Shown here: one piece after another, positions 1-64,000 of the stretch | Layout of the letters: every line of letters starts with the position of its first letter | Numbering within the stretch: the first letter of the stretch is position 1 | From: Eledone cirrhosa | Lineage: Eukaryota | Direction of reading: 5' to 3' | DNA length: 64,000 nt | Assembly: GCA_964016885.1 (NCBI GenBank) | Contig: OZ024742.1 | Coordinates: forward strand, 277,574,001-277,638,000 | Program-made: the position numbers and the translations under genes | Notes under the pieces: model-generated | The model's input: only the letters and a program-made list of their open reading frames with translations | Database searches by the model: none | Told to the model about the DNA's origin: nothing

Positions 1-2
1 GG

Positions 3-74
3 ATCAGTGACCAGGATTCGAACCTGGGTTACCATGGGCACAACGTGGAGTCCTAACCACTAGACGATCACGGC
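3..74 (-). pseudogene. tRNA-His-derived copy type A (unit 1): GTG anticodon, damaged acceptor 3' end, no adjacent terminator
   Basis: Reverse complement is GCCGTGATCGTCTAGTGGTTAGGACTCCACGTTGTGCCCATGGTAACCCAGGTTCGAATCCTGGTCACTGAT. Changes are G37C, G40A and acceptor mismatches; A and B boxes are intact. Confidence 0.85.
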
Positions 75-384
75 AGTCAGCTAATACATATAACGACGGT
101 TCAATATTATAGTGATATATCAAAGTCCTTATCTAATGAGTTTCTTATACTGAGAGTTGTCAAATTCCACAAAGATTCAATCATTGTTTCTACAATAATG
201 AAATACATGATTATTTTAATGATTTTGCATTCATTTTTTTTCAATACTTTTAATATAAGATGTGATAAAACTTATTAAAAGGATCAGCTCCAATTATTGT
301 CATCGGTCAGTGATGATATTTGCTTACTAAATAATATAATCGTTAATATTCTGAATAATTCATATCTTTAGTTTCAAAATTTTG

Positions 385-393
385 AAAAAAAAA
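385..393 (-). terminator. RNA Pol III oligo-T terminator of the type-B tRNA-His (repeated in each unit)
   Basis: An A9 run on + is T9 on the tRNA strand, about 20 nt past the discriminator base. Confidence 0.8.
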
Positions 394-412
394 GGAAGAT
401 AAGCGTATCAGC

Positions 413-484
413 TGCCGTGACCAGGATTCGAACCTGGGTTACCACGGCCACAACGTGGGGTCCTAACCACTAGACGATCACGGC
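413..484 (-). tRNA. tRNA-His-GTG: tRNA-His(GUG), canonical (type B, unit 1)
   Basis: Reverse complement is GCCGTGATCGTCTAGTGGTTAGGACCCCACGTTGTGGCCGTGGTAACCCAGGTTCGAATCCTGGTCACGGCA. Full cloverleaf, A/B boxes, T-run about 20 nt downstream. Confidence 0.97.
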
Positions 485-1091
485 TAACAGCTAATACATA
501 AACGAGTCGCCCAAAATAACAATGATATATAGAAGTTGCTAACTACATTTTTCTCTTACATAGAGAGTTGTCAAATTAACCAAATATATAATCTTTCTAC
601 ATTTTACGTTGTTTCAGTTCACCTTTAGAACATTGTGAAATTCAACAAAGATTCAATCCTTATTTCTAGAACTCTCTTTCTGCTGGCAACTGGAAGATTC
701 AATGATAGGAATGAGGGATTACGACGTATATCTACTTTTCAATTACGAGAGGTTCATATATTTCAAAGTCTACTAAATGGGATATTATTAGCTAACCTTT
801 GTCAAATTTGTAGCAATAATTATACATTTGTTTTTTTCTTTTTTATCTATATTTACAAACATAGAAGCAAAATTAAGTAATGAGAAATGGGGAAAGAGTA
901 AAAAAGGGCAGATCTGGATTATGGGAAAGTAGACGAAAGGACTATAAAAGGCATAAATGAGAGGTAACAAGAACTCTAGGATAACATTAGAAAAGGAGGG
1001 AAAAGTGGAGATGGTGATTTGTTCTGATCCGAGGCGACGGACGGCGGGGTTGAATTACAAAACAATGTGTAAAAAATGCAACCGCATTAGC

Positions 1092-1163
1092 TGCCGTGAC
1101 CAGGATTCGAACATGGGTTACCACGGCCGTAACATGTGGTTCTAACCACTAGACGATCACGGC
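1092..1163 (-). tRNA. tRNA-His-body variant with ACG anticodon (type C, unit 1); possibly a pseudogene
   Basis: Reverse complement ...AGAACCACATG-TT-ACG-GC-CGTGGTAACCCATGTTCGAATCC... The acceptor stem is perfect, with single mismatches in the D, anticodon and T stems. A T6 terminator lies downstream. Confidence 0.75.
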
Positions 1164-1339
1164 AGTTAGCCAATACATACGAAAGACGTTCAAAATAATA
1201 CTGATATATAGAAGTTGCTGGCTATTTTGTTTCTTACTTAGAGAGTTGTCAAATTCAACAAAGATCTTTGTATATTTTACGTTGCTTTAGTTAAACCTTA
1301 GAACATTCAGTGACTGACAACATAGCTACCTTAGCAGCT

Positions 1340-1480
1340 CAACAGAAAGAATGAAGTAAATACAAGACATGAAAACAATAAGTACTGTGGTCAACATGGT
1401 TGACTAAATCTTTTCAAGATGGTACCCTGAATGGCCACAGTTTAATGATTGAAACTAGTAGAAGAATAAAATAAAGAATC
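1340..1480 (+). mobile_element. Degenerate SINE/LINE 3'-tail fragment inside the repeat unit (present in each unit)
   Basis: CTTTTCAAGATGGTACCCTGAATGGCCACAGT...GAAACTAGTAGAAGAATAAAA resembles the tail at 49855-49925. Confidence 0.5.
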
Positions 1481-1617
1481 TCAATGGTTTATATCACTTC
1501 TAAAATTATTGTTCTTTATATATTAACAGGTTTGTTACATAATAATATCAATATGACTTTTGTTGAGTTTCTTTAAAGGACGCGAGATATAAAAGAACAC
1601 ATCTAAGTGTAGAATCA

Positions 1618-2036
1618 TTAAGCCTTTTGATACTAAACCAGTTAAAACTGGTTCTGGTTCTATGAAACAAATGTACACATATTATAGGGTTCCTATTTAA
1701 ATTGAAATCTTCCATTTCATGTTAAGTTATTATCTTAGTAATAAAATAATAATTTTAGTAAATCCCTCAAAATTCTTCATTAATTAATTGAAATAGAGTG
1801 TACGTCATTAGAAATATGATCGCTAAAGTCCTAACCCCTTTAATACCAACCAGCCCTTGATCATCTCTGGTTCTATCAATCAAAATCACTAATTTTAAAG
1901 AATTCTTATTTAAATTAAAATTTTAGAAAATAATATTCGATAAGAAACATAATAAATAACTTTAGTAAATCGTTTAAAATTCTTCATTAATTAGTTGAAA
2001 TAAAATGTATTGGAAACACATCACAAACATGCTAAC
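1618..2036. mobile_element. Two tandem ~210-bp degenerate MITE-like copies with TTAACCCTTT-type ends (present in each unit)
   Basis: Internal ~208-bp duplication (TTAGTAAATC...TTCTTCATTAATTA.TTGAAATA). The homologous inverted copy at ~28650 shows the junction AAAAGAGTTAACCCTTTT. Confidence 0.45.
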
Positions 2037-2249
2037 AGTTATGGAATTACTGTCCTTCTCGTTGAGTCTAACATCATCACCATCATCATCACCATTACCA
2101 CCATCACCAGTAGCATTTTAAGGTTGCTTCTATGCTTACTAGGTTTGGATGGATCGTCATGGTGTGATTCAATTCTTTTTCTTCAACTTCTGCGTCCACT
2201 TATTTATGGGAATGTTGTGGGGGCAGAGTACTCAAACTCAGTGTTGGGG

Positions 2250-2321
2250 ATCAGTGACCAGGATTCGAACCTGGGTTACCATGGGCACAACGTGGAGTCC
2301 TAACCACTAGACGATCACGGC
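2250..2321 (-). pseudogene. tRNA-His type A (unit 2)
   Basis: Same sequence as 3-74. Confidence 0.85.
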
Positions 2322-2659
2322 AGTCAGCTAATACATATAACGACGGTTCAATATTATAGTGATATATCAAAGTCCTTATCTAATGAGTTTCTTATACTGA
2401 GAGTTGTCAAATTCCACAAAGATTCAATCATTGTTTCTACAATAATGAAATACATGATTATTTTAATGATTATGGATTCATTTTTTTTCAATACTTTTAA
2501 TATAAGATGTGATAAAACTTATTAAAAGGATCAGCTCCAATTATTGTCATCGGTCAGTGATGATATTTGCTTACTAAATAATATAATCGTTAATATTCTG
2601 AATAATTCATATTTTTAGTTTCAAAATTTTGAAAAAAAAAGGAAGATAAGCGTATCAGC

Positions 2660-2731
2660 TGCCGTGACCAGGATTCGAACCTGGGTTACCACGGCCACAA
2701 CGTGGGGTCCTAACCACTAGACGATCACGGC
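2660..2731 (-). tRNA. tRNA-His-GTG: tRNA-His(GUG), canonical (unit 2)
   Basis: Identical to 413-484. Confidence 0.97.
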
Positions 2732-3338
2732 TAACAGCTAATACGTAAAGAAGTCGCCCAAAATAGCAATGATATATAGAAGTTGCTAACTAATTTTTTT
2801 TCTTACACGGAGAGTTTTCAAATTAACCAGAGATATAATCTTTCTACATTTTATGTTGTTTCAGTTCACCTTTAGAACATTGTCAAATTCAACAAAGATT
2901 CAATCCTTATTTCTAGAACTCTCTTTCTGCTGGCAACTGGAAGATTCAATGATAGGAATGAGGGATTACGACGTATATCTACTTTTCAATTACGAGATGT
3001 TCATATATTTCAAAGTCTACTAAATGGGATATTATTAGCTACCCTTTGTCAAATTTGTAGCAATAATTATAGATTTGTTTTTTTCTTTTTTATCTATATT
3101 TACAAACATAGAAGCAAAATTAAGTAATGAGAAATGGGGAAAGAGTAAAAAAGGGCAGATCTGGATTATGGGAAAGTAGACGAAAGGACTATAAAAGGCA
3201 TAAATGAGAGGTAACAAGAACTCTAGGATCACATTAGAAAAGGAGGGAAAAGTGGAGATGGTGATTTGTTCTGATCCGAGGCGACGGACGGCGGGGTTGA
3301 ATTACAAAACGATGTGTAAAAAATGCAACAGCATTAGC

Positions 3339-3410
3339 TGCCGTGACCAGGATTCGAACATGGGTTACCACGGCCGTAACATGTGGTTCTAACCACTAGA
3401 CGATCACGGC
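3339..3410 (-). tRNA. Type C tRNA-His-body variant, ACG anticodon (unit 2)
   Basis: Identical to 1092-1163. Confidence 0.75.
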
Positions 3411-4496
3411 AGTTAGCCAATACATACGAAAACCGTTCAAAATAATACTGATATATAGAAGTTGCTGGCTATTTTGTTTCTTACTTAGAGAGTTGTCAAA
3501 TTCAACAAAGATCTTTGTATATTTTACGTTGCTTTAGTTAAACTTTAGAACATTCAGTGACTGACAACATAGCTACCTTAGCAGCTCAACAGAAAGAATG
3601 AAGTAAATACAAGACATGAAAACAATAAGTACTGTGGTCAACATGGTTGACTAAATCTTTTCAAGATGGTACCCTGAATGGCCACAGTTTAATGATTGAA
3701 ACTAGTAGAAGAATAAAATAAAGAATCTCAATGGATTATATCACTTCTAAAATTATTGTTCTTTATATATTAACAGGTTTGTTACATAATAATATCAATA
3801 TGACTTTTGTTGAGTTTCTTTAAAGGACGCGAGATATAAAAGAACACATCTAAGTGTAGAATCATTAAGCCTTTTGATACTAAACCAGTTAAAACTGGTT
3901 CTGGTTCTATGAAACAAATGTACACATATTATAGGGTTCCTATTTAAATTGAAATCTTCCATTTCATGTTAAGTTATTATCTTAGTAATAAAATAATAAT
4001 TTTAGTAAATCCCTCAAAATTCTTCATTAATTAATTGAAATAGAGTGTACGTCATTAGAAATATGATCGCTAAAGTCCTAACCCCTTTAATACCAACCAG
4101 CCCTTGATCATCTCTGGTTCTATCAATCAAAATCACTAATTTTAAAGAATTCTTATTTAAATTAAAATTTTAGAAAATAATATTCGATAAGAAACATAAT
4201 AAATAACTTTAGTAAATCGTTTAAAATTCTTCATTAATTAGTTGAAATAAAATGTATTGGAAACACATCACAAACATGCTAACAGTTATGGAATTACTGT
4301 CCTTCTCGTTGAGTCTAACATCATCACCATCATCATCACCATTACCACCATCACCAGTAGCATTTTAAGGTTGCTTCTATGCTTACTAGGTTTGGATGGA
4401 TCGTCATGGTGTGATTCAATTCTTTTTCTTCAACTTCTGCGTCCACTTATTTATGGGAATGTTGTGGGGGCAGAGTACTCAAACTCAGTGTTGGGG

Positions 4497-4568
4497 ATCA
4501 GTGACCAGGATTCGAACCTGGGTTACCATGGGCACAACGTGGAGTCCTAACCACTAGACGATCACGGC
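4497..4568 (-). pseudogene. tRNA-His type A (unit 3)
   Basis: Same sequence as 3-74. Confidence 0.85.
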
Positions 4569-4906
4569 AGTCAGCTAATACATATAACGACGGTTCAATA
4601 TTATAGTGATATATCAAAGTCCTTATCTAATGAGTTTCTTATACTGAGAGTTGTCAAATTCCACAAAGATTCAATCATTGTTTCTACAATAATGAAATAC
4701 ATGATTATTTTAATGATTTTGCATTCATTTTTTTTCAATACTTTTAATATAAGATGTGATAAAACTTATTAAAAGGATCAGCTCCCATTATTGTCATCGG
4801 TCAGTGATGATATTTGCTTACTAAATAATATAATCGTTAATATTCTGAATAATTCATATTTTTAGTTTCAAAATTTTGAAAAACAAAGGAAGATAAGCGT
4901 ATCAGT

Positions 4907-4978
4907 TGCTGTGACCAGGATTCGAACCTGGGTTACCACGGCCACAACGTGGGGTCCTAACCACTAGACGATCACGGT
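4907..4978 (-). tRNA. tRNA-His-GTG: tRNA-His(GUG) type B with G1A and G70A acceptor-stem mismatches (unit 3)
   Basis: Plus strand begins TGCTGTGACC and ends ATCACGGT; otherwise canonical. Confidence 0.75.
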
Positions 4979-5585
4979 TAACAGCTAATACATAAAAGAG
5001 TCGCCCAAAATAACAATGATATATAGAAGTTGCTAACTACATTTTTCTCTTACATAGAGAGTTGTCAAATTAACCAAATATATAATCTTTCTACATTTTA
5101 CGTTGTTTCAGTTCACCTTTAGAACATTGTCAAATTCAACAAAGATTCAATCCTTATTTCTAGAACTCTCTTTCTGCTGGCAACTGGAAGATTCAATGAT
5201 AGGAATGAGGGATTACGACGTATATCTACTTTTCAATTACGAGAGGTTCATATATTTCAAAGTCTACTAAATGGGATATTATTAGCTAACCTTTGTCAAA
5301 TTTGTAGCAATAATTATACATTTGTTTTTTTCTTTTTTATCTATATTTACAAACATAGAAGCAAAATTAAGTAATGAGAAATGGGGAAAGAGTAAAAAAG
5401 GGCAGATCTGGATTATGGGAAAGTAGACGAAAGGACTATAAAAGGCATAAATGAGAGGTAACAAGAACTCTAGGATCACATTAGAAAAGGAGGGAAAAGT
5501 GGAGATGGTGATTTGTTCTGATCCGAGGCGACGGACGGCGGGGTTGAATTACAAAACAATGTGTAAAAAATGCAACAGCATTAGC

Positions 5586-5657
5586 TGCCGTGACCAGGAT
5601 TCGAACATGGGTTACCACGGCCGTAACATGTGGTTCTAATCACTAGACGATCACGGC
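5586..5657 (-). tRNA. Type C variant, ACG anticodon, extra D-loop G19A change (unit 3)
   Basis: As 1092-1163 but TCTAATCACTAG on +. Confidence 0.65.
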
Positions 5658-6743
5658 AGTCAGCCAATACATACGAAAATCGTTCAAAATAATACTGATA
5701 TATAGAAGTTGCTGGCTATTTTGTTTCTTACTTAGAGAGTTGTCAAATTCAACAAAGATCTTTGTATATTTTACGTTGCTTTAGTTAAACTTTAGAACAT
5801 TCAGTGACTGACAACATAGCTACCTTAGCAGCTCAACAGAAAGAATGAAGTAAATACAAGACATGAAAACAATAAGTACTGTGGTCAACATGGTTGACTA
5901 AATCTTTTCAAGATGGTACCCTGAATGGCCATTGTTTAATGATTGAAACTAGTAGAAGAATAAAATAAAGAATCTCAATGGTTTATATCACTTCTAAAAT
6001 TATTGTTCTTTATATATTAACAGGTTTGTTACATAATAATATCAATATGACTTTTGTTGAGTTTCTTTAAAGGACGCGAGATATAAAAGAACACATCTAA
6101 GTGTAGAATCATTAAGCCTTTTGATACTAAACCAGTTAAATCTGGTTCTGGTTCTATGAAACAAATGTACACATATTATAGGGTTTCTATTTAAATTGAA
6201 ATCTTCCATTTCATGTTAAGTTATTATCTTAGTAATAAAATAATAATTTTAGTAAATCCCTCAAAATTCTTCATTAATTAATTGAAATAGAGTGTACGTC
6301 ATTAGAAATATGATCGCTAAAGTCCTAACCCCTTTAATACCAACCAGCCCTTGATCATCTCTGGTTCTATCAATCAAAATCACTAATTTTAAAGAATTCT
6401 TATTTAAATTAAAATTTTAGAAAATAATATTCGATAAGAAACATAATAAATAACTTTAGTAAATCGTTTAAAATTCTTCATTAATTAGTTGAAATAAAAT
6501 GTATTGGAAACACATCACAAACATGCTAACAGTTATGGAATTACTGTCCTTCTCGTTGAGTCTAACATCATCACCATCATCATCACCATTACCACCATCA
6601 CCAGTAGCATTTTAAGGTTGCTTCTATGCTTACTAGGTTTGGATGGATCGTCATGGTGTGATTCAATTCTTTTTCTTCAACTTCTGCGTCCACTTATTTA
6701 TGGGAATGTTGTGGGGGCAGAGTACTCAAACTCAGTGTTGGGG

Positions 6744-6815
6744 ATTAGTGACCAGGATTCGAACCTGGGTTACCATGGGCACAACGTGGAGTCCTAACCA
6801 CTAGACGATCACGGC
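6744..6815 (-). pseudogene. tRNA-His type A (unit 4)
   Basis: As 3-74 with one further 3' change. Confidence 0.85.
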
Positions 6816-7153
6816 AGTCAGCTAATACATATAACGACGGTTCAATATTATAGTGATATATCAAAGTCCTTATCTAATGAGTTTCTTATACTGAGAGTTG
6901 TCAAATTCCACAAAGATTCAATCATTGTTTCTACAATAATGAAATACATGATTATTTTAATGATTATGGATTCATTTTTTTTCAATACTTTTAATATAAG
7001 ATGTGATAAAACTTATTAAAAGGATCAGCTCCAATTATTGTCATCGGTCAGTGATGATATTTGCTTACTAAATAATATAATCGTTAATATTCTGAATAAT
7101 TCATATTTTTAGTTTCAAAATTTTGAAAAAAAAAGGAAGATAAGCGTATCAGC

Positions 7154-7225
7154 TGCCGTGACCAGGATTCGAACCTGGGTTACCACGGCCACAACGTGGG
7201 GTCCTAACCACTAGACGATCACGGC
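7154..7225 (-). tRNA. tRNA-His-GTG: tRNA-His(GUG), canonical (unit 4)
   Basis: Identical to 413-484. Confidence 0.97.
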
Positions 7226-7832
7226 TAACAGCTAATACGTAAAGAAGTCGCCCAAAATAGCAATGATATATAGAAGTTGCTAACTAATTTTTTTTCTTAC
7301 ACGGAGAGTTTTCAAATTAACCAGAGATATAATCTTTCTACATTTTATGTTGTTTCAGTTCACCTTTAGAACATTGTCAAATTCAACAAAGATTCAATCC
7401 TTATTTCTAGAACTCTCTTTCTGCTGGCAACTGGAAGATTCAATGATAGGAATGAGGGATTACGACGTATATCTACTTTTCAATTACGAGAGGTTCATAT
7501 ATTTCAAAGTCTACTAAATGGGATATTATTAGCTAACCTTTGTCAAATTTGTAGCAATAATTATACATTTGTTTTTTTCTTCTTTATCTATATTTACAAA
7601 CATAGAAGCAAAATTAAGTAATGAGAAATGGTGAAAGAGTAAAAAAGGGCAGATGTGGATTATGGGAAAGTAGACGAAAGGACTATAAAAGGCATAAATG
7701 AGAGGTAACAAGAACTCTAGGATCACAGTAGAAAAGGAGGGAAAAGTGGAGATGGTGATTTGTTCTGATCCGAGGCGACGGACGGCGGGGTTGAATTACA
7801 AAACAATGTGTAAAAAATGCAACCACATTAGC

Positions 7833-7904
7833 TGCAGGGTCCAGGATTCGAACATGGGTTACCACGGCCATAACATGTGGATCTAACCACTAGACGATCA
7901 CGGC
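7833..7904 (-). pseudogene. Type C variant with ATG anticodon and damaged acceptor stem (unit 4)
   Basis: Plus CCACGGCCATAACATGTGG gives loop TT-ATG-GC. The start TGCAGGGTCC breaks acceptor pairing. Confidence 0.75.
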
Positions 7905-8989
7905 AGTTAGCCAATACATACGAAAAACGTTCAAAATAATACTGATATATAGAAGTTGCTGGCTATTTTGTTTCTTACTTAGAGAGTTGTCAAATTCAAC
8001 AAAGATCTTTGTATATTTTACGTTGCTTTAGTTAACCTTTAGAACATTCAGTGACTGTCACATAGCTACCTTAGCAGCTCAACAAAAAGAATGAAGTAAA
8101 TACAAGACATGAAAACAAGAAGTACTGTGGTCAACATGGTTGACTAAATCTTTTCAATGTGGTGCCCTGAATGGCCACAGTTTAATGATTGAAACTAGTA
8201 GAAGAATAAAATAAAGAATCTCAATGGTTTATATCACTTCTAAAATTATTGTTCTTTATATATTAACAGGTTTGTTACATAATAATATCAATATGACTTT
8301 TGTTGAGTTTCTTTAAAGGACGCGAGATATAAAAGAACACATCTAAGTGTAGAATCATTAAGCCTTTTGATACTAAACCAGTTAAAACTGGTTCTGGTTC
8401 TATGAAACAAATGTACACATATTATAGGGTTCCTATTTAAATTGAAATCTTCCATTTCTTGTTAAGTTATTATCTTAGTAATAAAATAATAATTTTAGTA
8501 AATCCCTCAAAATTCTTCATTAATTAATTGAAATAGAGTGTACGTCATTAGAAATATGATCGCTAAAGTCCTAACCCCTTTAATACCAACCAGCCCTTGA
8601 TCATCTCTGGTTCTATCAATCAAAATCACTAATTTTAAAGAATTCTTATTTAAATTAAAATTTTAGAAAATAATATTCGATAAGAAACATAATAAATAAC
8701 TTTAGTAAATCGTTTAAAATTCTTCATTAATTAGTTGAAATAAAATGTATTGGAAACACATCACAAACATGCTAACAGTTATGGAATTACTGTCCTTCTC
8801 GTTGAGTCTAACATCATCACCATCATCATCACCATTACCACCATCACCAGTAGCATTTTAAGGTTGCTTCTATGCTTACTAGGTTTGGATGGATCGTCAT
8901 GGTGTGATTCAATTCTTTTTCTTCAACTTCTGCGTCCACTTATTTATGGGAATGTTGTGGGGGCAGAGTACTCAAACTCAGTGTTGGGG

Positions 8990-9061
8990 ATCAGTGACCA
9001 GGATTCGAACCTGGGTTACCATGGGCACAACGTGGAGTCCTAACCACTAGACGATCACGGC
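8990..9061 (-). pseudogene. tRNA-His type A (unit 5)
   Basis: Same sequence as 3-74. Confidence 0.85.
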
Positions 9062-9399
9062 AGTCAGCTAATACATATAACGACGGTTCAATATTATAGT
9101 GATATATCAAAGTCCTTATCTAATGAGTTTCTTATACTGAGAGTTGTCAAATTCCACAAAGATTCAATCATTGTTTCTACAATAATGAAATACATGATTA
9201 TTTTAATGATTAGGCATTCATTTTTTTTCAATACTTTTAATATAAGATGTGATAAAACTTATTAAAAGGATCAGCTCCAATTATTGTCATCGGTCAGTGA
9301 TGATATTTGCTTACTAAATAATATAATCGTTAATATTCTGAATAATTCATATTTTTAGTTTCAAAATTTTGAAAAACAAAGGAAGATAAGCGTATCAGC

Positions 9400-9471
9400 T
9401 GCCGTGACCAGGATTCGAACCTGGGTTACCACGGCCACAACGTGGGGTCCTAACCACTAGACGATCACGGC
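9400..9471 (-). tRNA. tRNA-His-GTG: tRNA-His(GUG), canonical (unit 5)
   Basis: Identical to 413-484. Confidence 0.97.
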
Positions 9472-10073
9472 TAACAGCTAATACGTAAAGAAGTCGCCCA
9501 AAATAGCAATGATATATAGAAGTTGCTAACTAATTTTTTTTCTTACACGGAGAGTTTTCAAATTAACCAGAGATATAATCTTTCTACATTTTATGTTGTT
9601 TCAGTTCACCTTTAGAACATTGTCAAATTCAAACAAGATTCAATCCTTGTTTCTAGAACTCTCTTTCTGCTGGCAACTGGAAGATTCAACGATAGGAATG
9701 AGGGATTACGACGTATATCTACGTTTCAATTACGAGAGGTTCATATATTTCAGTACTACTAAATGGGATATTATTAGCTAACCTTTGTCAAATTTGTAGC
9801 AATAATTATACATTTGTTTTTTTCTTTTTTATCTATATTTACAAACATATAAGCAAAATTAAGTAATGAGAAATGGGGAAAGAGTAAAGAAGGGCAGATC
9901 TGGATTATGGGAAAGCAGAAGAAAGGACTATAAAAGGCATAAATGATAGGAAACAAGAACTCTAGGATCACAGTAGAAAAGGAGGGAAAAGTGGAGACGG
10001 TGACTTGTCCTGATCCGAGGCGACGGCGGGGTTGAATTACAAAACAATGTGTAAAAAATGCAACCGGATTAGC

Positions 10074-10145
10074 TGTCGTGACCAGGCTTCGAACCTGGGT
10101 TACCACGGCCGTAACATGTGGATCTAACCACTAGACGATCACGGC
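10074..10145 (-). tRNA. Type C variant, ACG anticodon, intact T stem but other substitutions (unit 5)
   Basis: Plus TGTCGTGACCAGGCTTCGAACCTGGGTTACCACGGCCGTAACATGTGGATCT... Confidence 0.65.
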
Positions 10146-11230
10146 AGTCAGCCAATACATACGAAAATCGTTCAAAATAATACTGATATATAGAAGTTGC
10201 TGGCTATTTTGTTTCTTACTTAGAGAGTTGTCAAATTCAACAAAGATCTTTGTATATTTTACGTTGCTTTAGTTAAACTTTAGAACATTCAGTGACTGTC
10301 ACATAGCTACCTTAGCAGCTCAACAAAAAGAATGAAGTAAATACAAGACATGAAAACAAGAAGTACTGTGGTCAACATGGTTGACTAAATCTTTTCAAGA
10401 TGGTGCCCTGAATGGCCACAGTTTAATGATTGAAACTAGTAGAAGAATAAAATAAAGAATCTCAATGGTTTATATCACTTCTAAAATTATTGTTCTTTAT
10501 ATATTAACAGGTTTATTACATAATAATATCAATATGACTTTTGTTGAGTTTCTTTAAAGGACGCGAGATATAAAAGAACACATCTAAGTGTAGAATCATT
10601 AAGCCTTTTGATACTAAACCAGTTAAAACTGGTTCTGGTTCTATGAATCAAATGTACACATATTATAGGGTTTCTATTTAAATTGAAATCTTCCATTTCA
10701 TGTTAAATTATTATCTTAGTAATAAAATAATAATTTTAGTAAATCCCTCAAAATTCTTCATTAATTAATTGAAATAGAGTGTACGTCATTAGAAATATGA
10801 TCGCTAAAGTCCTAACCCCTTTAATACCAACCAGCCCTTGATCATCTCTGGTTCTATCAATCAAAATCACTAATTTTAAAGAATTCTTATTTAAATTAAA
10901 ATTTTACAAAATAATATTCTATAAGAAACATAATAAATAACTTTAGTAAATCGTTTAAAATTCTTCATTAATTAGTTGAAATAAAATGTATTGGAAACAC
11001 ATCACAAACATGCTAACAGTTATGGAATTACTGTCCTTCTCGTTGAGTCTAACATCATCACCATCATCATCACCATTACCACCATCACCAGTAGCATTTT
11101 AAGGTTGATTCTATGCTTAGTAGGTTTGGATGGATCGTCATGGTGTGATTCAATTCTTTATCTTCTTCTTCTGCGTCCACTTATTTATGGGAATGTTGTG
11201 GGGGCAGAGTACTCAAACTCAGTGTTGGGG

Positions 11231-11302
11231 ATCAGTGACCAGGATTCGAACCTGGGTTACCATGGGCACAACGTGGAGTCCTAACCACTAGACGATCACG
11301 GC
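11231..11302 (-). pseudogene. tRNA-His type A (unit 6)
   Basis: Same sequence as 3-74. Confidence 0.85.
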
Positions 11303-11641
11303 AGTCAGCTAATACATATAACGACGGTTCAATATTATAGTGATATATCAAAGTCCTTATCTAATGAGTTTCTTATACTGAGAGTTGTCAAATTCCACAA
11401 AGATTCAATCATTGTTTCTACAATAATGAAATACATGATTATTTTAATGATTTTGCATTCATTTTTTTTCAATACTTTTAATATAAGATGTGATAAAACT
11501 TATTAAAAGGATCAGCTCCAATTATTGTCATCGGTCAGTGATGATATTTGCTTACTAAATAATATAATCGTTAATATTCTGAATAATTCATATCTTTAGT
11601 TTCAAAATTTTGAAAAAAAAAAGGAAGATAAGCGTATCAGC

Positions 11642-11713
11642 TGCCGTGACCAGGATTCGAACCTGGGTTACCACGGCCACAACGTGGGGTCCTAACCACT
11701 AGACGATCACGGC
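11642..11713 (-). tRNA. tRNA-His-GTG: tRNA-His(GUG), canonical (unit 6)
   Basis: Identical to 413-484. Confidence 0.97.
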
Positions 11714-12320
11714 TAACAGCTAATACATAAAAGAGTCGCCCAAAATAACAATGATATATAGAAGTTGCTAACTACATTTTTCTCTTACATAGAGAGTTGT
11801 CAAATTAACCAAATATATAATCTTTCTATATTTTACGTTGTTTCAGTTCACCTTTAGAACATTGTGAAATTCAACAAAGATTCAATCCTTATTTCTAGAA
11901 CTCTCTTTCTGCTGGCAACTGGAAGATTCAATGATAGGAATGAGGGATTACGACGTATATCTACTTTTCAATTACGAGAGGTTCATATATTTCAAAGTCT
12001 ACTAAATGGGATATTATTAGCTAACCTTTGTCAAATTTGTAGCAATAATTATACATTTGTTTTTTTCTTTTTTATCTATATTTACAAACATAGAAGCAAA
12101 ATTAAGTAATGAGAAATGGGGAAAGAGTAAAAAAGGGCAGATCTGGATTATGGGAAAGTAGACGAAAGGACTATAAAAGGCATAAATGAGAGGTAACAAG
12201 AACTCTAGGATCACATTAGAAAAGGAGGGAAAAGTGGAGATGGTGATTTGTTCTGATCCGAGGCGACGGACGGCGGGGTTGAATTACAAAACAATGTGTA
12301 AAAAATGCAACAGCATTAGC

Positions 12321-12392
12321 TGCCGTGACCAGGATTCGACCATGGGTTACCACGGCCGTAACATGTGGTTCTAACCACTAGACGATCACGGC
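12321..12392 (-). tRNA. Type C variant, ACG anticodon, additional T54G B-box change (unit 6)
   Basis: Plus GGATTCGACCATGGG...GGCCGTAACATG. Confidence 0.6.
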
Positions 12393-13478
12393 AGTTAGCC
12401 AATACATACGAAAACCGTTCAAAATAATACTGATATATAGAAGTTGCTGGCTATTTTGTTTCTTACTTAGAGAGTTGTCAAATTCAACAAAGATCTTTGT
12501 ATATTTTACGTTGCTTTAGTTAAACCTTAGAACATTCAGTGACTGACAACATAGCTACCTTAGCAGCTCAACAGAAAGAATGAAGTAAATACAAGACATG
12601 AAAACAATAAGTACTGTGGTCAACATGGTTGACTAAATCTTTTCAAGATGGTACCCTGAATGGCCATTGTTTAATGATTGAAACTAGTAGAAGAATAAAA
12701 TAAAGAATCTCAATGGTTTATATCACTTCTAAAATTATTGTTCTTTATATATTAACAGGTTTGTTACATAATAATATCAATATGACTTTTGTTGAGTTTC
12801 TTTAAAGGACGCGAGATATAAAAGAACACATCTAAGTGTAGAATCATTAAGCCTTTTGATACTAAACCAGTTAAAACTGGTTCTGGTTCTATGAAACAAA
12901 TGTACACATATTATAGGGTTCCTATTTAAATTGAAATCTTCCATTTCATGTTAAGTTATTATCTTAGTAATAAAATAATAATTTTAGTAAATCCCTCAAA
13001 ATTCTTCATTAATTAATTGAAATAGAGTGTACGTCATTAGAAATATGATCGCTAAAGTCCTAACCCCTTTAATACCAACCAGCCCTTGATCATCTCTGGT
13101 TCTATCAATCAAAATCACTAATTTTAAAGAATTCTTATTTAAATTAAAATTTTAGAAAATAATATTCGATAAGAAACATAATAAATAACTTTAGTAAATC
13201 GTTTAAAATTCTTCATTAATTAGTTGAAATAAAATGTATTGGAAACACATCACAAACATGCTAACAGTTATGGAATTACTGTCCTTCTCGTTGAGTCTAA
13301 CATCATCACCATCATCATCACCATTACCACCATCACCAGTAGCATTTTAAGGTTGCTTCTATGCTTACTAGGTTTGGATGGATCGTCATGGTGTGATTCA
13401 ATTCTTTTTCTTCAACTTCTGCGTCCACTTATTTATGGGAATGTTGTGGGGGCAGAGTACTCAAACTCAGTGTTGGGG

Positions 13479-13550
13479 ATCAGTGACCAGGATTCGAACC
13501 TGGGTTACCATGGGCACAACGTGGAGTCCTAACCACTAGACGATCACGGC
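13479..13550 (-). pseudogene. tRNA-His type A (unit 7)
   Basis: Same sequence as 3-74. Confidence 0.85.
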
Positions 13551-13888
13551 AGTCAGCTAATACATATAACGACGGTTCAATATTATAGTGATATATCAAA
13601 GTCCTTATCTAATGAGTTTCTTATACTGAGAGTTGTCAAATTCCACAAAGATTCAATCATTGTTTCTACAATAATGAAATACATGATTATTTTAATGATT
13701 ATGCATTCATTTTTTTTCAATACTTTTAATATAAGATGTGATAAAACTTATTAAAAGGATCAGCTCCAATTATTGTCATCGGTCAGTGATGATATTTGCT
13801 TACTAAATAATATAATCGTTAATATTCTGAATAATTCATATTTTTAGTTTCAAAATTTTGAAAAAAAAAGGAAGATAAGCGTATCAGC

Positions 13889-13960
13889 TGCCGTGACCAG
13901 GATTCGAACCTGGGTTACCACGGCCACAACGTGGGGTCCTAACCACTAGACGATCACGGC
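13889..13960 (-). tRNA. tRNA-His-GTG: tRNA-His(GUG), canonical (unit 7)
   Basis: Identical to 413-484. Confidence 0.97.
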
Positions 13961-14567
13961 TAACAGCTAATACGTAAAGAAGTCGCCCAAAATAGCAATG
14001 ATATATAGAAGTTGCTAACTAATTTTTTTTCTTACACGGAGAGTTTTCAAATTAACCAGAGATATAATCTTTCTACATTTTATGTTGTTTCAGTTCACCT
14101 TTAGAACATTGTCAAATTCAACAAAGATTCAATCCTTATTTCTAGAACTCTCTTTCTGCTGGCAACTGGAAGATTCAATGATAGGAATGAGGGATTACGA
14201 CGTATATCTACTTTTCAATTACGAGATGTTCATATATTTCAAAGTCTACTAAATGGGATATTATTAGCTACCCTTTGTCAAATTTGTAGCAATAATTATA
14301 GATTTGTTTTTTTCTTTTTTATCTATATTTACAAACATAGAAGCAAAATTAAGTAATGAGAAATGGGGAAAGAGTAAAGAAGGGCAGATCTGGATTATGG
14401 GAAAGTAGACGAAAGGACTATAAAAGGCATAAATGAGAGGTAACAAGAACTCTAGGATCACATTAGAAAAGGAGGGAAAAGTGGAGATGGTGATTTGTTC
14501 TGATCCGAGGCGACGGACGGCGGGGTTGAATTACAAAACAATGTGTAAAAAATGCAACCGCATTAGC

Positions 14568-14639
14568 TGCCGTGACCAGGATTCGAACATGGGTTACCAC
14601 GGCCGTAACATGTGGTTCTAACCACTAGACGATCACGGC
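14568..14639 (-). tRNA. Type C variant, ACG anticodon (unit 7)
   Basis: Identical to 1092-1163. Confidence 0.75.
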
Positions 14640-15725
14640 AGTTAGCCAATACATACGAAAAACGTTCAAAATAATACTGATATATAGAAGTTGCTGGCTA
14701 TTTTGTTTCTTACTTAGAGAGTTGTCAAATTCAACAAAGATCTTTGTATATTTTACGTTGCTTTAGTTAAACTTTAGAACATTCAGTGACTGACAACATA
14801 GCTACCTTAGCAGCTCAACAGAAAGAATGAAGTAAATACAAGACATGAAAACAATAAGTACTGTGGTCAACATGGTTGACTAAATCTTTTCAAGATGGTA
14901 CCCTGAATGGCCATTGTTTAATGATTGAAACTAGTAGAAGAATAAAATAAAGAATCTCAATGGTTTATATCACTTCTAAAATTATTGTTCTTTATATATT
15001 AACAGGTTTGTTACATAATAATATCAATATGACTTTTGTTGAGTTTCTTTAAAGGACGCGAGATATAAAAGAACACATCTAAGTGTAGAATCATTAAGCC
15101 TTTTGATACTAAACCAGTTAAAACTGGTTCTGGTTCTATGAAACAAATGTACACATATTATAGGGTTTCTATTTAAATTGAAATCTTCCATTTCATGTTA
15201 AGTTATTATCTTAGTAATAAAATAATAATTTTAGTAAATCCCTCAAAATTCTTCATTAATTAATTGAAATAGAGTGTACGTCATTAGAAATATGATCGCT
15301 AAAGTCCTAACCCCTTTAATACCAACCAGCCCTTGATCATCTCTGGTTCTATCAATCAAAATCACTAATTTTAAAGAATTCTTATTTAAATTAAAATTTT
15401 AGAAAATAATATTCGATAAGAAACATAATAAATAACTTTAGTAAATCGTTTAAAATTCTTCATTAATTAGTTGAAATAAAATGTATTGGAAACACATCAC
15501 AAACATGCTAACAGTTATGGAATTACTGTCCTTCTCGTTGAGTCTAACATCATCACCATCATCATCACCATTACCACCATCACCAGTAGCATTTTAAGGT
15601 TGCTTCTATGCTTACTAGGTTTGGATGGATCGTCATGGTGTGATTCAATTCTTTTTCTTCAACTTCTGCGTCCACTTATTTATGGGAATGTTGTGGGGGC
15701 AGAGTACTCAAACTCAGTGTTGGGG

Positions 15726-15797
15726 ATCAGTGACCAGGATTCGAACCTGGGTTACCATGGGCACAACGTGGAGTCCTAACCACTAGACGATCACGGC
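15726..15797 (-). pseudogene. tRNA-His type A (unit 8)
   Basis: Same sequence as 3-74. Confidence 0.85.
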
Positions 15798-16136
15798 AGT
15801 CAGCTAATACATATAACGACGGTTCAATATTATAGTGATATATCAAAGTCCTTATCTAATGAGTTTCTTATACTGAGAGTTGTCAAATTCCACAAAGATT
15901 CAATCATTGTTTCTACAATAATGAAATACATGATTATTTTAATGATTTTGCATTCATTTTTTTTCAATACTGTTAATATAAGATGTGATAAAACTTATTA
16001 AAAGGATCAGCTCCCATTATTGTCATCGGTCAGTGATGATATTTGCTTACTAAATAATATAATCGTTAATATTCTGAATAATTCATATTTTTAGTTTCAA
16101 AATTTTGAAAAAAAAAAGGAAGATAAGCGTATCAGT

Positions 16137-16208
16137 TGCCGTGACCAGGATTCGAACCTGGGTTACCACGGCCACAACGTGGGGTCCTAACCACTAGACA
16201 ATCACGGC
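16137..16208 (-). tRNA. tRNA-His-GTG: tRNA-His(GUG) type B with C9T (unit 8)
   Basis: Canonical except CTAGACAATCACGGC on +. Confidence 0.9.
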
Positions 16209-16815
16209 TAACAGCTAATACATAAAAGAGTCGCCGAAAATAACAATGATATATAGAAGTTGCTAACTACATTTTTCTCTTACATAGAGAGTTGTCAAAT
16301 TAACCAAATATATAATCTTTCTACATTTTACGTTGTTTCAGTTCACCTTTAGAACATTGTCAAATTCAACAAAGATTCAATCCTTATTTCTAGAACTCTC
16401 TTTCTGCTGGCAACTGGAAGATTCAATGATAGGAATGAGGGATTACGACGTATATCTACTTTTCAATTACGAGAGGTTCATATATTTCAAAGTCTACTAA
16501 ATGGGATATTATTAGCTAACCTTTGTCAAATTTGTAGCAATAATTATACATTTGTTTTTTTCTTTTTTATCTATATTTACAAACATAGAAGCAAAATTAA
16601 GTAATGAGAAATGGGGAAAGAGTAAAGAAGGGCAGATCTGGATTATGGGAAAGTAGACGAAAGGACTATAAAAGGCATAAATGAGAGGTAACAAGAACTC
16701 TAGGATCACATTAGAAAAGGAGGGAAAAGTGGAGATGGTGATTTGTTCTGATCCGAGGCGACGGACGGCGGGGTTGAATTACAAAACAATGTGTAAAAAA
16801 TGCAACCGCATTAGC

Positions 16816-16887
16816 TGCCGTGACCAGGATTCGAACATGGGTTACCACGGCCGTAACATGTGGTTCTAACCACTAGACGATCACGGC
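16816..16887 (-). tRNA. Type C variant, ACG anticodon (unit 8)
   Basis: Identical to 1092-1163. Confidence 0.75.
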
Positions 16888-17973
16888 AGTTAGCCAATAC
16901 ATACGAAAAACGTTCAAAATAATACTGATATATAGAAGTTGCTGGCTATTTTGTTTCTTACTTAGTGAGTTGTCAAATTCAACAAAGATCTTTGTATATT
17001 TTACGTTGCTTTAGTTAAACTTTAGAACATTCAGTGACTGACAACATAGCTACCTTAGCAGCTCAACAGAAAGAATGAAGTAAATACAAGACATGAAAAC
17101 AATAAGTACTGTGGTCAACATGGTTGACTAAATCTTTTCAAGATGGTACCCTGAATGGCCATTGTTTAATGATTGAAACTAGTAGAAGAATAAAATAAAG
17201 AATCTCAATGGTTTATATCACTTCTAAAATTATTGTTCTTTATATATTAACAGGTTTGTTACATAATAATATCAATATGACTTTTGTTGAGTTTCTTTAA
17301 AGGACGCGAGATATAAAAGAACACATCTAAGTGTAGAATCATTAAGCCTTTTGATACTAAACCAGTTAAAACTGGTTCTGGTTCTATGAAACAAATGTAC
17401 ACATATTATAGGGTTTCTATTTAAATTGAAATCTTCCATTTCATGTTAAGTTATTATCTTAGTAATAAAATAATAATTTTAGTAAATCCCTCAAAATTCT
17501 TCATTAATTAATTGAAATAGAGTGTACGTCATTAGAAATATGATCGCTAAAGTCCTAACCCCTTTAATACCAACCAGCCCTTGATCATCTCTGGTTCTAT
17601 CAATCAAAATCACTAATTTTAAAGAATTCTTATTTAAATTAAAATTTTAGAAAATAATATTCGATAAGAAACATAATAAATAACTTTAGTAAATCGTTTA
17701 AAATTCTTCATTAATTAGTTGAAATAAAATGTATTGGAAACACATCACAAACATGCTAACAGTTATGGAATTACTGTCCTTCTCGTTGAGTCTAACATCA
17801 TCACCATCATCATCACCATTACCACCATCACCAGTAGCATTTTAAGGTTGCTTCTATGCTTAGTAGGTTTGGATGGATCGTCATGGTGTGATTCAATTCT
17901 TTTTCTTCTTCTTCTGCGTCCACTTATTTATGGGAATGTTGTGGGGGCAGAGTACTCAAACTCAGTGTTGGGG

Positions 17974-18045
17974 ATCAGTGACCAGGGTTCGAACCTGGGT
18001 TACCATGGGCACAACGTGGAGTCCTAACCACTAGACGATCACGGC
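17974..18045 (-). pseudogene. tRNA-His type A (unit 9)
   Basis: As 3-74 with a T-loop substitution (CCAGGGTTCG on +). Confidence 0.85.
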
Positions 18046-18384
18046 AGTCAGCTAATACATATTAACGACGGTTCAATATTATAGTGATATATCAAAGTCC
18101 TTATCTAATGAGTTTCTTATACTGAGAGTTGTCAAATTCCACAAAGATTCAATCATTGTTTCTACAATAATGAAATACATGATTATTTTAATGATTATGC
18201 ATTCATTTTTTTTCAATACTTTTAATATAAGATGTGATAAAACTTATTAAAAGGATCAGCTCCAATTATTGTCATCGGTCAGTGATGATATTTGCTTACT
18301 AAATAATATAATCGTTAATATTCTGAATAATTCATATTTTTAGTTTCAAACTTTTTGAAAAAAAAGGAAGATAAGTGTATCAAC

Positions 18385-18456
18385 TGCTGTGACCAGGATT
18401 CGAACCTGGGTTACCACGGCCACAACGTGGGGTCCTAACCACTAGACGATCACGGC
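18385..18456 (-). tRNA. tRNA-His-GTG: tRNA-His(GUG) type B with G70A (unit 9)
   Basis: Canonical except TGCTGTGACC on +. Confidence 0.82.
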
Positions 18457-19401
18457 TAACAGCTAATACGTAAAGCATCCACCCAAAATAACAATGATAT
18501 ATAGAAGTTGCTAACTACATTTTTCTCTTACATAGAGATTTGTCAAATTAACCAAATATATAATCTTTCTACATTTTATGTTGTTTCAGTTCACCTTTAG
18601 AACATTGTCAAATACAACAAAGATTCAATCCTTATTTCTAGAACTCTCTTTTTGCTGGCAACTGGAAGATTCAATGATAGGCATGAGGGATTACGACGTA
18701 TATCTACTTTTCAATTACGAGAGGTTCATATATTTCAAAGTCTACTAAATGAGATATTATTAGCTAACCTTTGTCAAATTTGTAGCAATAATTATACATT
18801 TGTTTTTTTCTTTTTTATCTATATTTACAAACATAGAAGCAAAATTAAGTAATGAGAAATGGGGAAAGAGTAAAGAAGGGCAGATCTGGATTATGGGAAA
18901 GCAGAAGAAAGGACTATAAAAGGCATAAATGAGAGGAAACAAGAACTCTAGGGTCACATTAGAAAAGGAGGGAAAAGTGGAGATGGTGATTTGTTCTGAT
19001 CCGAGGCGACGGCGGGGTTGAATTACAAAACAATGTGTAAAAAATGCAACCGTGTTAGTAAATCCCTCAAAATTGTTAAGTTTTTTCTTAGTAAGGATTT
19101 AATAATTTTAGTAAATAATTTTGTAGCAATAATATTGCACTTGTTTTTGTTTTCTATTTCTTTTTTTGTTGTTATTTTTAGGAGGGGGGTGTTTGTGTGT
19201 ATATTTACATATAAAAACAAAATTAAGTGATGAGAAGATGGGGGAAGTATAAAGAAGGGTAAATCTGGCTGTATGGGAAAGTAGAGGAAAAGACTATAAA
19301 TCCCACAAATAAGAGGAAAAGGAGGGGGAAAGCAAGGCCTCTAGGACCACAGCTTAAAAGGAGGGGTGGCGGAGGTAAATATTTCGGTCCTAGGACGCGG
19401 C

Positions 19402-19758
19402 AGGGTTAGGTCTCGCCCTGCGGAGAAGACAGCAAACGCATTTCCGCGGACAATAGCCAAAGATACTCGATTCAACAACCACCTTAACTCGCGGGGCTCC
19501 TTGCTCAGACTGGCTGCTGCCGTTCCAATCTTGCGGAGGAACTCTGCAGTACGGGGTCCGAGGAGGCCTGAGGTTTGAACGGGGACCAGTGTGAAGAGGA
19601 AGCGGCCGGGCAATTTCCAGTATTTCTTTGTCGTCCTGTTCTCTGCATTGCAGGCCTCAGTGCCGGGGTTTGTGACCGAAACGACTAAGTTGGAGGCGGA
19701 GAACGTGTCACATGTGACGTCGCAGATGGGGAATCTACCTCCTTCGAATGGGAAGAGG
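19402..19758 (-). mobile_element. 5'-truncated CRE-clade-like non-LTR retrotransposon, C-terminal restriction-like endonuclease (REL) region
   Basis: Minus-strand translation PFEGGRFPICDVTC-DTFSASNL...KKYWKLPGRFLFTLVPVQTSGLLGPRTAEFLRKIG...WLLNRVSLAIVRGNAFAV. This matches the CRE-type pattern WD.TC.DT...K..KY...F.P...ET.G..G...R.S.A..RGNA. Confidence 0.8.
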
Positions 19759-20007
19759 TTTTATTTATTATGAATTTGCAATCATTTATTTCCTAACCCA
19801 TAAAAGAAGCACGATAAAGAATTATGAGACGTGATGGGCATGGTTGGTACAGTTCTAGTTATTGTCATCCATAGAGGGATGACATTTTGCCTACAACATA
19901 GAGGGATGACATTTTGCCTACAACAACACAATTCTTAATGTTGCGAACGTGTTTTTCTTTAAATTACGAGACAATAAATTTAAAAAAAAAAGGTTATTCA
20001 TAATTCG

Positions 20008-20079
20008 TTGCATGACCGGGATATGAACCTCGATTACCACGGGCACAACGTGGAGCACCAACCACTAGACAAACACGGT
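20008..20079 (-). pseudogene. Degenerate tRNA-His (shares the type-A signature GGGCACAACGTGGAG)
   Basis: Many substitutions, including in the B box. Confidence 0.75.
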
Positions 20080-20569
20080 TACCGGTCAGTAGATGCCAAA
20101 ACTGTTCAATATAATGATGATAGATTGAAGTAGCTAGGTACTATGTATTTACTGTATTTACTGCGTTTTAGAATTCATTGTTTTTATTGAACGCTGCTTC
20201 AGCTGATTTATCAAAGATACAGTGGAAGGAATGGGAGAGTTACACAGTGATACCATGTATACCTACTTCTCAATTACTAATATTCCTATGTTTCAATGTC
20301 TTCTTCAAGTGATATTTATTTTTAGCTAGTTTCTGTCAAACTTCTATCAATAATGATATACATGATTATTTTTATGATTATGTATTCACTTTTTCTTCAA
20401 TACTTTTAATATAACATCTGTTAAAACTTATTAAAAGAATCAGCTCTCATTGTCATCCATCAGGGAATGATTTTTGCTTATTAAATAATATAATCGTTAA
20501 TATTCTGATTATGTCATTTTTTTAGTTACAAACAATTTGAAAAAAAAAAAGAAAAGTAACCGTATTAGC

Positions 20570-20641
20570 TGCCGTGACCAGGATTCGAACCTGGGTTACC
20601 ACGGCCACAACGTGGGGTCCTAACCGCTAGACGATCACGGC
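20570..20641 (-). tRNA. tRNA-His-GTG: tRNA-His(GUG), intact (T16C D-loop variant)
   Basis: Canonical except TAACCGCTAG on +; T-run terminator present. Confidence 0.93.
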
Positions 20642-20839
20642 TAACAGCTAATACATGGAAAACGAGCCCAATATAACAGTGATATATAGAAGTTACTATC
20701 ATTTAACATTTTTGTATCAATAAGAATGTACTTTTTTATTACAATCATACGTACATAGCGTCCTTTACATAGTTATCATGATAAAACATATATCAGGGTA
20801 AGTCAAAACATATCTGCTCTTTCGTCCTAACATATCTTT

Positions 20840-21920
20840 ATGATTGTCAAACTGCCTTTCGCCCATGCATTGCTTACAGTTGGTGCTATTGTGGTCACGT
20901 GAGCGCCGTTTGAGCTTGATAACGCCAGTTTTCGTGCTGCTGTTACAGTTTAAACATGGCCGCTCCGCTAGCAATGTGCACCAAGGAGGGACAAAGAGCA
21001 GTGATCAGATTTCTCTGGTCGAAAGGTGTGTCGGGGGCTGAAATTCGTCGATGGTTTTTAACACAACATACAGGCAGTGCACTACCGCATAGATTTCTGT
21101 ATGAGTGCATCGAGAAGTTTAATAGTGGTCGGACAAGGGTAATGCACAAAGAAGAAGCAGGACGCCCGTCAACCTCCACCAGTGAGAGAAGATTCAGTAA
21201 GCTCGTTAGCTAGTAATGGCGAACCGGCGAGTTATCATCGACGGGGTAGCATGTTCTCTGCAGATTAGTCATGGTTCTGCCTATAAAATCATCTATGAGT
21301 AGTTCAGTTTCAATAAAGTTTTTGCGAGTTGGATGCCAAGAGAGCTTACCGCAGAGCACAAGTGCAAACCCTAACCCTAACCCGCCCCTACCCCCTAACC
21401 CTAACCCTAACCCTAAGCCTGAACCTTAACCTAAGCCTAACCCTAACCCTAAGCCTAACCCTAACCCTAAGCCTAACCCTAAACCTAACCCTAAACCTAA
21501 CCCTAACCCTAACCCTAAACCTAAACCTAACCCTAACCCTAACCCTAACCCTAAACCTAACCCTAATCCTAACCCTAACCCCAACTTCCACCAGTGACGA
21601 GAAGATTCAGTAAGCTCGAAAGATATTAATGGCGAACCGGCAAGTTATCATCGATGAGGTAGCATGTTCTTTGCAGATTAGTCTTGGTTCTGCCTATCAA
21701 ATCATCTATGAGTAGTTCGGTTTCCATAACGTCTGTGCGAGATGGATGCCAAGAGAGCTTACCACAGAGAATAAGTGTAAACCTGTTAAGGTCTGCCAAC
21801 GTTACTTGACCGTTAGAACAATGAAGGTGAAGAATATTTGAGCAGAATAGTCACAAAAGATGAAACGTGAGTCTATCACTATGAGCCAGAATCTAAAAAG
21901 GAGAGTATGGACTGGAAATG
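20840..21920 (+). mobile_element. Defective mariner transposase remnant, interrupted by telomeric repeats
   Basis: N-terminal HTH (QRAVIRFLWSKGVSGAEI...GRPSTS), WMPREL (WVP(R)EL motif) and IVTKDET*VYHYEPESK (first catalytic D); contains stops and frameshifts. Confidence 0.88.
21367..21581 (-). repeat. Interstitial telomeric repeat (TTAGGG)n on the minus strand, ~36 units with variants
   Basis: (CCCTAA)n on + with GCCTAA, ACCTAA and TCCTAA variants. Confidence 0.97.
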
Positions 21921-22428
21921 TAAATGCTTTTTATTCATGTCCAAGATGGTCAATCAAGAAAAGTACATCAAACTTCCTGACCTTGACCCTCCGACTACTT
22001 TTTGAAGTGATCTGTCGAGACTTCCGCTGACCTTGGTCCCTGGAATGTCATTTTTATCTGCCAAATCTAGAAGAATTCATAATGCCCGAAGAGTTGCTGG
22101 TGTAGGAAGTATCGCTCTCTTTTCTCCGCGACAGTGCTTTCACCATCTTGATCACGGGATGTAGCTGAGATATACTGCCTAGCCGGTGATGTAGCATCTG
22201 CCCCACCTCACTCTCTCCATTGTTTTCATTTTCTCTCTCTTTCGCTTATGTTTATCATGTGAAATATGTTTTTTTAATAAAAATCAAAAGATTGTTAACA
22301 ATTCTATTTCAAAAAACAACACTACACATATGTAAAAACGGAAAATATTTATGTTAATCAAATTTTCTTCGATATTCTAAATATATATTTTTTTCAATTC
22401 CAGAAAAAAAAAAAATACATATAGTAGT

Positions 22429-22501
22429 TGCGGTGACCAGGATTCGAACCTGAATTACCACGGGTGCAGCGTGGGGGCCCTTACCACTAGACGATCAAGG
22501 T
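22429..22501 (-). pseudogene. Degenerate tRNA-His (loop now reads GCA)
   Basis: CCACG-CT-GCA-CC-CGTGG on the minus strand; acceptor and T stems are mismatched. Confidence 0.75.
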
Positions 22502-22997
22502 AGTCAGGTAATACGGACGAGTATTTCAATATAATTGTTTCTGCTTTTGGTACAAGGCCAACAATTACCCTGTGCATTACTGGTACTTTATATAATAGTG
22601 ATATATCAGAGTTCTTATTTAATGTGTCTCTTATAGTGACAATTGTCAAATTCAACAAAGATTCAATCATTGTTTCTAGAACTCTCTTTCTACTGGCAAC
22701 TGGAAGATTCAATGATAGGAATGAGGGGTTACGACGTATATCTACTTTTCAATAACGAGTTGGTCATATATTTCAAAGTCTACTAAATGAGATATTATTA
22801 GCTAGTCTTTGTCACATTCGTAGCAATAATGATACTTTGTTCTTTTCTTTTCGATTTATATTTACAAACGTAGAAGCAAAATTAAGTGATGATAAATGGG
22901 AAAAGAGTAAGTAGGGGCAGATCTGGCTGTATGGGAAAATAGAAGAAAGGACTATAAAAGCAATAAATGAGAGGAAAAGGAGGGGGAAAGCAAGGAC

Positions 22998-23320
22998 TAG
23001 GGTTAGGGCTCGCTCTGCGGACAAGATTGCAAAAGCATTTTCGCGGACAATGGCCAGCGACACTCGATTCAACAACCACCCCAGACTGGCTGCTGGCGTT
23101 CCGATCTTGTGTAGGAGCCCTGCAGGACGCCTGAGGTTTCGACAGTGACCAGTGCGAAGTGAAGAGGCCGGGCAATTCCCAGTATTTGTTTGTCGTCCTG
23201 TTCTCTGCATTACAGGCCGCAATACCGGGGTTTGTGGCTGAAGCGACTAAGTTGAAGGCGGAGAACGTGTCACATGTGACGTCCCAGATAAGGAATCTAC
23301 CTCCTTCGAATGGGAAGAGG
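22998..23320 (-). mobile_element. Second copy of the CRE-like REL fragment
   Basis: LLHKIGTPAAS..WLLNRVSLAIVRENAFAILSA. Same 5' truncation point and flank as 19402-19758. Confidence 0.8.
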
Positions 23321-23514
23321 TTTTATTTATTATGAATTTGTAATCATTTTTTTCATATCCCATAAAAGAAACATGATAAAGAATTACGAGACGTGATGGG
23401 CATGGTTGGTACAGATCTAGTTATTGTCATCCAACAGGAGTGACATTTTCTGTGCAGCAACATATTTTTTAATTTTCCGTATGTGTATTTCTTTAAATTA
23501 CGAAATAATAAATA

Positions 23515-23705
23515 GTTGTTTCTACTTTTGGCACAAGGCCAGCAAATTAGCCAGTGTATTACTGGTACTTTATTTTATCGACCACATAAGGATGAAAGGC
23601 AAAGTTTGAATTCAGGCGGGATTTGAATTCAGAATGGCAAGGGCCGTAACTCCATGCATCAAAGCATGGCGTCCGACCTTCTACCGATACTGTCAATCCA
23701 CATGC
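23515..23705 (-). mobile_element. tRNA-derived SINE (octopus-type)
   Basis: Reverse complement of the SINE at 24155, with GGCACAAGGCCAGC...GGATGAAAGGCAAAG...GGATTTGAA. Confidence 0.85.
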
Positions 23706-23744
23706 CTTCGAAATAATAAATAATAATAAAGAGACACTCATATT

Positions 23745-23795
23745 GGTTGCGTGAACGGCCACATCGTGGTGTACTAACCACTACACAAACACGGC
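23745..23795 (-). pseudogene. Truncated degenerate tRNA-His
   Basis: ACGGCCACATCGTGGTGTACTAACCACTACACAAACACGGC; paralog of 20008-20079. Confidence 0.65.
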
Positions 23796-24154
23796 TACCA
23801 GTAATTAAAAGCCAAGTCTGTTCAATATAATGGTGATACATTGAAGTAGCTATGTGTTTTGAATTCATTGTTTTTATAGAACGCTGCTTCAGCTGATTTT
23901 TCAAAGATACAGTGGAAGGAATGGGAGAGTTACACAGTGATACCATGTATACCTACTTCTCAATTACTAATATTCCTATGTTTTAATATCTTCTACAAAT
24001 GATATTTATTTTTAGCTAGTTTCTGTCAAACTTCTATCAATAATGATATACATGATTATTTTTATGATTATGCACTCATTTTTTCTTCCATCTTTTAATA
24101 TAACATGTGATAAAACTTATTAAAAGAATCAGCTCTCATTATTGTCATCCATAA

Positions 24155-24347
24155 GGGCGGTGGATTGGCAGTATCGGTAGAGAGTCGGTCACCATGCTTT
24201 GAAGCATAGAGTTACGTCCCTTTACGATCTGAGTTCAAATCCCGCCGAGGTTAACTTTACCTCTCATCCTTACGGGGTCGATAAAATAAAGTACCAGTAA
24301 TGCACTGGATGATTGCTGGCCTTGTGCCAACAGTAGAAACAATTATT
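24155..24347 (+). mobile_element. Full-length tRNA-derived SINE with target-site duplication
   Basis: A-box-like TGGCAGTATCGG, B box GAGTTCAAATCC, core TCATCCTTACGGGGTCGATAAAATAAAGTACCAG. Flanked by ATTATTGTCAT(C/A)CATAAGG repeats; the empty site is at ~20450. Confidence 0.92.
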
Positions 24348-24460
24348 GTCATACATAAGGTACGATTTTTGTTCATTAAATAATATAATCACTAATATTT
24401 TGAATATGCCATTTTATTAGTTACAAAGTATTTGAAATAACGAAATGTAATCGTATTAGC

Positions 24461-24532
24461 TGCCGTGACCAGGTTTCGAACTTCGGTTACCACGGCCACA
24501 ACGTGGTGTCATAACCGCTAGACGATCACGGC
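24461..24532 (-). pseudogene. tRNA-His(GUG) with T-stem and D-stem defects
   Basis: Paralog of 20570-20641; CTTCGG replaces CCTGGG on +. Confidence 0.75.
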
Positions 24533-24639
24533 TAACAGATAATACGCAATAAGAATGTTCAAAATAACAGAGATATATAGAAGTTGCTAACTACTTTTGT
24601 TTCTTACTTAAAGAGTTGTCAAATTCGATAAAGATATAA

Positions 24640-25541
24640 TCTATATATATAAAACTGTGGTTGTCTGTCTGTCTATCGATTTTTGGCACACATCTCCTCT
24701 TAGAATCTCTCACGGAATTGCACCGAAATTGCTATACTTGTACATTGAGCCCTAGCGAAGACATCGGAAAAAAAAAATTTCAAATTGACCCACCCTATGT
24801 GACGAAATCGAATATAATGTATCGATTTTTGAGCGTAAGTGATCAGTTATTTCCCTTTGTTCTGTTTACATTGAGCGTCTTACGTAAAAAATTACGCTGG
24901 CTTTCTCAGCGTTTAAAATGACATTAACACAATACACGAACATTCGAATACTAAGCTTCCGTTTTGCTTCATTTCCATTTAAAAGCATTTTAAAACAATA
25001 TTTTTACTTGAAAACAAGTCTATTTAAAGACTACGTAAAACAAGCAAATATTTCGTCGTTAGGCGTGCAGACAGACAGTCGTGCAGACAGACAGTCGTGC
25101 AGAGAGGTGATATAGGCGTGCAGACAGACAGTCGTGCAGAGAGGTGATATAGGCGTGCAGACAGACAGTCGTGCAGAGAGGTGATATAGGCGTGCAGACA
25201 GACAGTCGTGCAGAGAGGTGATATAGGCGTGCAGACAGACATAACTGATAATTTGGTTACGCTAATGTTTTTCTCTGCGTTGCAGTGTTTACATTTTCGA
25301 TCTTTGTTATAACCAGTGCAGTTTTTATCCCCAGCATCCTCTTTTGTTATAACATTCGGGTTATCATTATGTTTTCTTAACTTCATAAGGCATATTGTTG
25401 GTTGAGGGAATATTAATCAAAAACACCACATGCAAGTCTGCACAGTAGACACTACAGTTTTTAAGCCAATAAAGAAACTTAACGTTGTAACTTTAACACA
25501 GCTACTGGGCGACCCCGAGCAACGCCGGGCTTTACTGCTAG
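24640..25541 (+). mobile_element. Non-autonomous Helitron (902 bp)
   Basis: 5' TCTATATATATAAAA, 3' hairpin CCCGAGCAACGCCGGG and terminal CTAG. Inserted between A and T with no TSD; the empty site AAAGATATAA^TCTTTGTAT is at ~27720. Confidence 0.92.
25061..25240. repeat. 37-bp minisatellite inside the Helitron
   Basis: AGGCGTGCAGACAGACAGTCGTGCAGAGAGGTGATAT repeated about 4.5 times. Confidence 0.9.
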
Positions 25542-25934
25542 TCTTTGTATATTTTACGTTGCTTTAGTTAGCCTTTAGAATATTCAAAGTCTACTAAATA
25601 GGATATTATTAGTTAGTCTTTATCAAATTTGTAGCATTAATGATATATTTGTTGTTTTTTATTTTTACATGTATATATTTACAAATGTAGAAGCACAATT
25701 AAGTGATGAGAAATGTGGAATGTCTAAATAAGTGCAGGTCTTGCAAAGTAGAAGAAAGGACTTTTAAAAGCCATAAATGAGAGAATGAGGAAAAGCAAGG
25801 ACTCTAGGGCCACATAATAAGAGATGGAAAAAAGGGAGAGAGTGATGGGCTCTTGTCCTTGGCCGCAGCCGGGTTGAATCACAAATACATTTGGAAAAAC
25901 TGTAATTGTATTAACTGTCGTAACCAGGATTTGC

Positions 25935-26827
25935 ATACACAAATCAAAATATAAACAAACGTATTTATTTCACGAAAGCACAGACGGCTTATCGTCATTG
26001 TTACTGCCGATATGCCACCCAAAAAGTCCCACTACTTTTGGCACAAGGCCAGCAATTACATAGTCAGCGGTTCGGAAATCACATGCATCACTGACGACTT
26101 TACTCCTTACTCTACCAGTTAGTCTTAGTGTACTTCGTCCTGCCTTTAGGTCATGCCTCGAAGGAAGAGATACTCCATTGGCCGAAATACTGCGAAAGCG
26201 GCAAGAAGAAGAACAAGGCGGGCAAACGAATCGTCAGTGGAATCTGCTATTCGACGGTCGCAAGATGCTGAACGTACTGCCACCAGAAGAGCACTTAAAA
26301 CAGACAACCAACGAACCATTCGCCAAACCGTGTCAGCTTTGCAATGTCTATCAACAAATCCCAGGGTCAGACCCTAGCTGTTGCTGGTCTTCTTTTGGAA
26401 GAGTCATGTTTTTCACACGGGCAACTATACGTTGGTTGCTCAAGAGTGGGAAGCAAGACAAATCTCTTTGCATATGTTCGACACGGAAGAACAAGGAACA
26501 TTGTGTACAAGGAGGTACTACAAACATTGTTTAGGTAGACGAGGCAGAAGGGGATATACACGATTGGCTGAAGAAGGACGAGACTGTGTTAGTAGTACGA
26601 CCAACGGCTGCTATCACACCAACAGCAGCAAAAACAACAACAAAAAAGAGATGGAACGCAATTACATGCTTTTGAAAAATCTTAATGGAAAATTATTTGC
26701 CTAAGCACAAAATGTAGACACCATCCCCAAGCCGAGGTATTCCGCACTTCTCTGTACTGTTTCAGAAAGGAGGGATAAACACCAATCTATGTTTAGAAGC
26801 CCGAGCAACGCCGGGCCATTCTGCTAG
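25935..26827 (+). mobile_element. Internally deleted Helitron retaining the RepHel N-terminus and Pif1-helicase C-terminus
   Basis: MPRRKRYSIGR... is joined at ~26335 to FAMSINKSQGQTL...FSHGQLYVGCSRV...TRNIVYKEVL (SF1B/Pif1 motifs V-VI). The 3' hairpin CCCGAGCAACGCCGGG and CTAG are present; the 5' TC end is not seen. Confidence 0.9.
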
Positions 26828-27544
26828 TAATTAATAATTTTAGTAAATCGCTAAAAATTCTTCATTAATTAATCTAAATAGAATGTATTTGAATCACATC
26901 ACAAACATGCTAACAGTTACGGAATTACTGTCCTTCTAGTTGAGGCTACCATCATCATCACCACCATCAACATCATTAGCAGCATTTTAAGGTTGCTACT
27001 GTGTAGAATCATTAAGCCTCTTGATACTAAACCAGTTAAAACTGGTTCTGGTTCTATGAAACAAAAGCACCCATTTTATAGGGTTCCCATTTAAATTGAA
27101 ATCTTCCAATATTTCATGCTAAATTAATATCTTAGTAATGAAATAATGGTTTTAGTAAGTCGCACAAAATTCTTCATTAATTAATTGAAATGGATTTTAT
27201 GTCATTAGAAATATGATCACAAAAGTTCTAACCCGTTTGACACAAATCAGCCCTTAATCACCTCTGGTTCCATCAAACAAAACCACTCATTTTAAAGAAT
27301 TCTTCTTTGAATTAAAACTAAGAAATGAGAAAATGGAGAAGGGGTAAGAAGGTCAGGTCTGGCTGTATGGGAAAATAGAGGAAAGGACTATAAATGCCAT
27401 AAATGAGAAGAAAAGGAGAAAAGCAAGGACTCTAGGGTTACAGAAGAAAAGGAGGAAAAAGGGGCGAGGGTGATGGGCTCTGGCCCTTGGACGCGGTGGG
27501 ATTGAATTACAAAATAATGTGGAAAAAAACTCAACTGTATTAGC

Positions 27545-27616
27545 TGCCGTGACCAGGATTCGAACCTGGGTTACCACGGCCACAACGTGGGGTCCTAACC
27601 ACTAGACGATCACGGC
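27545..27616 (-). tRNA. tRNA-His-GTG: tRNA-His(GUG), canonical
   Basis: Identical to 413-484; T7 terminator. Confidence 0.97.
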
Positions 27617-27839
27617 TAACATCTAATACTTAAAAAGAGTGTCCAAAATAACAGTGATATATAGAAGTTGCTGGCTACTTTTGTTTCTTACATAGAGTTG
27701 TCAAATTCGACAAAGATATAATCTTTGTATATTTTACGTTTCTTCAGCTGGCTTTTAGAATATTTAATGTCTGACAGAATATTTAAAGTCTATATCACTT
27801 CTAAAATTGTTGTTCTAAAGTTGCATGTATTAGCTGACT

Positions 27840-27911
27840 GCCGTGATAGTCTTGTGGTTAGGACCCTACGTTGTGGTAGTGGTAAACTAGATTCGAATCC
27901 AGGTGACGGCA
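27840..27911 (+). pseudogene. Degenerate tRNA-His, head-to-head with 27545
   Basis: GCCGTGATAGTCTTGTGGTTAGGACCCTACGTTGTGGTAGTGG...GACGGCA. Confidence 0.8.
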
Positions 27912-29333
27912 TTTAATATAAGCCTTTTTTTTTCAAAAATTGTTTTGTAATTAAAAAAAAATGTTTAGAAAATCGAAGAAAATTTGATTTACATAAATAT
28001 TTCACATGATAAACAAGAGAGAGAGAGAGAGAGGGAGAGAGACAGAGAGGGAGAGGGAGAGAGAGAGAGAGAGAGAGATGAAAACAAAGGGACGGAAGAG
28101 GGGAAGACGCTACACCACTGGCTAGGTGGTATATCTCACCTACACCCCGCGACCACGATAGTGAAAGCATTGTCGCGGAGAAAAGAAAGAGACATTCTTT
28201 GCGCCAGCAACACTTCAGGCGCGATGCAGTCTTCTCGATTTGGCAGATTAAAATGACAGGGATCAAGGACAGCGGAGGTCTCGACGGCGATCACCACGAA
28301 AAGTAAACAGAGGGTCAAGACCCGGAATTTTGAGATATTTTTCTTGTTTGATCATCATGGATATGAAGAAGGGTATTTACACAGAACAAAAGCGCTGTAC
28401 AATTTTCAAGTCCCAATATTGGCCACACATTCATAAAACATGAGGATCAAAAATATGACCTATCTTCAGGCACTTGTACGAGTTTAAGTGCCTGGTTGGG
28501 TTGACGCCTTGATCTGCGAGTTTTCTGCTAGAGGTTTTTAGATATGTTGGAGGAGGCGATGTTTTATGCGAAAATTCAAATTTAAATAGGAACCCTTTAA
28601 AATGAGTGATTTTGTTTGATAGAACAAGAGGTGATCAAGGACTGGTTGGTATCAAAAGAGTTAACCCTTTTGTGACCATAATTCTAATGACATACACTCT
28701 ATTTCAATTAATGAAGAATGTTGTGCGACTTACTAAAACCATTATTTCGTTACTAAGACAATAACTTAAGATGAAATTATTTTGGAAGATTTCAATTAAA
28801 TAGGAACCCTATAAAATGGGTGATTTTGCTTCATAGAACCAAAGCTAGTTTTAACTGTTTTAGTATCAAAAGGCTTAATGATTCTACAATTAGATGTGTT
28901 CTTTTATATCTCGCGCCTTTTAAAGAAACTCTACAAAAGTCGTATTGATATTATTATGTAACAAACCTGTTAATATAAAAAGAACAATAATTTTAGAAGT
29001 AATAAAACCATTGAGATGCTTTATTTTATTCTTTTACTAGTTTCAGTCATTAAACTGTGGCCATTCAGGGCACCACCTTGGAAAGGTTTAGTCAACCATG
29101 TTGACCACAGTACTTATTGTTTTCATGTCTTGTACTTACTTCATCAATCTCTTTTTGTTGAACTGTTAAGGTGTCAGTCACTGAATGTTCTAAAGGTTAA
29201 CTAAAGCAACGTAAAATATACAAAGATTATATCTTTGTTGAATTTGACAACTCTCTATGTAAGAAACAAAAGTAGCCAGCAACTTCTATATATCACTGTT
29301 ATTTTGGACGAACTTTGCAAGTATTAGCTGTTA

Positions 29334-29407
29334 ACCGTGATCGTCTAGTTGTTAGGACCCCCCACGTTCTGGCCGTGGTAACCCTGGTTCGAAACCTGGT
29401 CACGGCA
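29334..29407 (+). pseudogene. tRNA-His-derived copy with CTG anticodon and a 2-nt insertion
   Basis: CCACG-TT-CTG-GC-CGTGG; G1A and A-box G18T. Confidence 0.75.
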
Positions 29408-29914
29408 TCTAATGTGGTTAGATTTTCTTCCACATTGTTTTATAATTCAACCCCGCGCAGGACCAGAACCCATCACCTTCTTCCGTTTTCCTTCCTTTTC
29501 TTCTGTGGCACTAGTGTTCTTGTTTTCCTATCATTTATGGATTTTATAGTCCTTTCTTCTACTTTCCCATAATCCAGATTTACCTTTCTTTACTCCTTCC
29601 TTGTTTCTCATTACTCAATATTGCTTCTACGTATGTAAATATAGATAAAAAAAACAAGTGTATAATTATTTCTACAAATTTGACAAAGACTAGCTAATAA
29701 TATCTCATTTAGTAGACTCTGAAATAATTGAAAAGTAGATATACGTCGTAACCCCTCATTCCTATCACTGGATCTTCCAGTTGCCAGTAGAAAGAGAGTT
29801 CTAGAAACAATGATCTTTGTTGAATTTGACAACTCTCAATATAAGAAACACATTAGATGAGAACTTTGATATATCACTATTATATTGGGGAGCTGTTGTA
29901 CGTATTAGCTGACT

Positions 29915-29986
29915 GCCCTAATCGTCTAGTGGTTAGAACCCCCACGCTGTGGCCGTGGTAACCCAGTTTCGAATCCTGTCAAGGCA
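29915..29986 (+). pseudogene. Degenerate tRNA-His
   Basis: GCCCTAATCGTCTAGTGGTTAGAACCCCCACGCTGTGGCCGTGG... Confidence 0.8.
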
Positions 29987-30054
29987 ACTAATAAACGTTT
30001 TTTGTTTAACTTCTTTTGTAAGAAATAAAAAAAACATTAGAATATCGAAGAAAA

Positions 30055-30210
30055 ACTCGGAGATCAAAGAGTCACTCCAGGTAGAGACGCTACTTCTCCG
30101 AATTGAGAGATCACAGCTCCGATACAATGAGCATGTTGTTAGAATGTCTCAGGAAAGAATCCCTGGAGAGATTTTACGGGCAAAATGAACCGGCAAGTGA
30201 CCTAGGGGCT
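30055..30210 (+). mobile_element. RTE-clade LINE fragment (post-RT region)
   Basis: NSEIKESLQVETLLLRIERSQLRYNEHVVRMSQERIP...G.*PRG resembles RTE LRW.GHV.RM...R.P...GKRPRGRP. Confidence 0.7.
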
Positions 30211-30499
30211 GGAAGATTTCAATTTGAATATAAACCCCATAAAATGGGTGCTTTTATTTCATAGAACATAGCTACCTTAACAGTACAACGAAAAGAGATT
30301 GATGAATTAAGTACAAGACATGAAAACAATAAGTACAGTGGTCAACATGGTTGACTAAATCTTTTCAAGGTGGTGCCCTGTATGATCACAGTCTAATGAT
30401 TGAAACTAGTAGAAGAATAAAAGAAAGTATATCAATGGTTTATATTACTTCTAATTTTATTGTTCTTTTTATTGTCCTTTTAAAGATTTGTTACGTAAT

Positions 30500-30657
30500 A
30501 ATTGTTTCTACTTTTGGTACAAGGCCAGCAATTACCCAGCACATTACTGGTACTTTATATTATCGATCCCGTAAGGATGAAAGGCAATGTTAATCTCGGC
30601 GGGATTTGAACTCAGTCCGTAAAGGGACGTAACTATGCTAGAAAGGATGGCGTCCGT
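30500..30657 (-). mobile_element. tRNA-derived SINE, 5'-truncated
   Basis: Same family as 24155-24347. Confidence 0.85.
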
Positions 30658-31257
30658 AATAATATCAATATGACTTTTGTAGAGTTTCTTTAAAGGGCGC
30701 GAGATATAAAAGATAACATCTAGGTGTAGAATCATTGAGCCTTTTGATACTAAACCAGTTAAAACTGGTTCTGGTTCTATGAAACAAAAGCACCCATTTT
30801 ATAGGGTTCCTATTTAAATTGAAATCTTCCAATATAATTTCATGCTAAATTAATATCTTAGTAATGAAATAATGGTTTTAGTAAGTCGCACAAAATTCTT
30901 CATTAATTAATTGAAATGGATTTTATGTCATTAGAAATATGATCACAAAAGTTCTAACTCCTTTAATACAAAGCAGCTCTTAATCACCTCTGGTTCTATC
31001 AAACAAAACCACTCATTTTAAAGGATTCTTCTTTGAATTAAAACTTTGTAATAAGAAAACGGGGAAGGGGTAAAGAAGGGCAGGTCTGGCTGTATGAGAA
31101 AATAGAAGAAAGGACTATAAATGCCATAAATGAGAGGAAAAGGAGAAAAGCAAGGACTCTAGGGTAACAGAAGAAAAGGAGGAAAAAGGAGAGAGGGTGA
31201 TGGGACGCGGTGGGATTGAATTACAAAACAATGTGGAAAAAAAAACGTAACAGTAAC

Positions 31258-31329
31258 TGCCGTGACCAGGATTTGAACCTGGGTTACCACGGCCACAACG
31301 TGGGGTCCTAACCACTAGACGATCACGGC
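31258..31329 (-). tRNA. tRNA-His-GTG: tRNA-His(GUG), intact (G57A T-loop variant)
   Basis: Canonical except GGTTCAAATCC; T9 terminator. Confidence 0.92.
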
Positions 31330-31552
31330 TAACAGCTAATACTTAAAAAGTGTGTCCAAAATAACAGTAATATATAGAAGTTGCTGGCTACTTTTGTTTC
31401 TTACATAGAGTTGTCAAATTCGACAAAGATATAATCTTTGTATATTTTACGTTTCTTCAGCTGGCTTTTAGAATATTTAATGTCTGACAGAATATTTAAA
31501 GTCTATATCACTTCTAAAATTGTTGTTCTAAAGTTGCATGTATTAGCTGACT

Positions 31553-31623
31553 GCCGTGATAGTCTTGTGGTTAGGACCCACGTTGTGGTAGTGGTAAACT
31601 AGATTCGAATCCTGGTCACGGCA
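31553..31623 (+). pseudogene. Degenerate tRNA-His (duplicate of 27840)
   Basis: Shares the substitutions GATAGTCTTGTGG and GGTAGTGGTAAACTAGA. Confidence 0.8.
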
Positions 31624-31711
31624 TCTTTTATAAGCCGTTTCTTTTTTCAAAATTGTTTTGTAATTAAAAAAAATGTTTAGAATATCGATTTTTGCCCTGT
31701 ATTATCTGGCA

Positions 31712-31783
31712 GCCGCGATCATCTAGTGGTTAGGGCCCCACATTATGGCTGTGTTAACCCAGGTTCGAATTCTCGTCGCGGCA
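31712..31783 (+). pseudogene. tRNA-His variant with ATG anticodon and two compensatory base-pair changes
   Basis: GCCGCGA/TCGCGGC acceptor; CCACA-TT-ATG-GC-TGTGT; mismatches in the D and T stems. Confidence 0.7.
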
Positions 31784-32173
31784 GCTAATACAATTACATT
31801 TTTTCCCAAATGATTTTGTAATTCAACTCCGTCACGTCCTAGGACCAAAGCCCACCACCCCCTCCCATTTTCTCTCCTTTTCTTCTTTGGCACTAGAGTT
31901 CTTGTTTTCCTCTCGTTTTGGGCTTTTATAGTCCTTTCTTCTACTTCCCCATAGCCAAATCTGCCCTTCTTTACTCCTTCCCCATTTCTCATCACTTAAT
32001 TATGCTTCTAAATTCCTATCACTGAATCTTCCATTTGCCAGCAGAAAGAGAGTTATAGAAACAATGATTGAATCTTAGTTGAATTTGACAATTCTCAGTA
32101 TAAGAAACACATTAGATAAGAACTTTGATATATCACTATTGTATTGAATTGTTGTTACATGTATTAGCAGACT

Positions 32174-32226
32174 GCTGTGATCGTCTAGTGGCCGTGGTAA
32201 CCCAGGTTCGGATCCTCGTCACGGCA
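32174..32226 (+). pseudogene. tRNA-His with a 19-nt internal deletion
   Basis: GTCTAGTGG joins directly to CCGTGG; deletion lies between two GTGG repeats. Confidence 0.8.
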
Positions 32227-32448
32227 ACTAACACACGTTTCTTTAAAAAATTGTTTTGTAATAATAAAAAATTTTTTTTTAGAATATCGAAGAAAATTTG
32301 ATTTACATAAATATTTCAGATGATAAACAAGAAGAGAGAAAGAGAGTTGGTTAAGAGGGGCACGGTTAGGTTCTAAAGGATATGTGAGCCCCGGGTTCAA
32401 TCGGGGGTAACCACAGTAAGTAAGTAAGGTACTCAATGCATTAGAAGA

Positions 32449-32500
<52 letters not shown>

Positions 32501-32554
32501 CGTTTCTGAATTTGTTTAGCAAGATTCTTTATCTGAAATCGTGTGCTGAAACCG

Positions 32555-33632
<1,078 letters not shown>

Positions 33633-33734
33633 GAGCATTTTACAAAAACAATATCAATTATATATTGTAATATATATGACAAGATACAAAACAAAAATCA
33701 GAATATAACCATATTAATTACATTACTTGCGGTA

Positions 33735-33927
33735 TATTGGCGTTGGATTGGCAGTATCGGTAGAGAGTCGGACGCCATGCTTTCCAGCATAGTTATGTCC
33801 CTTTACGATCTGAGTTCAAATCCCGCCGAGGTTGACTTTGCCTTTCATCCTTACGGGGTCGATAAAATAAAGTACCAGTAATGCACTGGGTAATTGCTGG
33901 CCTTGTGCCCAAAGTAGAAACAATTAT
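33735..33927 (+). mobile_element. tRNA-derived SINE with TSD
   Basis: Same family as 24155; TTACATTACTTGC occurs on both sides. Confidence 0.9.
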
Positions 33928-33964
33928 TTACATTACTTGCTTTACCGAAATTACGTAATATAAA

Positions 33965-34143
33965 TAATTGTTTCTACTTTAGGCACAAGGCCAGCAATTA
34001 CTCAGTGCATTACTGGTACTTTATTTTATCGACCCCGTAAGGATGAATGGCAAAGTCAACCTCGGCAGGATTTGAACTCAGATCGTAAAGGGACGTAACT
34101 ATGCTGGAAAGCATGGCGTCCGACTCTCTACCGATACTACCAA
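33965..34143 (-). mobile_element. tRNA-derived SINE, tail-to-tail with the previous copy
   Basis: Near-perfect reverse complement of 33748-33927. Confidence 0.9.
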
Positions 34144-34319
34144 TAGATTTGTATCTTGTCATATGAATTGCATTATGTCATGAATATTGTTTCTGTAATA
34201 TCCAGGCATAAGTGTGTTCTGGTATAGGAATTTTTCGCATCTTATTTCCGTTGAGCTCTTCTCAGAACAACAACATCTAGATGTTATAATTTCAATTTAG
34301 TTTTGCTTGTTTATATATA

Positions 34320-34790
34320 CTAGCAGAAAAACCACCCTTCGGGTGGTTTTCTGCTAGCATGTGTAGTGTGTATATTGATATTATACGCAAATATATATGC
34401 ATGTAGATATGATCAAATAAAATCGTAATTGACAATATACACAGAAATTGAAGAGAGACCGTGTTATACTGTTTTATATAATCAGTAACGTAATCCATAA
34501 AAAAAGACGATATTATATATAAACTACATTAGGAGAAAATTAGTGACGGAAATATATGAATATTTATTTAAGCGATTACTAACCGGAAGTGTTGACATTT
34601 AAACATTTTAAAGAAGTGAATCTTTAAATAAGTAATAAAATATATTTAATGAACAGCTACGAAATTTAGTAGATAAATTATGTAATATTCATTCATTATT
34701 TATTCAAAGTAATCCAACTTATTTTACTAAGGGGATAAAAAATTATAAACTGTACGCAGTCCCGCGCTTCTTACTTTATTGTAGTTTAGA
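34320..34790 (-). mobile_element. Small non-autonomous Helitron-like element
   Basis: Minus strand starts TCTAAACTACAATAAAG and ends with a hairpin plus CTAG; sits between A and T in TA-rich flanks. Confidence 0.6.
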
Positions 34791-34849
34791 TATATATTTA
34801 TATATTTATATGTTGGTATAAGATGCGAGTTTGATTTTTGTTGTGGCTG

Positions 34850-35450
34850 GATAGCATGGGGTCCAAGTCTTAGTTGTACTTTAAAGATGATGCCAACATC
34901 ATTTTGTCAATGTTGATGGAATATTTCGCACATCCTGCAAATAATGTAGTACTCACGGCTTTGGAGAGAGTAGAGTTTGAGCTTTTCTTGTCGAGGCCAA
35001 TAGTTAAGGCCTGTAATGCCGTCTATCTTTTTTGTGATTGACCTTTGAGGTGCTTCAATTTTCATAATACTTTGTTTCGTGTGTGGAGACCACAGTTTTC
35101 AATGGGGGCCTCGGACAAAAGTAGAGAGGAGAAGGATGATGGTGTGGATATCTCTCGACTGGAAAGTTCTGAGAATCCAGGAACACATTCTGCGGGCCAT
35201 GTCAACTTTGCTGCTTATATGAGTGGCCTAGCTTATATTGTTATCAACAATTACTGCCAAGCAAGCATTTTATTTAAGCTTTTTTATCCTTTGCTGTTTA
35301 TGGTTTTATATTTTTATCTTTCACCCTTATACCCTTCCCTCTACAAACCCATCAATATATAAACGGATCTCGGGACCTCTGTCAACAGTTTAGATGTGTA
35401 TTTGCACATATAAGCTCGCAAAAAGAGTCGATCCCCGTCGCCTTGGTTTT
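34850..35450 (-). mobile_element. Degenerate CR1/L2-group LINE fragment
   Basis: Minus-strand translation IEAPQRSITKKIDGITGLNYW..EKLKLYSLQ matches the CR1-type E.VQR..TK.I......Y.ERL..L.LYSL motif. Confidence 0.65.
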
Positions 35451-35540
35451 ATTCTATAGCGAAACAATTGTAATATGCAAATAAAGTTGCTACATATGCT
35501 GCAACACTGAGTTCGACTCTTTTAAATCTCTCTATCTGTC

Positions 35541-35658
<118 letters not shown>

Positions 35659-35691
35659 CATATATATATATACACACACACACATAAATAT

Positions 35692-35761
<70 letters not shown>

Positions 35762-35839
35762 GAATTAGAAAAGTGATCATACCTGTCCTAGCTATGTTTT
35801 AACAAAGGGACTAAGAAAATAAAATACGTATTATTCTGC

Positions 35840-37012
35840 TTTTTGTGGAAGGGACGTGCTCCCATGGCCAGACGATACATCTGCTGACAGCACCCGTTAC
35901 GTGGAGGACTGGACATGCCGCGGCTGATGATGCGCAAACATGCACTAAGGCTGCGACATCTCTGGTGCTTCCTTGACGGTGAACAGGTGTGGTCGCCGTT
36001 TGCCAGACGCGTTTTCCCCAGCTCGTCTCCTTGACGGAGCTGCAGTCTTGGATCAGGAAAAGACCGAGGGATAGCGCTTGGAAGCTGGAATGTCTCCAAG
36101 CGCTCACCGCCCTCTACCAGCTGGGCACTAATATCAGTGGAACATCCACCTCAGCGTTCTATAGAGGACTAGTGGAGGGGAAGAGCGACGACATTCTCGG
36201 GGAGACCCTGGACGTCGAAGACGATCAGCTATTCGCTTTTTTCAAGAGAACTTTTTGCCCGTGGCTTACGGACAACTTCCAGAAATCCCTGGCCTGGTAG
36301 TGCTACTAGGAAGCGTTGCCGGTTCGAGATAAGCTCTACAGGCACGAAAGTGCCGTCAGCCGAGCCTGTCCGAGATGCGCGAAGGGCGACGAAACCGTCG
36401 TGCACGCATTCGTTCAGTGCCCGATCATTGCTGACAAGTGGGGCTATGTCGAACAGTTGCTGTTGCGTGTAGGACGAATCCGGTTATCCGGTTATCATTG
36501 TGCAGATAGCTCCGCCGTCCTCCTTTAAAGAAGAGGAAGGACAGGCAGTTTTCATCTATCTACCTGGTGGCCATGGCAAAAGAGATTGTGTGGTGGACAA
36601 GGTTGAAAGGATTGAAGACGGACACTTTCCTCTCCGGCGAATCCCTGATTAACTTTTTCAAATTTCACTTGAAGAGGAAAATCAGGGTGGAAAGGCAAGT
36701 GTTGTCTTCTAGTAAGTTTGTTGAAAGGTGGGTGTATGCGCCTGTAGACTGAGGAGTGGTAGAACTGAGAGAGGGCGCTTGCCCTGGAGGTCAGGGTGGT
36801 CATGGTCTTTTGTGTTTTCACCACGAGTAACCTTCGGAGGTTTCCCCCCTATTGGGAAATTTTTGTTTGAAATTTTAATTTGTTTTTACACATTTCTATT
36901 TTCTTGTTATAACCTTTTTACACGGCCAAAACCCACTTTGTATTGTCCTGTACCGTTCCGTACCGTCTGTAATGTTTTTCTTCATATTAGCCCTTGTGGC
37001 TAATAAAGAAAC
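35840..37012 (+). mobile_element. 5'-truncated L1/Tx1-clade LINE (zf-RVT C-terminus and 3' UTR)
   Basis: GGLDMP...LRLRHL, LPVRDKLYRH...CPRC...DETVVHAFVQC (CCHC), and AATAAA near the 3' end. Confidence 0.85.
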
Positions 37013-37566
37013 CATTATTATAATAAATTCAATATATTGATAGAACTTTGACAAATGATAGCTAAGAAAAAGTATATCTCTTTGTAGACGTTGAAACATA
37101 TGAAGAACAGGTAATAGAAAAGTAGCTATACGTCATACCTTCGTTTATCTACACTTCATATTCCAGAAATGTCAGCGTTAGGAAAGCAATGATATTATCT
37201 TTGTAAATTTTGACGAGTCTGAAGTACTAATAACGTGATACAGAAGCTACTTTTGTATATTACTATTGTACCGAAACATTTTATCATGTATTAGCAGTTA
37301 ACCATGATAGACTCGTCGCACCTCACGCTGTGACTGTGCTGTCCACGGTAACTGAATATGCTTTCATTTTTTTAATACAAATTTATTGTTTTGTAATTAA
37401 AAAAATATTGTTTGGAACACGAAAGAAATTATTTTTGTTAATACAAACTTCTCCCTAATTGAGCACGTCTATGGTGATGGCTGTTCTAGCCATGACCATC
37501 CCGATTTTTTACATCTCTCTCGTGCTTAAATATGAGAGCTGAATACATTTTATGTATTAGCAATTA

Positions 37567-37959
37567 GCCTTGATCGTCTAATTCAGAGGTTCTCAATCTT
37601 TTTGGGCCACCGTCCACCACGGCCACGTATTACCCTTAGCGCCGCCACTCCTATTTCCAGTGAGACCTGCCTACACGCAAATTTTAAATAAATAAAATCA
37701 TTAATCTATATATAATAAATAATATAATATATACTATGTATAAATAAATATTATATATTTTTTACTTTACTCTATTTATATATAATATGTATCATTTGAT
37801 ATTTAATATACCACCCCACTACCACCTTAGTCTCCAGCGCCACCCTGGACCTTCTCAATGCCTCCCGGGGTGGTGGTAGCGCCCACTTTGAGAACCTCTG
37901 GTCTAGTCGCCCCCCACGCTGTGACTGTGGTAACCCATGTTTCAGTCCTGTCCACGGCA
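37567..37959 (+). pseudogene. tRNA-His pseudogene split by a MITE
   Basis: GCCTTGATCGTCTA[MITE]GTCTAGTCGCCCCCCACGCTGTGACTGTGGTAACCC...CACGGCA. Confidence 0.75.
37584..37900. mobile_element. hAT-type MITE
   Basis: TIRs CAGAGGTTCTCAA / TTGAGAACCTCTG; degenerate 8-bp TSD GTCTAATT / GTCTAGTC. Confidence 0.85.
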
Positions 37960-38143
37960 ACTTAATACGCTTTCATTTTTTAAATACAAATTTAGTTTTG
38001 TAACTAAAAAAAAATATTGTTCGGCACCCGAAAGAAAGTATTTTAGTTAATACAAACTCTCCCTTAATTGATCACGTCTATGGTCAAAGATGTTCTAGCA
38101 AAGATGTTTTACATGTTTCATGTTTTATTATGAGAGTTGAAAA

Positions 38144-38357
38144 GGGCAGTGGATTGGCAGCATCGGTAGAGCGCCGGATAACATGCATCGTGACAGAGAG
38201 TTACAGCCCTTTACGTTCTGAGTTCAAATCCCTCCGAGGTTGACTTTGCCTTTCCTCCTTACGGAGTCGATAAAATAAAGTACCAGTAAGCACTGGGGGC
38301 CGATTTAACTGACTTTCTCCTCCCCTTCAAATTGCTGGTCTTGTGCCTAAACAATTA
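38144..38357 (+). mobile_element. tRNA-derived SINE (longer-tail subfamily)
   Basis: Same head and core; ATTATGAGAG(T/C)TGAA flanking repeats. Confidence 0.88.
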
Positions 38358-38451
38358 TGAGAGCTGAATAAAATATGAATGCGAACTTCCAATAAATAAG
38401 TAAATATTTATTGTCAAAAGATATTTAACGATACAAAAATTGTGCTTTAAC

Positions 38452-38524
38452 TGCCGTCACCAGGATTCGAACCTGGGTTACCACGGCCACAACGTGGGGG
38501 TCCTAACCACTAGACGACAACGGC
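38452..38524 (-). tRNA. tRNA-His-GTG: tRNA-His(GUG) variant: two G.U pairs in the acceptor stem and one extra C
   Basis: GCCGTTG/TGACGGC; D, anticodon and T arms canonical; T5 terminator. Confidence 0.65.
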
Positions 38525-39153
38525 TATCAGTTTCACATATCAATAGCTGCCGATATAATACTGTTAAATGAACATTACAAGCTGCTATGTGTTTCTTAAG
38601 TTTTATATTGTCATATTCTAAGAATATATTTGAAATGTTTATTTCTCACTGACTGCTTCGGCTAATTCTTCAGAGATCCAGTGGTGGAAATGAGGTTTAC
38701 TCGGAGATACCAATTACAAATATATCTTCATTTCCAGTTGTCGTTTTTTTATGATTAATTTCTACTGATGGTGGTATTCGTTATTAATTATCCCAAGGGC
38801 GGAGAATTGGCAGAATCGGTAGCGCGTCGGACACCCTGCCTTTCGTGTGCCGAACAATATTTTTTTTAGTTACAAAATTAAATTTGTATAAAAAAAATGA
38901 AAGACGATCACGGTTAACTGCTAAAACATAATAAAATACTTCGATATAAACGTGATATACAAAAGTAGCTCTTGCTTCACGTTATTAGTACTTCACAGTT
39001 GTCAAAATTTATAAAGATAATATTGTTTTCATAACGTTGACATTCTGGAATATGAATTGTTGATAAATGTCTGCAAATGAAGATATTTATTATCACCTAT
39101 CACTTGTCAAAGTTCTGTATTGTTTGATAATTAAAAAAGAAAAACATGTTATA

Positions 39154-40100
39154 CAGGGTGACCCCACCCCAAAAAACAGAACTCATAAACATTTGATTAA
39201 ATTCTACAAAGGTTCGGCAAATTTCTTGAAATTTGGTGGACTTAAACTTCAGTCTGTGTACGATCCTTCCCCAAAGTTTCAGTTATCTTGGTAGCTTTGC
39301 ATAAAAGTCATGTTCTTTCCAAAATATGCTCCAATATGAGCCGATGATGCTATGTTTAGAGATTGCTACCCATGCTGTGTACTTTGTTAAATGTAACTGC
39401 CTCTGTAACACATTCTCCGGTGAGGCTGTACCTCAATAAACATTATTTTTGCTGTTTACATGTCCTGACAGCAGAAAGTGCGCTTCGTCAGAGAACCAAA
39501 CATGATCCAAGAAGTCTGGATTGACTGCGATCATGTCACAAAACCATTCGCACATGGTTACGCGTGTTTCCATGTCTGCCTCCGTAAGTTTGTACTTTAT
39601 TTGGATATGAAGATCTGATTTGATAACACGCCTCAAAGACTCTCGAGAGATTTCCAGCTCTTGACTGCGCCGTCGAAGTGATTTCTTTGGGATCCGCCCC
39701 ACTGAGTCCCGTACAGCATCAATGTTCCTTTCTGTCCTAGCACTCACCCTCCGACCAGAATAAGTGTCTCTCAGACCTTTAGAATTAAGATTTTGCATAG
39801 TCCCATACTCTCTGAACTTCTGAACCCAGTCAAAAATTCTGCTTTTTGATGGAGCATGACGACACCGAAACTGTCTCCGAAAATTTGTTTGCACTACAGT
39901 GTATGATTTGTTGGCGAAATAGGTCTCCAGGCAAAATGTCTTTTCCTTGGTTGATCAAGACATATTGAGGAAGATTATTGTTCCAATCTTTCATTCACAA
40001 ATTCGAGTTGTATGCTCTGAAAAAGAAAAGAAGAAAAATTAAAATTATCAGTTTTATTCAAATCTTTGTGGGTTTCTGTTTTTTTTTTTGGGTCACCCTG
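39154..40100 (-). mobile_element. Internally deleted Tc1/mariner-superfamily transposon with TIRs and TA TSD
   Basis: TA|CAGGGTGACCC ... GGGTCACCCTG|TA. ORF 39433-39894 has an HTH region and WFSDEAHFLLSGHVNSKN. Confidence 0.9.
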
Positions 40101-40141
40101 TACTTATCCCGACTTTAAGTCCTTTAACTTGTGACATTATA

Positions 40142-40450
40142 GGCGGCGAATTACCAGAAGAGTCGTTAGAACGTCTGATTGAAAGCTTTGCGATATTCGT
40201 TCCGGCTCTCTGTTCTCTGAGTTCAAATCCCGCCGAGGTCAACTTTGTTTTTCATCCTTTCAAGGTCGATAACAAAAGTAGCGGTCTAGTACACGGATCG
40301 ATTCTACCTCTATATCTCTTTCTCATTTCCTCTCTCTCACTTTCTATCTTTCTCTGGAAGAAATCTGCTGTACTCAGGCCTGGAGAGGGATGGGCTCCGC
40401 CAGGCTTAAAATGCCCAAGAAACGCCGTATGTCAATACGGCGCCCATACG
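40142..40450 (+). mobile_element. Degenerate SINE (related subfamily)
   Basis: GGCGGCGAATT...CTGAGTTCAAATCCCGCCGAGGTCAACTTTG...TCATCCTTTCAAGGTCGATAA. Confidence 0.7.
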
Positions 40451-41148
40451 ACCCTATCATGTGTTACGGGACCATACATACATTCATACAACTTGTGACA
40501 TTAATGTATTTGAAAAAAAGAAAACAAAAAAAAAGAGTGTAGAATCATAATAAATAAACAAGTATATTTTTATTGACAGAACTTTAGCAAAGACTTGCTA
40601 ATAATAAATATTACGTTTAGTAGAAATTGACATACAAATATTGGTAATTGAGAAGTAAGCATACTTCGTAACTTTTTGTAATATTCCGCTCAACGTGTCT
40701 TTCACAAGTTATCTGAAGCTGTGTTATATAAAAACAAAGAATCTTCCAAAAGTTAGTGTCAGGTAAACAATGAACAGAAATTGGCGGGCGATTTCGAAAT
40801 TTTCGTGGAGATATACGATTTTGAGTATTAAGATGTGGCGCGGTAAATAAATATATACATATACACAAAGGAATCAAATTCTCACTGTCACCGCGCTCCC
40901 TATCTCTCACTGATATAAACAAATGGGAGCCCAACTCTGAAGAAAGGCAAAGGATAGCTACTTTTGTATATCACAAATATAGTCAAAATCTCCGTCTGGT
41001 AACCATGATTGCCTGGTGGCATGGACCTTGGGCCGTGGTAACCCAGATTTGAATCTTCTTCGTAACTGTTTTTATAATACAATTTTTTTTCAAATTTATT
41101 GTTTTGTAAATTAATTATATATATTTACACACACACACACACGTGCAC

Positions 41149-41149
<1 letters not shown>

Positions 41150-41179
<30 letters not shown>

Positions 41180-41890
41180 CTTCTTCTTCTTCTTCTTTGG
41201 AGACTCATGCGGGCAGAGTTCTGAAACACTCCTTGGTCCTGTCAAATGCAACCATTTTCAATTGATTTTTAATATCGGTGCTGTGATATCCCAATTTGGA
41301 AAAATAGGGCCTCTACCTGGAGCGACTCTCTGATCCCCGAGCTACGCACGTACTTTCTTTTTAAAGCTTTTTAAAGCCGAATTTCATCCTTCCCAGCTGT
41401 TTTGCAACATATGAGCTCTTTAATTGCTCTTGTGACCTCAGCCTCCGAGAGAGTTATCATCGCTCCCAGAAGCATCTCGCATACATCAGATATGTTATGA
41501 CCGGGTTTAGATCAGCAAAAGTTTTCTCTCCACCTCGCGAGGAAGCACTTCACCGAAAAGAGGAGAACCATAGATGCGTTCCGTTTTGGAGGAGGACTAC
41601 TTATTACGAAGTCGGCAGATCGCCTGATGTTGGATTCCAGCTTAATCCCAAAGTCCTCTTATATCTTAACTTGGACGTCTTTATTGTACCTGCTGCTACT
41701 CTTCGCGTATGCTTGTACTGCAAGTGCAAGAATGAGGACTTATTTCCAAGCTAATATTTGTAAACCTTCTTCTTTATTCGGATGGCATATTTGACCACTT
41801 GATTGACCCAAAAGGTCCTCCTGCCACTCTGCGTGACACTAAGCCTCTTTCATCTGCAGCATTTAACAGCTTCGAAAGGTCGGCTGAAGC
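41150..41890 (-). mobile_element. LINE-like fragment next to (CTT)n
   Basis: GC-richer insert in the tRNA spacer, abutting a simple-repeat tail; clade not confidently assigned. Confidence 0.4.
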
Positions 41891-42019
41891 AAACAGGTTA
41901 AATAATAATTTAAAATTTCTTTGTATAATGAAACTCCACACAACGAGATAAACACACAGTAGCGAGTGATTTTGATTTATCAGTGTTATATTGCAGGACT
42001 GTGGTATTATTAGCTGGTA

Positions 42020-42091
42020 GCCGTGATCGTCTATTGGTTTTGACCCCATGCTGTGGCCGTGGAAATCCAGATTCAAATTCTGGTCATGGCA
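42020..42091 (+). pseudogene. Degenerate tRNA-His
   Basis: GCCGTGATCGTCTATTGGTTTTGACCCCATGCTGTGGCCGTGG...TCATGGCA. Confidence 0.8.
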
Positions 42092-42304
42092 GTTAATACG
42101 GAAGTTTTTTTCTTCAAACTTATTGATTTGTAATTGAAACAAAACCATGCTCGGAATATTAACAAATGTATTGTTGGTGTGCATAAAGTCATCCTTGATG
42201 GAAAACATTAATTACAGCTGTTGCAGTCACATCCTTCTTGTCTTTAAGTTCTTACATGTGTAATATTATTGAATTTGAAAAAAGAAAATGCAATATCATA
42301 ATCA

Positions 42305-42635
42305 ATCCCGCTTCCGTTTGCCGACAGGTGGTGTCCAGTTCATCGCTGTTTTCGAGTGTCGTTCGTTGGGCAGGCGCAGAATATGACCAGCCAGGCGGCA
42401 CCGGTGCTCCGCGACCACCCTCTGCAGCGTCCACGACTCGGCTCTCCGCAGGATTTCCTCGTTTCGAACTCGGTCGAAGGATACGCGAAGGATCCTTTGC
42501 AGGCATCGCTGGTGGAATGCGTTCAGCCGTCTCTCTATCTTTGCCGTTCTCTTCCAGGTTTCGTTCGCGTAAAGCATTGTCGGCAACACGATGCTCTTGT
42601 ACAGGTGCAGCTTGGTCCTGGTGCTGATGCATGAA
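42305..42635 (-). mobile_element. RTE-clade LINE fragment
   Basis: TKLHLYKSIVLPTMLYANETW...LNAFHQRCLQRIL...RNEEIL...GHILRL...GKRKR. Confidence 0.88.
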
Positions 42636-42970
42636 GACGACCAGACTATCAATAACAATATACTTGTGTATTTATTATGAAGTCTGGTTGTCTTCATAAT
42701 AAATACACAAGTATATTTTTATTGATAGACGTTTAACAAAGATCTGGTCATAAATATTACATTTAGTAGACATTAAAACATACGAACCACTAGTAATTGA
42801 AAAGTATCGAATTCTAGCGTAACCCTCCCATACCTCTAACTGAAGCAGTGTAAATACAAGCTAAGAAAACATCTTCGTAGAATTTGACAACACTTGATGT
42901 AACAAATCTAACTAGCTAGAACGTATATCACCATTATATTGGGTATTGGTTTGGTCATGTATTAGCTGGT

Positions 42971-43042
42971 CTCTGTGATCGACTGGTGGCTAGAGCTTCA
43001 TGTTGTGGCTAAATATCCTACGTTCGAATCGTGATAACAGCA
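42971..43042 (+). pseudogene. Highly degenerate tRNA-His
   Basis: TGTGATCGACTGGTGGCTAGAGCTTCATGTTGTGGC...GTTCGAATC with the family's conserved flanks. Confidence 0.65.
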
Positions 43043-43129
43043 GCTAACATTTATATTTTGTAATTAAAATGAATACTGTTCGGAACGTCGAAAGAAAATA
43101 TTCTTGGTTAATATACACCTTGTTTTTCT

Positions 43130-43355
43130 CTCCCTTTTGGCTGTTTTCCAGTTTGCTTTCTTCTCTTCTCTTATAGTGAGTGTGTGTCCGTGAAACATAT
43201 ACATATACACCAGGTCCGAACAAAAAAGAACCAAACTCCCACTGTCACTGCCTCTGCCTCTCCCGCTCTCCTCATCTCTCACTATTATAAGCAAATGGTG
43301 GCCCATGTGCCAACCGCCCTGCGGCCCCGGTGGACAGAATAGCGAAGGCGTTCCT
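43130..43355 (-). mobile_element. Very short CRE-like ORF end with putative 3' UTR
   Basis: RNAFAILSTG resembles the RGNAFAILSA end at 23000. The adjacent segment recurs at ~40860-40935 and inverted at ~47870-47960. Confidence 0.45.
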
Positions 43356-43630
43356 CCAGGGAGACGAGCTGGAAGAGAATAGAGAAGGCGTTTCTAAGGG
43401 AGACGTGCTGGAAGTGCCATTCCAGCTAACAGTAGGCATATTTCGTACACTCGTATAACATTCCCCCAATGAACAGATCAAATTTCAAAAGTCAACGGAA
43501 GCAGTGTAAAATAAATACAATGAAAATATCTTTATAGAATTTAATAACGCAGAACATAAGGAACACAAACAGTTACCTAGTTAAGAATCTTATCTTTGTA
43601 TAACAAAGCCGCAATAAGTATCAGCTGATA

Positions 43631-43700
43631 ACCGTGATCGTCTAATGGTTAGAACCCACGTGGTGGCTGTGATAACCCAGATTCAAATCCTAGTCATGGA
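43631..43700 (+). pseudogene. Degenerate tRNA-His
   Basis: ACCGTGATCGTCTAATGGTTAGAACCCACGTGGTGGCTGTG... Confidence 0.75.
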
Positions 43701-44039
43701 ATTTGTTTATAATTAAACATAAATTGCTCAGTATGTCAACAGAAATATTCTTGGTTATCCAAAGTCATTCCTGATTGTGTAGGACAATGGTCAGTGTTCC
43801 AGCTGTTAAACCGAATAACGTATTTCTCTGCGTAATTATAATAAATAAACTATTACATTTCTATTGGAAGAACATTGACAGATGGCAGCTAATAATAATT
43901 ATCTCCATTTATAGTAATTGAAACACACGAAAAGTGAATAGTTGCGAAGCAGGTATACGTCCTACCTCCGTCTACCTTCAAAAAGCCAGCGTTATGGAAA
44001 CAATGACATTATCTTTTAATTTTGATAACTCTAATGAAA

Positions 44040-44227
44040 TAACTATTTCTACTTTTGGCACAAGGCCAAAAATTGACCAGTGCATTACTGATACTTTATT
44101 TTATCGACCCCGTAAGGATGAAAGGCAAAGTTAACCTCGGAGGGATTTGAACTCAGTCCGCAAAGGGACGTAACTCTGTGCTGCAAAGCATGTTGTCCGA
44201 CCCTCTACCGATACTGCCAATCCGCCA
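44040..44227 (-). mobile_element. tRNA-derived SINE
   Basis: Same family as 24155. Confidence 0.88.
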
Positions 44228-44290
44228 AAGCAGGAACTAATTTTGTATATCACTATTGTATCGAAGCAATTTAGCATGTATAAGATGATA

Positions 44291-44362
44291 ACCATGATCG
44301 TCTAGTAGTTAGAACACAATGTTGTGGCCGTGCTAACCCAGTTTCGAATCCTGCACACGGCA
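44291..44362 (+). pseudogene. Degenerate tRNA-His
   Basis: ACCATGATCGTCTAGTAGTTAGAAC...TTGTGGCCGTG...TTCGAATCCTGCACACGGCA. Confidence 0.78.
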
Positions 44363-44571
44363 GGTAATACAAAGTTTTTTTTTCCTTCAAACTTATAATT
44401 GATTAAAAAAAACAAAAAAACATTTTGGGAATATCAACGAAAATATTGTTGGGAAGAAAAATGTTATTTCTGATGAATGACATTTATCACAGATGTTCCT
44501 GTCATACCCATCCCGTCTTTAAGTTCTTAAACATATTTTATAATGGGAAGTGAAAAGGAATGGATGCATAA

Positions 44572-44983
44572 TAATTGTTTCTACATTTGGCACAAGGCCA
44601 GCAATTAGCCAGTACATTATTGGTACTTTATTTTATCGACCCCGTAAGGATGAAAGGCAAAGTTAACCTCGGCGGGATTTGAACTCAGACCGTAAAGGGA
44701 CGTAACTATGCTGGAAAGCATGGCGTCCGACTCTCTACCGATACTGCCAATCCACATGCATAATAATGGTTTCTCATTTAGGCAGAAGGCCAGGAATTTG
44801 GGGGGAGGGGAAAGTCAATTAAATCGACCCCAGTGCGTGACTGGTAGTTTATTTTATTGATCCCGTAAGGATGAAAGGCAAAACTAACCTCAGCAGGATT
44901 TGAACTCAGAACGTAATGGGTCGTAACTCTATGTCACGAAGCAGGGTGTCCGACGCTCTACCTATACTGCCAGTCCATCGTCC
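44572..44983 (-). mobile_element. Two adjacent tRNA-derived SINEs (44572-44754 and 44763-44983)
   Basis: Two consecutive copies of the family core; ATGCATAATAAT flanks the first. Confidence 0.88.
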
Positions 44984-45831
44984 TGAATGAATACACAATA
45001 AATAAACAAGCATATTTTTTATTGATATAAATTTAACAAAGCCTAGCCAATAATACTATGTGTAGTAAACATTGACATTCTAACCTCCGGCATTTGAAAA
45101 GTAAGTATACTTCCTATTCTAGAGTAACTTCCCCATTTTAAGCATTGAATCTTTCAAATTTAGCTGAACCCATTTTAAAGAAAAACAATGAAAATACCTG
45201 TAAATAATTTAACAACACTTTACACATAAAATCTCACAGTTTCTAGCAACTTAAGTACATCATCATTATATTGGATAGCGTTGAAATGAAATCTGTGATC
45301 GTCCAGTGGTCAGTTGTAACCAGGATTCCAAACCCGATGACAACAATTCACAAGGACGCCTTTTTTTACGTCACGTTTATTATTTTGTAATTAACAAAGA
45401 TCATGTCGGGAATATCAACAAATATGTTGTTGGTAAGCCAATATCACACCTGGTGGATGGCAATAGCTAGTGATGTACCACCCCGTCTCATAATTACTTA
45501 TGTTTCTTTGAAGAGAAATGAAAAGAAAAAAAATGCATAATTGTGAGAGTTAAACAAGTATAATTTATTGAGAGAAATTTGCTAAAACTAGCCAATATTA
45601 TATATTAGGTTTAGTAGACATGGAAACAGACATGGAAGCATACGAACATTGGTAAATAAGAAATAGATATACGTCGCAACCCTTCATCCCTACTACTGAA
45701 TTTTCTAAAAGCCAGCAGAAACAGAGTTATATAAACAATGATTGAATCTCAACATAAAAAAAACATACTAGATAAGAAACTATATATATATCACTATTAT
45801 ATTGAACTATTACGCCATGTATTTTCTGATT

Positions 45832-45903
45832 GTTTTGATCGTCTAATGAAAAGGATCCCACGTTGTAGCTGTGGTAACCCATGTTTGAGTCCTGGTCACG
45901 GCA
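45832..45903 (+). pseudogene. Degenerate tRNA-His
   Basis: TGATCGTCTAATGAAAAGGATCCCACGTTGTAGCTGTGGTAACCC...CCTGGTCACGGCA. Confidence 0.75.
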
Positions 45904-46618
45904 GCTTAATATACTTTCATTTTTTAATACAAAATTGTTTTGTAAATTAAAAAAACAATTTGTTTGGAACATGAAAGAAATTATTTTTGTTAATACAAAC
46001 TTCTCCCTGGTCGATCAAATCTATTGTCAAAGGTGCTCTAGCCACGACCATCCTTTTTTTTTTTTACATCTGTTTCATGTTATATTATGAGAGCTGAATA
46101 AAAATTGAATCCATAATTACAACAAATAAACAAGTAAATATTTATTGATAGAATCTTGTTAATGCTAGTTATTAACGAATATCACCATCTGTAGAAATAG
46201 ATCATGAAAAACAACAACTGGAAATTGTATCTCTGTATCCTCGAATAACCCCCATTTCCACCACTGAATCTTCAAAAACTCAGCTGAATTGTTCATTGTC
46301 AAATAACACTATGTAAAATGATTGTTCTTGGGTAGCAACTATTATTTCCTATTTGTGTATGCCTAGAAAGTATGACAAATGGTTAATGTTGTCTTAAAAC
46401 ATTGCTTTTATGGTCATGATAATGATATTTCTAGATTTACATAATCCCATTTGGAAAACTGTCAAATGTGAACATTCTACAAACATATTTGTGATGATTA
46501 TAATCATCTCAAATATGTTTGTAGAATGTGACATGACAAAACGTGAGAAACACTCAGCCATTTGTAATTTTGATTTATCAGTATTATATAAGAGAAGTGT
46601 TGTATGTGTTAGCTGGTA

Positions 46619-46690
46619 GCCGTGATCGTCTAGTGATTAGGACCACACGTTGTGGTCGTGGTAACCCGAGGTTGAATCCAGATAACGGCA
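46619..46690 (+). pseudogene. Degenerate tRNA-His
   Basis: GCCGTGATCGTCTAGTGATTAGGACCACACGTTGTGGTCGTGG; B box damaged. Confidence 0.8.
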
Positions 46691-47762
46691 GTTGATCAGC
46701 TGATACAAATAAATTTTCTTTTTCTTTAAACTTATTGATTTGGAATTGAAATAAAAACATATTCCGAATATTATCGAATATATTGTTAGTGAGAAGAACA
46801 TCATCTCTTATGGATGACATTAATAACAGCTGTTCTGGTCATATCCGCCCAGTCTTTGAGTTCTGGGAATTGAAAAGAAATGAATGCAGAATAAAAGTAA
46901 ATAAACTAGTATTTCTATATTGATAGAAAATTAACAAAGACTAGCTAATAATAAATTTTACGTTTAGTAGACTTTGAAAGATACGAGTCCTCTCATTGAA
47001 TCTTTAAAAAATCATCTAAAGCAGTGTGATAAAAGTGAAGAAAATATCTTCGTAGAATTTGACAACACTAGATGTAAACAAATCTCAGAATAGCTAGCAA
47101 GTTACATATATCACCATTATATTGGACACTGGTGATATATATCAGCTGATAACCAGAATCACAAAAGATAACTACTTTCTTATATCACAATAATTTTGGA
47201 AGGTTGTTTTTTAAAAATTTGTTTTCTTTTTCTAAGCCTGCAGATATTTTCTTTGAAAGCAAAGTTTTTTCATGGACCCATAAAATACTACCCTGGACCC
47301 CTGATTTACTATTTTTTCTGTGGACTCCCAAAATTCTAATATGGAGCCCTAGAGTCCATGTGACCCTGCTTGAAAACCACATTCGTTTTCATAAATGTTT
47401 TGTATTTTAAATGCCCAAATCAAACAATCATTGCCTTTATTATAAATTTATTCTTAATTTTATAATTCGTTTTAAATACATTAAAAATTTTGACAAAATT
47501 ATCAGTATCTAAAATAAAATTTTAATCAATATTTTATATTTAAAAATTTTAGACTTTATTTTGACTTTATAATAAATTTTAATCTTTTTAAACAAAAAAA
47601 AAAAAAGATTATTTGCTATTTTTTATCAAAATAAATTTTTCTGCCATTTCTCAGCTATCTAAAATTTTTATAGACTTTTTAGCAAAAGATTATCCTAGTA
47701 ATAACATTAAAACACTACCGCTTTACAAAACAATAATTTTGAGAGAAAATGCTTATGTTAAC

Positions 47763-47834
47763 TGCCGTGAGGAGGATTGGAACTTAGATTAGCACCGCTA
47801 CAACGTTGGTTCCTAAACACTAGACGAGCACGGA
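47763..47834 (-). pseudogene. Highly degenerate tRNA-His
   Basis: TGCCGTGAGGAGGATTGGAAC...CACTAGACGAGCACGG. Confidence 0.7.
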
Positions 47835-48649
47835 AACCAGCAAATAGAGTCCAATATAATACTGATATAGGATGGGAGAGAACCGGAGGGACGGAGGCAG
47901 TGACAGTGGGAGTTTGGTTCTTTTGTGTTCGGACGTTGTGTATGTGTATATGTTTCACAGACCCACACTCATGTATGACGCTTGAATTAGGAGTTACTGT
48001 AAATTTAGAGCAACCACATCTACCAAAAGTATATACACCACATCATATATTCAGCTTGGTAGTGTTCTTAATGTTTTTCCTAATACTGAGATATAATAGA
48101 TCTTATCCTACGTTAGAGATTTGTATTCTGCTCTAGCCGTGATCACCATACAATTCAATTTATTTTTCAAATTTATTGTTTTGTAATTAAAAAAAGATGT
48201 TCGGGACCTGAAAGAAAATATTCTATGTTAATACAAAGCCATCCCTAATCCATCATGTCTATCAACAAAGCTATTCTAGCCATAACCGTTATTACGTCTT
48301 TAGCATGCTTTATCATGAAAACTAAAAAAAAAATTGAATGTATAATTACAATAAATAAACAAGTAAATATTTATTGATGGATTCTTGTGAAAGGATAGTT
48401 ATTAATAAATATCATCATTAATAGAAATAGATCTGAAAAACTACATCAACAACAACTGGAGATTCAGAGTTATTTACAATCTGTGTCCTAGTATCACTAA
48501 TTTTCCATCATTGAATCTTCGAAAAATCAACTGAAGTAGTCAGTGTTAAATAATCAATTGAAATATTTTTGTAGATTGAGACTCAACACAACGTAAGAGT
48601 CACGCAGTAGCTAGTAATCTTGATTCATCGGTGTTATATTAGAACACAG

Positions 48650-48764
48650 TAGTGATTGCGACCTAGTGATGGGGATCTAGTGATTGGGACCTAGTGATTG
48701 GGACCTAGTGATTGGGACCTAGTAATTGGAACCCCAAGTTGTGGCCGTCGAAACCTAGGCTTCC
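48650..48764 (+). repeat. 14-bp minisatellite (6 units) derived from the D-arm of a tRNA-His pseudogene
   Basis: (CTAGTGATTGGGAC)n runs into CCCCAAGTTGTGGCCGT, the anticodon arm. Confidence 0.75.
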
Positions 48765-48820
48765 TAATTGAAACAAAACCCAGGTTTTGTAATTGAAACA
48801 AAAGCATGTTTGGAATATAT

Positions 48821-48998
48821 CATACCTACCAACCTATAAAAACCTGAAAAAAAAGTGCCCCAAAACGGGGAGAAATGAGGCAAAATGGAGAGATTTTACA
48901 TAATGAAAGCTATACCCATTTTCTCAAGGGAAAACATCCCTCCCCACCCTAAAGTAGGTGGGAGATCTCCCCGTCGGACGGGAGAGTTGACAAGTCTG
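48821..48998. mobile_element. DNA-transposon MITE with an 8-bp TSD
   Basis: Ends CATACCTACCAAC / GTTGACAAGTCTG; flanks GAATATAT / GAATATTA; empty-site paralog at ~42155. Confidence 0.65.
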
Positions 48999-49464
48999 GA
49001 ATATTAACGAATATATTGTAGGTGAACAAAGCCATCCCTGATGGATAACAATAGTCAGAGCTGTTCCAGTAATACCCACCCCGTCTTTAAGTTCTTTAAC
49101 ATGTGATATTATGGGAATTGAAAAGAAAATGAATGCAGAATCATAATAAATATACAAGTGTAATTTTATCGATAGAAATTTGACAAAGAGTAGCTTATAA
49201 TATTCCGTTTAGTAGATATTGTAAAATACGAACCCCTGGTAATTGAGAAATAGACATAAGTTGTACTCTCGCGTAACCCCCACCCGCCCATTTTTCTCAC
49301 TGAACTTTTCAAAAGTCAAATGAATCAGTCTTAAATATTAGGAAAGAAAATATCTTTGCTGAATTGAAAAAAAAACCCTACTTAATGTAAGAAATTCACA
49401 GTAGACTGCAAATTCCTTATATAACCATTATATTGGACATATTTGTTACATATATTAGCTAACA

Positions 49465-49535
49465 GCCGTGATCGTCGAGTGGTGAGGACCTCAAGTGGCG
49501 GCCGTGGTAACAAGACTGGATTCCTGATTGCAGCA
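49465..49535 (+). pseudogene. Last, highly degenerate tRNA-His of the cluster
   Basis: GCCGTGATCGTCGAGTGGTGAGGACC...GGCCGTGGTAAC. Confidence 0.7.
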
Positions 49536-49751
49536 ATTAATATGCGCTTCTTTTGTTTGTTCAAATTTTTTGTTTTGTAATTTAAAGAGATACATGTTCG
49601 GAACATTAAAAGATTATGTCGTAGGTAAGCAAAATCTTAGCCCTGATGGATGACAATAACTAGAGCTGTTTTAGTCATACCGATCTCGTCTTTTAATTCT
49701 TTATCATGTTTCTTTTATAGGAAATGAAAAAAATGAAAAGAAAAATGTGCC

Positions 49752-49849
49752 GAAAACACCGGTTCTCGTCCGATCACCGAAGTAAAGCAGCGTCGAGCCT
49801 AGTTAGTACATAGATGGGTGACCGCTTAGGAAGCATAGGTGCTGTAAGC
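49752..49849 (+). pseudogene. 5S rRNA: 5S rRNA-derived sequence, ~20 nt truncated at the 5' end
   Basis: GAAAACACCGGTTCTCGTCCGATCACCGAAGT.AAGCA.CGTCGAGCC...TTAGTAC...GATGGGTGACCGC...GTGCTGTAAGC matches invertebrate 5S rRNA. Confidence 0.92.
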
Positions 49850-49926
49850 ATCTCCTTTTAAAGGGTGGTGCCCCAGCATGGCCTCAGCCGGATGGCTGGA
49901 ACAGGTAAAAGAGTAAAAGAGTAAAG
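49752..49926 (+). mobile_element. Candidate 5S-derived SINE (SINE3-like): 5S head plus retroposon tail
   Basis: The 5S sequence is followed directly by GGTGGTGCCCCAGCATGGCC...GTAAAAGAGTAAAAGAGTAAAG. Confidence 0.6.
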
Positions 49927-50189
49927 CATCCCACTGTACCCCCACTATTTGTTCCACTTTATATGAAATATGTTGATATAGGGTTGTTGACTATACATAA
50001 ATAACTATAAACATTTACTGATGGGTGTACACAATACTGGTGGTAAAGTTAAATTTGTTTTACAATTTTGATTGATCGGAACTCCGAGTTTCGTATTTGG
50101 TTGCTAAGTTATTCAGTGATCAAACGTCCCCCACTACATATATATGTGGACGCACGTAAGTATATATGTATTTCTTTTCTCTCTCTCTC

Positions 50190-50266
<77 letters not shown>

Positions 50267-50454
50267 AGGCATATATGTATATAAAGAATATATACAAATA
50301 AACAAACATAATGTATATGTATATTTATATATATATATATATATATACATATATATAAAGAGAAAGAAAGTGAGACAAAGAGAAAAAGCAATATATGTTT
50401 ATATATATGCACGCCCATTCAAACGGGCAGTTATACTTAGTATTAATCTCCACC

Positions 50455-50488
<34 letters not shown>

Positions 50489-51231
50489 ATATATATATAT
50501 ATACATATATATATATGCTATATGCTATATATATGTACACTTCTAAACTTATACATAATCAATATAGACTTTGCATTAAAAAACAAAAAAGAAACTGAAA
50601 AAAAGAAACGTAGACATCATATGAACAAACAAAAATGAAAATAAAAATAAAACAAAAACTGAACGCTAGATAGAAAATAACAATACTCCATCCCCCACCC
50701 CATCCCACACCACTACCACCACCACAAGAACAACAACAAAAATAACAAATAATAATAACAAAAAACAAAAAAAAAACAAACAAAGCAAACAAACAAATAA
50801 CTTTATTTGCTTGTTGAAATACATTTAGTTTCTGTCTAAAAATCCATTATTAGATTTCCAGTCTGAATATTATTATTTACGTCGTGTACATATGTCCATA
50901 CTAGCAGAAAAAGTAGGATCCGAAATTGTCTGCCAATGTCTCTACCGTTTCATAAGAGATAATAAAACAATTTGAAAACACTGAATTTGATTATGGCCTC
51001 GGCCATTGAAGTCACATAATCTCGGATAAACGAATGTGCGAAAAGTGATTATGATTGAAAAGAAAATTGATACAGCCGACGATACAAAATGGAAACCGGC
51101 CGCCATTACTCGCGTAAAACACCTACCTACAAAAAATAATGTTTTATATGGCTGTTTCATTTTCTTTCTTTGCTTAAAAAATAAATGTAGCCATCTATCA
51201 ATCAATCAATCAATCTATTTATCTATATATC

Positions 51232-51306
<75 letters not shown>

Positions 51307-51527
51307 ATAGCTAGCTAGCTATCTATCTATCTACCCCGTTCCCGCTTCCCCCTTCTCTTTCTCGTTATATATATATATATATATACACGCTTAGCATTGT
51401 AAATACACAGTAGAAATTCAAGACAAGACGCTAACTTGACCTTAATAAAGAATATATATATATATATATATAATATATATATGTATATATATACACACAT
51501 AATACACACATATATATATATATACAC

Positions 51528-51617
<90 letters not shown>

Positions 51618-52586
51618 TAAAATGTTAACATAAATACTGTATATAAATTCTCTCTATATATAACGTATATTTTGCCAGATACACAGTCTTTTCTTCTTTT
51701 TGAATTTTACTTTTTCTTCATATCTTATTTCACTCCAATTTTTTTTATCAACTTTTCTTATTAAGTCTCTTTTCTCTGGTATCCTTATTCACTGTTTTTT
51801 TGCCTTCTTTATCGTTAACCTCTATCTTATTCCATCTCTTTAGCAATTTCTCACTTCTGTATCTTTTTTGAAACACCATCTCTATTCACTTCTCTACTTT
51901 TCTCTCTTAGGCTATTATTTTTTCGCTCTCCAGCTCCCTCTTACTCTAATTTACAGTCACTTACTCTGTCTTTCTTTTTTAAATATAGAATCCTATATCA
52001 CTGTCTATCTCCTTTCTCATTTTTCCTCCACCCTCTTTCTCTTATCACCTCTGTCTAAACTGTTCTGTCTCTCTACATACCTGTTTGTCTACTCACATAT
52101 CTGTCTGTTTCCATCTGCCCACGTCTTTTTTATTTTATTTTCTCCTCATGGACCAGTGCCGTCAACAATGACGTCAATAGCTTTGAATGTATTACACTTT
52201 TAGAGTCCAGGTTTGGTAGGCCATATATAGAAAAATAACTAGATATATGAATAATCATACAAACTTGGAAATTTTCGTTTTGATAAATTTATGGTTTGTG
52301 GTTTGCGCTATAGAAACCATATAGTATATGTTGATTAATGATACGTGGAAATAATTAAAGATAACAATGATACTTTATAATTTATTTCTATGATATAATT
52401 CCAAAAATGTTTAGTATGTACGTACAAATGACACACAGAATTAAATATATGAGTAACTTTGGAGAAATAACTATATAAATGGATAACAGATATCAGGTTA
52501 GAACATTATTATGATTCAGATATAGAATGCATTGTATATATTTGGGTGTGAATTGTAAAGAGTCACAGACGGATATATATACATGC

Positions 52587-52674
<88 letters not shown>

Positions 52675-52864
52675 GTGTGTGTGTGTGTGTCTGTATATAT
52701 ATATATATGTACACAAATACACGTAGTGTATCATTGATATTATATACACTAATACATAGGAGTATCTTGGCTGGTTGTTTGATCTGCGTATTTGTATCAG
52801 TCAGTCTGTTTGTCTATTTGTTTGCGTCTCAGTCTACCTGTGTATGACGCCATGTTGTTTGAAA

Positions 52865-53054
52865 TAATTGTTTCTACTTTTAGCACAAGGCCAGCAATAA
52901 CCCAGTAGATTACTGGTACTTTATTTTATCGACCCCGTAAGGATGAAAGTCAAAGTTAACCTTGGCGCGATTTGAACTCAGAATGGCAAGGGGCGTAACT
53001 CTATGCGTCAAAGCATAGTGTCCGACCCTCTACCGATACTGCCAATCCACCGCC
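52865..53054 (-). mobile_element. tRNA-derived SINE with TSD
   Basis: Family core; TGTTGTTTGAAATAAT occurs on both sides. Confidence 0.92.
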
Positions 53055-54052
53055 TTGTTGTTTGAAATAATGTTATAGTATTTGTGTTAAAAATGACGAT
53101 GATGATGGAGAAAACAATGACGTTGGTGTTGTTAATGATGTTGTTGATGATAATGAAGATGATGATACGGTGGCAGAAGAAGAGGAGCAGAAGAAGAAAG
53201 AGAAGAAGGAAATTGGGGATATCAACGGAACTCTCGGATAAGACATTGAGTCGAGCTGGAATTGAGTCATTCAATTCTTTCGTTATTTTAACAGCATCTA
53301 TGGTCGCCAGGTCTATAGATGTAAGTTGTAATACATTTCAATAGCTTGGTGATCCTGGCCATTGACGCCTTTAGGTCCATAGATGTTTGATGTAGTATAC
53401 ATCAGGAATCTAATGGTCCTGGCCACTGAACCTAATATAACTGTGTAAAATTGCCTCCTGTGTTTTGTTTGTTTCATTTATTAACAAGAGCAAGAATGAG
53501 GAGCTCATTCTACTGACATGGCTTAAAAGAGGCTGTTTGCATAATTACAAACGAATTGAATATTATCCATATTCGAAAAACTCAGATTACATTTATATAT
53601 ATATATATATATATGTATACTGTATATATATATATAAAATCAAGGGTGTGTAAACAGAAAATATCTTAAAAAATAATAAATAAATTCCAAAAAATTCACT
53701 GTACTTACTATATGTGCCCTTACCGCGGTTTCTGATCCCAAACAAATAGATAATCCAAGCGGATTTCCATTGAGAAAGAGATCATCATCAGAAGGCTTTT
53801 CTCTCTCGGAGAATATAAAATTCCCGAGTTAAAATTACAAACTGGCGCTAATCCAAACTGCCTCAGAATGAGAGCAAATGAATGATGAAACAGTTTTGTC
53901 ATGGTACCGTGTGCAAAGGCAAAAAGCACGGTGGAGAGGTTAGTCCTGTGCTGCTAGAAACAGCAGCCATTTACATTTAAACGACTAAAGGTTTCTCTAC
54001 CATTGGAGAGAATAATAATAAAAGTATGTGCTCCTACATGTAGGAGCACATA

Positions 54053-54201
<149 letters not shown>

Positions 54202-54291
54202 ATAAATGTTATCTGAGTTTTTCGAATATTTATAATATTCGATTCGTTTGCAAACAGCCTCTTTTAAGCCATGTCAGTAGAATGAGCCCCT

Positions 54292-54393
<102 letters not shown>

Positions 54394-54580
54394 CCTTGTA
54401 ATTGTTTGATGTGTTTATTTTATATATATATATATATCATCCTACATTTGATTTAATATAAATGTTCGGATTTACTACTTGGAATCTTTGATGAGCATAT
54501 TCCACAGGTGGTATGGCACATGATTCTGATATTCTCAGACATGACATCCTTAATATAATTTTGCTATATATATATACATA

Positions 54581-54688
<108 letters not shown>

Positions 54689-54735
54689 AATATATATATA
54701 TATATATGTGGTTACACAACAGTTAGTTCACCATA

Positions 54736-54775
54736 CCGAGAACAATTGTTTCACCTTCGCGGATCTTCAGCTCGG
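54736..54775 (-). ncRNA. Putative minimal type I hammerhead ribozyme
   Basis: Minus strand CCGAG-CTGAAGA-TCCgcgaaGGT-GAAA-CAATTG-TT-CTCGG: stem I CCGAG/CTCGG, palindromic stem III, GUU site. Confidence 0.65.
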
Positions 54776-54945
54776 GATGTGTATGGTTATAGGAACAGGA
54801 AGGACAACTAACTGTTGTGTAACCACTTCTACCTAACTCGTCCCTTGGACTGAGTGCTCTACCACTACAGATATTACCCTCCAGTGTTCCACCACTATAT
54901 ATATATATATATATAGTGGTTACACAACAGTTACTTGTCCTTCCT

Positions 54946-55010
54946 TACTATTGCATCATTGTTATCTACACAGAATGAAAGGTTCTATCCAGTAGTGAAC
55001 AACCAACTTC

Positions 55011-55072
<62 letters not shown>

Positions 55073-55137
55073 GAAGTTGGTTGTTCACTACTGGATAGAA
55101 CCTTTCATTCTGTGTAGATAACAATGATGCAATAGTA
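54946..55137. repeat. Perfect ~192-bp palindrome centred on (TA)n
   Basis: The ~70-bp arms are exact reverse complements around a self-complementary TA tract. Confidence 0.93.
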
Positions 55138-56322
55138 TGAAAGCAGTCAACCTAACGCAACTCAATCATTATTAGTGTAAGATTCTGCCGGTGGTGCGTG
55201 AACGGAGTTAATAAAGCGACAGGAGGCCGGAAAGTTGAAATCCCTTTAAAATTTTTATTCTGCAGGCTCTATATATATGTCAATGACCAGTAAGATTCGA
55301 GTGATATCATCAGGTACATTGCATAATAGTTATAAAGGAAGCATGGTGAACACAGGTTGTGTACACAGAGACAAAAAAAAAAAATATATATATATATATT
55401 TATGTATTTTTATATATGTATTAGAATTTCGTATTTCTAAAGAAAAACGGTATGTTTATAGATAAAGATTTAGAAAGCTGTAGCTATGCAAAATACACCG
55501 GGGGCTATCGCCCCGGGTGGTGTCCAGCATAAGCAAGGGGGACAACCGTCGATGTATTTCGAACCTAACAGGTTATCATCAGGATACACACACACACACA
55601 CACACACACACACCCACGCGCGCGCGCGCAATACACGCATGTATATGTATATGTATATATATATATATCTGTGTATATATATAAACCGAACATTATAATA
55701 AATGTTCGGTAAACCCATACGTACATATATATATGTGTGCATGTATGTATATATATATACATACTACTGTACGTCTGTACGCATATATGTATGTACGTAT
55801 GCATACTTATATTTAGGCATCAGCCGTACTAAGAGTGAGAAATGAAATTTCGTTTCATTCTTTTCCATTTATCGTTTTCGGTACGCCCGACCGACTAACT
55901 CACTCGATATGCAAATTAGGCTGCTCAGCCGTTAACATGCATAAGGAAAGTATATACTTTCAAACGTGTAATCATCTGACAGAAAGGTATACGATGCTGA
56001 CGATAGCTAATAAGCTTGAAACTAGTACATCTTTCCTGTGTCAGTGTTGAATAAAAGGGTGACGATGGTTGTTGAGCACTGTTCGGCGTAATTCGGGCTG
56101 TTTGTTAACAAACAAACCGAACATTATAATAAATGTTCGGTAAACCCATACGTACATACATATATGTGTGCATGTATGTATATATATATACATACTACTG
56201 TATGTCTGTACGCATATATGTATGTACGTATACATACTTATATTTAGGTATCAGCCGTACTAAGAGTGAGAAATGAAATTTCGTTTCATTCTTTTCCATT
56301 TATATATATATATAGATATATA

Positions 56323-56359
<37 letters not shown>

Positions 56360-56373
56360 TATATATATATGTA

Positions 56374-56756
56374 CGAGGGTAATCCAAAAAGTAAGGTCTC
56401 CAAAGCGATGGGGACGCAGAGAAACTGTTCGTATGGCTGTTGGCAGCACTGTTGTGATTGGTGCTTCCTTCACTCCCAAACAAGCATGCGCGCGCTTCGC
56501 TGGGATGCTCAGTCTTGACTTGGAAGCCGTTGAGAATGGAGCTCCCGTTGAATGCTTCCGCCAAGTGCGAATTTCGCGCAGTTATTATATAGAGGAGAAT
56601 CCCAACAGTAAGGTCTCCTTCTGAGGGTAAAGATCGGCGGATCACTCTGGATGCTCTCTGCATTTTGGTTCCTGAGGTTTCTCGAAGCACCATCCACAGG
56701 ATTTTAACGGAAAAGTTGCAATATCGGAAGGAGACCTTACTTTTGGGATTGCCCTC

Positions 56757-56757
<1 letters not shown>
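56374..56757 (+). mobile_element. Mariner-derived MITE
   Basis: TA|CGAGGGTAATCCAAAAAGTAAGGTCTCC ... GGAGACCTTACTTTTGGGATTGCCCTCA|TA; residual DRRITL...SRSTIHRILTEKLQYRK; a third TIR copy at ~56592. Confidence 0.85.
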
Positions 56758-56791
<34 letters not shown>

Positions 56792-57047
56792 ATATATATT
56801 ATATATATATACGGGTGAATATTTCATTTATTTTGTTTGACCCGTTTAGCTTGCTTCGTCTTTTTGGCTTAGGTGGTTGATAGCTTCTTAACCACCATCT
56901 CAGTTTGTATGACCTTTATAACCTATGTTTATTGCTCTGGTCTGTTTCGGTCCATGGAGCGCTTGCCAGCATAACTCGGATATTGCGTTTCGCTTATTTT
57001 TGACCCGCCGAAATACGATTCTCGCTGAATTTATATTTATATTATAT

Positions 57048-57135
<88 letters not shown>

Positions 57136-57403
57136 TTCGGAAAAGATTGTTTTGGTAAAAACAGGAGTAAGCAGGAGAAAGCTCTCAACAATCGTTGTTG
57201 TAGTTACGATGGAGAATTTTATAAAAATAATAAAATAAGATGCTGAGGTTACATATATCGTTTAATCATAATTATTATTTTTTCGGTTCTCCATGCAACC
57301 GAGCAATGCAGCAGCAAATGCATGAAGGACATCTCAATTGCATGGAGAACCGTAGAAACAATTATTATGATCAAACGATATATGTAACCTCACCATCTTA
57401 TTT

Positions 57404-57461
<58 letters not shown>

Positions 57462-58825
57462 GTATATGTATATATATGTGTATGTATATATATATATATA
57501 TATATATATTTGTGTATGTATGTATTTTAAGCAAACTACTAATAAACGAGTGAGCGCACATAGGTATATAAAAATGACTAATTTTTCTCTGACTGAAACA
57601 GATATTTCCGTTAACTTACAGTTTTCTCAAATTAGTTGAAATTTATTATACGAAAATAAAAAAAAAATGTCATAAAATAAACCAAAGAGCCGAAACCAAA
57701 ACAAGTGAAACTAATCACACATATCAATTAAAAAAATATATAAATATATAGTAAATCCTAATAAAAGACAAACAACAATGTCATTAAATTGTCCGTATAA
57801 TGATGAAACGCCAAGCCATGAACCGGAAGAGAGAAAATGAAAGGGAGAAACTGAGAAAGTGTGTTTTGCTAAGACGCGTCTCTAGTTTTATAGAAAGTGA
57901 AGTTATTAAACAACACCAGATGTAAACAGCGACTTAGCGATATTTTTGGTAACACTGATTTAGATAGTGGAGTTGCCTATCAAATTTACTATAAACCTAT
58001 CAATGTCTATATATCCTTAATAAATGTCAGACTTTAGGCAGTTTTTACGAGGAGCTTAAGAAATTATATATAAGAACTATACACACATACACACACACCA
58101 CACACACACACACACACATATAAATATACTTATACATATATATATATATATATATATGAATAAAGTTAGTCCTTCATCAGTGATCTTCCAACCTTCATTG
58201 GTATTTCATCGCTTTAAAGACCATATACCTCCGGTTGGTGCGAGCAACGGCTAAAGAAAGTCGTTGGGACACGTAAATAAGGGGAACGAGCGAGACTGTA
58301 AACAATCAAAGATGGTAATGCAACGAAAAGTGAGGAAGAAGGAGTCAAGTCCCAGAATTCTATGAATATAAGTTCTGTGAAATCGTGGACGAGAGAGAAT
58401 AAAGACCATCAAACCTAGTCGAAATGTGAGCAAGGAAAGAATTTCGCACAGGTCAAACGGGAGGAAGAAGGAGTCTAGTCCCTGAATTCGGTGAACATAA
58501 GTTCTGTGAAATCGTAGACAAGAGAGAACAAAAGGAACAACCAACCTGGTCAAGTGTGCACGAGGAAAGAATTTCGCACAGGTCAAACGGGAGGAAGTAG
58601 GAGAGGGAGTAGCAGTGAGTGAGTGAGTGAGTGAGTGAAGGGTGAGGAAGAGGCTAACAGAGAGAGTGACTGTTAGAGAGGGTAAAGGGAGGTGAAAGAT
58701 ACAGAGAAAGAGAAAGCAGTAAGAATGAAAAAGACGGGTCACAGCGGAGGAAAATATATGTGTGAATATGAAAACAAGATGTACTGCGTGGTTGCAAATG
58801 GGTTACATATGAATAAAGTTAGTTC

Positions 58826-58889
<64 letters not shown>

Positions 58890-59469
58890 AAGTAAGAATA
58901 TTTTCGAAACAGCGAGCGAGTTTGAAATTATAAATGTAAGCTATCGCCGTATTTTGACTAAAGAAATTAAAGAAAATTATTATATAAGTCAAAATACGGC
59001 GATAGCTTACGTTTATAATATTTATATATATATATATGAAAAAAAATGAAATTTCATTTCTCACTCTTAGTATGGCTGATACTTAAATATAAGTATGTAT
59101 ACGTACATACATATATGTATACAGACGTACACTAGTATGTATATACATACATACATGCACATACACATATATATATATATATATATATATATGTACGTAT
59201 GGGTTTACCGAACATTTATTATAATGCTCGGTTTGTTTGTAAACAAACAGCCCGAATTAGAAGCCGTACAGTGTTCGGCAACCATCGTTGCCCTTTTGTT
59301 AAACACTGACAAAGGAACGATGAACTAGTTTCTAGCTTATTAGCTGTCATCAGCACCGTATACCTTCCTGTCAGTCGATTGAACGTTTGAAAGTATATAC
59401 TTTCCTTATGCAACAAACAAAGGGAGATAATTAAGCATACAGTATATTGCCAAATATACTATACACATA

Positions 59470-59551
<82 letters not shown>

Positions 59552-59725
59552 TGTAAATTTCCAACCGCGGTGATTAAGCTCTCTCGGCTTGTAGACTTGC
59601 CGAACACAGAAGCCGAAACCGCGTGGCGCCACGGTTGGGATTCTACATATCTCTATACCTGCTATGCATCTCCCCATGCATTGAGTACTGCCACGATTAG
59701 TGATTTCTCCGGTCTAGGCACCACA

Positions 59726-59784
<59 letters not shown>

Positions 59785-59861
59785 TCTCTCTTTCTCTTTC
59801 TCGCTCTCTCTCTCTCTTCCTCTCTCTCACTCTCTCTCTTTCTCGCTCTCTCTCTCTCCCT

Positions 59862-59951
<90 letters not shown>

Positions 59952-59964
59952 ATATATATTTAAT

Positions 59965-60385
59965 CTCATCTCATCTGTCCCGTAGTCTGGTGACCGTTGG
60001 GGCGCCACATATGACCTGGCAACAAACTTCTTCCATTCCTCTCGCTGTTCCACCTTCTTCATGGTTACACCCATCTTCATGCATGTCCATTCCGGCATAT
60101 TGTCTTCCCATCTTTTTTTCTGTCTGCCTCTCTTCCTACCTCCTTCTACTGTTCCTTACTGTTGCATTGTTTTACAATGGTCAGTAGGTTTTCGTAGGGC
60201 CCGATGGCTTACCAAATTCTGTTTTGTACCACCTCATAGGATATGCGGTCTCTGTAGGTGATTCCAAGGAACTTTCTGAAGCATCTCATCTACATGGCCT
60301 GTATCCTTCTTTCCAGATCTGCTGTTAATGTCCAAGACTCACAGGGATACATATGGACATGACCAGAGAGCGCATCTGTCTAATT
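59965..60385 (-). mobile_element. RTE-clade LINE 3' end
   Basis: RKRGRQKKRWEDNMPEWT...REEWKKFV...APQRS..YGT followed by a (GATGA)n tail. Confidence 0.8.
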
Positions 60386-60401
60386 TATATATATATATAT
60401 A

Positions 60402-62455
60402 TCTAATATATATTTGTGAAATGGGTGGTGGTTGAAATTCAGATGTGCACGGTTAAATGGTAGTAGACGTGGTCGGACGGACATGAAAATTTACACACCT
60501 ATGTAAAATGTGCCAAGGAAGCAAATAGACGAGGTCCCAAATCTCTAACTTGAAAAATGTGATCCCTGGGGCCCCAAAACGGTCTATTTACTATCGCGTT
60601 CGGTGAGTTATTTCCCCCTGTTCTAATACTTTTGTCTTATTTACAATTTCATACAAATTTTTAAACTCATCAACGTTCTTTCGCTGTTAACATACAGTAC
60701 CAATAATTTGAAAAATATTATTGAAAGTTTATTATAAAGAAGCATTTTCAGGAAAAAAAATAGAAATATGCACTTGGGGCTGGACGGCGTACAATGAGAA
60801 GTGGAGCGACGTGAAAAGTATTGTTTATTAACAGCGAAATAGCAATGTCGATGATATGCAAGTTTGAAAATGCAGATTAATAAACTGTTGCCTTCTACAG
60901 TACGTTTCATTTTCATTTTTCAATTATAGTTGCTGTATATTTAAATACTTCTATAACGATCATACAGTACCGTAAATAAAACCCTTACATTGCGAACCCC
61001 CTGTTCTAATACTGGGGTTAGTTATTTCCCCCTCTTCTAATAAACGTCTAATTGAGTTATTTCCCCCCTGTTCTACTACTTTCAATATTCATTGTTTTAA
61101 TTACAATTTCATACACATTTTTAAACTCATCAATTTCTTTCGCTGCGTTCTTTCGCAGCGTTCTTTCGCTGTTAACATACAGTACCGTTTTATGAAATCA
61201 ATTCTGCAGTACCATTTTACGAAATGCCAAACCTAAAACGGTCACTGTTTTCCATCAAAAGATATAAAACCCTTAGATTGCGAAGAAGGAAGTCATGTTC
61301 TCAAGTACGTTTTTTCAGATATCATTTTCATTTTAATTCTAATACATGTTAACCACCACTAACAGTAAGTAGTATTTTTCATTTCATTGTCTTATTTAAA
61401 ATAATATATCAAAGACAACGTTATTTCGCTGTTAATAAACTGTTGGCTTCTACAGTACGTTTCATTTTCATTTTTAAATTACAATTGCTCTATATTAAAT
61501 TTAAATAATTCTATAACGATCATACAGTACTGTTTTATGAAATCGATTCTGCAGTAGAATTTTACGAAATGCCAAACCGAAAAAGGTAAGTGTTTTCTAA
61601 CAAAAGAAATAAAACCCTTACATTGCCAACCCCCTGTTCTAATACTGGGATTAGTTATTTCCCCCTCTTCTAATAAACATCTAATATATAGAGGCCCCTC
61701 TTGTTGACCAGGGCAATCAAAGTGTAAACTATCATACAGTACCGTTTTATGAAATCAATTCTGCAGTACCATTTTACGAAATGCCAAACCGAAAACGGTC
61801 ACTGTTTTCTATCAAAAGATATAAAACCCTTAAATTGCGAAGAAGAGAGTCATGTTCTCAAGTACGTTTTTTCAGATATCATTTTCATTTTAATTCTAAT
61901 ACATGTTAACCACCACTAATAGTAAGTAGTATTTTTCAATTCATTGTCTTATTTAAAATAACATATCAAAGACAACGTTATTTCGCTGTTAATAAACTGT
62001 TGGCTTCTACAGTACGTTTCATTTTCATTTTTAAATTACAATTGCTCTATATTAAATTTAAATAATTCTATAACGATCATACAGTACTGTTTTATGAAAT
62101 TCTGCAGTAGAATATTACGAAATGCCAAACCGAAAAAGGTAAGTGTTTTCTAACAAAAGAAATAAAACCCTTACATTGCGGACCCCCTGTTCTAATACTG
62201 GGGTTAGTTATTTCCCCCTCTTCTAATAAACGTCTAATATATAGAGGCCCATCTTGCTGACCAGGGCAATCAAAGTGTAAACTATCATACAAACCTTCAC
62301 GTCGCTCCACTTCTCATTGTACGTCGTCCAGCCCCAAGTGCATATTTCTATTTTTGTTCCTGAAACTGCTTCTTTATAATAAACTTTCAATAATATTTTT
62401 CAAATTATTAACTTAATAAAAATTGGCCTCGGGTGCCACCGGGCTCAGCTGCTAG
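60402..62455 (+). mobile_element. Non-autonomous Helitron (~2.05 kb) with internal direct and inverted repeats, inserted in (TA)n
   Basis: 5' TCTAATATATATTTG; 3' hairpin CTCGGGTGCCACCGGG and CTAG|T. Confidence 0.75.
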
Positions 62456-62502
<47 letters not shown>

Positions 62503-62659
62503 AATGAAAGATAAAGGCAGTCAACAGATAATATGAATGTTGAGAGTATTTATACTTACAGTCCGACTTAACTTTGGATTACCAGCGGTTTCAAGACGTA
62601 GACACACATATCTCATCAGATGCATTGGAAAATAAGTGAAAACAAAATGGAGAATGGAC

Positions 62660-62888
62660 AGTATTAAGGAGATGCTTGAGGCTCTTCCTGGGGACACTGT
62701 CAAGGTCGCATGTGCCAGATTCCGGAGCCAGATTAAGGCCGTAGTGGACTCTTTGAGTCGATTTTCTCTAATGATTGTTTTAATCTTTATGCCACTTTCT
62801 ATTTTTCAAATAAATTTATTTTTGGCTGAGAGATCCATTTTTCTACCCCCTAAAAAAAAAACCTGTCAAATTTAGCCGAAACACCCTG
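62660..62888 (+). mobile_element. Tc1/mariner 3' fragment with right TIR
   Basis: IKEMLEALPGDTVKVACARFRSQIKAVV; ends CACCCTG|TA. Confidence 0.7.
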
Positions 62889-62902
62889 TATCATACATAT
62901 AT

Positions 62903-63605
62903 ATAGGATTTCGCTTCAAGCATAGCTTTATACAATATGTATAAATATTTTGTATCTCCAAAGAAATACAGTTTTAGGAAGCCGTAGCTATGCAAACACC
63001 GGGGGGCTAACGCCCTCTGGTGATGTCCAGCAGAAGCAAGGGGGACAACCGTCTAAGCATTTCAGGCTTAACTGGCCTTCGTCAGAACGGTCCCTCCCAC
63101 CGCTTGCGACTGATGGACTAGAACACAGCTGAAAATATATACTTTTCTCGTCTGTGTAAATGAGGTGATTAATCTCATTTGCATATGAAGCTGCATAAGT
63201 TGGCTATACAATATGTATAAATATTTTGTATCTCCAAAGAAATACATGTATTTCTTTGGAGATACAAAATATTTATACATATTGTATAAAAACTATGCTT
63301 GAAGCGAAATCCTATTTCTTTTTTATTATAAGTTGAGCCAACTTATGCAGTTTCATATGCAAATGAGATTAATCACCTCATTTACACAGACGAGAAAAGT
63401 ATATATTCTCAGCTGTCTTCTAGTCCAGCAGTCGCAAGCGGTGGGAGAGACCGTCCCGACGAAGGCCAGTTAAGCCTGAAATGCATAGACGGTTGTCCCC
63501 CTTGCTTCTGCTGGACATCACCAGAGGGCGTTAGCCCCCCGATGTTTGCATAGCTACGGCTTCCTAAATCTGTATTTCTTTGGAGATACAAAATATTTAT
63601 ACATA
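62903..63605. repeat. Nested inverted-repeat element
   Basis: 62935-63205 is the reverse complement of 63336-63604; an 80-bp perfect palindrome is centred at 63246/63247. Confidence 0.85.
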
Positions 63606-64000
63606 TATATATGTATATATATATATATAATAAAGTATATATCCCTACACGCAAAAAGCGTCTAGGAACACATGTATTGCCCAACCATATGCCAATGTGG
63701 TTCAATGGCAGGTTAATAAATTAACGAGCGAGAACATATATAATCAAGGTTTAGCAAATAAGAAAAAGTTTTAAAATAAATTTTAAAAAATTCGCTGTAC
63801 TCACTGTCGTTCTGACTGCTACCAGTTATAGTGGTAGTAGACTGACCTCCCTGCCTTTGCTTCTATCTTTACACACGGTACTGGACGGAATTGCTTCCAT
63901 ATCATTTATTCTCATCTCGGGAACAATTTTGAGCGCCAGTTCGTAATTTGAACTCGGGAATTTTATATTCTCCGAGTCAAAAGATCCTTCTGACGAGAGT

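What the first reader, a model, noticed from the sequence alone, without database searches (positions are those of the whole stretch)
1..19052. Three-gene tRNA-His cassette amplified as a 2.25-kb macrosatellite, with three fixed gene types
Seen: each unit carries one canonical tRNA-His(GUG), one anticodon-altered copy and one 3'-remodelled copy, always in the same order and strand, and each type is homogenised across units. The three share a related 5' flank, so the unit arose from an older single-gene monomer. Inference: this is either recent amplification of one good gene with two hitch-hiking pseudogenes, or a co-amplified Pol III module producing three different RNAs. Dense B-box arrays can also act as TFIIIC boundary elements (established in yeast and mammals).
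Basis: partly seen in the sequence, partly recalled or inferred. Interest (0 to 1): 0.75.

Follow-up and report, generated by a model that had tools for sequence, protein, structure and literature searches.

The report
Histidine tRNA array with two passengers
A 38-kb run of 17 near-identical repeats carries one usually intact histidine tRNA gene per repeat plus two broken sister copies that were likely carried along as passengers, an ordinary kind of tRNA array apart from one broken copy varying about three times more than the DNA around it.

Summary
The array is real: 17 units of about 2,247 bp (38.1 kb, half outside the window) inside an older tRNA-His cluster. The types are not fixed: A, B and C have 4, 5 and 8 haplotypes. 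B is canonical tRNA-His; the array holds 12 of the genome's 28 exact copies. The 3'-remodelled A is a gene cut at nucleotide 68 by the tip of a dispersed LINE, without acceptor end or nearby terminator. The anticodon-altered C has 1-7 broken stem pairs in 16 of 16 copies and is the most variable part of the unit (13/72 sites against 29/445 nearby, P=0.004), the opposite of a selected product. A and C signatures occur only in this array, and a relative shows no amplification. Best reading: unequal crossing-over amplified one working gene with two pseudogenes. Expression and TFIIIC binding are untested. The scan noted similar Val, Pro, Thr and Met arrays on other DNA of this genome (Pro cluster partly checked). 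The residual curiosity is C's excess variation, possibly from continued transcription without selection.

The parts
1..19058 (.). Right half (8.5 units) of a 17-unit, 38.1-kb tandem array with a unit of about 2,247 bp. The array starts 19,065 bases left of the window (G000:C3, about 277,554,900). Both ends fall at a C gene.
   Evidence: unit starts 1, 2248, 4495, 6742, 8988, 11229, 13477, 15724, 17972
413..484 (-). Type B: canonical tRNA-His(GUG) with intact A and B boxes and a T-run 20 nt downstream. Other copies start at 2660, 4907, 7154, 9400, 11642, 13889, 16137, 18385.
   Evidence: (62 bits); 12 of 17 array copies exact, 13 of 17 with all stem pairs
485..524 (-). 5' flank of B, about three times as variable across units as local spacer
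   Evidence: 10/40 against 37/439 segregating sites, P=0.003; pattern described for active tRNA genes in PMC6130373 (passages)
2254..2321 (-). Type A: first 68 nt of a tRNA-His gene (C26T and G40A in all 17 copies, G37C in 14 of 17); 3' acceptor end, trailer and terminator missing. Other copies end at 74, 4568, 6815, 9061, 11302, 13550, 15797, 18045.
   Evidence: 3-4 broken stem pairs in 17 of 17; first T4 245 nt downstream
2240..2253 (-). 14-nt linker between A and the LINE tip, holding a 9-nt inverted match to the LINE 3' region
   Evidence: 9-nt inverted match in 9 of 20 LINE copies; 4 of 2000 shuffled linkers do as well
2173..2239 (-). About 65-nt extreme 3' end of a dispersed LINE (RTE-like by recalled motifs) with a decayed (GAA)n tail
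   Evidence: 23 dispersed matches at 82-90% among 40 scored of 168 candidates; 20 copies aligned; weak RVT_1 match upstream in L047, E=2e-4, below the curated cut-off
1092..1163 (-). Type C: tRNA-His body with G23A, C27A, C30T, G34A in all 16 copies and T35C in 15 of 16 (anticodon ACG); T-run 16 nt downstream. Other copies start at 3339, 5586, 7833, 10074, 12321, 14568, 16816.
   Evidence: 36 bits in Rfam; 1-7 broken pairs in 16 of 16; 13/72 segregating sites
17410..17559 (.). Fragment of a very high-copy dispersed repeat in the C-to-A spacer (present in every unit)
   Evidence: summed contig depth 105,300 in X1 and 56,154 in X5 against 10-23 for single contigs
18760..19059 (.). Fragment of a second dispersed repeat in the B-to-C spacer (present in every unit)
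   Evidence: summed contig depth 2,240-4,624 in X1; matches on C1, C4, C28, C590
19059..49540 (.). Older, rearranged and mostly decayed tRNA-His cluster on both strands, sharing spacer pieces with the unit at 70-90% identity; it also extends to 32 kb left of the window
   Evidence: 37 tRNA-His-like copies outside the array in 164 kb, 6 of 37 with at most one difference

Best explanation
This is a 17-unit tandem array in which a 2.25-kb slice of an older tRNA-His cluster was likely multiplied by unequal crossing-over and gene conversion, with one likely working gene (B) and two likely pseudogene passengers (A and C) per unit. Shown: B keeps a full cloverleaf, both promoter boxes and a terminator in most copies. 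A lost its last four bases, trailer and terminator where a LINE tip joins it. C has uncompensated stem breaks and varies more than the spacer. Units are mosaics, with adjacent near-identical pairs and a block copied five units away. Inferred: B is transcribed (variable 5' flank around a conserved body); A is silent or nearly so (no excess variation in flank or body); C is dead as a tRNA but may still be transcribed, which would explain its excess variation. Also inferred: the damage to A and most of C's changes came before the amplification, so they look like types only because one founder unit was copied.
For: 17 units, mean pairwise 42.6 differences (1.9%), range 3-71. Four-gamete incompatibility 25/429 site pairs under 100 bp apart against 1068/2300 over 400 bp apart; units 9-11 match 14-16 with 9, 9 and 16 differences. 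B: 12 of 17 exact, body 4/72, flank 10/40 (P=0.006 body against flank); 16.8 sites expected if B were as free as C, 4 seen (P=0.0002). A: junction found 17 times, all in the array; tail is a dispersed LINE end; no gene remnant by four short motifs in 435 nt after the tail; body no more conserved than local spacer (P=0.49); 23% of spacer windows are as invariant. C: 1-7 broken pairs in 16 of 16; 13/72 against 29/445 (P=0.004), 15 parsimony events in 72 sites against 22 in 319 (P=0.001); 8 of 11 tested minor alleles absent from the 37 nearby paralogs; signature found 16 times, all in the array; a flank relative of C at -26387 (87%) holds an exact His gene. Relative X5: zero depth on the A gene and most of the A-B spacer, single-copy depth on the C bin. 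A tRNA-Pro cluster lies on the same contig (14 Pro... 16 Pro and 2 Leu calls in two 10-kb samples).
Against: Two of C's five shared changes fall in the 3-nt anticodon (P=0.011 by chance), and 2 of 16 C copies carry a compensating G43T that restores the 27:43 pair, one of them with a single broken pair. A's body and 5' flank are nearly invariant (1/68, 0/40), though not significantly below local background (combined P=0.15). B's body is not more conserved than plain spacer (4/72 against 88/1800, P=0.78) and 4 of 17 B copies have broken pairs, so selection on B is inferred only against a raised mutation rate. C's changes are 4 transitions and 9 transversions, like the spacer (33:55, P=0.76), not the C-to-T and G-to-A excess described for transcription-linked mutation (PMC13034040, passage). 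Site counts are not independent because segments of the unit have different genealogies, so the P values are optimistic; counting only non-singleton sites gives 7/72 against 69/1800, P=0.024. A hole in X5 contigs does not prove absence.
Confidence: 0.75

Rival explanations
1. Selection for tRNA-His dosage drove the amplification; A and C are still passengers.
For: The array holds 12 of 28 exact and 15 of 37 near-exact (at most one mismatch) tRNA-His genes of the genome.
Against: 16 exact copies lie outside the array, on C1, C2, C3, C4, C15 and C22. 4 of 17 B copies carry broken pairs. Other amino acids appear to be arrayed in the same way (unchecked notes).
Confidence: 0.12
2. C is a His-to-Arg anticodon shift, either on its way to function or being broken down under selection because it could misread arginine codons.
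For: Two-base change GTG to ACG in 15 of 16 copies; P=0.011 for two of five shared changes in the anticodon. ARAGORN calls Arg(ACG) for 7 of 8 window copies. Two copies have a compensated anticodon stem. Four variable sites lie in the 11-nt B box and four in the 3' acceptor strand. Two-base alloacceptor shifts are on record but rare (3 among 75 shifts; PMC3923123, passages).
Against: The D-stem pair 12:23 is broken in 16 of 16 copies and most have 3-4 breaks. Rfam score 36 against 62 bits. The predicted fold is not a cloverleaf (the canonical gene's predicted fold is not one either, so this is weak). The D loop has U where animal arginine tRNAs have A20 (recalled, not from a call). The type exists nowhere else in the genome.
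Confidence: 0.05
3. The dense intact B boxes make the array a TFIIIC-bound chromatin boundary, so A and C are kept as binding sites.
For: A and B boxes are intact in 16 of 17 A copies (the 17th differs at one B-box position) and in 15 of 17 B copies. The human 1q23.3 tRNA repeat is proposed as a boundary (PMC4041453, abstract).
Against: C's B box differs from the canonical one in 15 of 16 copies. The array sits inside an older tRNA cluster already rich in B boxes. No amplification in the relative X5. The human case rests on a conserved CTCF site, not tested here.
Confidence: 0.04
4. The unit is a co-amplified Pol III module selected to make three different RNAs.
For: Constant order and strand; all three keep promoter-like boxes; C keeps a terminator.
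Against: Constant order follows from tandem copying of one founder. C has 8 haplotypes in 16 copies. A's new end is LINE debris. If A were transcribed like B, 4.6 variable flank sites would be expected and 0 are seen (P=0.01).
Confidence: 0.02
5. A is a newborn SINE: a tRNA promoter head joined to a LINE 3' tail, ready to be mobilised.
For: It has the SINE layout: tRNA head, LINE 3' end and (GAA)n tail.
Against: All 17 junction copies lie in the array with their 5' flank; none is dispersed. The tail is decayed, and a transcript would run about 160 nt past it to the first T4. No sign of transcription in flank variation.
Confidence: 0.02

Closest known systems
Human 1q23.3 tRNA VNTR (PMC4041453; abstract and outline seen)
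   Same: Head-to-tail kilobase units with tRNA genes; 9-43 units per allele there, 17 here.
   Different: 7.3-kb GC-rich unit with a CTCF site conserved to mouse; here a 2.25-kb AT-rich unit with one isotype, two of three genes broken, and no sign of amplification in a relative.
Arabidopsis tRNA-Cys cluster on chromosome 5 (PMC10701932; abstract and outline seen)
   Same: One isotype in repeating units, with a pseudogene and transposon pieces.
   Different: Four units of 0.4 kb with the pseudogene outside the repeated unit; here the pseudogenes are inside the unit and were copied 16-17 times.
Transcription-associated mutagenesis at tRNA genes (PMC6130373, passages; PMC13034040, passages)
   Same: Variable 5' flank around a conserved body marks active genes; B fits.
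   Different: C shows excess variation in the body, with no excess of transitions.
Alloacceptor anticodon shifts (PMC3923123; passages)
   Same: Anticodon changed to that of another amino acid in a redundant gene family.
   Different: C carries uncompensated stem breaks and is not found outside one young array.
Entamoeba tRNA gene arrays (PMC2652664; search listing only)
   Same: tRNA genes in homogenised tandem units.
   Different: There nearly all tRNA genes are arrayed, with short tandem repeats between genes, over 10% of the genome; here one 38-kb locus.
tRNA-derived SINEs with LINE tails (general layout recalled; PMC4758252 seen as listing only)
   Same: A joins a tRNA head to a LINE 3' end.
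   Different: No dispersed copies.

Membership tests
tRNA gene macrosatellite / VNTR | Head-to-tail kilobase units carrying tRNA genes at one locus | tested here: met
   17 units, 96.7-99.6% identical to unit 1, one locus
tRNA gene macrosatellite / VNTR | Turnover by recombination between units | tested here: met
   four-gamete failures rise with distance; block copied five units away
tRNA gene macrosatellite / VNTR | Copy number varies between alleles | tested here: inconclusive
   X1 depth fits either about 17 per haplotype or about 17 in all; reduced-representation reads of three other samples show presence only
Boundary element (CTCF or TFIIIC) | Protein occupancy and insulation | not testable with these tools
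   needs ChIP or chromatin maps
Boundary element (CTCF or TFIIIC) | Conserved in related species | tested here: inconclusive
   one relative (X5) shows no amplification and no A junction, but contig holes prove nothing
Eukaryotic tRNA-His gene (type B) | Cloverleaf pairs, GUG anticodon, A and B boxes, T-run terminator | tested here: met
   13 of 17 copies with all pairs; T-run at +20 in the copy measured; Rfam 62 bits
Eukaryotic tRNA-His gene (type B) | Expressed and charged | not testable with these tools
   no RNA data were available
Eukaryotic tRNA-His gene (type A) | Intact acceptor stem and nearby terminator | tested here: not met
   3-4 broken pairs in 17 of 17; first T4 at +245
tRNA-Arg(ACG) (type C) | Intact cloverleaf | tested here: not met
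   1-7 broken pairs in 16 of 16
tRNA-Arg(ACG) (type C) | Arginine identity elements beyond the anticodon | not tested
   body is His-derived (6 differences from B); lack of A20 is recalled, not compared with this genome's Arg genes
tRNA-derived SINE (type A) | tRNA head plus LINE-derived 3' tail | tested here: met
tRNA-derived SINE (type A) | Dispersed copies that lack the parent's 5' flank | tested here: not met
   17 of 17 junction matches are in the array

The most novel reading that the evidence does not exclude
The C copies are still transcribed by RNA polymerase III into a histidine-bodied RNA with an arginine anticodon, so one 2.25-kb unit holds an active selected gene, a transcribed gene freed from selection and a silent gene side by side in 16-17 copies: a built-in experiment that reads out the raw mutation rate of a transcribed tRNA gene, and possibly an anticodon shift caught part-way.
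Probability: 0.25. Interest if true: 0.5.

Novelty: new member of a known kind. Interest (0 to 1): 0.25.

Why it matters
As it stands it is a clear, ordinary case of tRNA gene birth and death: one amplification supplied 12 of the 28 exact tRNA-His genes and copied two dead genes along, which shows how apparent gene types arise without selection and why tRNA annotation of such genomes overcalls (14 false Arg calls in this region). If C proves transcribed, the array would let one measure transcription-linked mutation in a tRNA body without the masking effect of selection, with internal controls.

Tried and rejected
A's odd 3' end as the array's unit junction: rejected, both array ends fall at C. 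A as a mobile SINE: no dispersed copies. A under selection: no lower than local spacer. C's variation from CpG decay: 10 of 13 sites are not CpG. C's variation from conversion with nearby paralogs: 8 of 11 tested minor alleles absent from 37 paralogs; more distant paralogs not checked. Large assembly collapse: not indicated. Expression: no RNA holder listed. X3 (label organism B) as a sister species: set aside; it holds the unit and the tandem junction nearly unchanged at depth 2.0-2.4 with no unique flank, which fits a trace of the same species in a second study. Minimum-energy folds do not separate the types well, since the canonical gene also fails to give a cloverleaf. In one search, 4 of 5 stretches had no Pfam match (two were aimed at the wrong place). 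The mariner-like remnant was not scanned against Pfam. tRNAscan-SE was not available. Paper searches for nuclear tRNA arrays in cephalopods gave nothing on the point among the titles listed (15 of 105 listed); one search gave one unrelated paper. Look-ups of earlier notes near the window and by sequence were empty. No supplementary files were read.
Full report
Observation. The window is G000:C3:277,574,001-277,638,000 in a 3.0-Gb genome. With 80 kb of left and 20 kb of right neighbour added, the array runs from window coordinate -19,065 to +19,058: 17 units, 38.1 kb, 17 A, 17 B and 16 C genes plus a deleted C-like gene at the left edge. Units are 96.7-99.6% identical to window unit 1. The types are recognisable but not fixed: 4, 5 and 8 haplotypes for A, B and C.

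Copy number. In run X1, which may be the source of the assembly, two array contigs are 135 and 173 deep against 10.3-11.4 for flank contigs identical to the assembly, a ratio of 13-17. Against summed flank bins (17-23) the array bins (about 190-220) give 9-11. The copy number is therefore of the order of the assembled one, but whether 17 is per haplotype or the diploid total is open. Run X3, from a second study, holds the whole unit and the tandem junction at depth 2.0-2.4 with no unique flank, which fits a multi-copy sequence at trace level. Reduced-representation reads of three further samples touch the A-B spacer at depth 1-7, and two of them the A gene at depth 1-3, showing presence only.

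Setting. The array lies in an older cluster: 37 further tRNA-His-like copies within 164 kb, on both strands, 6 of 37 with at most one difference from the canonical gene. Pieces of the unit's spacer recur there at 70-90% identity in shuffled order. The 5' flanks of A, B and C are 76-82% alike, but each has a closer relative outside the array (A 89%, B 93%, C 93%). The three lineages are thus older than the array, and the unit is a slice of the cluster rather than a fresh trimer. The spacer also holds pieces of high-copy dispersed repeats.

Type B. Twelve of 17 copies are exact and 13 of 17 keep every stem pair, with a T-run 20 nt downstream in the copy measured. The genome has 28 exact copies, 12 of them in the array, and 37 with at most one mismatch, 15 in the array. 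Across the 16 full units the 40 nt upstream of B are variable (10/40 against 37/439 locally, P=0.003) while the body is not (4/72). This is the pattern reported for active tRNA genes (PMC6130373, passages). Against this, the body is no more conserved than plain spacer (P=0.78), so selection is inferred only if the mutation rate is raised: 16.8 sites expected at C's fold excess, 4 seen.

Type A. After nucleotide 68 the gene gives way to a 14-nt linker and about 65 nt that match a repeat dispersed on many contigs at 82-90% (23 such matches among 40 scored of 168 candidates). Twenty of these copies end at the same point in (GAA)n and extend 5' for variable lengths; one carries a weak reverse transcriptase match (E=2e-4, below the Pfam cut-off; 1 of 5 stretches scanned). 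The RTE label rests on recalled motifs. The linker holds a 9-nt inverted match to the LINE's 3' region in 9 of 20 copies (4 of 2000 shuffles do as well), which fits a short inverted insertion with loss of the target, an inference. No remnant of the gene's end was found after the tail by four motifs. A has 3-4 broken pairs in 17 of 17 copies and its first T4 lies 245 nt downstream. Its low variation (1/68) equals that of its neighbourhood (18/461, P=0.49). It lacks B's flank excess (0 seen, 4.6 expected, P=0.01) and C's body excess (1 seen, 7.4 expected, P=0.005), so silence is the simplest reading. The junction occurs 17 times in the genome, all in the array, so this SINE-shaped chimera has not moved.

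Type C. Four changes are shared by all 16 copies and a fifth by 15; every copy has 1-7 broken pairs, and the B box differs from the canonical one in 15 of 16. A flank relative at -26,387 holds an exact His gene, so C is a decayed His gene. It is the most variable part of the unit: 13/72 segregating sites against 88/1800 in spacer and 29/445 locally (P=0.004); 2 of 1,674 overlapping spacer windows reach that density; local-tree parsimony gives 15/72 against 22/319 (P=0.001) and 7/40 for its 5' flank (P=0.03), although by segregating sites that flank is not raised (3/40, P=0.74). CpG decay and conversion from nearby paralogs do not account for it. Continued transcription without selection is the most likely cause, since C keeps its A box and terminator, but the changes show no transition excess (4:9 against 33:55 in spacer), unlike the spectrum described in PMC13034040 (passage). 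The effect weakens to P=0.024 without singletons, and sites are not independent. In favour of something more: two of five shared changes hit the anticodon (P=0.011) and two copies have a compensated anticodon stem. The C signature occurs 16 times, all in the array.

Mechanism of amplification. Mean pairwise distance is 42.6 differences per unit (range 3-71). Neighbouring units 1-2, 3-4 and 5-6 differ by 7, 9 and 3; units 9-11 match 14-16 with 9, 9 and 16; incompatible site pairs rise from 25/429 under 100 bp to 1068/2300 over 400 bp. These are the marks of unequal exchange and conversion, which is inferred.

Relatives. Run X5 (organism C) shares the dispersed repeats and the canonical gene but has zero depth on the A gene and most of the A-B spacer and single-copy depth on the C bin. 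This suggests the amplification is lineage-specific; contig holes are not proof, and only one relative was seen.

Comparison with what is known. Tandem tRNA arrays are described in human (PMC4041453, abstract and outline), Arabidopsis (PMC10701932, abstract and outline) and Entamoeba (PMC2652664, listing). Earlier unchecked notes of this scan report Val, Pro, Thr and Met arrays with decayed members on other DNA of this genome; I confirmed only that a dense tRNA-Pro cluster lies where stated. Searches for a description of nuclear tRNA arrays in cephalopods showed none among the listed titles, which covers only the held library.

Verdict. A real, young, single-locus tRNA-His macrosatellite: one working gene and two passengers per unit (confidence 0.75), a new member of a known kind, interest 0.25. 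The one feature worth a bench test is whether C is transcribed. Expression, Pol III and TFIIIC occupancy remain untested.

Noticed in passing
flanks of canonical tRNA-His genes: window 390-500, L051-L062: The 5' leader and 3' trailer can pair into a helix that extends the acceptor stem, with different sequences in different gene families: mean pairing score 15.0 for 16 trailer families against 9.6 when partners are swapped, 0 of 5000 swaps as high. Such pairing is recalled as known for yeast pre-tRNAs; one search returned only three RNase P enzymology papers.
   Followed up: partly
window 21367-21585: 36 copies of a telomere-type hexamer inside a transposase-like remnant (mariner-like by recalled motifs), with a 191-bp, 89.5% identical duplication on its two sides; looks like a healed break.
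   Followed up: partly
window 49737-49846: A single 5S rRNA-like copy (60.7 bits, 110 nt against a model of 120) at the far edge of the His cluster.
   Followed up: no
L010 (window coordinates -16873 and -14630): Two C copies carry A29G and G43T, restoring the 27:43 pair; the first has only one broken pair.
   Followed up: partly
L051 (G000:C22:19,549,269-19,553,776): A separate cluster of five exact tRNA-His genes with a different family of flanks.
   Followed up: partly
window 29334-29407: The closest flank relative of C (93%) has its own changes and is called tRNA-Gln(CTG) by ARAGORN, a second independent anticodon change at this position.
   Followed up: no
window 16810-21300 in run X1: Flank contigs identical to the assembly are 10-11 deep while summed flank bins are 17-23 deep and an array contig 173 deep; one reading is that the other haplotype carries few or no units.
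   Followed up: no
L063, L064 (G000:C3:236.11-236.15 Mb): Dense tRNA-Pro cluster, 16 Pro and 2 Leu calls in two 10-kb samples.
   Followed up: partly

What the first reader, a model, noticed from the sequence alone, without database searches (positions are those of the whole stretch)
1092..16887. His-to-Arg anticodon switch (GUG to ACG) fixed in 7 of 8 type-C copies, with an ATG copy resembling the intermediate
Seen: type C has a tRNA-His body with loop TT-ACG-GC and a T-run terminator. Most copies keep a perfect acceptor stem and near-consensus A/B boxes. Unit 4 (7833-7904) reads ATG, one step from both GTG and ACG. Established: ACG is the Arg anticodon (A34 is edited to I by ADAT2/3 and reads CGU/C/A), and Thg1 adds the His identity base G-1 by recognising GUG. 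Inference: the RNA could be an alloacceptor recruit, a His-for-Arg mistranslating tRNA, or an uncharged or tRF-producing RNA. Against function: mismatches at 12:23, 27:43 and 52:62, and U20 rather than the Arg determinant A20.
Basis: partly seen in the sequence, partly recalled or inferred. Interest (0 to 1): 0.72.

Follow-up and report, generated by a model that had tools for sequence, protein, structure and literature searches.

The report
Decaying tRNA-His copy amplified sixteenfold
A damaged histidine tRNA gene whose anticodon now spells arginine was copied 16 times inside a tandem repeat; it lacks the recognition marks for either amino acid and keeps gathering harmful changes, so it is likely an ordinary pseudogene rather than a new or mistranslating tRNA.

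Summary
Type C is a tRNA-His body (66/72 identical to the intact His gene, 37/72 to this genome's real tRNA-Arg-ACG). The array has 16 full 2.24-kb units, 8 upstream of the window: 15 read ACG, 1 ATG. All 16 share four changes and 15 a fifth, so 'fixed in 7 of 8' is one event copied by tandem amplification. The ATG copy nests among ACG copies (AU p=0.028 against a basal position): a back-mutation, not an intermediate. C shows no sign of purifying selection: 13 variants in 72 nt (4.3 expected from spacer), 9 damaging, 8 of 16 acceptor stems broken, 10 of 16 copies below the Rfam cut-off. It has lost GUG (the genome encodes Thg1; base -1 is T) and has U20, whereas all 7 real Arg-ACG genes seen carry A20 and the ArgRS has the FGDYQ motif. 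Neighbouring decayed His copies change anticodons at the chance rate (7 of 21). The fast mutation of C suggests Pol III still engages it. Expression and charging are untested. The scan's earlier notes held no matching finding.

The parts
1..19058 (.). Window part of a tandem array of 2.24-kb units (order A, B, C, spacer). 8 full units plus a partial last unit lacking C lie in the window; 8 more full units lie upstream (to about 17,960 bases before window position 1, G000:C3).
1092..1163 (-). Type C, subtype C1, ACG; mismatches 12:23, 27:43, 52:62; Rfam 36 bits
3339..3410 (-). Type C1, ACG; Rfam 36 bits
5586..5657 (-). Type C1, ACG, plus G19A in the A box; below Rfam cut-off
7833..7904 (-). Type C1 with ATG (derived C35T); 7 stem mismatches, 3 in the acceptor stem; the most decayed copy
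10074..10145 (-). Type C2, ACG; A24T, T60G, G71A (2:71 broken); below Rfam cut-off
12321..12392 (-). Type C1, ACG, plus T54G in the B box; below Rfam cut-off
14568..14639 (-). Type C1, ACG; Rfam 36 bits
16816..16887 (-). Type C1, ACG; Rfam 36 bits
1072..1077 (-). T6 run downstream of type C (Pol III terminator-like), present in all 16 copies
413..484 (-). Type B: intact tRNA-His(GUG), 62.2 bits; one per unit (also 2660, 4907, 7154, 9400, 11642, 13889, 16137, 18385); 12 of the 16 full-unit copies are identical
485..524 (-). Hypervariable 5' flank of type B (11 variants in 40 nt, 2.1 expected)
3..74 (-). Type A: broken tRNA-His(GUG), mismatches 1:72, 3:70, 30:40; one per unit; 2 variants among 16 copies
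1230..1265 (.). Approximate junction of the repeat unit: from about 1250 onward the spacer matches the single-copy DNA at the array's left end; nearer to C it does not
27545..27616 (-). Intact dispersed tRNA-His(GUG) whose flanks are homologous to those of type C (outgroup)
29334..29407 (+). Dispersed paralog in the segment most like C's surroundings (84% over 1.3 kb); itself decayed, with an independent GTG-to-CTG change

Best explanation
Type C is a tRNA-His gene body with an ACG anticodon, present in 16 tandem copies, that likely lost its function once, was likely amplified as a passenger beside an intact His gene, and is predicted to be charged by neither HisRS nor ArgRS. Steps: (1, inferred) one of many local His duplicates escaped selection and took G23A, C27A, C30T, G34A and U35C. 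(2, inferred from the array ends) unequal crossing-over between two homologous His 5' flanks made a 2.24-kb unit holding A, B and C, which expanded to 16 copies. (3, shown) the copies have since gathered 13 further variants, 9 of them damaging, and one copy reads ATG, inferred to be a C35T back-mutation at a CpG. (4, inferred, weaker) intact A/B boxes and a T6 run probably still let Pol III transcribe it, which would explain the raised mutation rate. (5, predicted) without GUG, Thg1 would not add G-1 and HisRS loses G34/U35; without A20, ArgRS would charge it poorly; the weakened RNA would mostly be degraded.
For: Single origin: all 16 share four changes, 15 the fifth. All 14 pattern matches and the 16 best DNA matches in the genome lie in this array. 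ATG derived: a tree without the anticodon columns rejects 'the 15 ACG copies form one clade' at p-AU 0.028; shared derived sites. No constraint: 13 variants vs 4.3 expected (P=5e-4; 10 without the ATG copy), against 4 in B and 2 in A. 9 of 13 are damaging vs 57% of random changes; damaging G52T is in 9 of 16 copies and G71A in 5. Stem-branch divergence of the body is 5/72 vs 10/115 in its own 3' flank, p=0.79. Rfam bits: intact His 62, real Arg 59-63, best C 45.7, 10 of 16 below 29. Cloverleaf energy -28.1 for His vs -7.7 to -16.0 kcal/mol for C. Baseline: 21 distinct decayed His copies nearby hold 9 of 203 changes in the anticodon (8.5 expected); 7 have an altered anticodon and 2 a double change. 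Identity: Thg1 exons found; -1 is T and position 20 is T in 16 of 16; 7 of 7 real Arg-ACG genes seen have A20; an ArgRS exon has FGDYQ, tied to A20 in PMC8975779; no non-anticodon change moves C toward Arg. Past transcription: 7 of 20 inner 5' flank sites changed on C's branch vs 10 of 115 in the 3' flank, p=0.004, the pattern PMC6130373 reports for active tRNA genes.
Against: Two of five founding changes hit the three anticodon bases (P=0.011 for one lineage taken alone), and ACG is an anticodon this genome uses. ACG persists in 15 of 16 copies and in other samples. Two upstream copies (C3) have G43T, which restores 27:43 as A-U; one has a single mismatch and 45.7 bits (chance of one restoring change among 13 is about 0.26). 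Support for the ATG copy's exact place is modest (76/86), and the array is mosaic, so tree and Poisson tests treat dependent copies too simply. B is not more conserved than spacer by count (4 vs 4.4 expected). Current transcription is weakly supported: C's 5' flank has 4 variants vs 2.1 expected (P=0.16), and only 3 of its 13 variants are C>T or G>A, the classes PMC6130373 finds enriched. The identity rules come from E. coli, yeast, plants and hamster, not this animal. Folding is a weak test: even intact His did not give a cloverleaf MFE.
Confidence: 0.8

Rival explanations
1. Type C is a young, weak tRNA-Arg(ICG) recruit: A34 is edited to I, and C35/G36/A73 allow some arginylation despite U20, best in the C3 copies.
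For: C35, G36 and A73 fit the Arg set. Yeast ArgRS barely needs position 20. The C3 copy has one mismatch and a compensatory A27-U43. Two-base alloacceptor shifts are known: 3 of 75 shifts in PMC3923123.
Against: U20 in 16 of 16; A20 in 7 of 7 real Arg-ACG genes; FGDYQ-type ArgRS. None of the four non-anticodon changes in the C1 copy matches Arg. No purifying selection. The genome already has at least 7 normal Arg-ACG genes.
Confidence: 0.07
2. Type C is charged with His and misreads CGU/C/A, putting His at Arg codons.
For: His acceptor stem and A73 are intact in 8 of 16 copies; HisRS can charge acceptor-stem mimics that carry G-1.
Against: Eukaryotic His identity is G-1, A73, G34, U35; only A73 remains. 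Thg1 reads all three GUG bases, the genome encodes Thg1, and the encoded -1 base is T.
Confidence: 0.03
3. Type C is silent; its excess variation comes from deep local genealogy or gene conversion with other decayed His copies, not from transcription.
For: The C2 haplotype is diverged across 930-1186, not only in the gene. The ATG copy has clustered changes. C's 5' flank excess among copies is not significant. Many decayed paralogs lie nearby.
Against: Rare variants alone are 9 vs 1.5 expected. Type A is equally homologous to those paralogs but has 2 variants. A and B boxes and the T6 run are largely intact.
Confidence: 0.3
4. Type C is kept for a non-translational role (fragment source, or Pol III/TFIIIC boundary element).
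For: Promoter boxes and terminator are retained in most copies; the gene is present in 16 copies.
Against: Box-breaking variants segregate (G19A, T54G, C61A), broken type A was amplified equally, and nothing shows constraint.
Confidence: 0.05

Closest known systems
Isotype-switched (anticodon-backbone mismatch) tRNA alleles and pseudogenes in Caenorhabditis (PMC13010820; passages read)
   Same: Backbone of one amino acid with the anticodon of another; such genes are common there (19-31 fixed per species) and are linked to mutation load.
   Different: Here one such gene was multiplied 16-fold in a tandem unit, and its copies show ongoing decay.
[quoted passage not shown]
   Same: Change of anticodon to another amino acid, class II to class I, by two bases (3 such alloacceptor cases among 75 shifts).
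   Different: That set excluded structurally unstable tRNAs; type C has 1-7 stem mismatches and lacks A20. Their supplementary list was not read, so a His-to-Arg case there is not excluded.
Transcription-associated mutagenesis at tRNA genes (Thornlow et al. 2018, PMC6130373; passages and section 9 read)
   Same: Hypervariable 5' flank of the intact gene (B), and a diverged inner 5' flank on C's branch.
   Different: In C the excess falls in the gene body, and the variants are not enriched for C>T or G>A.
This genome's own tRNA-Arg(ACG) genes
   Same: A34, C35, G36, G37 and G1-C72.
   Different: 37 of 72 positions identical; they have A20, C32, A38, G73 and 59-63 Rfam bits.

Membership tests
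Functional eukaryotic tRNA-His | GUG anticodon (G34, U35) | tested here: not met
   ACG in 15 of 16, ATG in 1
Functional eukaryotic tRNA-His | G-1, added by Thg1 | not testable with these tools
   Encoded -1 is T in 16 of 16; Thg1 exons present; Thg1 reads GUG; no RNA data
Functional eukaryotic tRNA-His | A73 discriminator | tested here: met
Functional tRNA-Arg(ICG) | C35 and G36 | tested here: met
   15 of 16 copies
Functional tRNA-Arg(ICG) | A20 in the D loop | tested here: not met
   T20 in 16 of 16; A20 in 7 of 7 real Arg-ACG genes
Functional tRNA-Arg(ICG) | A or G at 73 | tested here: met
   A73 (rule)
Functional tRNA-Arg(ICG) | Intact cloverleaf under purifying selection | tested here: not met
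   1-7 stem mismatches per copy; 13 variants, 9 damaging
Functional tRNA-Arg(ICG) | I34 editing, CCA addition and arginylation | not testable with these tools
   Needs tRNA-seq and charging assays
Functional alloacceptor shift | Descends from a gene of another isotype | tested here: met
   66/72 identical to His, flanks homologous to intact His loci
Functional alloacceptor shift | Shifted gene conserved across species | tested here: inconclusive
   Array held under two organism labels; label A contigs break at the anticodon; relatedness of the labels unknown
tRNA pseudogene | Low covariance score and broken stems | tested here: met
   10 of 16 below 29 bits, five at 35-36, one at 45.7, vs 62 for intact His; tRNAscan-SE itself was not available
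tRNA pseudogene | Evolves at or above the neutral rate | tested here: met
tRNA pseudogene | No mature charged product | not testable with these tools
   No RNA data
tRNA-derived SINE | Dispersed retroposed copies with unrelated flanks | tested here: not met
   All type-C matches lie in one tandem array with shared flanks

The most novel reading that the evidence does not exclude
A tRNA-His body has been caught one mutation (U20 to A) short of becoming tRNA-Arg: the upstream C3 copy has ACG, a compensated anticodon stem and a single D-stem mismatch, and may already be transcribed, I34-edited and weakly arginylated. The 16-copy array would then be a live staging ground for a two-base His-to-Arg recruitment.
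Probability: 0.07. Interest if true: 0.65.

Novelty: new member of a known kind. Interest (0 to 1): 0.22.

Why it matters
As a pseudogene it matters little, except as a warning: ARAGORN of the 16 copies tRNA-Arg, twice the 7 real Arg-ACG genes seen, which would distort tRNA gene counts for this genome. A modest bonus is that each unit carries an intact (B), a broken quiet (A) and a broken fast-mutating (C) His gene with largely shared history, a small natural test of transcription-associated mutagenesis. If C were charged, it would show a two-base isotype switch or natural mistranslation in progress.

Tried and rejected
No RNA holder listed in the one run search; this says nothing about expression. 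A Pfam search for the ArgRS N-terminal domain found no match in the genome; the catalytic-domain search and a six-frame scan then found the FGDYQ exon. The KFKTR motif was not found in the 30 kb fetched, so the cytosolic call rests on FGDYQ alone. The primary Thg1 paper was not held; a review was used. The far 5' flank (beyond about 1265) was first used as a neutral clock and dropped once it proved to come from the neighbouring left-end locus; C's 3' flank is used instead. Strong CpG hypermutability was not seen (spacer 4/44 at CpG vs 33/490 at other G/C), so CpG only mildly favours C35T. The bacterial promoter scan is not relevant to Pol III. Contig depths were not used as copy numbers. The RAD-seq runs gave 9-11 reads each on the stretch, too few for allele counts. 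Paper searches listed nothing on this array or on a His-GUG to Arg-ACG switch; they cover open-access text only. Earlier scan notes: none near; one unrelated bacterial note.
Full report
Setting. The window lies in a 3.0-Gb genome of 1,796 contigs with intron-split Thg1 and ArgRS genes. No call named the organism. The microsatellites and one SINE-like repeat remind me of octopus genomes; that is recalled and untested.

Observation. An ungapped scan found 39 His-like copies in the window, 8 of them type C, 7 with ACG and 7833-7904 with ATG. Fetching 40 kb upstream showed 16 full units of 2,241-2,251 bp, each with a broken His gene (A), an intact His gene (B) and type C, plus a partial last unit without C. 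All 16 C copies share G23A, C27A, C30T and G34A; 15 share T35C. Three subtypes exist: C1 (G52T, 9 copies including the ATG copy), C2 (A24T, T60G, G71A, 5 copies) and C3 (A29G, G43T, 2 copies). All 14 pattern matches (up to 1 mismatch) and the 16 best of 40 scored DNA matches (106 candidates) lie in this array. Public contigs show the head-to-tail joint in 4 of 4 runs. Run X3 holds a C1 contig (1 difference over 1083-1216) and a C2 contig (8 differences, none in the anticodon); RAD runs X7 and X9, from other samples, each show the C2 pattern in one or two reads. One of the DNA holders may be the source of the assembly.

How the array arose. The single-copy DNA at the left end matches the spacer almost perfectly from unit position about 1250 to 2249 (2 mismatches to the nearest unit) but differs nearer to C, and leads into a different, internally deleted His remnant. 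At the right end C is missing and its 3' flank joins other sequence. I infer unequal crossing-over between two homologous His 5' flanks, with C carried at the junction. Broken type A was amplified equally, so copy number is no sign of selection on C.

Is ATG an intermediate? The ATG copy shares G52T, a 4-nt flank insertion and several flank sites with C1 copies, and U66A with two ACG copies. It has 9 private changes, against 0-4 in the other units. With the anticodon columns removed and three outgroups, forcing the 15 ACG copies into one clade is rejected (p-AU 0.028); the copy groups with C1 at support 76/86, not starred. One gain and one C-to-T reversal is the simpler history. The array is mosaic, so this is good but not final evidence.

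Is C under selection? Among 16 units, C has 13 variants in 72 nt against 4.3 expected from base-class spacer rates (P=5e-4; 10 without the ATG unit); B has 4 (4.4 expected, all in at most 2 copies) and A has 2. Of the 13, 9 break a pair or an invariant base, 2 are tolerated, 1 is the anticodon and 1 restores 27:43; 57% of random changes would be damaging, and a restoring change has a 0.26 chance. On the branch before amplification the body took 5 changes in 72 nt and its 3' flank 10 in 115 (p=0.79), while the intact outgroup His gene took none. Rfam gives intact His 62.2 bits, five real Arg-ACG genes 58.7-62.8, and type C 45.7, 36 (four copies) and 35.3, with 10 of 16 below the 29-bit cut-off. 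These tests treat related copies as more independent than they are.

Is the double anticodon change special? For one lineage, 2 of 5 changes in 3 of 72 sites has P=0.011. But the 104 kb hold 38 further His-like hits outside the array. After dropping 8 weak, gappy or misaligned hits and collapsing identical ones, 21 patterns have 3 or more changes and 5 are near-intact. The 21 hold 9 of 203 changes in the anticodon (8.5 expected); 7 have an altered anticodon (TTA, GCA, CTG, ATG, GTA twice, GCG; 7.3 expected) and 2 a double change (1.1 expected; the GCA case depends on an insertion in the alignment). Type C is one such draw that happened to be amplified.

Identity. A review (PMC9976931; passages and sections 9 and 24 read) gives eukaryotic His identity as G-1, A73, G34, U35, and Arg identity as A20, C35, position 36 and A/G73, with A20 important in E. 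coli, plants and hamster but marginal in yeast. Thg1 contacts all three GUG bases (PMC6471195, passages). The genome encodes Thg1 (3 exon hits over the cut-off), and C has T at -1, so only A73 remains for His. For Arg, C has C35, G36 and A73 but T20 and C38. Of 8 matches to an Arg-ACG arm motif, 7 are tRNA-Arg genes and all 7 have A20. An exon at the ArgRS locus on C3 reads FGDYQ, the motif tied to A20 recognition in PMC8975779 (passages). C1 matches His at 66 of 72 and Arg at 37 of 72; only its two anticodon changes match Arg.

Is it transcribed? Not shown. The A box is unchanged in 15 of 16, the GTTCRA core of the B box in 15 of 16, and the T6 run in 16 of 16. B's 5' flank is hypervariable (11 vs 2.1 expected) and A's has 0, as expected for active and inactive tRNA genes (PMC6130373). 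C's inner 5' flank changed at 7 of 20 sites on its own branch (p=0.004 vs the 3' flank), pointing to past activity. Its body has 9 rare variants vs 1.5 expected, which fits continued Pol III traffic without selection. Against this, C's 5' flank excess among copies is not significant (4 vs 2.1) and only 3 of 13 variants are C>T or G>A. I put present transcription near 60%.

Comparison with what is known. Anticodon-backbone mismatches are common in animal genomes: 19-31 fixed genes per Caenorhabditis species (PMC13010820, passages). Two-base alloacceptor shifts were 3 of 75 in PMC3923123 (section 7), whose supplementary list I did not read and which may hold a His-to-Arg case. Searches listed no paper on this array; I saw only listings for those. 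Decay of misfolded tRNAs by surveillance pathways is recalled, not checked.

Verdict. A real feature and a new member of a known kind: an isotype-mismatched tRNA pseudogene multiplied by tandem duplication. Confidence about 0.8 that it does not serve in translation; interest 0.22. The boldest reading left open is a nascent, weak Arg recruit in the C3 copies (about 0.07).

Noticed in passing
window 29334-29407 (+): His-body copy with CTG anticodon, a 2-nt insertion and 5 changes; ARAGORN calls it tRNA-Gln. It lies in the segment most like C's surroundings.
   Followed up: partly
L001 8407-8478 and L002 4170-4241 (+): Two identical, heavily changed His-derived copies (18 changes) with a TTA anticodon, which would match the UAA stop; ARAGORN does not call them.
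   Followed up: partly
L003 3127-3198 and 5370-5441 (-): Subtype C3: ACG with G43T restoring 27:43 as A-U; the first has only the 12:23 mismatch and scores 45.7 bits, the best type-C copy.
   Followed up: yes
window 485-524 and its equivalents in each unit: The 5' flank of the intact His gene has 11 variants in 40 nt across 16 units, about five times the spacer rate, while the flank of broken type A has none.
   Followed up: yes
window 21367-21585: Interstitial (TTAGGG)n-type tract of 36.5 units between two copies of a 200-bp stretch (180 of 201 identical). The surrounding broken frames look mariner-like from recall; Pfam gave no hit over cut-off for the one piece scanned.
   Followed up: partly
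window 49737-49846 (+): Lone 5S rRNA-like sequence, 60.7 bits.
   Followed up: no
window 20000-49500 and L001-L002: A cluster of 38 further His-like copies outside the array, in both orientations, many with shared flanks and in all stages of decay.
   Followed up: partly
window 4907-4978 and L004 8172-8243: Two type-B copies share G1A and G70A, damaging the acceptor stem (51.1 bits).
   Followed up: no
window 1685-1825 and 850-1000: Parts of the spacer are very high-copy repeats in the public DNA runs.
   Followed up: no
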